In this document: piece after piece, positions 1 through 64,000 of the stretch | How positions within the stretch are numbered: the stretch's first letter is position 1 | Layout: each line of letters opens with the position of its first letter | Source of the DNA: Tubulanus polymorphus | Taxonomy: Eukaryota; Animalia; Nemertea | Direction: 5' to 3' | DNA: 64,000 nt | NCBI RefSeq assembly: GCF_964204645.1 | Contig: NC_134026.1 | Span: 23,470,150 to 23,534,149 of the forward strand | The notes under the pieces: model-generated | What the model saw: the letters and a program-made list of their open reading frames with translations, nothing else | Databases searched by the model: none | What the model was told of the DNA's origin: nothing | Program-made: the position numbers and the translations under genes

Positions 1-57
1 ATATATAGACAATTCTCCTTCAGCACAGATTCATACCTGGTAGCATCAACAGAATCA

Positions 58-121
58 GTCAACCCATGGACAACTCCATGGTCAACTCTTGGAGTAATCA
101 TTGATTACTCCAAGGTCAACC
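58..121. mobile_element. Compound micro inverted-repeat insertion with three copies of a 7-bp target site
   Basis: gtcaacc [catggacaactccatg] gtcaact [cttggagtaatca t tgattactccaag] gtcaacc. The second unit is a perfect 13-bp inverted repeat. Confidence 0.65.
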
Positions 122-1037
122 ACAGCACAAACTGCTGCCTGAGTAGCTCCGGTGTGCAATGCGTACTCTCAGGCTTATCAGACAGGGTTTCCTGCCTGGT
201 GATGGTATCAAGTTCGAATCTCTGCCAAGGGAGGATGGTGTACACTGATCCAATATGTAACAGAAAACATGCATATCGTACTTCCCAATCTTTATATTCA
301 TAAAATAAGATATATAGTAGGCGCATGTGTTTCTTTTGGTTTTCGAGAATAACAAAATCACAGACAGGACAAAAATACTTCATACAAAGCAACTTCGATT
401 ACCTGTCCAAGGCAAGTAGAACCGTAGTGGCCTCCGGACAATTCCCAAGCTCTTACATTATTAGATGATAACCTTTAAAAACATTTATTGCTGAGCACTT
501 TGTAATGAAATTTCTCAAAGGCATTGCAAATGGTTTTCTGTTTTTGATGAAGTCGCTGTGATCAATGATGACATTTAAGTAACTATGCTAGCTATTGTGT
601 CTGTATTTGTCAATGAAGAATCGTACTGTCTTTGTCATTCATTGAAAAATCCTTCATCGCAGTTCCCTTTTTTCATATTTACCAGGCTAAAAACTGATAG
701 TAATTATGAAATGAATGCCATAGCTCCAGGAAAGCTAAAAAAATTAAGAACTTCAGCCCAAGGTGAAAAAATAGGAATTAAAAGCCACGAAAAGTTTTAC
801 CAATAGAGATAAGTATTAAGATTTGCTGCAGAAATAGTGTACAACAATGCCTGCGCAATTCACAAGTTCTGTACGTAATATTTCAAGGCATCAATAAACA
901 ATCAAGTTAGTTTTGTTGTTTATCCTTAGCAAAGACGGTCTGTTGCATAAACATTGCTTTCTCTGATAAGAGCTGGCTGAAAATGAAACACATATACATG
1001 AAAATTAAAGTATAATATAAGAGTACAGTTTCCTTAC

Positions 1038-4000
1038 CATCAAGCAGTTTTTGCTCAGAGTCTGGTAATTTATGATGTGATTTATCTTTCGCTACCTCCG
1101 CATGTTTGGGAGCTGCAACATCCCCTTAAAAGAAAAAGAAACCAAGAAAATGAATAGATGGTGTAACATGGATGCAATGCGGTACATTTTCACAAGCTTG
1201 GAAATATTAAACAAAAAGTCTATATATCTTGAGACTTCGTCAAGAGAATTGGAAATTCGAAATCGAAAACAGTTAGAGAACAGAAAGAGCTCCGGCCCAG
1301 GCTGGGAGACAAAATACCAAACTTAAAATGTTTATAACTACGTAACTTGAATGCTTTACAGAAATCATATCTCAACATTTCATTCTTGATTGGTACAGTT
1401 TGAAATTGGAGTTATCATGATATTTTCTGGTGCAAAAGATGACTATTGATACACAACATTTTGTGAGCAAGTAATTTCTGGACATCTGGACATATTTCCA
1501 GAACCACAAAGAAAGACTTTGCCATAACAACTAAATCAAAAAATTTATAATAACATTGAAAACCATCGACATATTTACATTGGCCCAGTATTTATCGAAG
1601 AGGACTATATGGAATTCAGTTGACAGCACCCTTTTAGGCAAGTCATTATGAAACTACAAACAGAAACACACCTGGTGTTATCCTATTAACCAGTAACTAA
1701 TGAGCCTAAATGTGACCATACAGTACGTATATTCAATATCCATATATAATTAAACAAACAAAAGCATTCACCCACCAGCAGCTGTCACAATAAAATGGGC
1801 TGGCTTTGGCAATGTATCAAAGTATGCCTGAGTATAGAAGATATTTGAAATAAGAAGATGAAGTCAATCAATTCACACTAAGGCCAGAGGTTTGTGATCT
1901 CACATTACACATCGAACATTATAGCGTATTTTTTTAGCAGTTTTGTTTAAGGACAAGGTCTCTATCACACCTACACCTAAATCACTGTCGTGCTTTACCA
2001 GGGAGGTGCGAGAGAACTGATATTGAACTCACCGTACTTACCAAGCATTCGCACATAAACTGCATTTCTGTCAGTATTCTCAAATGAGATGCCACCTCGC
2101 CTCTGCAAAATATAAAGAATGCATAAAGATTACTTTGGTGACAGTTAATTACCGAGTCTTTTTTCCTACTGATGCGATAGCTTTGACGTTTAACTGTAAG
2201 TATCCAATCCATGAACATTTTTTCATTGGATTATCAGTTTAATTCTTCTAAATTTTGGACAACGTTTCGATGCATACATATTTAAACTTTGGAGACTTGA
2301 TCTATATAAAGAGAAGGATAAAATGCCGACCATTGACATGATCGGTGGAAAGATAACAACACGACCATTGAAGAAATAATGATAGAAATTCATCTTGATA
2401 GAAATTGAGCAATTTTCAACCAGAGATTTTTGTACAGTAATAAGTCGATATAAAAGTAATATGTAGTATTTGTATATTTTGGTATCACTGCTCAATGCAA
2501 GTGTAAACCTCTCATGGTGCCAGGTTTTCATGTCATCAGAGAAATCATACCTTTCTGTTGTTATTGATTGTAATGTCCTATGGACATTTCAATTCAATTT
2601 ATTTTCACCATAAAATCATACATGATTTTGGCTTGATATGAATTTTTTACGTAAAAAAAGATGATTTATAGAATCCTTACATAGAATAAACAATGATGAC
2701 TTGCCGGGCCTCTACTGGACACAACTCCTCGGCATAACAGGATAAATAGATAACTAGTCAATTATTATAGTGGATGTCGCCGGGTATGAATCATTTCCGT
2801 TGAAGACAAACTAAGTTAATGACTGATGATGTGTTAATGATTATATCACAATCATTGCAGCAATTGAATACATTAAAAAGTAAGCCGTTTATGGTAGACT
2901 CTTTGAACTCTTGGTAACAAGTGATTACCAATATGGTAACTAACTAATGAGTTATGAAACCATTAAATACCTCGGAAGTATCACATACGCAATTCTCATT
3001 GTACATTGTGCATGCAAATGAAAGAATTAAGGGTTAATCCAAGCAGAATATGTCCCTTATACATGGCGATGTGGTCACAGCATGAAGACTGTAACAACTA
3101 GTACGTGATAACGCATCTACAATTGGCAGACTGATTGCTCCCAACAGGGACATGCCAGAGGTTTATCAGGTTACAGCCGCGAAAATACTAATATCCGTTT
3201 TTTGTCATGGGTATAAATGCTTGCACGAATGCAAAGAACGGAACGTTATCTATGCTTAGGGCATCAAACACATGAGCTGACGTATGGTAATGAAGCCCTA
3301 TGCAGAAAATAAAAGTTGCCCGCATTTCATCTGACAACCGAGCAGAAATCTCATGGGAATTCAAGCATATCATTATTCAAGGAACATTTCATCGCAAAAA
3401 TCTCATTGAAAATTAAAATACGCCATGGCTTAGAAAACGTCAACAAAAATGAAAAAATCCGTACCTCGAGATTGCGAAAGACGTGACCAAAAATCTAATC
3501 AACATGCATTCAACGTCGATTGGTATTAAATTTGAAATTTTCTTGAAGATCTGACCTCGGTATAATCAGATTTAGCATGTGCATGTGTGAACGAGAATAT
3601 CAATCAGAAGATAATTAGATTTCCACTGCGAAAGCTAAAAACTTAATGGTATTTCACCAGATTTTCTGAGCATGCTGACTCCAGAAAATACGAGTTATCA
3701 ATTGAAAAGCAAAGGAAAACTACATGTACTCTTTGGTAACTGAATCAATCATTAACAATTTCATGGATGATATGCCAAAAGAGCTTCTTCGTCTTGAGAC
3801 CGGAAACATTTTTAACCAGGAAAGTATTTCTATTCTATGACCACCAAATCAAGGACACACCCTTTTAAGGATAATGTATTGCCTACGTTGACATCTATTA
3901 CACTTAGCTGATAAAACTTCTAGCAAAACGCAAATTCTGAGGGCTAGGTTTCATAGATGTGGAAGAAAAATAGTACCTGGGAATATTTTGAAATTTGTCA

Positions 4001-7000
4001 GTTTACCATTGTTTCTCATTGTTACTATGGTTGTTACCCAGATAGAGGATTTACCCCTAGGGATAACTTAAATACTCAACTCAACTTAACCGGGTCCTGG
4101 TTACCTATCTCAATACTGGCTTTTTAAAATTTATCCCTAACATAAGTTACAAAATGTTCAAATGCTCTGAATCACTATATGTTATATCAGTGAGGTAAAG
4201 ACTTGTCCTACTCTACTACCAATAAATGATCAGTCCCAAATATAATATTAATCAACAAACTGTGCGAGGAAATCATTTATACAATGAAACACTATCGCTC
4301 TGCATCAGACAGTACGGTGATTACACAGTTACCAACTGATCAATCAAATTTGATAATAACTGATAAGATATTTCCTATTCGACAGTGATAAACCAAAAGC
4401 AGGAGAACTGGAGTTATCGAGTCTTTTATTGAAAGGTTCGATTCTGTCCGCAGCCTTTGAAATCAAGTGAAAACTAAATGGCACCAAAAATCCACCATCA
4501 TTCGAAGGATGGATTTTGTTAGGCGTGTAAATGAAACAGATATAGGAACCTTATGCAATGTACGATGAAGTAAAAGTAACCACTTAAAATAAATTGATGA
4601 TAATCAGTCCAGAATAGTGTTTAATGTGGCGAATGGTAACAGGAATAAATCACCCCCACACCCATCCTCAATAAAAATACATCTAGTTACAAATCAACTC
4701 TGGTTCATAATATCAATCTGGTTTATATACTCAATCAAAATAGCGCCGTGAAAAAATCTCCATAGTAAAAAAATCCCGAAATTCAGTTTTGTTCAAATTT
4801 AGAATAACTAGTATGTTTTAGAACCACTTACTGTTTATTACATTAGAGCTTCATTCAACCCTGCCATTATACATTATTCAAATTGACATTTACCTTAGAA
4901 AAATATCTGACAAGACAATAAATATTCTGCAACTAAAAAACATTAATGGTGGTTCTTTGTTTGTTGTTCAATTTTTTGGAATAGGTTAAATAAAATGCCT
5001 TGTCTACCTATAAGCCTTCACATTAAGACTATATTATAACAATCAAGATATCAGCCTCTACAGACTTCCAAAATATTTTTCAAACCAAAGAGGGTAAACA
5101 TACTCGTTATAGACTAGTTGGTGAAGCACGATAACAACACAGTATGACATACCAGTACATACCCATGAACTACCTTCCATTTTTCGAAATATAAACCGCA
5201 AACTAGTACAAATACGATTGAACAGAATTTGCTGCCAGTGACACAGAACAAGAGATATGCTTGAAAATATCACATCGAAATTAAACCAGAAAATCAGCAG
5301 CTGCTAGATTAGGGTGAACGTTATGAATGATGATGATGCACCAACAGCATTAATACTATGCAGAGAAATGAACACCTTCAGATAATGACGAACTAGAAAA
5401 TTCTCTTGTTTGTTCTGGACGTATCAGCTTTTGATGAGAGACGTATTTTGTAGACTTGTTTTTTATATCACTGAGTTCATGCACAGTGCAAGGTCATTAA
5501 ATAGTCAGAGCTGCTGTGTTTTGTACTATTATCGGATATGCAGTCAATACAGTGTCAATGACTATGGAAAATGATGACCTAAGACTACGTGGGTATTTTC
5601 TAGATCTAATTACTGTTATTCCCAGTTAATGAGATTAATCCAGTTCATTGATGAGAATATCTGAACAGATAACTTAATTCGGTTTTCCATGCCTACTAGG
5701 GGTCCAGGGACACCATGCCCACTTGGTGTAATGCTTGACAATCCGACAATTTCAATATTCCAAGCAGAGAAATCAAAATAAATGGCAAAATTTCACATAC
5801 TTCAACATGACTTCCCTTCACCTCAATTCCATGTTGGATGTACCCTGCCCTGTGACAAAATTGGTAATAATCAAATAATTAAAAACAAAGAATTAAAACT
5901 TGTTGAAATTTTCCTTAAAAAATTGTATGTCACAACTACGCGTGAAGATTGATCGGATTCCTAGTATATTACGCCAATTTCATTAAGATTGACTGATCAA
6001 AAAAATCCATCTCATATGCTAACAATCCCTTCCGAAAGTATTAACAATCAACTTTTTTTCTGACTGAGAAGTAAGTGAAACAAACGTTTCAACATCTTAA
6101 AATCGCTCCGAATGCTCGGAAAATACATTTAAGAACTCAAATTTTTCTTGTCCCCGAACCCTGTCTGCTGATCGACTCGCGAACATAGTTACAATGAAGG
6201 TGCAGCCAATTGTTGGATCATGGGGGTGACAACGTCCTTCCTTCACGATGAAGGCAATTGTCACAGAATAAGCCATTTCTAGACTAGGCAGTTTCATAAG
6301 CCAAAAGGTAACAAGATATCACGCCAATCAACGTCACACTGATAATTGCTGCCCACGAAATAAATCGCAAAAGACTTTCATAGATCTCCACTGATAAGCG
6401 CTTTCAGTCAAAAATAAGGACATTCTATTCTGAACTACGACACGATTTCACATAAATGAAAGTAGTGCGTAGTCTATAAACCAGTTGACTTATTCATGGG
6501 AAATAAACTATAATTCAAATCGTCTTCAATGAAATCAAAGCATGACGTACACATTCTGTACTGAGATAATTACCATTATTTGTCAATACAGCCTTGAAAA
6601 CAGGTACATTAACGAGGTTATTTTTATTCAAAGTCTGCATTAAATACTTGTTACTTCGAATCATTATGTACCTGCAGATCAGGAAATACCTGAATTTCTG
6701 GAATCGAATTAGTTCAGTTTTCATCCTATATTAATATCAAAATACATGATTATATTAAGAATAGGACACTATTTACGGTAGATTTGTTTAAGATTTATGA
6801 GTGTTTCATAGATATGTATATGACAATCAATGCCCATCTAAGCCACCCTTTCACCTTCGAGATCAATTATCAAGCCACTAACGGATAACTTATGATCACC
6901 AGCTCAGCTCTACAGCAACTACAAAATTGATATACGATGTGAGCTCTCGAAACCAATTGATCGATCTGCAGAAAGTCATTTTTATCCATCCACATCAACA

Positions 7001-10000
7001 AGCAATTAATTCTGTAAGTTACCAACATGTGCGAAACGTCTCCGTTCATCTCAGAGACTCGCAGAAGCCAACTCCCATAGGTTTTGACAGCTCGTCCCCT
7101 ATGTACCTTGTTACCCAGCGCTGCTACTCAATGGCCCTGGGGATCGATTTATCAAATCAGATTTTATGATGGTGTACACGTCCTGACAGAACGACGACAA
7201 TGTCGGAATTTAACCCTCGTTCAAAACAGCTCTTCACATGGTAAACAGGAATTAGGAAAATTGATACGATTCCATCCTTTTCGCGGAAAACTTTCTAGGG
7301 GTAGATCGTGTTATGACACTTTAAGATTGGCCAGCAATCTTGAGGGCATATCGATTACCGATATGCGACTGGGCAGTTGAAAATCAATCCATTTACCCCA
7401 ATCCAATGGGCGATGCTAACAGGAGGAGTGATGCCATAATCTTCCTGGGAAACTATGGATTTCCAATGCTATTAATCTTCATATCAGGGAATCGTTGATC
7501 TAACATTTTACGTCAATCTTATCAACGAACATGAGAGAAATTGCCAAAGGTTGAACCTAGAACCTATGTGATAACTTCACGAAGGATTTTCAGGTATCAA
7601 AATTATTCAAATTTCAATGGATCCCATAATGTGATCAGGCGGGATATCATTTTTGATTGAATCAAGTAATTTTGCCGTAAAAACTAACTCGATTTTATCT
7701 GAGCACATCTAAAACTCATACATTTTCGTAATTAGATTTTCAGCCAGCTAAAAACAGCCACATGCTATAACAGGAAAGTAACCAAAAAGGCACGGACATA
7801 TCAGAAGCATTTTTCATCACTTCAATTAGAATGCTAGTTGTGTAGACAGTATTACATGTAGTAAATGTGACATTAAGTATTATGGTATCACCGTAATTTC
7901 ATTAATAAGTTTTACTTAGTCATAGCAATACATTGATGAATGAGTAATCTAATTTGACACGGAAGCATAAAATTCAAAGCCAACAAACCTGCTAAGTCTA
8001 ACAGGAAAATGGTTCAAGTACCAGTAATCATTTCTTGAGATACCAAAAGTAATGAGGCTCATTTTGGGTTATCAGTTTGATCAGGCGCACTATACATGAA
8101 TGCTTGTATCTATGTACTATTACCATGACTTAAAAAGTTATGTAGCATTATTTAATGAATGCTCTGATAAGGATAGGGAAAATAAATGCAAGCTTCCAAC
8201 TGAATGATTACATATATGAAGATGAAATATCATCCTTCTCAAGTCAGGGGATCCAGAGGCCAATTTAGAAAAACATGTCACATCCCAGAAAGGCACTTTG
8301 ATATCCACAAATGCACTATTTAGGCACTACCACACTGAAATGCACAAATCATCTTTGTTGACAATGATACTGTTAGCCCTGGATTTACTTTCAAGAATCA
8401 AAAAAGGCAGCAGCAACTAAATGAGTAACTAAAGAAGGTATTTTCCATGAAATTATTATCTGTATAATCAATTGCTGTGGAAAACCATATTGTGTCATAG
8501 ACCTGTACCAACGGTTTAATTGATGTGACGTAAAATTCACAAGAGTCTGACGACAGAAGTTACAGGATTACATGGTTCCTGATGATGACAAGGCGATCCT
8601 ACTGAATACCTTTTAATCAAACCAATAAATTATATTCTCAACAACAAACAATACTCAGTAATATGTATGGCATATGCATTTATACAATATTGAATATCAA
8701 AATATGCAAATGTATATTGATCTTAGCGTTATACATATTTATCCATTAATATCTCTGGCAGCGATAGGAATATCTTGAGAATTATTCAATTCCTTACTTC
8801 AGTCGTATAGAGATATATTTCTATGTGACAGATGGCATCAAGTCATAGAAAAGGATGGGCTCGAATTCTATGTCAGTGTTAGAAAATACAAGTAGGATAC
8901 CAATCGGCATTAGAATACCGATTTCGAATTGCATACTCCTGATGGATAATTTCAGAAAACCTACCAAGACAAGAGTTCATAAATTGAATTGCTTATTTTT
9001 GATACTAAATATTATCTCTATATAGCAGTATCTGGCTCCAATTATAGACGGAAATTAAGAACAAAGAATTAGCAGTTGACAAAATGTCAAAACATATACA
9101 ATCATTCAACAGAATCAGCTATGATCTTCATTATTGGCATTGACGTATGTTGAAAGTGACAGGAGGGTACCGGCAATGGCTCTGTGTTCTGATTGCTCTT
9201 GTGCCATTCACTTTGCTTTATTCCCACATTTCATACACCAAAACAAGACATACCTGTACTCCGAAATGTAGAAGTATATAATATAGTGTTCGCATTATTC
9301 ATTCGAACTATCTAGATCATTCAAGTGAGCTAAAATCTAGCTCATTACAAACAAATTATTTCATATGGCTAACAATGAATTCAAATATATATTAATTTTC
9401 GATACCAATTTTGTTGAAGCTTCACAAAAATTAGGAATCATGAATTGTGAATATATTTGCACATGTATCTTGTGACCTGTGGTCTTTTGCAAAGTTTCTA
9501 GCACATATAAATTCATATGTCTTGCATGTATTTTAAACTTGAAATTCAATAAATGCCTACGTACATCTAACACAGATCTAATTAGTTAATTAGAGAGATT
9601 CAATTGCGATAAGACATATATTATAATCTTTAAGTTTCACACAGGTGGTATCTAAACAGGGCTTTGCAAACTAAGGTATCTAATTTTGAATATATACCCC
9701 ATGCAAAGGGGACCCAAATAACATTTCCTCCACTTTAGGGGTAGGAGGCATATCTAAATTGAGTGTTGATTTTCCAATTAACAAGAAGTAAAAATATCCA
9801 TTAGTTCCTTTATATAGAATCCAAATCAATGCGGGAGGTGATTTCAATTTATCCTAGAATAAATAGTCCATGCAAATTAATGATATCACCAAGAAATTTC
9901 CCCATTGATGCAGACAAAACAGTATTATTCAGAAAGAACACATAAAATATGTTTCTTAATAAGAGCCAGAGTAAAAGTTAATAGGCTACCGAGATTCTTA

Positions 10001-13000
10001 CCCTTCAAACAGAAGGATATAGTCAGTTACTGAAAAAATTTCACTGCCACCACCACATCAGGCGCCTTTTTAGTGACATAGCCCTTATTCCCCAAGTAGA
10101 ACCTTGCCCCCCCCCCCCGTCCCTATAAGAATTCTGTGTACTGGCCTGGTGATGAGTGGCATAAAGAACCTCTTGCAAAGAAACAGCCCCCCTGAGCATA
10201 TCTTAAATAATCATATTAAATTAGGATATTTCTTTGAATTTTTGGCATCTCATTGTTTTCGGTGCTGATCAGGGAATTTTGGGTCAAGGGTATGGGAAAG
10301 TCAGGGAATTATCAGGGAATTTTGCATTTCCTGATCTATAAGAACTCTGTAAACCAATCACTATTTCTTTGTCGGTACCAATTAGGCCTAATCTATTTTC
10401 TAAATTCTCATATACAACATATATAACTACATTTTCCGAATTGCCTTTACACTAGACCATATATACCTTAAAAGTGTGAAAATTTATTTATTCTTATAAA
10501 ACACATAATGATGTGGAACTACTTTCATCTATAAAAAAAACTCACCTCACAAGAATCGGTAATCTTCCAGTTTTTACTGTTCTGAGAAATACATGATGTA
10601 AAGGGAATCATGTCAAACTTGCATCCATATGTCTTCATACAGTATACAAAAAAACTATTATGGTTTTATTCCGATTTGATAGACGGATGACTAAAACTCA
10701 CAATGAACAGGCAGGCTAGTAATCACAAGCAACATCCGCAGCATTAACTTCAACATAAACAGGCCTTCCCGATGCAACTGCACTTTTGTTTTAGCGGAGA
10801 GTCTGAGTCTATGAAGCCTATATCGTAGATAGAATGCTCATGCATGTGGTACACGCAGCCACACACTGGAGTGGCTAGTAAAGGGATCCTCCACTATAAC
10901 TATACACAGCACGCAGACTGACGAGCGATACACACATGACTACCCGGCACTACTACTCTTCGTATGCACTGACAAGCCTAGCCACAGACAACCTCCCCTG
11001 TTGAAATGCAGTAATTGCAATGAGATAGACAGTCTGTCACAGCCGCGCGATACTAGAGGCAGCTCGATCAGTAGTTTCTTAAGTTGGAGACTTATTATTG
11101 TCCCGGTACCGAGCATAGCATTTACGCAAGCCTGATTTCAAACAATTTTGTTAATTATATCGAATCAGATATCAACTTCCTCACATTCGACGATATCAAA
11201 GTTCAAAGACTGTCCACAATAGTGACGGAATGTGATTTCAAAACATTAGATAATGTTGTTAAAGGGAATTTCTGTTCAATTTCACTATTATGAGCTAACA
11301 GGCACGGATCAGCTTTAGGCCTATTAGCCGTATTGCCGAAAATTTTGAGTGCCCTTTGGAATTTCGTCGACCATATTTTCGACGGTACATTTCAATACCA
11401 GTTAGTCTCAAAACGCATCTAAATGCTATGTAATAATCCTAGAATTTCAAAGTGTTCCCAGCAATAGCCCCCACCCACCACATTGGTTTCACACCTGGGC
11501 ATTTGATAACGAGGAGTCCTCACCGGTATTTCACAAAAGCACCCTAAATTTTCTTCCAAATACTATGTAGCTTCAACCCTTGATCCATGTCCGGCAAAGG
11601 ATAGCTGTCTATATCTCGATGAAAGTTAACTTATTTGAATGAATCAATTTTATTTCATTCTGATATAAATTACTCCGATTGTTGAAGATATACTAAAGGC
11701 ATCAAGTAAAAGCCCCAATCTATGTTCATTAAATGTATAAGGATGCCTTCGTGTGTATCTGAGATTATGGTCCTTGAATGGTGGAGACATGTCCATCTTC
11801 GATACAATAGGCTAACTAACAAAATACACATGAAAAGATGTTAGTAAAATATAAGATTTAAATGCCCAAATCAAAATATCTGAATATCTAAATGTTGCTA
11901 CGACTTTTGATAATATCCATTTTCAATGAATTATCATTTCATTCACAAAAGAAGATTATTGATTTCACATACTGTGGACCCATATATAATTTGGTTTCTG
12001 TTTGTAATCTGTTTTGATCAGAATGGCAACAATAATCTACACTAGATGGCGTATTGGTTAAGATATGTCTCAAATAATTTACAGTAAAGCTCTAACACAT
12101 GATTAAATTGAATATACATTTAATTCAACCATCAGTCAATTTTTGAGTTATAGTTAAACATAATCTGTAACCCTAACACCCTCAACTGAGCTTAACCATA
12201 GTTAAACTGAAAGGGAGCCTTACTTCGAATATTTAATGAACTAATTAGAATCAAGTAAATACTAGACTTGGCACCACTGACCAATTAATTAAACAAATTA
12301 GTATTACAACAAGCAATTATCAGTCAGTAACCCTAAGACCAAGTAAACACCAGTTAGAATATACATTGAAATATTCATAAGGCAACCAGACTAAGATATA
12401 AAACTCCACAGTCAAGTTAGGGATTCAGGGACCACTGTCGAGGGTAGTACAACTTATAAAAAGGGCATTTTGAAATAAAAAAGGCACTCTGAAATTTTGA
12501 AAATCTGTTTTTTTGTTGCGATTTCTAAGCAATTAAAGTCTTGACATGAAGTGCTTTCTAGCAAATTAATTGCATTGAGATGTAGTTTCCAGGTAAAAAT
12601 CTTGAAGAATTATGTGCTTTTTGTTTAAAATTATCCACCTCATCTTGTAAAAAGTGCCCTTATCTACTTCGCACATAAAAAAAAATGAAAAAAAAGGCAC
12701 GAGCTTTTCGTGATGGTATCAGGTGCCTACAGTGCTTCCGGCTGAATCCGCGCCTGCAAGAGCATGGACATGTAAACCTTAGTATAACTTACTTAACTGA
12801 ATAAGCACAATTGTTTTCCACTTAACAGCAAATTGGGAATAATCTGGGCAAGTAAACATGGCTTTTTGATTGGAATAGGACTACGCAATTTAGTCCCACG
12901 TAAAAAAACTTGTTAATTCTTACAAATACTTGAAATTAGTCCCTACCTCCTCCTTTTGTCCACTATCGTCTTTATTCAGATTTTTGTCCATACTTTTGAA

Positions 13001-15390
13001 TGTAGCACGGCAATATCTCACTAAGTGATTAGACTGCCCGCACTAACCATAGAAACAGTTCTATGCACTAAGAGCAATACCGATGATTCCAGTAATCGAA
13101 TGTTACTTCAAAATTGCATATTCTATTTAATGAGCTTCAATACTCAAACTTGTCACATTTAATGCCTAAATGCACTAAAGACATGTCTTTTGTTGACTGT
13201 CACAAGTACATTCTTTTAATTTCTGGATGACTTTTTATTTTTAAACTGACCCAATTTTATGCGATCATAATGGTTACCAGAAATAGCATACAAAATATGT
13301 GATCACAAAACCTGAAAGTGTTATGCACTGGTTGACCAACACTAAAGTATGGCCAGACTACTTTCAATGTAGGCCTAGGCCTATATTTATAGCAAATATC
13401 TATGTATCTGTGTTTAAATGATTAACCTTGTGTCTTTTGTAAGGGGACTCATAATTAAGTTCCATTTCCAGGGCAATATGGGGAGGTTATTTAGTTAATA
13501 AACGTGTAAGGGTCCGACATATGACAAGTTCAGATAACACTTAATAGAAAAGCCCAGTGTAGTCCAGTCCATTTATAAATAAAATTATCAAGCGTTTTGA
13601 TGGTTCAACTGCAGGGAAATATTCATCTTCTATTTTATCATACGCAGTTCTGAAGCAGGTGTTTTGGATTTTTAAACCAATGCCAACTTCATTAAATCTA
13701 TTGCTTCAGAGTCAAAATTCTTATCTGTGTGAATCATAATCGATGGAGCGATGAAATTCTCTTTCCGCATATAGCTCTATCTAACGAAACTACTGTGAAA
13801 GGAATAGGAACCACATTGCTGCATCAAGGCATGTTGATTCCCCTTACATTGCTGATTGAAAATGTAAAAAGATTTTCACATCATGGATTTCATGAATATT
13901 TGTGGCCTATAATGAAAGGATTGGTTGACATTGTCATTTTGTACCTTTATAGGCCTATAGATGCTTTATAACTGACACTATTTCATGATGAAGCTACCTC
14001 TGTGTAGGGGTTATTTTCTTCTTTATCAGTTCTTAGCAGCACTGAACAAACAAAATAAAAACCAGATACACCTACAGCGTTTGTATTTAATGGAAGTGCT
14101 GTGCATAATCTGTCCAGTAAAATTCTGAGAAAGATGAATAAGAACCACCGCCCGGCAATCCTGTTAACTCCTAACAACCCTCTGGACCTGGGCATAATGT
14201 ATGGCCCCCAAAATGCCTGCAATCATAGGCCTAGATTAAAGCCTCGAGAAAGAGACAACCAGGTGTGCTTACATTAATAAAACAACAGATAAGCCTAATA
14301 ATCTTCCTAACAACCACAAAAAATAAAAACAATAAAGATACCAAATGACAAAATATATCAAATGAAATAGATGTAATTATCCAAATTATTCATAATCGGC
14401 ATTGGTCAATTACCATATGATGAAAAATCATACATTTCTCCCAGCTGCAAGTAGGCTAGATCAGGCCAACCTAATTTTTTTTCCCATTTATTTCAATCAT
14501 GTGGAATCCCCCAGTCAAATAAACAATCATTCGCTATTGTATCATGAAATTATCTGATTATACGTTAGGCCTGGTACATATGTCAGTAATCAGATAAAAG
14601 GATGAATTCCATATGAACAAATTAATCCTTTCATTCACATGTAAGTATTAACTGCAAGGCTCCTATATAGTTACCTAATCGTTGGTGGCAAACGCTTTTA
14701 TAAACAGATGGGCTTAGTGAAATCATCCGTGGGATTGTAAAACTAATTAAACCAGACAGGTAATACTGACTATATACAAGGCCTAGCCGTTGTTCCCCAA
14801 ACAACGGTTGTAGGGACCCGTAACAACGACTGGTGTTCAGACTAGGCCTAGCCTACTATCTTTGGTAGGAGATCATATTACTTAGAAGATTCATGTGTGA
14901 AATGAAGCAGCATTCATAGTTAAACTATTACAATATATGAAAACAAGATATGCCAACGATAAAATGAATAGATTAACTCCATGAGAATGATTGTACCGGT
15001 AGCAGTACCTTAAACTGTCACCGTTTCAAAAGATGATCAACCAACACATTCTTCTAAAGACTAGATTAGAGAAGACGTTGTTGTAAGTTAACTGAAATAA
15101 TCTCCATTGCTTTAATGAAATGCAAGATTGAATTTTAAGCTTAGCCAACTTTTAGGTCGAGTACAATGACAATATCAAATTCCACAGAACGAAGAAAGAG
15201 CGCCGAAATAGGATAGAAGGAACATACTTACTTCTAGGCGAGGTCTGCTTGGATACGTTTGTGTAGAACTGTAAGATATTGCATTTCTTCTGGCTAAAGC
15301 TTTCGCAGGTATCTTCGTATCCAATGACAGTCTAGGTAGATGACCGTTACCATTTGAACGGGCCTCCATTTCTAATAGAGCTGCACACAT
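1038..15390 (-). CDS. PDE7: PDE7-type cAMP-specific phosphodiesterase, N-terminal exons only (gene continues past the left edge)
   Basis: Exons 15232-15390 (MCAALLEMEARSNGNGHLPRLSLDTKIPAKALARRNAISYSSTQTYPSRPRLE, donor gtaagt, phase 0), 2042-2102 (RRGGISFENTDRNAVYVRML G) and 1038-1124 (DVAAPKHAEVAKDKSHHKLPDSEQKLLD) splice in frame. They match the PDE7A1 N-terminus as I recall it ([41 protein letters not shown]). The catalytic domain is not in the window. Confidence 0.85.
10546..10638 (-). CDS. Candidate alternative first coding exon of PDE7
   Basis: ATG-initiated 31 codons (MKTYGCKFDMIPFTSCISQNSKNWKITDSCE) ending at a consensus donor GAG|gtgagt in phase 0, compatible with exon 2042-2102. Confidence 0.45.
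13041..13072. mobile_element. 18-bp CA..TG inverted repeat with 7-bp TSD (footprint-like)
   Basis: cactaac [catagaaacagttctatg] cactaag. Confidence 0.5.
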
Positions 15391-16033
15391 AGTGTGCCTA
15401 TCGTGGGTTTCCCCTATCAGTTACTTCCGCGTTGTACCCGGTGTCGGAGCATTCCATTCTGCTCAACAGATGGCAGCACGTTACGGAAATGTAATAGAAG
15501 CTCCACAATATGGCCGGCGTAGTCAGAGGAGACTGTGAGAATTTTTAATTACTCCAGTTGAAAATGCTAATACATCGACTATTTACATTTTTCAGTCGGC
15601 TTGTATTGTTTGGGTGCTAGACGGAGTTATCCCCATATGCATATATGTAAGTGTTAAAGATTAACTTCGTAATGCATACAAGGAAAAGCTCCATACCATT
15701 TCTATTTTTTAGTGTCAAATTGTGACTGTGAGACGTATATTTCTCTTCAATGTTTTGTTCTGTCAATTTATTGCATGTCTTAACCTATGTTTAAATTTTA
15801 TATACGGCGTAATAAATATAAGTTCAAGTTCAAATATGTCAATTATTTGTCAACTAAAAGTTATAAGGTCTGGTAAGGATTTTATCAGAAAAGCTGCAGT
15901 TAATATAACACTTGAGAATGAGAGTACATCTGTGTAAATTAATTGCAATAACTGATGTTTCATTGTGTTATTTACACCACTGTTTTATTGCTATTTATTT
16001 CTATATTTGTAGAGGGTTTCATTCTAAAAGACT
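15391..16033. promoter_or_regulatory. Putative bidirectional promoter and 5'UTR exons between PDE7 and the PDZ-serine dehydratase gene
   Basis: Divergent start codons about 640 bp apart. Local CpG enrichment at 15400-15530. ETS-like cores (ACTTCCG, CGGAAAT) and a CTCF-like motif caacagatggcagcac (15464-15479). Plausible + strand UTR exons: donor near 15535, exon 15596-15646, acceptor at 16012. Confidence 0.6.
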
Positions 16034-19000
16034 ATGGCACTTAATAAAAGCAACACAGGAACTTTGGCTCGAAAACCAGCAGTGGCGCCTCCAACTCCCA
16101 ATGTAGCTCCTTCTTGCATAGATTTTGGCCCACCAAGGAAAGTTACTCTTCATCGACAAGCTGGTAGTATAAATAATGGCTTAGGATTTAGTATTGAAGG
16201 TGTGTTTTTATACCGATTCATCCAAATTTCCGAGTTCAACAAATTTCTAGTACTGTCACTGATAACAGGAAGACTTCCATTGAGAACGATGATTGATTTA
16301 TTGCATGCGTTATTTAGTGATAAATTTTGATTCTGTTTTAGTGATTAAAGGCGAAAGCGAAAAGGACAGCGGAGTGTTTGTAAAGAAGATAAGTGCCACG
16401 AGCCCAGCCGCTAAAGGCGGACAGTTACGGGCTGGAGATAAGATCCTTGAGGTAGGGGCGTATGTTACTACGAAAAATTCATCCCTTCTTAAGGGCCTAA
16501 TGGTTTTTAAGGAAACTTTGATATTCATCAATTTGAGGTTAAGGATGGTTCGATGACTAAGCTACATTTAAATGACTGATCATTACATTTGCAGGTTAAT
16601 GGTCAGGAGCTGTCAGGTGTTTCACAAGGAAGTGCAGCTAATATATTATGGGTGGCTCAAAATCCTGTTATTCTCTTGGTGCAAGGCCCTAAAATGGATA
16701 CGAAACCACCGCCGAAGGTTCCGCCAAAACCAAAAATGCCTAAATCGAACACAACACAAACTTTACCGAGAGCACGTGATACAAAGAAGGAATACCATGG
16801 CTCAACCAAAAGCATCGATCGTAAGTTGATCAGAAAAGATAAGTCATCACCGGTCACAGAGCCAACACCACCGCCACCTCCATCGGTTACAGCGGACGAG
16901 CCACCGATGGTTCCCGTACCGGAGCCGATGCCCGTACTGTCGATGAAGAATAACGATCGCAGCATTCAGAGAATGGACTCGAATGAACGCGTGAACTCGC
17001 CGAATCCAGAAATCATCGACCGAATCGTGCAGGAATTCAACGAACGAATCGTAGTTCAACAACAACAAAAACTTGCTGCTCCACAACCAATGCCACCTGC
17101 TCCTGAATTCAACGACGCTGATGATTCTGGAAAATTAGTCATTAACAATGAACTGTTGCCCCCATCAGAACCTATAAATCTGCCTCATCTGACAGAATTT
17201 TATGATAATGTTCGCGGGCCTTTAAGAACAGTTCAACTGGATCGTGAAGCTGGGAAGGGTCTTGGTGTCAGTATCGTTGGTAAGTACTTGATCTCAATAG
17301 TGATCTACCTGTTTTATGAAACAACAATAGTTTTAGAGTTTTTGAAATAAATCTTGCATTATTTTGGACTGGGCAAAGTCAAAGCTAAGCTAATGGCCTT
17401 GTTGGTTTATATTTGAATAACCTAGGACTATGAAAGCGATGATATTCGTGGTTTACTTTACATTAAATTGGTTTTATTATCATTGAATTATCCTCTCTGT
17501 CGTTACTGATGTCATAAACAGGCTTCAAAATCCGGCTAATTATGACAGTCAGTTGATTATCGAGCAGGCTGTTTGTAGTTACACATATTGATCATTGAAT
17601 TGATTATCAATCAACTCTCCATAATTACATTTTCAGTGGCAGTATAGTCTCGCTACTCACGCTGGGAGACTATGATTATGTCCGCAGTGAAGATTTATAA
17701 TTTCAACTAGATTAATTAACCAACAGTGGAGAATTATTTCAAAATTCGATTTTGACTGATGAATGTAGTAGCTCTCTTTTCTACACTGACAATGTCCCTA
17801 CTTTTAAAATAGAAATATTTTTGCAGGAACATATCAAATACATCAGTTAGTTCATAAAATGACATGATCATTAACAATACAAATTCCCCTCAGGGATGAT
17901 TATGTTCTAATAATTGTCACAGGAATATATCTACTTGTCATTCTGAATGAAATTTTTCCCAATTATCAATGCTTGCTTGTACGTTGTTGGTTAAATGGAA
18001 AAACCGTTAAACTAGAGGATCACTTTCTTCTATTTCTAAATCAAATGAATAAGTAATATGAAATGATCATTTATCTATGTTTGATGATGAGGTTTTCAAG
18101 GTTTTACTGAATATATTTTATGCCCACTCGGGACATCAGTCAAGCCAACTATTCGTGCGTTTACTTTTCGCCCATCGTTCATTTGTTCATCTATCTGTAG
18201 ACTATTTATATTTATGTTGGTACCCATGCATATTTTATAACCACAACCAATTGCAAATCAGTAGTTCATGACATGCTCTCTATGATTGTGTTGAGTTTTA
18301 AGGTCATTTATAAGTCCACCACGGGGGCGTTGAATAGCGGAATAATGTGGTAATTCCATCTAATTTTGTAACCTCAATCAATCACTAAGTTGTAGCTCAT
18401 GACATGTTCTTTGTAGGCCTATTTGTTCACCAGGGGTGTTGAATACTGAAATTTTCAGATCGTCAAGCATTTCACCACGTGGGCATGGTGTCCATGGGCC
18501 CCTAGTTTTCTATTGAGATGGGTAATTTTGAAGATTTTTGTGCATGGGATGACGTTATTTTGTTATAGTTGATAAGATAAATGGTACTCAGGAAAAAGGA
18601 GTTATTATCAAAAATGTAGTAGCTGATAGTCCTGCTGGTCGTAGCGGAGTTGTAATGCCTGGCGATTGTATCATTCAGGTAGTTCTTCGTTGTCATTTTC
18701 TTGATGTATTTTGTGCCTGAGGCTCTTGTGGTTTGTTTCGATATAACCAATCACCTATCGGTAACCGTAGGCCGCAGTACATGTCTGTATTTCAAACATA
18801 TTTTTCACAAACTCCTGTCTGTTTCCTATTCCTATTGGCTTATGATACATCATTCTCAGAGAGCGTTGTGGTATGGATTCATCTGTAGTTGTGAGGATGT
18901 GTCAAATTGTTGCTAGCTATCTTGTCTATGATGACTGTCACTACTGACAAATAACATATTCTACTAACAATTATATTAACCTTTAATGTATAACGCTTCG

Positions 19001-22000
19001 TAAATCTACTACTAACCTTTGTCTATTACAATACTGCCACACTCTAATGGAGATTTCTATATTTCATGACTAACTAGGTGAACGATCGAGACTTGACCGG
19101 AGTTACTCAACCCGAGGTCGCCGACTTGTTGCGCACTGTTGCCACACCCGTCACGCTTATAATTCAAATCGGTACCCAGTCGGAGCCAGATAGCAATTAT
19201 GACCAATCATACGGCTCAGACGACGAAGAAGAATGGACACCGCCATCAGTGATACAAATTGAACGAGGCTCCGCTAAAGGCCTCGGGATCAGTGTAGTTC
19301 GTATGTGTTCATTTTTGAACAGAGTTTTTATCTATGTTGTCTTTTTTTTTAACGAATTACACAGAATATTTGTGGCCATAAATCATTTCGATGAAAAAAT
19401 GTCGTACGAAAGGTTATTTTTCTGATTTACTTTAGATAATGGTTTTGTGACGTATTCATTTGAAACATTTCCGATTGAAAATCATCAGAGGACTTAATTG
19501 CCAGTCGCTTCTGTTCAGGGAAAAGGGTTGTGTTGTTGAAATGTAGACTTTGCACAAGTTCTGTATCGTCTTCATAAAATATAACTGTCGAGTGCTTTCA
19601 AGAATGAACACTTGTTGAATTTCTGCTTCATAAAAGTGCTCCAGTCTACTCGAAATTATGAAATTATTGATAGAAAGTCTCGAGAAATTGTACAATGGTG
19701 AAAATGTATGGACACTAGCCTCACTGTGTTATTTGTCAAATTGATATATAGTAGCGTAATGAAGTTTAGAAATGTGGATGCATGGAAGCAGTGAGGCGAA
19801 AATTGTACCCAAGAGATTTCCATCATGTTCAGCGCACTGAATGAGTCTGCAAGTGTTGCTAGTAATACTAATTACTGCTTGTCTCAAGTAGAATGTATAA
19901 TCACACATTAACTACCAACAATCCCACCATTAATTCTCAACATTCAATTCATATCTATTCGTGGTTACGTTTCGTGTGAATCAATGAATTTGATTTATAA
20001 GATTTCTTCTCTTTTCTCATTTTTGCTGTCAGTAATGGTATTATTCATAACAACATTCTTCAAGCACTCATACTTCCAGATACAAACTAACTATTAACTG
20101 TTACAGGTGGGAGTGGAAAACGAGGAATGATTATTAAACAAGTTATTGCTGACAGTCCGTCTGCTAAATGTGGCTCTTTGCAGCCAGGAGATCGAATTCT
20201 GAAGGTAAATAAGGCAAAATTGTAGTTTAGTACCAATATCATAGAGCCATAAGTCAAGGGGTTATGACTAGACTTATAAGCAATATACTGTTATTAACTC
20301 CTGGTAACTAAAAAACTCCCAACCTAACTGAATCATTACTCGCTATCGGTTGTAATTAACAGAATAATCAACATGCATTACTTTGATATTAGTTTATTGA
20401 CACATCCTTCTACATGAGAATTTGCTGTCATGAAATGCTTTTTGCTCAGGTGAATGGAATAAGTTTAGAGGCTGCCAATGAACTTGAAGCCGTTGAAGCG
20501 CTTCGTAAGGCGAGCAATCCTGTTCATTTAGTCGTACAACACCCTCTGGTGGGTACGCCGTACATCGAAAACGGGCATCAGGGATTGATCGACGAGGAAC
20601 GCTCATTGACTGGGTCACATTCCCCGGCTTCCAGTGGACATCTGTACCCCAGCCCTGGAGTTTTAACTCCGAGTACGCAACCAGCAAGTCTAGCTGCTAC
20701 GCCTACGCCATCACTATCAACACCTGTAATCCTTGAACCTCCTCCTCTTCCACAAACATTCCATATTTATCGAGAGCCCGGAACTGGATTGGGTATCAGT
20801 ATCGCTAGTAAGTCACAGATGTTGTCTGTGTTTTTCAACGTCGTTGTAGTTTATTTCTGTGATCTGTATTTTTCATTTTTTCGTGTATTTCATTTACAGT
20901 GTCTTCATGTATTATGTTTACCACTTATATGACGCCCTGAATTATCTATGGTAACTGTTTAGTTACATGATTTCAGTTTGTTAGGTACCCCTGTACCTGT
21001 GTTTTAGAGTCTATTTAGACGAGTTTGTGTTGCAATATGCTTCATGTACCATATGTGAATTTGAACCATGTGTAATCATTGTTTGTAGTGAAAACTAGCG
21101 GAAGGATGAATCGTTATGATAAAACCAAATTCCCACTTAGTAGATTGGTTGAGCTTATATAGGCAACATGATTCATATTGTAGGGCCCATGGTTTTGATA
21201 CTTTTTTTCTGTTAATGGTTTTTAGATGATCGTTTTCCTATCAGCAGATTATCCACATTTGAACAAATACATTTATTATATAGCAATGATATGCATTTAT
21301 GTAATGAAAATATGTTGTTCTGAATGATTGGCGAAAATTATGTATATTTGATGCGTGTTTTTCAGCTGCACCTCCCGGACAGAAGGGTATGGTTATAAAG
21401 CAGATAGCTAATGAAAGTCCTGCAGATCATGATGGAAGATTGAAACCTGGCTATCGAATATTAGAAGTAAGCGGGTTTGTGATTAATATGATGAGTTTTT
21501 CATGATTTACCCCAATAGGATAATGAGAAGGAAAAATGATGTGATACACATATGTTGTAGGTGAATAACACAAGTGTAGAACATTTAACGCAGTGTGAAG
21601 CTGTTGAAATCCTACGTACTGCTAAAAATCCTGTCACTTTAGTCGTTGATACATCAGATATAACTCTAGCTAATGACGGCCCAGCCAGCTGGGATTCACC
21701 AAGAGAAGTTCAGATCATTCGTGAACCTGGAAAGGGTATAGGCGTTAGCATTATTGGTAAATAGAGTTCATGTCATGCCAGTATTCACAGACAGATATGA
21801 GCAAAGTCTGCTCTTTTGATGACTTCATGATATTTCACTATCTTTCCAGGGGTTAAAGATCAAGACGTCATTATTAAACAAGTGATTGAAGGAAGTCCAG
21901 CTGGTAAAACTGGATTGTTAAACGCCGGTGATAAAATATTGCAGGTAATTATTAGTTTCAAAGTATTTGGTTGGTGTATATGTTCACCAGGTGGCATTGA

Positions 22001-24088
22001 ATATTGAAATTGTCAGATGATGAAGAATTTCAGACCATTGCCCAAGTGGGTGTGGTGTCCCCTGGACCATGGTTTATGCTGTTAATCTAATCTCACTGTG
22101 GTTTTCTTCTTAAAGGTGAATGGTTACGATTTGTGTGGAGTTCCTCAATACGTAGCCGTTGAAGTTCTTAGAAACGCTACAAATCCTGTTACATTGCTCG
22201 TGCAGAAGACGCAAGACAGGGTATGTTTCAATAGATGTCACTTTCAAATTGAATCATGTAAATCCATTTCCAAATCCTACAAAACCGTAGCAAATCTGAA
22301 GCGTCTCTGCATAGCACAGCTGGTTTAAATACCGGTGTATGGTTTTTGTTGTAGGATCCTACGTATTTACATACAGAGTATACCGACACACCAGCGAATA
22401 ATAACTGGAATTTTACGAACTCTTGTGATACACTGAACGACGATAATCTTCCGATCAGAGAAACAAGTATTCTTGATTCGGTGCTCTCTCTGGATATATA
22501 CGGAAGTGAGATTTCACACAGCGATCACATGGAATCCCGCAATCAGTTATCCGATTCGTGGCACAGTGCCAATAATGAGAATCTCCATATAAGGACTCCA
22601 TTGATTGAGAGTCGACCAATGTCGGATTATTCGGGCTATAGAGTTTATTTGAAACTAGAGAATACACAACCTGCTGGTTCATTCAAGCTAAGAGGCATTG
22701 GCAATCTATGCAAAAAGGTATGATATTAATTTGATTGGATATATATCTGTTTGAATTAATTAAGTCTTAAACTGTTGTTGTTACTTAATAGGCTAAGGAA
22801 GCCGGTTGCAGCCATATTGTTAGTTCGTCTGGTGGAAATGCAGGAATTGCTGCTGCCTATTCAGCCAAAAGGTTGGGTTTGCCTTGTACAGTTTATGTGC
22901 CCTCTTCAACCCCCGAGTTTATTAAATATAAATTACGAAGTGAGGTAAGTATCAAGAATGAACCGTGCGATTCCTGAAATTAAATTAAGAACTGGCTGAT
23001 TCAAAAATATTTCGGACATATATGACTATGAATTATTGTTTGTTTAACTCATAGGGTGCAGAAGTGATAGTACATGGTGATGTTTGGGATGAAGCTAATA
23101 TTAAAGCTATGGAGATAGCTAGTTTACCTGGTAAATAACAATGCATAAAACATTTAGTAAGCATATTTCACGCAAAAATTCATTTGTTTTTTGCCATGCT
23201 TATTTCAGGATATGGTCTTATTCATCCATTTGATCATCCTCACATTTGGTAAGTTAATCATTGATTCTCATCACTCGAAGGTCCTCACAATTATGTTTTT
23301 ATTCATAGTTTTCTCTGATTTATGACTGATATCTCTTGTAGGGATGGTCATGCCTCAATGATTCACGAAGTAGCCGAACAGATGGATCATATTCCGGATG
23401 TTGTCATAGTTTCAGTTGGAGGGGGTGGTCTAATGTGTGGAGTTATTCAGGGTATGTGGAATGTTGGATGGAATAAAGTACCAGTAATTGCCATGGAAAC
23501 TAAAGGTGCTAATTGTTTGAATGCGGCATTGGAGATGGGTGAACCTGTAAATATACCAGGAATTAGGAGGTAGGAATCATTCAACAATCTCATTTTTTAT
23601 CCAAGTCTTATTCCAATAAAATAGTGTTGAATTATGCATACTGCCTTTTATTTGCAGTATCGCGAAGAGTCTTGGAGCAGTAAAAGTAGGGAAAAGAGCA
23701 TTTGAAATATGCCACCAACATCCTGTATTATCTCAGATTGTAACTGATACTCAAGCTGTAGATTCATGTTGTCGATTTGCTGGTAAGTTTTTGACTGGGT
23801 CTCTTTGAATTAACCGTAGCTAAGCTTAGAACAATTTAGCATCCATTTTAGTACTTTTCAGCACTACAGTTGTAAATACTTTTGGTGATTTTATTTACAG
23901 ATGATCATCGAATGCTGGTTGAACCGGCTTGTGGGGCGACTTTGGCTGCCATTTATCACAATACTATTCCTCGTCTGCAACAAGAAAATAAAATTGGCCA
24001 CGTACGGTCAGTTGTAGTCATCGTGTGTGGTGGAAACATTATGACACTCGGGTGGCTTGAAAAACTGCGGAAAGATTTTGGTATATGA
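16034..24088 (+). CDS. Five-PDZ scaffold fused to L-serine dehydratase/threonine deaminase (SDS/SDSL-like), about 1139 aa, 18 coding exons
   Basis: Exons 16034-16199, 16342-16451, 16595-17279, 18569-18678, 19078-19300, 20107-20204, 20450-20807, 21366-21466, 21561-21756, 21850-21944, 22116-22220, 22355-22717, 22792-22944, 23055-23130, 23209-23248, 23342-23569, 23658-23782, 23901-24088. All junctions are GT-AG and phase-consistent (3420 nt). PDZ loops GLGF/GLGV/GLGI/GLGI/GIGV with SPA..G.L..GD.I..VNG segments. SDS motifs LHIRTPL, LKLENTQPAGSFKLRG (PLP lysine), SSGGNAG, HPFDHP, SVGGGGL, LVEPACGA, IVCGG. Confidence 0.85.
18421..18508 (+). repeat. Dispersed short repeat family ending in CCCCTAGTT (possibly a Helitron/Helentron-derived end)
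   Basis: caccagggg..ttgaatactgaaattttcaga..aagcatttc..gtgggcatggtgtcc..ggcccctagtt. Related copies at about 5696-5760 (-), 21981-22072 (+), 53596-53676 (-), 54225-54247 (-) and 60420-60483 (+). Confidence 0.65.
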
Positions 24089-27000
24089 ATTCAACAAGAT
24101 TTTTGAAACTGCTTGTCTATTTTCCGGAAATGCTGATTAAACTGCATTGTATAAGCCTTCCTTGTGGGACAAAGCTGTGTTGATTGTTTTGTTACTACTA
24201 CAAGACAATCAACTAATAAGTAATGCTTTAAGGGTCTAAATACCTTATTTTTTGTGTTCCTGGTCATTTTAATCAATTTGCTTGTCATTCATTGAAATTG
24301 ATGAGAAATACATACTAATTACTGGTAACTGCTAGATGGGGTTGACAATGACTATATTTCATGAACTTGAATCCCATTCCTTTAATAGACCTACCTCATC
24401 AATACTTGTCAGCTCTTAAAATGTAGGTATACTTACCTCAGGCAGCTGACACTGCCTATATGAGCAACATGAATATACATCTGCTAAAGTTTTAATTTTT
24501 GTCAGTTAATACTCATAACCTTTTCATCAATTGTAAAAATTAATCTAGAATTTAGACTTGTAGATTCCAAATTATAGGATGCTATAAAGAAAGTGTCAAA
24601 AAACCAAAGTTTTTACTTTGCTTCAGTGATTTATTTGACTATTTACATATCACATGTTTACACAGGGTCAAATATTAATGTGGAATATTTGTTTTATTGT
24701 GAGGCTAAATGCAAGTGCTTAGGCAAGAATAGGCAAGTGTGACTAGATCAAAGAATGCCGATTAGTAAGATAAGGCTGTCATTTTTGTCATAATATCATT
24801 TCTTTACTAGATTGTATTGTAAAAAAAAGTTTATATGCATCAATATTAGGCTCAGTGATAATATAGGTTCATCTACTGAGCAATTTAACTATATGTGATA
24901 TCTATCATGATATATGATTGTTCGTTTTTCAATGATCTCTTCTTAAGCTTCAGTCCATCTTTTTGGATTATTATGTATCTCGATAATGTTTGATATATTG
25001 CTTCTATAACTGCTGTACATCATGGCAATCTCTGTTTTCAACTGGTTTCTTCAGTTACATACTGAAATTGTGCCGTAATACATGTATAACTCTGTTCAAA
25101 CTATATACAAGTTAATGAGATCTATGAAACTTGTAACTAAAGAAGTCAGTTTAGAAATCTTATATTTAAGTATGATGAATGCATTTACTGTTTGTTCAAA
25201 GAAATATGTTGTAAATACTTAAAGTACATAAATTGTTCAGTCATTTGAAGTACTGGTAATATGAAAGCGATTTCATCTGTTCACCTGCTTGTACGTACAT
25301 GTATATGGTTCTGCTCACATGGGGAAATCGTCTTGAAATGTGGTTGAATGAGAGCAAATCTATTCTAGAATTCATTACGACACCGATACCTTGCTCAATG
25401 TCACACAACGCATTTTACTGTTTGATAAGAAAGATCTTCACAACTTTGCTATAAACACTGCAACCACCTTTTTGAGAGAGGCAACAGGAGGGTTTTTCTT
25501 TTTAGTTTTGAATACACAGGTCCACTCATGAATTTTGCGACTGCTTGCCCTTGTTGCTCAGAGATGCATTTTAAGAATTGCCAAAGATTTATTAATATAT
25601 TAACAATAACATATCAATTTACATGTGTGAACCTGGCAAATTTATGATGATTGAAATTTTTCTTACCATATATAGAGCCATATCTAAATCTGTTGCAATA
25701 CTTACTCATCAGTGTCATAGAATCGATTTTTGCTTAAAATTAATGTATATTTGATTCAGTAATTTGTAATTGTATTTCCATCTCAGTGCAATGACCAATT
25801 ACCTCAACATCACTTTGGCATTACTGAAGTCAGTGATCATGCCCTGAACCGATTAGATTTTGAAACAATCAATGTATCGAAATATCAGTTAGATTGTTTT
25901 TGTTTGACTTGATGTTTGATCGGTAAATGACCTGACCTTATCATGAAAGAATGAACGGAAGAATTGAATAAACCAAAATTACTTCGCAAAAATCCACTAT
26001 TACACAGTAAGCAAAATTGACACGAGTGCTGGCTCGCATTTACTCACACAATCTTAGATGTATTAGAGTTGTAAACCTTTTGAAGGAAGTATGTGCATGC
26101 AATTTTAGTGAAATGTGTATTACATTAAAATAGAGAGATGTTATTGCTTTTATTAGTAGCATTAACGAAATAAGTAGTAGAAAACTATTTCCAATTCCTT
26201 GAATTAGGTATGGACTGTATTTAGGGTGAGAGTGTGAATGAATTGTGTACAAAATATGTATGTATATACATGTACATTCTAAGTTAGACCTGTTGATATG
26301 TCGTGTATACGCTAACTCGTGCGATGTTGCTTTTTTGACACAGTCTGTTGATGTGTACTTTGTTCTCTATTTGCCTCTGCTTTTTCGATATGCATGTAAA
26401 TGTGTAGATTATTTGTATATATTAATCTATGTATTAGTTACGCTTTCACCTCGGGTAACTTGTGGAAGAAGTGCATGGATTATTCTATGTAGTGATTGAA
26501 CTGTGTTAGAAATGGCTTGCGATGATTGAGTCACTTCACTTTTGGAATGGACCTTTTAGCAAATTTAAAATTCACGATGAAATTTGAATATAAAGTTATG
26601 GAACTGAAGGTTACTATATATTCGTATGTCATTTAACTATCATTGAACTGCTCACACAATTTAAATTTTTAGTTGTCTAAGAAAAAAACATTTTTGTAAA
26701 TGTACATGTATATAGTATTAAATATGAATGCCTTACCATGTATTGTATAGTACATGTATGATCATTATTGATAATGTGTAAAGTTTATTAACATTATTGT
26801 CGAATGTTGTGCTATCTCTGATAATTTCGTCCATGTTATATTGTCACACACATATCTCTTTATCTCTCTACTTTTTGCACACTTTCCTCATACATACAGT
26901 ACTCGATTATATTTTAACATTCCAGTGTTTGTTTCATTTGTTGATAATTGATAAGATAAAAACTGCCACGTATGCGCGTCACCTCAAGTGTTTGGTGGTA

Positions 27001-28052
27001 ATTTGAAGCGAATAGAATTTTTCTTTTTCCAAGTAATCTAGTCACGAGTCTGATTATATCTATCTGATTGTGAGATTGAATCTCTTTTAAATCTTCTGAA
27101 AAAAAAATAGTCGAGATCATCAACTTTAAAGCATTGAAGTTGATTATGTTTTGTATATCTATATAAGTGTACTGTATGAAAAACAGGCCCCTGTAGGACT
27201 CCGACCTGCTGCATGCAAGCAGTAACATACATCGAAAGATTTTTTTAAATAATTGACAACATCCTTTGAATAACTCTAATTTTATGAATTTGACATTACC
27301 TATATGATTGATAAACGATAAACTAAAGTATTTTGAAGCCAAATTTCCTAAAAGCTGATAATTAATTATGTTGTGCTCAATTTCTGTTTATGACTATCAT
27401 TTGATAAATGGGGTTGAAAATATTAAGGCAAAAGCTGAAACTGTAGTGGCGCTGGTATTTTGGCTTAGATGTGTGTTGCCTGTGGGTAGAATATCTTTCG
27501 TTTGTGTTCAAAGGTCTTCATTCCAAAAGAAAACGTCCAGTACTACTGTACTGTAAATAGCTAAGTAAATTTGGTCGACAGCACAGCAGCAGAAATACGA
27601 CTTAAATACAAGCATGTACCTTAATAAGCATACCTTAATTAGTCCCTGGAACAACTGCCCATTATTGACAGGATAAATAATTGCAATCCTATCTCACCTG
27701 GTGTTTTGCTTCTTAAAGTTTTAATTTCTACGCAGAACATTGGGATATACGCAATTTGATAGTTGGCTGGCTCCCCTTTGAGTATTTTTATGTTCCACCC
27801 AGACAGGCTTCTTATTTTTAGTTTGGTATATGGTTGAATACAACATTTTATCAGTAGTTCAGAGTTTAGGTTGAAGAGGGAACATGTATTGTTGTTGTTA
27901 TTTGTTGTTGTCATATATTAGTTTGTCATTCAATAAAATGATATTGCTTCAAGAATACACTTCTGCTGTTTTATCATCCTTTCGTATATTTGTGGTCTAT
28001 GCAAGACACGGTGTAGGCCTAATCTCGTTACGACGAACATAGTCTATCATTG

Positions 28053-28104
28053 CCTAGTGATAGTCGTATCATTGATACTAAAATTTTCTACGACTATCAC
28101 TAGG
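28053..28104. repeat. Perfect 16-bp inverted repeat (hairpin or MITE remnant)
   Basis: cctagtgatagtcgta ... tacgactatcactagg with a 20-nt spacer. Confidence 0.75.
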
Positions 28105-28214
28105 TCCGGTAACTGACGTCATTCTCGATACACTGGATGATATTTTTGGTCACTCTTCCCATGCAGTACGGTCAGATGGAGATCTGACAGTCCGGGCTGA
28201 TCTCGTACAGTAAC

Positions 28215-28261
28215 GTATACCCAAAAATACAAGAGTCCTCTCTATGTATTTTTGGTATACC
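28215..28261. mobile_element. 33-bp CA..TG inverted repeat with perfect 7-bp TSD (footprint-like)
   Basis: gtatacc [caaaaatacaagagtcctctctatgtatttttg] gtatacc. Confidence 0.7.
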
Positions 28262-29294
28262 CCATACCTACATTACCGAGACCTGGTACACACCAGGGTG
28301 CCCTTGTTACATGTCTTCCAATCCATCTCGCATTGCGTTTGAAGAAGGAAATTAACTTCTGTTCAATAAGAAATTGAAATCTTCGGATATCTGTGTCAAG
28401 CAGATTTCAATATGACGCAATGAAGTGCAATGTCATCAACATTCTGGTATAGATGAAATGTTATATACATATACTGATAGCAAGTCTTTCGTAAGTAGAT
28501 CAGTACAATCCGGTAGCTCTTTTTGCTGACGCACATCTCGGCATTACCTGGACAGAGCTTATCAACTAGCATTGAATCACGCGAGATATGAAAATCTACG
28601 TGTCCCCTCCGCGGTGATACTAATGACCGTCTCACCAATGTCGTGGAATATATGTATATATGTAATAAATACATACATTTTCAGTTACATTTACGTATAG
28701 GCTACCTTTCAAAACACAAACTGTACATGTGGTAATGAAAATCATGAAAATCAACTACACAAACATTTTATGGACAGTAACTAGAAAATTAAAGCACAGC
28801 GGTAATCATTTTAGAGTTAGAGAAGTATTTTGATGTATTGCCAACGTCGGACTTCTGTCTATTTCAACACTGGTAAACAAATATTCGATAAATCATTAAT
28901 CTAGGGTATCACTTACCTCGGTCTCGAGAGTATCTTCAAATTTTAGTAAACAAGACAGTTAAGGTGGTTTGATATCTCGATCGTCTGACTTTCATGAATC
29001 ATCTGACATCCTGCACCATAAACGTAATCAGTACTCACCGGGTATAAGGTTATATATATATATATATTCAAGCGCTATTTCATACGATACAAAGTTGCTC
29101 TGTTTCTTACAAATATCAACAGAAATGCCTAAGATTGGGCATTTGTATAATCATCATTGCGTTTATGCTACATTCACAATAAAACTGAATATATACGATA
29201 AGACTGCAGAAACTTAAAACTTTTATACGTATCAGAAACGCTAAACGATTTTTTTCTTTTATACTGAAATCATAGTGGATCCTTTCTCGGATGT

Positions 29295-29348
29295 GTTCTA
29301 TCATGGACTATAAAACGAAGCTTTCGTTTTCACAGTCCATGGTTCTAT
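29295..29348. mobile_element. 40-bp CATGGACT..AGTCCATG inverted repeat with perfect 7-bp TSD
   Basis: gttctat [catggactataaaacgaagctttcgttttcacagtccatg] gttctat. Confidence 0.72.
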
Positions 29349-29680
29349 TGTATTTTATAGGGTCAATATCCGAATCCAATCGATGCTTCGATGTCATTTT
29401 TGTATTGATCCTGACTCCTACTTCAACCCGAGGTTATCTTATCAGCAGTGACTGAAATGAATTGTCTTAGTGCCGGTACATTGTTTTATCAAAAATACCT
29501 AATTCAGTCATACGACACAAACGCCATACACAATAACACTAATTGATATCTTATTCGTGCTCTCTGCGATTGCCTGTTGTAGCCACAACTTTTAACGGTT
29601 TCTTCAAATAATAATTCAGCTTACGAAAAAGCTATTAAACGGGATTCAACATACTCGACTAACGCAAACCTCACCCGAGA

Positions 29681-32600
29681 ATGACGCCTGGATACGTGCA
29701 TAAAGAGAGTGAAGACAGTATGGAAGGAGCCGAAATTTCGCATTCCTCAAGCGCAAACGAGTGTACTCCACTCATTCCCAAGACGAAAGAGAGGAGTCAA
29801 TCTACTGATAGGTATATATATAATGAATATCTTCCATCTGACGAATAATTCGCAAAATGCAGCCAATCAAATAAAACTTACAAAATAAAATTTTCTGCTA
29901 TGAACTTTTTTATTGGGTTTGACAGATTTCTTTTTCTAAAAGACTTGTATAAACCGTTACAAAATTACAAGGATGCCTTTGCGGACGCTTGTTTTACGTT
30001 TAAATGAAAATGGATATGTAAATGTATTGAAGATTCATTATATATATTTAATGCCGTTTGTGGATTCCCATCACTAATCTCAAAGGAGCCTCATGCAAGC
30101 CAGCCTCAGAAAACTGTACCCGTAGGTGAGAGTAAAGAAATACAACAACGTATCATGAAGACCTACATACGATTTAATTAATGTGAATTTCTATAATTCC
30201 TCACGCGTTATACATTGCAAATGCATTCCTCATTTTCAGTTATATGATTGCGAAATATATACATTATGAAAATGATTTTTCGGTACTTTTCGATAGTGTG
30301 AGATTCAAAAAAAAACATTTCATATCATGTTTTTTCTTCAAATAAGCCCTAAAAATTAACATTTACCATTGTCCGACGATTGATACGTTTTAAACACCGT
30401 TCCATCAAAAAGGTTTTGATAGTACGACAAATTTTATGAATTCATTTGATGATAATAATAATGATTCTATTAAAAAATCGTTATGTGCAAAAATTATCAT
30501 TATTCGGACTCAATTCCACCTAAATAGACATAACTTATTCATTTCCGATGAAAGAACTGGTCAAAAAGTCTTGAGGATCTTAAGCATATATCGCAAAACA
30601 TTAAATTCATAAAAGAAATTTGACCGAACACGAACAACTGCAATTTTGTGGCGCTTCCGGTAGATACCCGTAACCCCGGAGCCGGTTTCGCAAAAATGCG
30701 GATTAGTTTACGACTGGGAGGTAAGAGAGGTCCCTGCCACCGATTTCCCTCTCATTAACTTTTTAACTAATTAGAATTGTTTCCTATGAAATTTCCTAAC
30801 CAAGCCGAACCCCAGTGTCAAATATGCAAAAAAATAGTATACGCCGCGTCTATAGACCGTTAAATCGTGAATCCTATGGATATCCCAGTTTTATGCCATA
30901 CAATATAATACGTATTCCAGAAACAAAAAAAATGATATCATCGTTAATCCATACAATTTTCGATTCAAAAGCGCCAGAGTCAAATTAGCAACGTATTCCA
31001 AGTGTCCAGTATAAACGTCACTGCGGCATTTCCATGATAAACACGTCTTTTAATAAATGAGAAACTATAATTGTCGTCGCCAACTAAAACAAAATCTCTA
31101 TTCCAGTGACGATCCATTTCAATGATTCGTTTGAACAAAAGTATTCTACTGAAATTCTCACAGAGTCTTGTACTGAATGATTGAGTTTGCGAAATGATTT
31201 GATTTAACTGATAATAAAGCGAAACAATATGGCGGACTGCACATGCCTGTCACTCGTGCAAGATCATGAGTGAATTAAAAAATGCCATAAGTGACTTGAA
31301 AGTTAACTTGATGATTAAGCTTATGAGAAGTTATGAGATTACATAGGCCTAACTTTATCCAGGCTAACCCACATTTGCAACAGACACACCTAGAGAGTTG
31401 TGTCCTGAATCAGATGTGCCATTTAATTCATCATTTTTTTGGTGAAAATATAGAAATTCCTTTGATAGCCGTTACAAGAAAAATGAAATTGTACGCTACA
31501 CTTTATAGTGCTCTAATAGCGATTTTGAATTCCAAATTCTTATTGGTCAAATGGTTAATAGCAATTTTGAGATATGCAAACAGTGGAATCCTTTCATTTC
31601 AAGCTATTAAAAGATAGATATGTCAGCCTTATCATAACTTGGGCTTATCATTTCACATACATAAGACTTATTTCACCTGACTGCTGTCCAAATGTCAATT
31701 CAAATTTCGATTTCAGAATGTTTAACTTATGTTCTCTCCTGAGATGATGGGTGTATTTCCATCGAAAGGGCAGACTGTTCATCGATGAAAGTAACGTACT
31801 TATGATTTTTTGTTATCATTTTCAGATACAATTTGGTATTCATTACGTTCGTCATACAAGGCATAGGATTGACGCTTCCATGGAATCTATTCATGACAGC
31901 TAAAGAGGTAATTGGGAATCGCGAATTCACAATTTTCAAATGAAAATGTGATATATGCGGTAGCTGATTCGGGCCATACTCTGTACGGCTAGACCTACGA
32001 TGAAATAATTTTTACATGGACAATTTTTTTGTTTTCTAGAGCGAATGTTTTTTTTTTTATCGCGCGTCTAGCAGTACAGAAATTGTTCTTAGAATAGCCC
32101 GAATCAGCCACCACGGTTGAAGGATCAAACTTATATATGAACCGGAATCATTTTCGATTTCAGTATTATGTGGGATATAAGTTGGCACCGGCTGGTAACG
32201 CCGGTTATCGTCTGAATTTCCTTAGTTACGCCGGTATTGCTGCAATGGGTTCAAATGCATTGTTAAGCGGAGTGAACCTATTTACGCATTGCGGAAAGTA
32301 AGTCGCTTATAAAGTCTTTCATATTATCCCTCTTCAATTAATGTTAATCATTTTATCATAATATACCACCAGTATATATCAATTATGATTTTGCGATTGT
32401 TTTACTTTCAGTGGCCGACCAACAGTCCGCACAATTGTCAGTCAAATAGCTATGGTTTTAGCTTTTGCTTTCACAATTATTTTGGCAGTCATGGATACTT
32501 CGGAATGTACGTTCCTAGAAATGAATGAATAACCTTTTAAAATGTTCAGATAGTTTGAATATTATCATAAAGAATACAGATAAACACCCTTGGATGACAT

Positions 32601-34806
32601 GGGAGTGATGACAACTATAATAATACGTATAACAATGGGAAAGAAATTGTCATCTTTCAGTTTTTGATTATTTGTGAAGGCGTATTGAATAATTATCATA
32701 TCCCAATCATCCACATTTCAAAGAGTAATGATAATGTTATCCAACTTTCATTTCAGCGCCGGAATTATTTTTCTTCATAACGATGTTCACAATAGTATTT
32801 GTCAACAGTGAGTATTCGCAAGATTAGATTGGTTTTCCTTTTTAAGAATTATACGACTAATTTGTAATATCATGCTATGATTTATATATTTTCAGTGTGT
32901 ACTGGACTGTGGGCAAACTGCATGTTTGGAATAGCGTCTCATTTCAGTAAAAACTACGTAAACGCTGTCGTCATCGGAAGCGTGAGTAAACATCGATGCT
33001 TTAAAGATATTTTGAATTTTAACGTAGAGTAACAAAGAGTACTTTCCACGATTCAACCTCATTCATTATAGCGTTGATGATGTCATTATCATATTGTTGC
33101 AATTTTTCAAATTTTCAGAATCTAAGTGGTTTGATGACTGCTATCTTAGTCATATTGTCAAAATCAGGTTCGTTTTGTAAACATAGAAAGCCATAGATTT
33201 CTAAAACCATTTTTGCACTTTTTCTTTTTTATTTCAAATTAATAGAAACAATAATAGGTTAAAATATGCGATGGATGCTTAATCAATGTTTCTCAAAGTT
33301 GGAGGATTGTTAATTCGAAAGATTAAGAGATTAATTTACCCATGTCCTCCAGACAAGATGGTCAAGTGGTCATATATATGTATGACCAGAGCCATATGAA
33401 GGTATCGAGCTCTTATAGATCTGATGAACGGATAGGGTCCACTACTTCGGATATCCTGCATAACTAACGAATGTTAATTGATTATTTTCAGGCACAGCGG
33501 ATCCAGTCATTTCGGCAATTCTGTATTTTGTATCGGCTGTCGTTATCGTCTTTTTGTGTTTGATCTCATTCATTCTGTTGAGAAAATCGGTAATTTTGAA
33601 CTTTCATTCTTAAATGTATCAGACGTATTGGATCATCATAATAGAACTTCAAATGACAATTGTTTTGAATCAACGTATCTTTGTTTGTGATTCCAGGAAT
33701 TTTACAGAAGTCATTACTCTGATAAATTGGTGATGAATGAGGATGAATCCAAAGCTGAAATGGTTCTTCCTTATTGGAAAGTTTTCAAACTGGTAAGACC
33801 ACCCAAGGAGACGATGTATTTCCTCGTGTTTTTTTCACAGAATCTAACGAAGTTGGCAATAAACATTTCTTTACAGATTTGGCCACAACTTTTCGATGTT
33901 TGGTTTCAAAGATTCATCGCTGGGGCTATTGTACCGGCGCTCCTGGCTGACATTGAAAAAGTCGATTCTAATTTCTTAATTCCTGGTCAGTAATTCATAA
34001 TTTTGAACAGCTATCGATTTAGACTTTACATTATTCCATTTAACAAGACAAATATCGTATTATATTTTCAGATTACTACTACACGGATATTATGTGTTAC
34101 CTGTTTGTTAATTTCTGTATTTGCTTTGGTAACTTTTTCGTCTTCTTTATTCATAAGGTAAGCTTGTAGATAATAACATCACAAAATCTAAGCGTTTTTA
34201 TACCTTTCAATTCAAATTTTATTTAAGAGTGGGTTTTTCAGATTCACAAATCCAAATTTACATTCTGTTTACCCGGTATTCAGATTTAGAATGTTTCTTT
34301 TTATTTCAGCCTAAGTCATTGTATGTCATATATTTCCAAATGGTGCGAATTTTGTTCATCCCATACTTCATGTTGTGCAACTACCGACCAGAAACGAGAA
34401 GCAGCAACTTGCCAGTTTTGTTGAAAAATGATTGGGCTTTCTTAGCGGGTGTCATCGTATTCGGAACGACGAATGGCCACTTCTCTGGTCTAACAATGAT
34501 GTATTCAAAACAGTAAGTTTTTAGAAGTGATTATTTTAATATTGGCCCAGCCATGGATTCTAAAACACTTAAGAGTCCATGGCCCAACCTAACACTACTT
34601 TCTCTTATCGCTGTATTCATCTTTACGCTGAGCAAGTCTTTTAACTATACCTAATTTGTTGTTTATCTCTTATTCACAGAGCTGGAGGAACCGACCCGGC
34701 AGCAAAGCTATTGGCCGGTATGTACACAGGATTTGTGCAAAATTTCGGACGTTGTTTTGGACTAGGGATGAATATTGTGATCGCGTATTTTGTTGAATAT
34801 GTCTAA
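29681..34806 (+). CDS. Equilibrative nucleoside transporter family (SLC29) protein, copy A, about 448 aa, 13 exons
   Basis: Exons 29681-29811, 31826-31907, 32164-32297, 32412-32506, 32757-32807, 32896-32981, 33119-33167, 33492-33589, 33697-33792, 33877-33985, 34072-34157, 34310-34512, 34680-34806, all phase-consistent. ENT hallmarks GIGLTLPWNLFMTA (TM1), R..F.P.F..CNYRP and F..TNGH (TM10). Confidence 0.88.
31959..32113. mobile_element. Foldback/MITE in ENT copy A intron 2
   Basis: Termini ggtagctgattcgggc / gcccgaatcagccacc (15/16 complementary), plus internal complementary blocks (ctgtac..gctagac / gtctagc..gtacag). Confidence 0.65.
34545..34588. mobile_element. 30-bp CATGGA..TCCATG inverted repeat with 7-bp TSD
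   Basis: gcccagc [catggattctaaaacacttaagagtccatg] gcccaac. Confidence 0.65.
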
Positions 34807-36806
34807 GACCTACAACAGCTTTTCAAAAATGAACTGGGATATGTATCTTGATGTTATCTTTCAAGAGAAGTAACCGATCGGCGCGTGGTTTTGTAAATCG
34901 AACCACGTGAATTAATATGCCATTAATCGCTTTTAGCAAGGACGTTAGAGCTTTGCCATATAGCTCTTAAACAACAAAATTCGGTTTGCTATATGAATTA
35001 TATACATTTGTATCTCTATAATGGATACATACGCTTGTATCCCTTAATTTGCTTACGCGCGTTCGTGATAAATGAAAAAAAGAACGAGGATGAACGCATC
35101 GTGAAAAATGGAAATCGTAAGCGTGTAATAATTTGCATTTAAACCTGGTCCAAGTGATATGGCAACTGCTTTGCCGTGTAAGTAAAAATCTGAAACAAAC
35201 TTGTGTAAGATATATATATATATAATCTCATATTATGTTATCTAATAAAACTCTGAAACCAAATTTTAATTTTTCATTGTTTATTTGGATAACGCTATAA
35301 ACTGCATGTGTCGCAGGAATACGGAGACGCCGCTATCCTTATTCACAGTACACTGGATCGTCATTCTCCATCCGATCAAAATGACTACTGCAAAGCCTGA
35401 CATCTTTTTTCATATACAAGAGATGTTATGGCCGGTTAATAATCCTTTTTTTCTTTCTTTGATAAGTGTTTTGTTGATACATAGTCTTTGCGAAGAACTT
35501 TCTTAACGAATGTAAGACATATGATAGTATAAAGCTGGGCGCATATAACAGTTTTAATGCAAATGGTAATGTGTTGTATTTAGTCATATCAAGTATTGTT
35601 AGTACGAAGCGTTCAATAAAATGTGTAGTAAGCAAATTTCAACAAAAGTGGATGATATACGAAATTACTTTTTTGTCGGGATATATTTTTATGGCCCTTA
35701 TCAGCCACCATATATACGTACTGAATGACTAAATGATCACCAAGCCATGACGGGCGTTATCACTCCAAGGTAGAAGGTGCTTAACTGTTTTCATGCGTAC
35801 ATGCACAGTTCGGTTATATATATGTTATATATTCGTGCGATCAAGGTTAGTTTAAGCGTACTTTCTTAAGTATAAAATCGTAATCTAAACCGAGGACATT
35901 TTCTAAACTCTTATGCCATGCAGATTTGGTAAAGCTATAAACTTTGCGACCATAGAAAAATGTGTCCCACATAATCCTGGTTCTTTGAGGAGAGAATCAC
36001 GAGTGTAATTCTCAATACTTATCATCGATTTAGACAGTACGGATGTCATTCAGCACGAGTGATCTTTTTTATTCTACTCGCTGTCTATAATTATATGGCT
36101 CATTATAGATAAAAAACAATCTTAACTCGATTTAATCATCATTGAATGTCAATAATGATAAACATTTAGACGCGACCAGACCTTAATAAGCACGATCAAT
36201 TCAAACGATCACATGACTTAGGGTTGTAAAAAAGATGAATTAAACTAGTTAATTGAATATCTACATATCTACGAATACATGTATGTAAATTGTTCAGAAG
36301 AAGCAAATGTTTATAATTTCTTTGATATATATGATCCATGTTTGGTTTATCAACAGAAAATATAAAGTTGACATATTTTTTATAAAGTTGACGAAAGAAA
36401 TCAAGTTATGAAGCACTTCCATCCGGGGCAATGTTCATTAAAATCAGACATCTACGTAAGTCCTGTTAACATGATTGTCTTCCATTTCTAAATCTATTCA
36501 TCAGTAGTGGATCTATTTTTTGTTATTTCTGTCTTGTTCTTCAATGTCTCGTGTTATTCTTTTTGGTAAGTTATCTTATCACGCGAAGGGTTTTAATATG
36601 ACCTGCCCTTGTGCCATTTGTTCGTCACAAGATACACAATACTTTGTATATATATCCTTATAGTTTTTGATAAAGTCGCACTGTTGGACAATTGTTTTTG
36701 TAGTTTTATCCACAAACTACTTGCTGATGAAAATATTGGAACCTATCTTGTGCCCGAACCAATTGAGTTACTTTAGTCCAAACAGACCTACGACTACCGT
36801 ATCACA

Positions 36807-39800
36807 ATGACACGCGGGCGTTCAGGCACGAAAACCATGATTGTCGATGATATGGGAGATGGAATAGACTCTGTGTCGTATTCTTCAAGAACAGATGAGA
36901 CGACTCCACTTATACAGTTGTCGGGAGTGAAACTTCAAGAACCTACCGATAGGTATTTATTTAAATGATATGATATGTCGCCTAATAATGACAAGCACAA
37001 AACCTAGAAGTGTATTTGTTTATTATAGGGTCTCTTAATGATCAAACGTTGAATCATTCTACTCTCAAACAATTTGGGGTCACGATTTTCCATTTTATAT
37101 GCAATGTATTTACATCATGGAATCTTCTCAATTAGAAGTTGTACCACTTACGTTTTGGTCAGATGCAAAAAGTAGTAAAAAGATCTATTTTTCAAATCCG
37201 TTTTGAAGTCTTTGTGAAGTATTCCACGATGTTTTACTTTGGGAAATTGGATCTGGATATTGAAGTCATACCTTTTTACTTTGAGTTCCCATGAACAAAT
37301 GCTGCTATTACATTAGAGAAAGTGGTGATTTATCATAATAACCCGTCACAGAAGAAAAACCATGAAGTGATCACGATTTGAAAAGTCTACAACTTGATAA
37401 CTTGAAAATTGATAACTTTTTATTCTATTTGTAGATACAACTTGGTTTTCATTACGTTCATCATACAAGGGGTGGGACTGACGCTACCATGGAACCTATT
37501 CATGACAGCTAAAGATGTAAGCATTCTCATAACATCGAAAAATAAAATCTATTGCTCAGTGGGGAGGAGACGATAAGATTTTTTTTAAAATATAGATATA
37601 CAATCCGATGGAATATGAGCCAAAATACGATTGAACCAACAAGAATTTTAGATATCTGTCTTCATGACTGAATTGATATTTTTATTTCAGTATTATGTGG
37701 GTTATAAGTTGGCACCGGCTGGTAGCGCCAGTTATCGTCTGAATTTTCTTAGTTATGCTGGTATCGCTGCGATGGGTTCAAATGCCTTGCTCAACGGTGT
37801 AAATCTCTTTACGCATTGCGGAAAGTAAGACTCTTAATTATCAATTAATTATCAATGTTGCATGGTGCTGGGCTTTAGCTTACTGATGCGCGATTTTTTC
37901 GAACTTTCAGTGGCCGACCTACTGTCCGGACCATTGTAAGTCAATTAGGAATGATTATAGCCTTCGTTTTTACGATAGTCATGGCTGTATTTGATACATC
38001 TACATGTAAGTTTCATGGAGGCATCTTTTCTTTAAGAATGCCATGTCGCAATTACAGTTTCCATCGTTTTTCCTTTTTCTAAAAAAAAAATTCAATTTCA
38101 TCACCCATTATCGCATGATATCATTTTTTCAGATCCACAAGTATTTTTCTTTATTACGTTGTTTACAATAATATTCGTCAACAGTGAGTATCTCCATGAC
38201 GTCATTTATTGACCTATATTAATAGAGAAATAATCAAATATCTCAAAATTTCAGTTCCTGTTAGTTTCATCACGATACAATTTACATGATATAATCTTGG
38301 AATTATCTGAATCCGGACATTAGATTGCTTTTCCTTTTTTAGAATTATAGGACTAATTTGTAACATCATGCTATGATTTATATATTTTCAGTGTGTACTG
38401 GACTGTGGGCAAACTGTATGTTTGGAATAGCGTCTCATTTCAGTAAAAACTACGTAAATGCTGTCGTCATCGGAAGCGTAAGGATGATAGTCTAATGTTA
38501 GACTGATCAATTAGAAATGACTTCTTAGATATGAGTGTAAAAGTAACTATACTGTGGGAATGGTCTATTTTCAGAATTTAAGTGGATTGCTCACTGCTTT
38601 ATTTGTTATATTGTCGAAAGAAGGTTCGTATTTACGCAATAATATTGTCTGAATATAAAATGCGGTTGAAATTACTATTCACATGGCTTCGCTCCAATGG
38701 CCTAAACGTAGATGATATTACTTCAAAAAGTTATCGTTTCAATTAAAAAGTAATATCATCTACGTTTTGGAGCGAAGCCATGTGATCATTTTTACCCCCT
38801 GTACAAGTAGGCACACTTAAATGTAATCCTAATCCATATACCCTCTGTGTTTTTCCAGGATCAGCGGATCCAGTTATATCAGCGATCTTGTATTTTGTAT
38901 CTGCTGTGGTTATCGTTTTTATGTGTTTAATCTCATTCATTATGCTGAACAAATCGGTAATTCAACTTTCTTAAATCCTCAGATTTTCATAAACCCTACT
39001 TTTGTATAGGAATCTTTTAAAAAAAGCAACTACAACGTCGATATTGAGATGATATCCGTAATCATCTCAGCGAATGATATATTTTCAGGAATTTTATAAG
39101 AACTATTATTCCGATAAATTGATCCAAGCTGAAGATGAGTCAACGGCCGAAATGGTGCTACCATATTGGAAAGTATTCAAAATGGTGAGCAGTGTCTTGA
39201 ATGTGAGTTTCTGAATCAACGTTCGATAATAATTTTGAAATGTTGCACTATTATACAGATCTGGCCGCAATTATTTGACGTTTGGTTCCAAAGATTCGTT
39301 GCTGGAGCCGTCATTCCTGCAATGCTCGCAGATGTTGTTAAAAGCGATCCCAATTTTCTGATACCTGGTCGGTATTTCATTGACGAGTGATTAAACTAAA
39401 ATGTATCTTTTTTCACATAAGTACTATGATCTATTTTAGAATACCACTACACGGATATCATGTGTTATTTATTCACTAACTTTTGTATTTGTTTCGGAAA
39501 CTTATTCGTGTTTTTCGTTCACAAGGTAAATACAGCTGATGACATACGATTTGATATAAGTTGCTACCCAAGACGTAAGAATTACAAGAATGGAATTGTC
39601 TTGTCTTTACGCTTGTTTTGTTGTATTTCTAGCCGAGATCAGAGTATGTGGTATATTTCCAAATGGTACGAATGTTATTTGTACCATTCTTTGTATTGTG
39701 CAACTATAGACCTGAAACCAGAAGCAAAAACCTTCCAGTTTTGTTGAAAAGTGATTGGGCTTTTTTGGCGGGTGTCATTGTATTTGCCACGACGAATGGT

Positions 39801-40097
39801 CACTTCTCTGGATTGACAATGATGTACTCAAAGCAGTAAGTTAATTCTCTTGAAATTATACGCCCACTTGTATATCTTGAAAGTATGTACACATCTGTCT
39901 CTCGAATGCTGATCGATAAGAGATAAGTCGTTAATCTCCACCGATTTCCCGATTGTTTTTTTTTTCACAGGGCCGGAGGAAATGACCCAGCATCCAAACT
40001 TTTAGCTGGCATGTATACTGGATTTCTTCAAAATTTTGGACGCTGCTTTGGACTAGGAATGAATATCGTAATTGCATGGATTGTCGAAAATATCTAA
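36807..40097 (+). CDS. Equilibrative nucleoside transporter family (SLC29) protein, copy B (tandem paralogue), about 453 aa, 13 exons
   Basis: Exons 36807-36952, 37435-37516, 37691-37824, 37911-38005, 38133-38183, 38392-38477, 38575-38623, 38859-38956, 39089-39184, 39259-39367, 39440-39525, 39633-39835, 39971-40097. Exons 2-13 have the same lengths and phases as copy A. Confidence 0.9.
38679..38785. mobile_element. Foldback/MITE in ENT copy B intron 7
   Basis: tcacatggcttcgctccaa..aaacgtagatgatattactt pairs with aagtaatatcatctacgttttggagcgaagccatgtga (arms of about 38 bp, short insertion in the left arm). Absent from the copy A intron. Confidence 0.75.
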
Positions 40098-40762
40098 GAC
40101 GACTTGATAAATCAGAAAAGTTTTTCCTTTTGCTTTACGTGGTCTTCTTTGAAAGGCTTTATTCGCATCATCTCTTTGTTTGAGTTTACAAAACATATCG
40201 GTGATTTTATGCTGGTAAAACTCATAGATCCACAAGAAAAGAAAAACTTACAGGCATCTCCGCGAAGAGAAATAAGAAAGGTCAAAGTCGCACATGACAA
40301 ATTTATTAAAAATTGTTGAAGAAAGTATTCTGCATTTGTAACGACATACTATGAAATTTTGAACGAGTGTATAATATCAGCGCATATTGTATACTATGTA
40401 AAATAAAGATTGAACTGAATTTATAAATATTTTTGCTGAATGTTTATTATGGAGAACGGTATCTGTAAGTAGTTCGGTGACGACATAAATATCAACAATA
40501 AAGTGTACGTGCAAACCACAGACCACGTTACGTATTGCTAAAAATGGATGATCTGTCATTTTCAGTTCATCCAAACTTCAAGGGAGCCATGATATCTTGT
40601 AAAAAGTATGTTCATATGTTCACTTAAAAGTCAAATTAGATTTGATTCTGACCTACTTGACCCACAACTGTGGATCTGGCTTATGATAGGTAATAACAAC
40701 ATTACATTAGTTTCGATGAAGTACCCGTAAGTAATAAAACTTCAAAAGGAAAGTCACTGAAG

Positions 40763-43700
40763 TCAATAGAACATGGCTCTTTGAAATTCCTCCATCGACC
40801 CGACTACCGGCATGTTACATGCTGTTTCTCTTGATCGCTGACGAGATGTCGAATTGTTTCCTATAGTAGTTACTGACATCCGTAAGGCTGGCGTTGGTTG
40901 TCTTTGATACAATTCTGAGGAGTAATTCAACGAATTATTCGCATCATTTTGGTCTAATTGTAGATTCGATGCGCTACAACTAGAGTTCGATTTTTGTTTG
41001 ATCACTTTTTTGTATTTATACCAATAAAACTCGAATGCAAGGGCTATCAGAGCCAGCCCAATACCCATGAATATCACTAAGAAGACACCGCCAATATTTT
41101 GGATACTTATTCCATCGCTTTCATCTTCGACTGTTGGACACTCGGGCACTTTTTGAAAGTGTTTATCGATATATTCTTTGCTCCAAGCTGCCGTTTTAAG
41201 ATCCTCCAATACTCTTTGATTTAAAAGCTGTAATATTCTGCAAAATCGAATGGAAAATGAACATGAGAATAAGTATCTGGAACGAATTTGAAACTACAAT
41301 TCATGGTATCTGGTAACGTTATTCAAGTCTTTGGCCCATGAAATTAGATTCAACCGCACATATTTCTTACAATTGGAGTTTTTTTTACCGAAAAAGGAAT
41401 GGATTATCAGAAATATTTATCAAACGTATAATTTAAACAGAGTTAAGATCATATGCTCACTGTTGTGATAGATCATTTCGTAGCGCGATGTTGCCTTCTT
41501 GAACGGCAATAGCGTAAGGTTTCCGGCTGAATGATTCTCCTACTGCCCACAAACCACAGTCAATCATCGTCGCATATTTATTGGATGTTTCATCGCCTGC
41601 GAAATGGATATTTCATTTAAAAAAAACATTACTGGCGCTACGTGATTTAATCAACGTTCTCAAAAGATCGCTAGAAGTTGGCGTGCCAGAAATGATATTT
41701 GCATCTATTACAATCACACCGATAGCATCGAATTGAAATTTGCAAAGAGCATCAGAAAACTATCATTTTCCTAACCTATAAAAGCAAAACTTCCGTTTTT
41801 CACACGTCGTATAGCTTCTTCTTGATTTTTGGGAAATTTTGACAATTCCATTGCCGTCCACATGTTAGTGAATTTGTCACTGACCGGGTAATCCCAAACA
41901 GCAAGTTTAGCTCGTTCCTGGTCTGACATGCTATCGTTTAGACTCATTTCTTTCCAGATTCTATAAAATTGAAGAAATAAATATACATACACATGAACAT
42001 GTATGTCCCAAAAATACATCAGTAGGCATGTATGATACATACCCATAGAACTTCGCTTCAATATCGGCCATTCTTTTGAAGTAAACCTGGGCAGAAGTGC
42101 TTTCCTGTGGGGCATATTTCGTTTGGAACTGTTTTGCTAGATCATCCAGTGATTCTATAGGCGTTTCTAAACGTTGTACGGTCAGAAATGCCGCTAGATT
42201 AGCTGTGTACGTGGCTATCATGATAAACCCGAATAACCACCAGGTTGCAGCGATAAGTCGCCCGGATATAGCTCTCGGTACTTCACCTCCACCTAAATGA
42301 TAATGATGACGATAATGCCATATGGGATATCTAGCATGTTTAGTTGAGCATGGCAAAATAAAGAAAAAAACGTCTTGATGGATTAGGAACCATTATCGAC
42401 ATAACGAAACCCTATGCATTTGCACACGCCTATTTCTGTACCCCCTGTCTATTTCTTTTAATCTAATTACCTTGCGGAGTCAGGGAAGTCATACAAAACC
42501 ATAGACCTTCTTTGAGACTAAAAACGCGAGGTTCATCACCGTCGCCGTCCCATTTATCACGATTGTTCTGGTAACTGTACGGACTATATTTATCGAAGAC
42601 GAACAGCAATAGACTGACGAAGAAAAATGCTGATAAAACGCATAACCAGACATCGTTTTCGAGCACTGTCATAAATTTGAAAAGTCTGTACTCGAACGTC
42701 GGTTTTTGCATCAGTATAGTGATTCCAACCAGGTCGTAATATGGGATTGTAAAGTCTATAACGCTCTCTCGTTCAGCAGTCAGTGACAATGGAGCTGCTA
42801 CTATATCTGCTTTCTGTTAATAATTCAAAAAATAAAAACTTCTCTTCAGAGCACATTTCACTTAACAGTATATGTACAAATACATAATCATAGCACGAGA
42901 AATGAGGTACGCCACTAATGAATTCAGATAGCTGCAGCTGACGCCAGTCATATAATGTATATAGTTTGTTATGATTTTGATTACTTACATCGTCGAGTAA
43001 TTCTTTGATCAGCCCAGTCCAAGATCCATTGTCGAGTTGACGTCCGTATGCGCCATCACTGACTTCGTACAGATCGTATTCAAAGTCCATCATTTGTGAA
43101 AGCTTTTCAATAAGATCTTTACAGTATCCTCTATACTCTTTTCGACCATCCGCTTGACTCTTAATGTACATGAAAGGCGGTTCCTATAAATGAAGAGGGA
43201 AATTACGATACCAACGAGGATGTTAATTTGGAACTTGGCATATATATCATATATATCTAACATTTTCTCAAGGGTCAAATCGGGCCAAACGGAGGCACAC
43301 CCAGTAGTTTGTGGTCTATAATTTCATCTCGGTGACCGACCCTTCACGACTTGTTGACCCCTCCCAATTATTCACACAGCTTACATGAATAGTTGCTACT
43401 CGATATCGTTTGGTTATGTTCGTATGAATTAGAGATGGACCTGGCGTTCTCAATTCCAATCCTCGCGTGTAATTCCATCTGCCGAGCTGAAAATTCAAAA
43501 TATTTTGAACTTTACGATGAGGTCAAAACCATGTTGTGCATGGTAAGCCATGGACAACGAACAGCTGTCACTAAAAGGGAAATTAATAATTGTTAATGTA
43601 TATATACCTGATGAATTTGTCTGGTTTTATCGATGATCAGTCGATCTATCGATAAGTTGATGGTTTCGAAGTTCTCTTTTGGTGAAAACACAAATTCACC

Positions 43701-46700
43701 AAAAGAACCCGCCCGATTGTTTTGCTTAAAACGATTAAAAGAACATGTATATTCAATCTCGATGATATATCACTTGAAATGGTTTTGTAATGATTACTAT
43801 ATTGTATTTTTATCCTAGAAATTTGACGATAGAGTTGAGGGACACCAAATTCAATAATTCTAAAAAACCTGTATTTACGTTATTCAGAAATATTCATTCA
43901 AAAACGGAAAATATATATTCTTATATACATGCATTTCAGTCTCGATGTGTCGAATTAAAGCAACAAAAATGTAACTGCACCAGTCGCGTGCTGGTTCAGG
44001 CTGTGTGGAAGATTGTTTGTACGAAAGGGAACCAACATTCCAGTTATGTACTTCGATTTAGAAAATGATGTAAATTCGACCGAACATTCTACTATATTTG
44101 TACTATACATTCTACTATATTTGTACTTCGATTAAGAAAAAACCCTTGTTTCGTTATCGGTAGGTGCAGTTGGGTAAATAAGTATGAAATCAAAAAGGGA
44201 AGTTAAATTGGGTAATTACCAGGAAAGCTAAGTACATTACACCCAACTCGTTGTCATGGGCAGTCATTGATACCAAGATGGTCTTACTCATTGATTGAAG
44301 AACACACCCACCGATCCCATCGTCACCAAACTATTAATTATTCATACATTTGACAATGAAAATAATCATTAGTTCGACGCAGTGACGCAGGCTTATTATG
44401 AATGCAGCTTACAATAGAAATATGATAGGCGTGTATACATACATCGCAAACCGCTTGCTAATTTAATTCTCTTGATGACCATAAATACTTTGATATAACT
44501 GTGTTAGTTTCGAACATTTATAAGTACAGTTGAAGCTCGTTAATACGATTCTGGTTAAGACGAAGCCCGTTCATTACGATGATCCAGGCATATCCCAGCT
44601 AAGATATTTATATCAAGCAAGCTTTGGATAATACGTCAATTTCACTTTTCCCCACAAGATTCGTATTAACGAGGTTCAACTGCAGTATTCATTTTGACGA
44701 CACACGACACACGACGCACACATTTATTCCAATAACTTACTGACGTGATTTGGTATAAAATATTTGTAGTTTGCATTTCGATATTTTTGTTGAACTGGCA
44801 CGTTTCGTTATCCGTTGTTATCCACGTTCCGTTATGTGCAGTCGAACCCAGGGCATCGGACACCAACTTTAAGACATCATGCGTATAAACCAAGTCCAAT
44901 ACCTTTTTGTTAAACGTATTGAAATGGAAAATGGCGTTCATTTATAACCCTATATTCTAGGCATATTAGCAAAGTATTATAAAAAATATCAATTTCGGGT
45001 TGCGTGCCTTTGTGGGTAAACGGGAAAAATGCCACCGGAAAAGATGCCACATTTGCAAAATAGGAAAAATATAATTTTGAAAACTCAAAAAACTCATTGC
45101 AGAAAAATGTAAATATGTGTTATGTCTCTCAAATACTAGTAAGAAAATCATAAAAAATCTAGAAATGATGTGTCTACCACAGTCTTATCACGAATCTATG
45201 GAATATGTCTGAAAATAAAGCAAATATCAAATAGAAATCAAATAGAAATGATCAAATAAAAAAATCATTGGTGGCATTTTCAGACTCTCGTTTTCACCGG
45301 TGACTTTTTTCCTACAATCACCGCTGTATACATATTTCATGTTTGTTTTTTCTCACTGGAATTAAGGGCCATTGCAGGCCTATTCCATATATTATGGAAT
45401 TGTGAGTTTTGTATGACGATCAAAATAATAATAATGATAATATATACCTGACTTTGGGTCAGATTTCCCACTGTGGAATTTACGTAAGTAACTAATGGGG
45501 CAATGTGACTGTCACTTTTTGGTGTCATGGTTACAACGCTGTATTTATCGGGACATTGTACGCAGATAGTCGATGCTGATGAGAAGTCCTGCAAATGAAA
45601 TTATCAGCATAAGCGTAAATAACGCTTAAATAGCGCAGTAAAAATCACGGTGAACAAAGGATGTATGAATGCAAATTTTTGACATCGTAACATCATGATG
45701 GCATGCTCGTGAAAAATCTATATGCCCCGGGTAGTCGAGACTTTTCTACACTTCGGCACTGATTAATTGAAAATCTAAAATAAAGACCTATGATAAAATG
45801 ATTTTCACTAATATATACTTACTTTCGATAAGATAAACCAATGGAATTTGAATGTTAGCAGTCCTTGTTTTTTAACCTAAAAAACGTCGATACAAATGCA
45901 TTAGAGACTACTGGACTATCTGGATGGTTTCGATATGAACATAAAAGAATTTAACTCACAACTGTTAAAAACGTATTGGCATTTTCTGTAGCCATAGCAA
46001 GAAACAAGTGTGATAGGTCAGTGTCTTTAATTTTTTGAGCAATTATGTCGGCAGATGTATCCATAAGATATAGATGTTGCGATGGTATATTATCCATTAA
46101 CTCCGTAATTCCGTTGTCAATGGCTACAAGTTAAAACAAATTGGTGACACCATCAGATCATGGACATATATAAACTGGAGTTATTTTTGTCCACGATCAG
46201 ATCAAACATACAATGGATAAATGCGCATATGTGAAGATACATACCGAACGAAGAGTCGAAAATGAGACCGACGTCTGAAAGATTGCTGGCTTCGACAATG
46301 TCAACAACTGATCGAAGTAAAAGTCTTTCAGGAGGCACAAAATTCAGTGAATATTTCATCAGATTCGATGAATCGGGCAGCGTGCTAACGATACCGATTG
46401 TTAGTATTCCCAAAGTTTCGGCAAAGTTCTTAACAGCACTAGAAACCCCGGTTTCAGTCAGATCAACCATCATTGAATAACCAGACTTGAGTTTGTCACA
46501 TACTGCAATGTGGTGGAAGTAAATGGATCGATGAAAAGACCATTGGGAGAAAATGATAATTCAGCGACTTGATATTTCAGTCAAATTTTGCCTAAATGAC
46601 AGTTGTTTATGCCGGTATACCGTTCAGAAATAAGCCCGATTGAGAAGCAAATTTTGAATCAGAATTGATGGAATCTATATGCATGAATCTGTAGATCTTA

Positions 46701-47039
46701 TAAATATCACTTACTCTGCGAATAGCTTATTGTTGAAGCAATTGGCTGATATGTGACTATCATCCTAGATGTCGTAGGTGTAGAGTTTTGGTCGTTGATA
46801 AAGTTTACACTCTGAGAAATGTACTCCTTAATTAACGAGTTCTGCTGGGTAATCAAAACAACTGCAATGGGATGAATACAATGATATTGAAACTTGGTAG
46901 TCGGCTTATCCTTTCGTGAAAATAACCGAAGATCTCCAGAAAGCTTACGTATTTTAAAATCTACACCTCCGGCAACTGGTAAACACGTAAAGAAGAATAA
47001 AGTTCGAACGGCAACCGATAAGGAACCTATGGAATTCAT
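40763..47039 (-). CDS. IR25a: Ionotropic receptor co-receptor IR25a, about 15 coding exons
   Basis: Signal peptide exon 46949-47039 (MNSIGSLSVAVRTLFFFTCLPVAG), amino-terminal-domain exons, S1 AERESVIDFTIPYYDLVGITILM, pore LWFCMTSLTPQGGGE, M3 TYTANLAAFLTV, co-receptor extra loop IWKEMSLNDSMSDQERAKLAVWDYPVSDKF with the NDS glycosylation site, and M4 GISIQNIGGVFLVIF. Some internal exon limits are approximate. Confidence 0.93.
44527..44682. mobile_element. Tc1/mariner-pogo-like MITE in an IR25a intron
   Basis: TIRs cagttgaagctcgttaatacga / tcgtattaacgaggttcaactg (21/22). Left flank TA, right flank CA. Confidence 0.75.
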
Positions 47040-47570
47040 CGCTGGTTTCAATCGTGTTTTATATTCATCAAATCCAGAATAACCATAATGATCGAATAAC
47101 GATGAGCCTGAAAATCAAATTAGACCGATTCCATTCAGTGAGGAACGTACCCAGCGCCTACGTGAGCATATATATATATACCATACGTATATCATCTTCC
47201 AACTCAAACGAATAACGACCACTTGATGGAGACACATGTGCCTATCGAATTGATCGATTATGTATCCGAACACACGCGGAACGTTTGAAAAGAAAAGTTT
47301 AACTAACGATTATTGAATAAATTTGTGACCATGCGTACTCTTTGGAACAGGTTTTGGAGAGCTGCATTTTCATAGTAAGCATTTTGCGTCATATACCAAC
47401 TTCATTATGCTATATGAAATGTGATGGTTCAATCTATTAACTGTCCGATACTTTAGTTCTTAACGTTAACATCAGAATGCAGTTCAAGTATTAGTTAGTA
47501 TTAGTATCAGACTCGAAACAATTAGGAAATATTGCTACTTTTAGCCAATGTTGCATCATTCTACAATTGC

Positions 47571-47706
47571 TAGAGGTTGGTTTTCACGAACGCTTTCCAG
47601 CTTTTTCCTGCCACTGGCAGGGCCAGTTTTTCGGCGTTTTACGCGCGGTTTGTCGCGGCAGCAGGATAAAAAGCTGCTGGAAACCACTCGCGAAAACCAA
47701 CCTTTA
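47571..47706. mobile_element. Foldback/MITE upstream of the IR25a CDS
   Basis: aggttggttttcacga / tcgcgaaaaccaacct termini, inner tttccagc..cctgc / gcagg..gctggaaa, flanked by TA. Confidence 0.6.
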
Positions 47707-48895
47707 CGCACACCTCGTCACAGGGATAAATGAATGAAACTTTAATGGCTCCGCCATCGGTTTCTATGGATACATACAGTGAAATGCGTATGTAAACGCC
47801 ACTCACAGTCCAAATGATTTGGAAGAATTTTTTAGGATCCACTTTTTGATTTATGCCAATTACTTACGTAATTCAAATCAAATGTCCTGTAAAAGCTTTT
47901 AACAGGTACGAAGAGCAATCCAGATGGAGGTACGAAAGTGCAATAGCGCCGAGCAACATTCAATAGTATTGTAACGAGTATATAAGGAGCGACAGAGAAC
48001 TTCAAATTCATAACTAAATGTCCATAACTACAGTATGGCATGTAAACATTTTACTAATATCACTATATACGTATGTAAAGCAAGGACATATAATTTGCAA
48101 TAGATGATTTTACACTCTATTGCCTTCATAACGTGATATTTTTTCATTCTTCATGAAGTTGAAAGTGAATTAAGATAAAAGTGACAAAATGAAAATATAT
48201 GGATTCGTAAATATTCAAACGATAAAACTAAATAGTCCTTATTTCACACGTGTGTTTTCACTTTTTACTTTTGCAATTTGTATCAAGGAGAAAAATCCCC
48301 TGAAATCTATATGCAGTAATGAATATGTAACTATACCTGTCACCTCTTAGTTATACTACGACGGATGACAAACATATAGATATCGACGTCTTGATCGCAA
48401 TAGAATCATCTGTGTAATCCGATTGCAGTGCTCCAACTATCCGGTTGATATCAGATTTACGTTGATAAGTAGTGGATGCCTTCCATATCCGATGTATAGT
48501 TCGGTTTCTCTCTGTTTTCTGCGCACTGTCCGTCGTTACCGTAAATACCAAATACAGTTACATTTGACTGGAACATAAAAGCCATTAACCCGGCCTATAT
48601 AGCGATGGTGCATACAATCGATTAACCAACCACTCATTGAATAAATTACATATCATGCAAATTAATACTATATTTGTGACCAGATTTCAATTCTAAACCT
48701 GCTGTTGCCCTATGTCGGGTTTCAGGATTGAGGAATACATGTCGCCGCTCGAGTCTGAAACAGCATGATTCTATAAACACAGAAGTAGAGGCCACATACA
48801 CGTGGCGTTGTTGGAACAGCAGACCCGAGTGACCGAATCAGAGAAAATTATTTAAAATTCACCGACTGGGGCAGATTTTCAACTTGTTGATACCT

Positions 48896-49023
<128 letters not shown>

Positions 49024-49814
49024 CAAGGCCTACATGGCATTATTATTCCAAGTATGAAAAAATGAATTTAAACATATTTTGACTTAAAATTTTCTAAAGA
49101 ACCTGCGAAACAACGTTTCTCACAAACAAGCATTTACAAGGATGGACAAATTAATTTGTAGTATGTTTTAATTCAAATAGTATATGCTATTTGACAAATG
49201 ATTACTCCAAGGATTGACAAAGAAGTATCTTACGTCACTACGAGAAGCACGTGAATGTGATTTACACCAGGGCGGTGGGAGACACAACGCGATCAGTTTT
49301 CATGCGGGGTGCATCGTTAAGTTCTTTCCTCTTGCCAGCGTTATCAAGTGAGTATGTATATTACGATGTTTTTTAAGAGAACTTTATCTAATCAAACATA
49401 CATATATTCTTAGGTCTTTATTGCTTCAAAGATCGTTTTGAATATTTGTAAATATTCTTTTTGTTAAGAAGATCAACCAAGAAGGACAAGTAATTATCGG
49501 CAGTTCAGAAATATTGCACCATTATGATGCACGACCAAACAAAATCTTTTTGAATAATTCACTCTATGACTCTTTAACCAATTCAGCATACATGATAGTA
49601 TAGTCGTTAATAAAATTCATTACATGAAAAACATAAAGATTTACTGATTCTTTGAAGGTTATTTTTAGGCTATACATACATAAGTCAAACAATGAAATTC
49701 ATTTTTAAAATCCAAGGAGTCATATTCTAGTTTGATTCGTACGTCAGACTGGATATGTACAATCTATAGGTATACCTAGACATATTTTCTATTTTTAAGG
49801 AGTCAAGTCAGTTA

Positions 49815-50945
49815 ATGATGAACAGAAGCAACAATACGACAGGAATTCATCACCAAAATGCTTCCATATTTCACAACACCGACATGGCATTTATGAGAGT
49901 TTATTCGGCGTTCGTAAATCCGATCGTGATATTTTATGGCATAGTTGCGAATCTATTTTGTGTTTATGTATTTAAACGTTGCAAGAACTGGTGCCAACGT
50001 ACTGTCATTTACCTATTTTCAATATGTCTCACTGACACTGGTCTGCTTCTATCAAATGGCTTAGTTAGATGGCTGGGCTTTGACGACGGTATTAGAACGC
50101 CCATCGAAGTACAGAATACCAGCCGTTTATCGTGCAGGACTGTCAGATACGCATTTTCGTTCTTCACTTGCTCCTCCTCGTGGTTGATGATGGCACTCGT
50201 TATTGAACGTCTCATGTGCACCACGAACCCTTTTCGATGGACAGCAGAGTCGTTCATGAAGATACGGAAATGGGTTGTTATGTGCGTAATGGCCACAGCC
50301 GCGTTGCTAGCAGTTTTTTCCGCCTGGACGAAAGATCTTAAGGTTTCATCCGGTGGGAAACAGGTATGCGTTGGAAACTTGGTAAAACCAGAGTGGTTGG
50401 GTTTTTTTCATGGAGTGACTTTCTTTAGTGTTGGATACGCAATACCGCTGATGGCCATTAGTTTCTGCAACGCGATAATAATGATTTCTCTTCGACGGTC
50501 AAGAAAAATCTTCAGTGAAACACCGTTGGACCAGGACGCTAGACCGGGACAATCTTCCGTATCATTATCTATGAAGTTTGAGAGACTATTGACGATTGAC
50601 TTGACAGTTGTTTCTTCAATATTTATAGTAATAACCTCTCAATTACTAATTGTACAACTTTCAATGTGGACATCCTCTCGAATAGGTAGTTTAGATCCTT
50701 ATATCAATCAGTTAGTGAATTTTTCGATAGATTTAAACAACATTAACTTTGCCATCAATCCAATTGTATATTTGATAAGAATGCCGTGGTTTAGGCAGGC
50801 TGTGCGAGATGCTCTTTGTTGTCAGAAGTTAAGCCCAAAGGTTCAACCTATTGGCGACCTGTCGAATTTGGAAACATTTCGTGTAACAAACACTTGTGAG
50901 ACGCCATTACCCTCGGCTCCTACATCTGCGGACGATGCATTTTGA
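49815..50945 (+). CDS. Class A (rhodopsin-like) GPCR, peptide-receptor/chemoreceptor-like, intronless CDS
   Basis: 376-aa ORF with seven hydrophobic segments, N-terminal N-x-S/T sites, GIVAN (TM1), LTD (TM2), Cys at the top of TM3, ERL in place of DRY, YAIP (TM5), NFAINPIVY (NPxxY) and helix 8 FR..V...LCC. A splice acceptor lies just upstream at about 49799. Confidence 0.9.
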   Translation: MMNRSNNTTGIHHQNASIFHNTDMAFMRVYSAFVNPIVIFYGIVANLFCVYVFKRCKNWCQRTVIYLFSICLTDTGLLLSNGLVRWLGFDDGIRTPIEVQNTSRLSCRTVRYAFSFFTCSSSWLMMALVIERLMCTTNPFRWTAESFMKIRKWVVMCVMATAALLAVFSAWTKDLKVSSGGKQVCVGNLVKPEWLGFFHGVTFFSVGYAIPLMAISFCNAIIMISLRRSRKIFSETPLDQDARPGQSSVSLSMKFERLLTIDLTVVSSIFIVITSQLLIVQLSMWTSSRIGSLDPYINQLVNFSIDLNNINFAINPIVYLIRMPWFRQAVRDALCCQKLSPKVQPIGDLSNLETFRVTNTCETPLPSAPTSADDAF

Positions 50946-52683
50946 AATGGATACGTACATGGACACTAATATCCTGTCGAAGTCTGCCCCTGGATCCGCT
51001 CATGACAAGTGAAATCTGGAAAGAAGTTAATAAAACCATTGTTGTGAAAAAACGAAACAAATATAGTTCCGTCCGATTACATCATCGTTTATTTAAAGCG
51101 TTTTATAACAAACACATTAATTTACAAAAGGTTTTCCGCAATTGAAGCATAGCTCCCAACATCAATCAACAAGGCCGGTGGCTATTATTATCAAATGATC
51201 TTATACCCGGAAACAAAATGATGATATAAGCAACGACAAGTAATTAGTGAAATTGAACAGAGGGATGATGATTTCTTGCCTTGACATTATTCGCTTTTCC
51301 ATCTAGTATGAGGCTCCTTCCGTGATGTCTGACACTTCAAAATAACAATTCAAGTTGGTGGGTTTAGTACATGTATACATTAGACATACGTCCAAAAATC
51401 ATTCTGTTTTACTAAAGAATAAAACGTTTTCAGATATTCAAACTATCAATAAAGCGGACACGACGACATGATCTTGGTCAGCAACGATGAGAACAGATAA
51501 AATTTTCAATCAGATTCAAGAAGATACAAGTAATGTACACATGTCAATTACAAAGTCAATTCAAACCTCACAACCTGACATATACACTGAAATATGTAAA
51601 TCTGTTCCCAGCCAGATGTAGCGAAAATGTTATGGAGGATAATCAATCATATACATGTTATCTTAAATGGTAAAATCCCTAATCAAATTATTTTCTGGCT
51701 CATTCATGCAGCATTCTAATTGAATATATCGGCAACAAAAAACCACCAAATGATCTATTTTTCTGATGTAGCTTGCCATTCAAACCGGCTGTAGAACGCA
51801 CCACCATTGAATCCATTAACTAACGTGGTAATTCATTCCATGTCTCACCCATGAAGCCCTATGATTTTTTGAAATGGCAGATAAATCCATGATGTTCCGA
51901 AGAAGCCAAGATAGCCATATCCATAACAGTGGCAGATCAATCCGAGATACAACAATTCTAAATAAAGGCAATGTTCACTTCCATTATCTTCAGTTCGTTA
52001 TATTTAATAGTTTAGGATTCTTATTATCCTTACAGGTGATGGTGCAGTTTTTTTCTTCGGATGTCTCTTGTGTTTTAAGTTTCTAAACAAGGCTATTCGC
52101 GTTGAGTTAATGGTTGATGTATCTGGACCTCATGGCCTAGTTACTATCAATGGGGTATTTGATTCTGGATACATATGCCTGCACATCCAGGAAAATGTTC
52201 TTAAAACAAATCAATGATATAATCAGCGAAACAAAATTTATTCGATAAAAGGAATCAATTGATGGTATATTTTGCAACTGAGATATGAAGCTAAAAACTC
52301 ACCAACAACAAAAATAAACAATTTTGATTTTACAACTATTGACATATATACATGTATTTAAATACGTTTTTATAGTACAATTTATAATACCCCAAACAGT
52401 AAGCAACACGGATTGAGCAAACAAAAAAAGCAGAGGAGATGATTGCTATGAATCCAATGTTAATTACATAATTCTGTATATTCAAATCATAATCGACAAA
52501 TAACATCCAGTGTTAGTCGGAGAAATGCTGTACTGCAAACTGAATACATCTATTTAGAATATCTTGGGTAGAATGAACACATATTTTGCCTTGCTTTTGG
52601 GCAGCTTTTCAAGCAGCAACAAAAGTGTTTTGTTAAAAATAATTTTCAGTAGAACTTTAAAGGGTTTCCTATGCATGTGAAAA

Positions 52684-55600
52684 TCACTTCTCAGTAAGGG
52701 ATAGTTTTAGAATGCGCTCTAACTCTTCCTCCTCTTGACGTAATCGAATCTCATCTTCTCGTTGTTGTTTTTGAGACATTTCTAACGCAAGACGAAGCTG
52801 TTCTTGCTCGTATGTTTCCACAGAAGTGTTTGTACGATTTATGATTGAGTCATTGACGAATTCAGGTTGATCTGCATCATTCACTAACTGTTGATTTGAT
52901 AACTGTTCTGAAGTAGGTTTCATACTTTCAGCTAGGGCTCTAAGGAACAATGAGAAAACGTGTCATCAAGTTTAATCAAATGTGATTAGTATTATAAATC
53001 TTCTAATTCAAAAGATTATGCTAATAACCTTCTACTCCAGCAGTTCTCATCTTAGTTAAATGTCATTTTCGATGTCGATTGATACATTTGCAATAAAAGA
53101 ATTCAAAAGATTGAATACCTCTGCAGTAATCGTTCTTCTTCAGCTTGCATATCAACTGAAGGCCTCGATTTGTTTAATGCCTCCCAGAAAGTAACTTCAT
53201 CATTTTCTGTGCCTGTTTCTAAAAGACTTTGTTGTATAGCAAACTGCAGAAGTTCATCATCTTCATCCCGTATTCTTTCATGATGACCGGTTCCTAAAAC
53301 ACAAAATTACAGTAAGTGAATATCAGACGCATCTACGCAGTGTTTCTTAGAACAATTATCACTATTGAAGACTTCATATACCGAGTCTTGAATATGTCGA
53401 AGGTGGTTCGAAGCAATCATCATCAACTGCACAATAAATACGATCTCCTTCGTTCAAACATGTAACACCTTGTACGCTTTCATCAGATGCATAGATATTA
53501 CCAAACGTTATCCGTGCATTCAGTACATGAAATAATGGAATCTCTAGAAAAATAAAAACACAAGCAGTTACAACAAAATCATCAACTGATTTAATACCAG
53601 GGGTCCTGGGACACCATTCCCATTTGCTGAAATGCTTGACAATATGAAAATATTCAATGCCCTCTGTTGAACAAATACAGATACCAATAACTTTAAAATT
53701 CCATAAAATCATAGAATATGTCAGTAACTAAAACTTTGCAATTGATTGTGGTTACAATATATGCATATCATAGTACAACATGGAAATTCCATGATGCTCC
53801 ACTATATACAATGCCCCTGGTGACTATATACAGCAACCAATGTTGACCTTGGACATGTACTTGATATTTTCTGAAAAGTATTATGAATACACTAGGAACA
53901 CACCTATTTTCACCGGGAATCCAGCTGGGAGCTGAAGAGTGATAAAATCTCGAAGTTTCTGGAAGTGAGCATTGCTTGTAGCCATCAGATCAATAATTGG
54001 AAGGACTTGCTCCTGCAACGCTAGAGGGTAGTTCTCACAAAGCCACAAAGTTGCCTTGAATTTCTGAACCTTAGTCATCTGCTCAATCGGTCGGCCAATA
54101 TCGCGTTTATCTAAGTCTATATCGGGATCAAAATATTCCTCTGGAGTAATGCAGCACGGGTTATTATTCATGTGATGAATTTCCTGCAAGCAAAACGTTA
54201 TCGAAGTCAAAGTTACAAAATATAACTAGGGGTCCATGACACCATGAAATTTCCCTTGAAAACTTGCTGATTCTAGTGAAGAACAATGGCTGCCAGTTGG
54301 CCATATTAAATCTGACCAGGCAAATAACTAGATTCATCTTCTGAGGAATTGTGCTGATGGAGAACAATAAACCTACAAAACTTACATGAATACCATTGGG
54401 AGCAGCAGATTGTGCCTTTTCCTCCTGTTCAGCGACACCCAGGAATGATTCAAGTGGATTACGACTGGTTTTCTTTGTCCGAGCTTTGTCCTGCTCGGAT
54501 AAATGTTCTGTTCTAGTTTTAGTGACAAGTTCAACATTGCTAGCACTAAACACTTTACATTCATGTCCATTAATTGATTCAGTTTTATCACTTCTCCAGC
54601 CCCAAATGCCTGACTTGTTTCTAAAATAGCAGCAAAACTTTACAGATTCAAAAGTAACAAGCACATTCAGTTCGAATGACACTCCAGTCTAACCCCTTCA
54701 ATCCAGGTCAGTTAAATCCGGACTTTTCATAAACCAGATAATTACATTGGTTCCAAATTATCCGAAATAAGCAGATTTTACTGCTAAACATTTTGATGCT
54801 AAATATTTACCTTTCAAATGATATTTTTTCAACATCTATAAACGTGGTGTTAAGAGGTGCGGTGAGTCTTGCTGCAACAGCATCATCCGAAGGCTGCAAA
54901 ACTCCAGCATCCATGTCATCTGGTACAACATGTAAGACTTCTGTATACACTTGGCACATATCGTGGTCTATTTCCATCACTTGAGCGGAATTACCTATTC
55001 AATAGAACAATTTTCCCCGTAATTACACTTAGAAATCCTGCTGGGAGTCTTACAGGAATATATCCTCTGTCATGGGTTTCATGTAGCGATAGTTAACATA
55101 CCATTGACATTTCCCTTGAACACAATACTACGACTTCCTCTTTGCCAATTCATGTTATCAAACCCAAGCAAGGTTGTGTCAATTCTTACATTGGCGCCTA
55201 ATAATAAAGTGAAACAGATACAGTTTTTGCACGGAAGAGTAGATATGAATAGAGACTCATTAAAAACAATTCATAAGATGAACATACCACTTTTATAGAC
55301 TTTATAAGTATCACTGGGACACATTCTTGAGACGAGTGGAACTGAAATTAAAGTATATTTTTTTTAAACAAATATAGGTGAAACCGATTCTTAGTTTTTA
55401 GGTAAATCAAGCCTCAGAAGAAAATAGTTTTTACCCCAACTGGTAAATTCCCATTTCATTTCCACATAAAAATCTGGTGCCTGAAAGTATAAGAAAAAAT
55501 TACAACAATTGAAGAATAACTCAACGGGGCATTTTTGGTAATTGAAAATGCATATTTGAAGGCTTATCAGCAATTAAGGCATTGAAAATTTTTGGATGGG

Positions 55601-56899
55601 TTAGATGCATTTTACATTTTTTGCATTTCTAACTAGAAAACGTTTCCTTATCCTACCAATTAGGCGATAAAAGTTTATAAGATTCCACATTATAGGGCAG
55701 TGAAAAGTTTACAGTTCATTCAACATCGGGCAACTCAAAATATTTGAGGGTCATGTACAAAGTCCACAAAACCTCCTGGATCTGTGCCTAAATTTGAAAC
55801 TCTGGGATGATAATACCGGAAAATAATTGATACAGAAATCAGAGTAAATTCAATTGAAAACATAAATTTCAACACACCTCTTTCAGTTTTTGTAGGAGAT
55901 CTGGAATACCAAGAGTTCGACGGGAATATCGTGTTAAATCACGATGTTGTAAAACAATACTGACTATATCTGGGTCACCAGAACTAACTGCTTCCTGGAG
56001 AACTGCAAACAATTTTAACATAATAGGAAAAAATTAATGATAATGAATATTAACTCATACATTCTTAGGCAATAAGAAAAATATTTTGCTCCTACCTGTC
56101 CAGTTATTTCTATTTTCTTTATTGGCATCAGCTCCATGTTTCAACAAAACTTTTGTACTTTCAAGATGCCCTAATGTGACAGCAAGATGAAGTGCAGTTC
56201 TTCCTCTTGGATCGAGCTGCTCAATATCATACTGAAATAACATAAATTTCTCAGAACACAGAGGCTCAAACTTGCCACAGTAGGGACAATATAGTTAAAG
56301 GCTGGTTCTGTACTCAAACCATTAAGCATGTTTGTAAGGATAATAAAGCCAAGCAACAGGGACTTGAAAATATGCGTATTTCAATTATTCAATTTCATTC
56401 TTCGATAGCCGAGACCATTGCCAGTTAGTTAGTTACCAAATCGTTCATTCCTTCGTCAGAAAGACTTTTGTATTATGGACGCAATTTTCAACATAACATG
56501 AGCATATGGATGAAAATCAGAAACAAGTTAATTGAGGAATTTATCGTTCATTTGAAAAACACGCAAGTCCTTTAACAAACTGAGTCGTAGCGGATCTATT
56601 GATCGATAATGAGATTACAGATTGAAACGTCACAGGAGCTTGCGTGACAGGCAGTAGTAAGAAGTTGATAATTGATGTGGTAGAAGTAAAAATGGACCCA
56701 AATGGAGGTAGGCCTATTAGACTATTTGTTGTGTACTGTGGTGACTGTGTGAATGTAATGACTCGAGGAGAGGCCAGTGCAAATCAATTCGAGGAACTTT
56801 TACCTGTTTTTTCGATAATAATTGATCCAACTCTTCGTGATGATTGTGCCAGACAAGAAGATGAATGGGGTAGGATAGATTCCGCCCCTTTGTCGCCAT
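52684..56899 (-). CDS. ANKRD13: Ankyrin repeat domain-containing protein 13 (ANKRD13A/B/D family, with C-terminal UIMs), about 12 exons
   Basis: [28 protein letters not shown] (ankyrin), [84 protein letters not shown] and UIM-like [10 protein letters not shown] / [14 protein letters not shown]. Exons at about 56804-56899, 56096-56231, 55878-56002, 55435-55481, 55289-55341, 55101-55198, 54811-54993, 54386-54620, 53904-54183, 53401-53543, 53119-53292, 52684-52939. Confidence 0.92.
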
Positions 56900-57276
56900 T
56901 TTCTGCAAAAAATATCTGCATAAATGTCAAAACCAGGAAGTAAATAATTCCCAATGCGGAAGTGAAATCCAACCGACCGAGTTACGGTTTGTTGTAAAAT
57001 ATCTGCCATCGTTTCTCTAAGTACTAATCTAATCCAAAAATGTCTATCATTTGATTCTTGTAAATACAGTTTAAAGTGATTGGTTCTTTAGATTTAACTA
57101 AATTTTTCCCAATGGAGAAATATTGGGGTTTAAATTCGATGTTTTGACATCCCGTAGGTGGCGCTGATGGTTGGGTATTATTCATAAGACTGTGTATCAT
57201 GGAATAAAAACGGCCGTATTATTATTGGGAAATTCGTATGTTTACGCGTTATTTAGTTTAATATCAACTCATCCCG
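56900..57276. promoter_or_regulatory. Bidirectional promoter shared by ANKRD13 and GIT
   Basis: 377 bp between divergent ATGs. ETS core GCGGAAGTG near 56956 and CTCF-like cccgtaggtggcgctg at 57151-57166. Confidence 0.7.
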
Positions 57277-60200
57277 ATGTCAAGGGGCAGGCTAAGGTCC
57301 AGTGCTGACATTTGTTGCGATTGTAATGCCTCGGGTAAGTGAAGTATTAATAATCAAACTTTCGTTCACTTTCGACTTCGTCGCTGCTGCTCTGGATGGA
57401 TCGGATGAGAATCCACTCCAGTTCTGAGAGGTATTGATAATGTACGTATGCTGCAAGATCTGTCAATTCTTAGTCATTTTTCTGCAATGAATTAGAAAAA
57501 TATGGAAAGACAATGGTGTACTTGTTTTGAAATTTGATTTAGGATCCAAGCCCATCAGCAAGTGCTGCTGCTATGCTGCTGGTGGTGTGTGATGTCTCGT
57601 CATTTCACTCTCTGACTCTGCATCGTTTGTGGTTGTGGTTGAGTTTGTTGCCTAGGGGTTGGACCTAATATCTTTATCACATTGGCTAATGGTGGTTGAA
57701 AGTATTATAGGCCTACATATGAGGTGTAGAAATGATGAAATATGACAAGAATCAAAATGTTTGTTGTTGAGTTGTGACAGTTGTACATACCTATTGTACA
57801 GGCTGTGCATGAATCTATCATCTTGGTTATAAGGATCAAACTTCATGCCTCTTATGAGTTCTATATTACCAGTACCTTTTCATATTGAATGTGAAACAGG
57901 GCCTCATTGTACAGCAACTTGAATTGAGCCCTCTCGCCGACATATAGGCCTAACTTTGGGACGCAAAACTTATCTTTGGAATCAACCATTCATGCAAGAT
58001 TTCTAAGATTGTACCGTTAGAGGACCCATTTCCTGTATGAGTATGAGTCCTATCACAGGATGCAGCAGTGTAACTCATGGAGAAATGTGATTCAATGTTG
58101 TGGGATTTGAACCTGATACGTATCCATTCGTGATCGAATTCCAAACTTCTTGAATAGGCCTATATGGTTACACTAGGATCGTAGAGTGGCGGAGATCTCT
58201 GTGGAGGCAACCTCTGCCAGGGCTGGGTGAACTTGAATATCACCTCTTTATATTGTAGCCTACCTTTGAATGTGAGAGTGACTAAGCTACTAATCAGCTG
58301 TCACTTCATTCCGGCAAACTGCGATTATGGTGATTGTGAAACAAAATCTTCTGGGAGAGGGCCTCTAGACCCTCCTTGAGGTGCATTACACCTTAGGTGC
58401 TGGTGGAAGGACGACTGTGCCATTCTGCACTTCCTACCTCATGATCTTAATTAGGCCTATAAGTTGGCCCCTTTCTCAAATTTTCAATCCGCCCTGATAT
58501 CAGCTATTTAATTAGATCAGGGAGGTACCTCCCTGGTTAGATACAACATTGACAAGCATGTATGGTATTAACGATTAGCTGCCAAAATTAGAAAGTTGGA
58601 ATTTCTTTGATGACATTCGGATGGAAGTAAATAAAAAGTGATAATCTCGGAAATAACAAGGGTTTTCTGCCAAACGGTCAGAAAAACCTAATGAAACCTA
58701 ATGAAGTTGGCTATTTTTAACTTAGGCCTAACATAAAATTACTATTTAATGCTTATGTGTGTGTATTTAATGCTTGTATTTCAAGTCAGAGAGATTACCT
58801 TCCCTTTGATTGTGAAGAGCTTTTTTTGATGGAAAAGATGTGTATTATGTCTTCATGGTGGGAAAACTATGTGTTACTGATCATCATTGTCTGTAGGAAG
58901 CAACTCTCAGAAAAATGTAGCACTGACTTGCGTGCACACACTTAGACTTTACTTCCACTAATATTAGCTAGTACAGTTCAGAATGTTTATGTTTGTCGAT
59001 CTCTAGAATATTCTGAGTCTTAACGAGAGTTCTAATTACTCGTATAACATTATGTGTACCATTAACATGAGGATAGTATTCAAAGAGGGTCTTTAAGGCT
59101 GCTGGTGTTGCGAAGCTACAATTATCTATGCTTGAACGATGGATTAGCTGCAAGCGGCATAATTCAGACTTTACTTCAATAGTTCATTCAGTTTTCCAAG
59201 CAGGAATCAATCAAACTATTATTAAACCTTCTTTACTCACAGGTTTATTTCCATCTAGGCCTAATTAGAGATTCTAGCCCGCATCATGTAGGCCTATTAT
59301 TGGCCATGTATAAAAAAAACTTAAACATTGTTGTAAAGTGAATACTGTTTTTTGTTCTAAATGGGGTCATAATATTATATATGTGAATTATGTCTGTAGT
59401 CCTGAAGGAAATTTGGGGCCCGGATTTGATGAGAATACAAAAGCCATCATTTTTAATTGTTGATGAATGCAGAACCACTGATCTGGAGGGTGATGAATGC
59501 AATAGTGTGATCTGGCAGAGTCACATAGGCCTTAGTCACTGTTTTGTGGGTACTGTTGATATGAAGTTGCCAGTGAACTCTATGCAGTTATTACTGCGTG
59601 CCTTACATCTACCATTTATTTTCCTTACATTTCTTTGAAAATAAATGTGATCATACCTTTAAATACCTCTGGAAACCAGTTCATTATTTCCTCAGAGTAA
59701 GAAGAAGTGAAAGCTATGCTTGTCTGTTTTAAAAAGTGTCTGTTGAGACATTATTATTGGCCATTATGCAGTTCCAATCTCTTTCAGATCCAACATGGGC
59801 ATCAATAAACCGAGGTGTTTTGATTTGTGATGAGTGTTGCAGTGTGCATAGAAGTTTAGGTCGTCACATATCACAAGTAAAATCACTGAAAAAAGGTTCA
59901 TGGCATCCCACTGTATTATCGGTAAGAATGCATTCTAAGGGCCTATTTGCTATTTATGCTTTTTTCAATTTCTTAAATGGCTGTGAGCTTGATTTGATAA
60001 CAGTTTAATCCCAAATACAAACAAACAATGACATGTGAACAATCTATTGTTTCATAGTTGGTCAATCAGCTCGTCAGTATCAGTGCTAACAGTATCTGGG
60101 AACATGCGTTGTTGGAGCCATCACAGAACAAACCTGTACGTCGAAAACCTAATCCTAGAGATCAAACACAGTAAGTACCCAGTAACTAACAAATACTCAA

Positions 60201-63200
60201 TGTAGGCCCCTACCATGCTTTGATAAAGATTTGAAACAGTGATTCAAACAAAGTAAGCTGACGATGTACCATATCAATCCTAAAAAATTTTAATTTCATG
60301 TTTTCAAATCAAGTTTAAGGAAGATGCCTTTTGGTTTGGGGGCCCACATTTTAAGATGGCTGACTGGCAGCCATCTTTGTTTTTTAAAACAGCTCTTTCA
60401 GCAAACAGAGTAGTGATTTTCAAGGTCATTGAATATGTTCAGGGGGTGTTGAAGTCGGCATAGTGTCCTTTCGACCCCTAGTTCTTGTCAGTGAGGCAAC
60501 ACTTGGTGTTTTTCGTGGTTAGTATTAAAAATTGTGGCAGGAATGTTAGATAGTGCCTTCTTTGTAAATGTCTGGATAAGAAAATCTATATCTAATAAGC
60601 TACAATGGTAGGCATAGCAACAATTTCTTGTGTACCAGACGGTGTCATTTTTCAGTGCCTGAAAATCTGAGCAATACATGGTGAAAATGTCAATTTCATT
60701 TAGCAGGAAAAAAAAATTTTATCTGAAGATAGAACTAACTGACTGAGACTTTCATTGAATGCTAGTGGGTATCACTCAGGGGCGGATCCAGGGGCATGTT
60801 GTGACCATGTCGACCAATAAAAAGGGCATATATTCTTAATTTAGGGGGCGGAAAGGTATATCAGCAACATTTTTGAAATTTTACTATCACTTTAGAGCAT
60901 TCTGAGCATCTCTGAGAGGCATTTAGTCAAGAAAAATAGGTTATACATTTAGGAAAAATATCTATTGTGCATCTCGGGTGGTTACCATGGCAAATTTTGA
61001 TACAGAGAAAAAATAAAAAGGCACTTTAAAATTCTGTCGACACATTCTAAATCCGCCCCTGTCACTGCAATAGTTAGGAAACTTTGTATAAAATTTCTCA
61101 ATCAGAGTCTACATGTTTTGTCTTACTTTTCTTTAGTCCAACAAAAGCAGATTTCATACGAGCAAAATATCAGTTCCTGGCCTTTGCGCGAAAACAAAAG
61201 GATGGCGAGTTTTCATCGTTCGATGACCTTAATAAGGTAAGAAATTAACTTGCTTGTGCTCTATGCAACAAGAGCCACGTCCATGAGCTGAACTGAACGA
61301 TAAGACACATGCAATTTGTTCTCAAGATAAACTGACTCTGTCGGTATTCAGTCAGCTGTTGCTAAAGGTGAAGAGTGAGTAATGTTTATCAGAACTCTCT
61401 TTTATATCACAAGATGCAAGAGGCTGTCTTACTAAACAGGCCCTGTCAGAAGAAACCCATGTTGATAATTTTTGCTGAATAGTTTCCTTGTTAATTATTC
61501 ATTTAAAGATTCATAGTTTTTTATATGTTTTTAAGTCATATACTGCTAATCTGAGAGTTATAATGGATGATATATTTTCAGCAACTACATACTTGTGTAC
61601 GGACTGGAAACCTGGAAACATGTTTGAAACTTTTGTCCTTGGGAGCCGACCCAAATTACATGCATCCAGTAAGTGTCTTGTACAGTGTAACCCCTATGAA
61701 CTGTGTCAAATATGTGGTTGAATTCAAGAGGTTTTTCCTGTATCTTTTTCTAATCTAAAGAAGTTTTTCATTGTATTGAAATTATCATTACCTTGATCTA
61801 GGATATTTTTTCAAATAAGATATTAACGATTATGTAAGTTACTAGCACTACAAGAACTTCTCTGTAAAATCTTTATCTAGATGTGATACACATTAGCCAT
61901 CTATTGGTTTATATACGTAAACTAGTTTCCTAATAGTACTTTTGATATTGTGTTAAAAGGAAAAAGGTAATTGTCCGCTACATATGGCAGCACAAGCAGG
62001 ACACATATCAATTGTGGAGTTACTGATTGTCTATGGAGCAGATCCTGGAGTTCCTGATGTGCTAGGACAAACACCAGTCAACTATTCACGGTAACAGTCT
62101 TCACATTTCAAATATTACAGAATAATATGAATTTTTCACCTTTCCACACTCTTCTGACTAAAAGTATAAATGCTTTTGTATTTGGAAGCTATGCACAATG
62201 AAAACCATCGAATGATATTCAGACATGAATTAGCTACAAACAAAGAAAATGGGTTTTTTCAACTGATTGAACTGCTTATTTCTGTATGGCTATTGATGTT
62301 AACATGTTACTACCATCTGTATTACACACTTCAATTTTATTTCATCTATGACAGACCCACAGACCCCAGTTACCGACCTTTACTACAGAAAGTCTGTTAT
62401 CGTTGCTTTGTAGCTATATTACAAGTTGTGGTTTGTCATGAATCATATTTGCCTAATTTTTCTTTTTTAAATAGAGCCGAAGGTCATATAGATTTAACTG
62501 ATCGGTTGATAGAATGTCAATATGAGCTGACTGATCGTTTAGCTTATTACCTTTGTGGGAGAAAACCAGGTAAGAGCTCAATCCTACTGAAAGCATTTCA
62601 TACATCAATTATCTACAATATCATATAAAGTAATTGAGTGCTGGCACCAACCGTCTGAGCGACAAATGTGCATATCTTTTAGATCATAAAAATGGTCAGC
62701 ATTTTATCATCCCGCACATGGCTGACAGTAGTCTAGACTTATCAGAACTAGCCAAAGCTGCCAAGAAAAAATTACAAGCTGTGAGTAGTCAATTTCACTG
62801 GTTTCAACAATGGTTTTTTAAATGTGCTTGAATTACAACACATTATACGCACATGTATGGTGCTGCCACGTTGTATGATAAGATGAAACTAAGTACCTAA
62901 ATCCTTACTTGCAATATTTTTACATATCGTTTGTCATGATTGTATTTCAGTTACCAAATCACTTGTTTGAAGAGTTAGCTATGGATGTTTATGATGAAGT
63001 TGACAGACGAGAAAATGATGCAAGTAAGTTGTCATAGTTGTTTAGTATAATTATCTATTGATATGAGTACTATGATACTTGACACTGACTAATTATTTGT
63101 AATTTTTCAGTTTGGCTTTCAACACAAAATCACAGTACATTAGTAATGGATAGGCAAAGTATTCCATTTTTACCAGTCAACCCAGAACTTTCATCAACAA

Positions 63201-63920
63201 GAAATCAGGTATGATTACCCTCATTATTGTCATAAATTGCAATAGGCTTGATCTGATGTCCACACCTTATCTTATTTTAAAATTTCAATTTTTCCCAATG
63301 AAGAAATATCAAATAAGCATTTCGAACATTGATGCACTTACCGGTATTATAAGTTTTGATAGTAGGGTAAGTTAATAAGCTGAAATTTCTTATTCAGGGA
63401 CGTCAAAAACTGGCTCGTTTCAATGCAAGAGAATTCGCTACGCTAGTCATTGATATATTGAGTGAAGCTCGACGAAGGCAGTTTGGTATTTCGAGCCCGA
63501 TTCAATCGCCACGTTCGGACAGGCATGGTAGGTTATACTGTAATGATTCTATAACACTGTTCATTAATATCATCATGCGTGGCTATCAATCAAGAACTGT
63601 CAAGCTTGTATGGTTATTTCTGTGAATGGTATTAGCATCGACTAATGATGTTTTCTGCTTAATGATCATCAAAAAGGGAGCATAAAAATCATGTGTGCCT
63701 CATGCATGTTTATTTGTAGGAAGTGGAAATGCTCCAAGTTTCTCTGCAACTTTTGAATTTGTTTCAAACTGAAATCTTAAACTGGTTAAGTCATTAGTGC
63801 ATTGTGCATCTTTTTGTTTGAAGATCTTTGTCATGTTTGTGTCATATATATTTCTCTCAGACTCTGTGAACGGTGAACTGCAAGATGAACCCCTGTATGA
63901 CAGCGTTCCAGTTGATACCC
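57277..63920 (+). CDS. GIT: ARF GTPase-activating protein GIT (GIT1/2 co-orthologue), 5' part; continues past the right edge
   Basis: Exon 57277-57334 MSRGRLRSSADICCDCNAS and exon 59788-59921 DPTWASINRGVLICDECCSVHRSLGRHISQVK form the ArfGAP zinc finger. Then ANSIWEH, KADFIRAKYQFLAF, ankyrin repeats (QLHTCVRTGNLETCLKLLSLGADPN), Spa2-homology repeats (LFEELAMDVYDEVDRRE; RNQGRQKLARFNAREFATLVIDIL) and exon 63861-63920 with DEPLYDSV. Confidence 0.95.
60777..61061. mobile_element. hAT-like MITE (285 bp) with 5-bp TSD in a GIT intron
   Basis: TIR caggggcggat / atccgcccctg, flanked by tcact on both sides. Related degenerate copies at about 12418-12756 and possibly 58184-58496. Confidence 0.7.
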
Positions 63921-64000
63921 GTAAGAATTTTTGTTGTTTGAATGTTTGATTGTCTCTATCATAACCTGATCCTGACTGTGATGTTTTCTGCTAAATCTTA

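What the first reader, a model, noticed from the sequence alone, without database searches (positions are those of the whole stretch)
16034..24088. Five-PDZ scaffold fused in frame to an intact serine dehydratase: a possible junction- or synapse-tethered serine-consuming enzyme
Seen: the exon ending PDZ5 (22116-22220) closes in phase 0 at a gtatgt donor. After a 134-nt intron, exon 22355-22717 is open from its acceptor through an acidic linker of about 75 aa into LHIRTPL..SFKLRG, so linker and enzyme start share one exon. The spliced model has no stop between PDZ1 and the SDS terminus, and all PLP-binding motifs are intact. Established: SDS/SDSL enzymes are normally stand-alone cytosolic proteins of about 330 aa. 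Their fold-type II relative serine racemase reaches synapses by binding PDZ proteins (GRIP, PICK1, PSD-95) in trans. Inference: this fusion hard-wires that link, placing serine/threonine deamination (lowering the D-serine/glycine precursor, releasing pyruvate and ammonia) at PDZ-ligand membrane proteins. I know of no described protein with this architecture, but I could not search for one.
Basis: partly seen in the sequence, partly recalled or inferred. Interest (0 to 1): 0.9.

Follow-up and report, generated by a model that had tools for sequence, protein, structure and literature searches.

The report
PDZ-tagged serine dehydratase, split by splicing
A ribbon-worm gene joins five copies of one protein-docking (PDZ) domain to an intact serine-degrading enzyme, a pairing found in no other protein searched; the PDZ5-to-enzyme splice is seen in spliced contigs, but those contigs cut the gene into a two-PDZ protein and an enzyme with one complete PDZ, so the five-PDZ form is only predicted and a synaptic role is untested.

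Summary
The DNA observation holds: 18 GT-AG exons give an unbroken 1139-aa frame, five PDZ domains then a serine dehydratase with all catalytic residues. The PDZ5/enzyme junction 22220/22355 is spliced in run X2, inside one 1170-nt contig. But the same run splices 19300 to 19436 (stop after PDZ2) and skips exon 20450-20807. That path yields a 451-aa and a 568-aa ORF, identical to two RefSeq proteins of the nemertean Tubulanus polymorphus; no 1139-aa protein was found. The five PDZs form one clade with PDZ7 of MPDZ/PATJ (98/94), a polarity and junction scaffold. They lack its class I histidine, and GRIP, PICK1 and PSD-95 were not their best matches. The enzyme is SDS/SDSL-type, without the racemase serine. 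No other PDZ-SDS fusion turned up (0 of 40 long homologs; only this one among 340 proteins held). Verdict: a real, apparently lineage-restricted chimeric gene; the five-PDZ enzyme is a predicted minor or former isoform; the synaptic reading has no support here. The scan had not noted this on other DNA.

The parts
15640..15646 (+). 3' end of an upstream untranslated exon (start not mapped), spliced to 16013
   Evidence: X2 joint 15646->16013, GT..AG
16034..24088 (+). 18-exon reading frame, 1139 aa (exons 16034-16199, 16342-16451, 16595-17279, 18569-18678, 19078-19300, 20107-20204, 20450-20807, 21366-21466, 21561-21756, 21850-21944, 22116-22220, 22355-22717, 22792-22944, 23055-23130, 23209-23248, 23342-23569, 23658-23782, 23901-24088)
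   Evidence: 12 of 17 introns among the joints shown
16130..16693 (+). PDZ1 (aa 33-125), MPDZ PDZ7-like
16694..17215 (+). proline-rich linker between PDZ1 and PDZ2
   Evidence: open in 5 of 20000 shuffles
17216..19173 (+). PDZ2 (aa 300-389)
19237..20545 (+). PDZ3 (aa 411-496); complete only in the genomic model, broken in the contig path
19436..20204 (+). alternative acceptor at 19436 giving a 769-nt exon; stop TAA 19495-19497 ends the 451-aa two-PDZ ORF (= XP_074641593-5.1)
   Evidence: X2 joint 19300->19436, contig depth 339; identity to P0341
20168..20170 (+). ATG of the 568-aa ORF (= XP_074641592.1), in a shifted frame of exon 6; T at -3 and +4
20450..20807 (+). exon 7 (end of PDZ3, linker, start of PDZ4): open and codon-biased, but skipped in the spliced contigs and seen only in an unspliced contig
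   Evidence: X2 joint 20204->21366, depth 288; unspliced contig 20175-21393, depth 31.6; GC1/2/3 0.62/0.51/0.37
20744..21653 (+). PDZ4 (aa 563-648); lacks its first two strands and the GLGI loop in the 568-aa form
21696..22208 (+). PDZ5 (aa 663-745), the only complete PDZ on the 568-aa form
22221..22354 (+). fusion intron, phase 0, 134 nt
   Evidence: X2 joint, GT..AG, depth 273, 106 letters on the shorter side
22355..22582 (+). acidic linker of 76 codons, predicted disordered; first 58 codons likely former 5' UTR; internal Met (MESRNQ) at 22529
22583..24088 (+). SDS/SDSL-type serine/threonine dehydratase domain (PALP, fold type II)
24089..26000 (+). long 3' untranslated stretch, covered by one X2 contig to at least 26000
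   Evidence: record 14

Best explanation
This is one chimeric gene in which five tandem copies of MPDZ/PATJ PDZ7 are spliced onto an intact serine dehydratase; alternative splicing around PDZ3-PDZ4 likely decides how many PDZ domains the enzyme carries, and those PDZs would dock it on the C-termini of cortical or junctional membrane proteins. Shown: the open 1139-aa frame; the spliced PDZ5/enzyme junction; the split path giving 451-aa (PDZ1-2) and 568-aa (partial PDZ4, PDZ5, enzyme) ORFs; the PDZ7 origin; intact catalytic residues. Inferred: (1) a two-exon PDZ7 unit was copied from MPDZ, repeated in tandem and spliced into the 5' untranslated exon of a stand-alone SDS gene, whose old start is probably MESRNQ at 22529; (2) the enzyme would turn L-Ser/L-Thr into pyruvate/2-oxobutyrate plus ammonia, without racemisation; (3) the one-PDZ enzyme would need a shorter transcript starting in or after intron 5, because on the long path it lies behind a stop and 16 ATGs; (4) the five-PDZ enzyme would be a minor, tissue- or stage-limited isoform; (5) ligands are probably not class I (S/T-X-hydrophobic) tails.
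For: Open frame and 17 of 17 GT-AG introns. One 1170-nt X2 contig carries PDZ4 part, PDZ5, linker and enzyme start. The contig-path ORFs equal RefSeq P0341 and P0001 letter for letter. Tree of 83 PDZs: window clade 98/88, with the six PDZ7s 98/94; the best phmmer hit is a PDZ7 for 5 of 5 domains. PDZ pairs have dN 0.45-0.68 against dS 1.45 to saturated (10 of 10 pairs). Exons 6 and 7 keep the codon-position GC pattern of the other exons, while the linker's first 58 codons are flat at 0.43/0.38/0.40. 3 of 4 coding variants in X2/X3 are synonymous, one of them in the linker. 29 invariant columns over 34 SDS sequences include this protein. The model of the enzyme part matches human SDSL at 1.0 A, TM 0.98.
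Against: No contig shown includes exon 7 or the 19300->20107 splice; 21 joints were not displayed and contigs drop rare forms. No 1139-aa protein among 7994 candidates of 400-2000 aa scored. X2 is not on record as RNA; I infer it from 15 of 15 shown joints being GT..AG and low intron cover. All spliced evidence is one run, and RefSeq may rest on the same RNA (not checked). No second species has the fusion, so conservation is untested. No promoter or transcript start inside intron 5 was shown, and there is no AATAAA/ATTAAA between 19495 and 20106 to end a separate upstream transcript. dN/dS between PDZ copies reflects old selection, not present use. No binding, activity or localisation data.
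Confidence: 0.5

Rival explanations
1. A fusion that is coming apart: the PDZ3/PDZ4 exons have recently dropped out of use, the long mRNA is unproductive for the enzyme, and active SDS is made as a near stand-alone 332-aa protein from MESRNQ or with passenger PDZ pieces.
For: The contig path and RefSeq split the locus. A start at MESRNQ gives 332 aa and sits 18 aa before LHIRTP, within the 2-26 aa range of 25 of 33 stand-alone homologs measured. The RefSeq ATG at 20168 has T at -3 and +4. The class I histidine is lost in 5 of 5 PDZs.
Against: Exons 6 and 7 are open, codon-biased and keep ordinary splice sites (acceptor 4.9, donor 7.7 bits). The linker upstream of the Met is open only in the fused frame (0, 1 and 6 stops in the three frames; 440 of 20000 shuffles open; 41 of 2432 intron windows). 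The junction is spliced in an unbroken contig.
Confidence: 0.22
2. The full five-PDZ enzyme is the one functional product, and the split path is a quirk of one individual, library or contig graph (part-processed RNA, or two overlapping RNAs merged into one path).
For: Every exon of the full model is intact and in phase. The alternative acceptor 19436 scores low (0.4 bits) against 4.3 for 20107. A contig across two genes shows no single transcript (caveat).
Against: The split joints sit in contigs of depth 339 and 288, like the flanking ones (273-498), while the exon-7 stretch shows only 31.6 (contig depth is a poor measure of level). RefSeq holds the split forms, three accessions for the 451-aa one. 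The matrix also scores a used acceptor at -4.6, so it is weak.
Confidence: 0.15
3. One reading: a synapse-tethered enzyme that lowers the L-serine pool for D-serine/glycine signalling, hard-wiring the serine racemase-GRIP/PICK1/PSD-95 link.
For: Serine racemase binds GRIP and PICK1 PDZs by its C-terminal Val-Ser-Val and forms a complex with stargazin and PSD-95 (PMC6333871, passages); same fold type. MPDZ also has neuronal partners (recalled, not tested).
Against: Best PDZ matches are PATJ and MPDZ, scaffolds of tight junctions and polarity (PMC6928914, passages). Gly stands at the position of the racemase's Ser84; SDSL scores 337 bits against 84-95 for racemases. No neural expression data. 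The glutamate-receptor gene 17 kb away is only a neighbour.
Confidence: 0.08
4. Two unrelated neighbouring genes merged by gene prediction or assembly.
For: Several long SDS hits elsewhere look like merged neighbours, such as SDS plus synaptotagmin-14 in fish.
Against: The junction lies within one X1 contig and is spliced in X2; it has the strongest acceptor of the gene and an open linker.
Confidence: 0.05

Closest known systems
Serine dehydratase / serine dehydratase-like (SDS, SDSL; PDB 2rkb, 1pwe, 4h27)
   Same: About 50% identity over the whole domain, 327-337 bits; same predicted fold, 1.0 A to 2rkb; PLP lysine, tetraglycine loop, pyridine-binding Cys and SSGGN motif kept.
   Different: Carries an N-terminal acidic linker and PDZ domains. 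0 of 40 long homologs and none of the other 303 SDS-bearing proteins held has a PDZ.
MPDZ (MUPP1) / PATJ, seventh PDZ of MPDZ
   Same: All five PDZs group with PDZ7 (98/94) and share its sequence pattern, in part including the residues before the first strand.
   Different: One PDZ type repeated five times instead of 13 different ones; no L27 hit; the alphaB1 His (8 of 8 references) is Gln in four and Glu in one; shorter loop after the second strand.
Serine racemase with GRIP/PICK1/PSD-95
   Same: Fold-type II PLP enzyme brought together with PDZ domains (PMC6333871, passages).
   Different: There the link is in trans through the enzyme's tail; here PDZs are on the same gene. This enzyme has Gly at the Ser84 position, Cys where racemase has Ser313 and Ile where it has Gln89.
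RRM-SDS fusion of flukes and tapeworms (database proteins; no paper found or sought)
   Same: An SDS domain fused at the C-terminal end behind an unrelated binding domain in a spiralian lineage.
   Different: RRM instead of PDZ; present in at least three genera, whereas the PDZ fusion is known from one species; separate branch in the SDS tree.

Membership tests
SDS/SDSL | PALP fold-type II domain over its full length | tested here: met
   PF00291 5-295/295, E 6e-73; Foldseek TM 0.98 to 2rkb
SDS/SDSL | SFK-RG with the PLP lysine, SSGGN, GGGG loop, pyridine-N cysteine | tested here: met
   K289, N315, G415-418, C549 of P0001 invariant in 34 sequences; the Cys and Phe-Lys features are named in PMC6424897
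SDS/SDSL | stand-alone protein of about 320-330 aa | tested here: not met
   568-aa RefSeq form and 1139-aa model; a 332-aa form from MESRNQ is possible but not shown
SDS/SDSL | Ser/Thr deaminase activity; homodimer | not testable with these tools
   needs assay
Serine racemase | re-face Ser84, two residues before the conserved Asn86 | tested here: not met
   G313, two before N315; residue roles from PMC6424897. The equivalence is by motif; no pairwise alignment to racemase was printed.
Serine racemase | closest in sequence to racemases | tested here: not met
   84-95 bits against 323-337 for SDS/SDSL
MPDZ/PATJ | PDZ domains homologous to MPDZ's | tested here: met
   PDZ7 only; the tree's references were 78 PDZs of 6 MPDZ proteins, no other PDZ families
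MPDZ/PATJ | N-terminal L27 and an ordered series of distinct PDZs | tested here: not met
   no L27 in P0341; five PDZs are each other's closest kin
Class I PDZ binders | His at alphaB1 | tested here: not met
   Q, Q, E, Q, Q against H in 8 of 8 PDZ7 references; role of the His from PMC3026046, passages
PDZ domains generally | R/K-xxx-G-hydrophobic-G-hydrophobic carboxylate loop | tested here: met
   GLGF, GLGV, GLGI, GLGI, GIGV with an upstream Arg in 5 of 5; motif definition recalled
Synaptic scaffolds GRIP/PICK1/PSD-95 | PDZs closest to these families; neuronal localisation | tested here: inconclusive
   In PDB, PDZ5 matches PATJ 2ehr at 66 bits and MPDZ at 55, single PSD-95 PDZs at about 40; localisation not testable

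The most novel reading that the evidence does not exclude
A nemertean has built a new scaffold-enzyme from five re-tuned copies of MPDZ PDZ7 and an SDS, and uses a splice switch to choose between a multivalent five-PDZ enzyme that deaminates serine/threonine at a junction or synapse, and a split state (free two-PDZ competitor plus one-PDZ enzyme): a regulated fusion/fission of scaffold and enzyme in one gene.
Probability: 0.2. Interest if true: 0.75.

Novelty: new variant of a known kind. Interest (0 to 1): 0.45.

Why it matters
SDS enzymes are known as free cytosolic proteins. A PDZ-bearing one would be a natural test of whether serine/threonine breakdown is useful when pinned to one spot of the cell cortex. 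The locus also shows the steps of building a chimeric gene: copying of one domain out of MPDZ, tandem repeats with a changed binding pocket, likely capture of a 5' UTR as linker, and splicing that splits the product again. Its weight is limited: one species, one spliced run, both parts well known, the shorter fusion already in RefSeq with its domains, and no function shown.

Tried and rejected
No whole genome is held for this window, so I could not ask whether a second, stand-alone SDS or an intact MPDZ exists in it; only one Tubulanus protein was among the 120 SDS hits listed. No RNA holder listed by record; run X5, guessed to be RNA, had nothing laid: no evidence either way. Run X4 and the 21 undisplayed joints were not seen, so rare exon-7 inclusion stays open. 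The ESM Atlas was never reached, so that search is missing. Complex prediction of PDZ5 with the enzyme domain, sent to test whether the enzyme's own hydrophobic tail docks in the PDZ: no verdict; stand-alone homologs end in the same kind of tail, so I do not claim it. The single-chain model leaves the PDZ part at low confidence for lack of alignment depth. No Rfam match in 14000-28000. No further PDZ or SDS sequence elsewhere in the window (tblastn); 1 of 73 flanking frames had a Pfam hit. The SDS tree does not place this enzyme with support. Trans-splicing as a way to free the downstream ORF: one search gave 1 paper, on chaetognaths, listing only; untested. Literature: 10 searches; from listings and abstract starts none describes a PDZ-SDS fusion; the library lacks most subscription journals. 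What PDZ7 binds was not found: 0 papers, and PMC2668367 is not held; ZO-3 as its ligand is recalled only. Rejected: racemase identity; assembly or annotation merge at the junction; the RefSeq name 'PTPN13-like' for the 451-aa protein (no phosphatase domain).
Full report
1. Observation. The region is an intron-rich animal gene on the + strand (GC about 0.38). I rebuilt it from the sequence: 18 exons from 16034 to 24088, all 17 introns GT-AG, 1139 aa with no internal stop (two searches were drafts with wrong boundaries). Each PDZ is built the same way, with a phase-1 intron after the carboxylate-loop strand and a phase-0 intron before the last strands, so a two-exon unit repeats in frame while loss of one exon breaks it. 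The linker is open in 135 of 20000 shuffles, exon 7 in 85 of 20000.

2. What spliced sequence shows. Five runs were listed, none on record as RNA. I laid four of the five. X1 and X3 gave only unspliced pieces among those shown; X5 gave nothing. X2 gave all 15 displayed joints, every one GT..AG, so I take it to be RNA (inferred). It supports the key junction: 22220/22355 at depth 273, in a 1170-nt contig whose length accounts for exon 8 through the start of exon 16. Exon 5 is joined to 19436, not 20107, making a 769-nt exon with a stop at 19495; and 20204 is joined to 21366, skipping exon 7. Exon 7 appears only in an unspliced contig of depth 31.6. 21 joints were not displayed, and contigs drop rare forms, so absence of the full form is not shown.

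3. The split path is what databases hold. That path has two long ORFs, 451 aa and 568 aa. A search with one enzyme exon found a 100% match, P0001 = XP_074641592.1, 568 aa, labelled Tubulanus polymorphus, a palaeonemertean ribbon worm (the class is recalled). A search with five PDZ exons found 2 proteins among 7994 candidates scored: P0341 = XP_074641593-5.1, 451 aa, and P0001. Both equal my ORFs letter for letter. No 1139-aa protein appeared, though it was within the lengths searched. RefSeq may rest on the same RNA as X2, so this is not counted as independent. On one long mRNA the second ORF lies behind a stop and 16 ATGs, and there is no AATAAA/ATTAAA between 19495 and 20106. It would therefore need its own shorter transcript, which contigs can neither show nor exclude. 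Its first ATG has T at -3 and +4; the next in-frame one, at 21389, has G at both (Kozak rule recalled). In either case only PDZ5 is complete.

4. The enzyme. P0001 matches human SDSL (337 bits), rat and human SDS (323-332) far better than threonine deaminases (135-143 for the best) or racemases (84-95). In 34 aligned sequences 29 columns are invariant, including K289, N315, G415-418 and C549. AlphaFold gives 296 residues at pLDDT 90 or more and a low-confidence linker, 175-249; the model fits 2rkb at 1.0 A. Racemisation needs Ser84, two residues before Asn86 (PMC6424897, passages; PMC6333871, passages); here that place is Gly. Deamination without racemisation is thus predicted, not measured.

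5. The PDZs. PDB matches are led by PATJ 2ehr and MPDZ 2fcf/2iwq. All 10 multi-PDZ proteins among the best 150 of 1.84 billion representatives are MPDZ/PATJ (9 by name, 1 unnamed sponge protein with 13 PDZs). In a tree of the five domains with 78 PDZs from six MPDZ proteins, the five form one clade (98/88) that joins the six PDZ7s (98/94) (90 columns; no other PDZ families included; the other MPDZ/PATJ sequences held were left out). The copies are 37-51% identical, with dN 0.45-0.68 and dS 1.45 to saturated, so the duplications are old and were under purifying selection. The carboxylate loop is kept in 5 of 5, but the alphaB1 His of all 8 reference PDZ7s is Gln in four and Glu in one. That His determines class I binding (PMC3026046, passages), so the ligands have probably changed. 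MPDZ and PATJ are tight-junction and polarity scaffolds (PMC6928914, passages).

6. How the fusion likely arose. A Met at 22529 lies 18 aa before LHIRTP; in 25 of 33 stand-alone homologs where the motif was found the distance is 2-26, median 8. The 58 codons upstream have no codon-position GC bias, and the linker matches nothing else held, yet they are open only in the fused frame. The simplest reading is that the PDZ array spliced into the SDS gene's untranslated leader and the frame was then kept open. This is inference; the chance level is about 2% (440 of 20000 shuffles; 41 of 2432 intron windows). Exons 6 and 7 still look coding, which argues that the full form is used somewhere or was used until recently.

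7. How rare. An SDS profile searched against proteins of 600-2000 aa gave 40 hits among 7995 candidates scored; none lists a PDZ (the tool warns that this is weak evidence). phmmer of P0001 over the representative library gave no other protein with both parts in the best 150. Of 340 proteins held at that point, 37 had a PDZ, 304 an SDS domain and only P0001 both. Other nemertean genomes could not be searched directly. Ten paper searches showed no description of such a fusion (listings and abstract starts only; four papers were read as passages; no supplements were opened). The scan's earlier notes held nothing relevant.

8. Verdict. The fusion is real and seems restricted to this lineage. The form with spliced support carries one complete PDZ; the five-PDZ enzyme is an intact but unobserved isoform. 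I put 0.5 on a working chimeric gene with a splice switch, 0.22 on a fusion in decay, 0.15 on the full form being the only real product, 0.08 on the synaptic reading and 0.05 on a merge artefact. It is a new domain architecture of a known enzyme family, in one species, without functional data: interest 0.45.

Noticed in passing
P0146, P0153, P0232 (database proteins): RRM plus SDS in one chain in Paragonimus (several species), Spirometra and Dicrocoelium, 840-960 aa: looks like a conserved fluke and tapeworm RNA-binding/serine dehydratase fusion; the three form a clade.
   Followed up: partly
P0132, P0134, P0157: SDS plus synaptotagmin-14 C2 domains in pipefish, dragonet and tuna gene models; the pipefish cluster also holds a stand-alone 323-aa isoform, so probably read-through or merged neighbours.
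   Followed up: partly
P0003: SDS fused to NAD-binding dehydrogenase domains (PF02826, PF03446) in the choanoflagellate Salpingoeca punica.
   Followed up: no
window 40766-47114 (-): Ionotropic glutamate receptor gene (ANF_receptor, Lig_chan, Lig_chan-Glu_bd hits).
   Followed up: no
window 34157-34513 and 39633-39836 (+): Two exons that hit the same part of Nucleoside_tran, suggesting two tandem equilibrative nucleoside transporter genes.
   Followed up: no
window 49770-50942 (+); 53377-54688 (-): Single-frame rhodopsin-family GPCR; ANKRD13-like gene.
   Followed up: no
window about 18270-18520 and 21967-22020: High-copy dispersed repeat in two introns of this gene (contig depth in the thousands; X1 contigs break at the second copy).
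   Followed up: no
window 20175-21393: The unspliced X2 contig over exon 7 differs from the window at 8 letters and 4 gaps, several just upstream of the 21366 acceptor, while the spliced contig 19436-20204 has none: splicing here may differ by allele.
   Followed up: no
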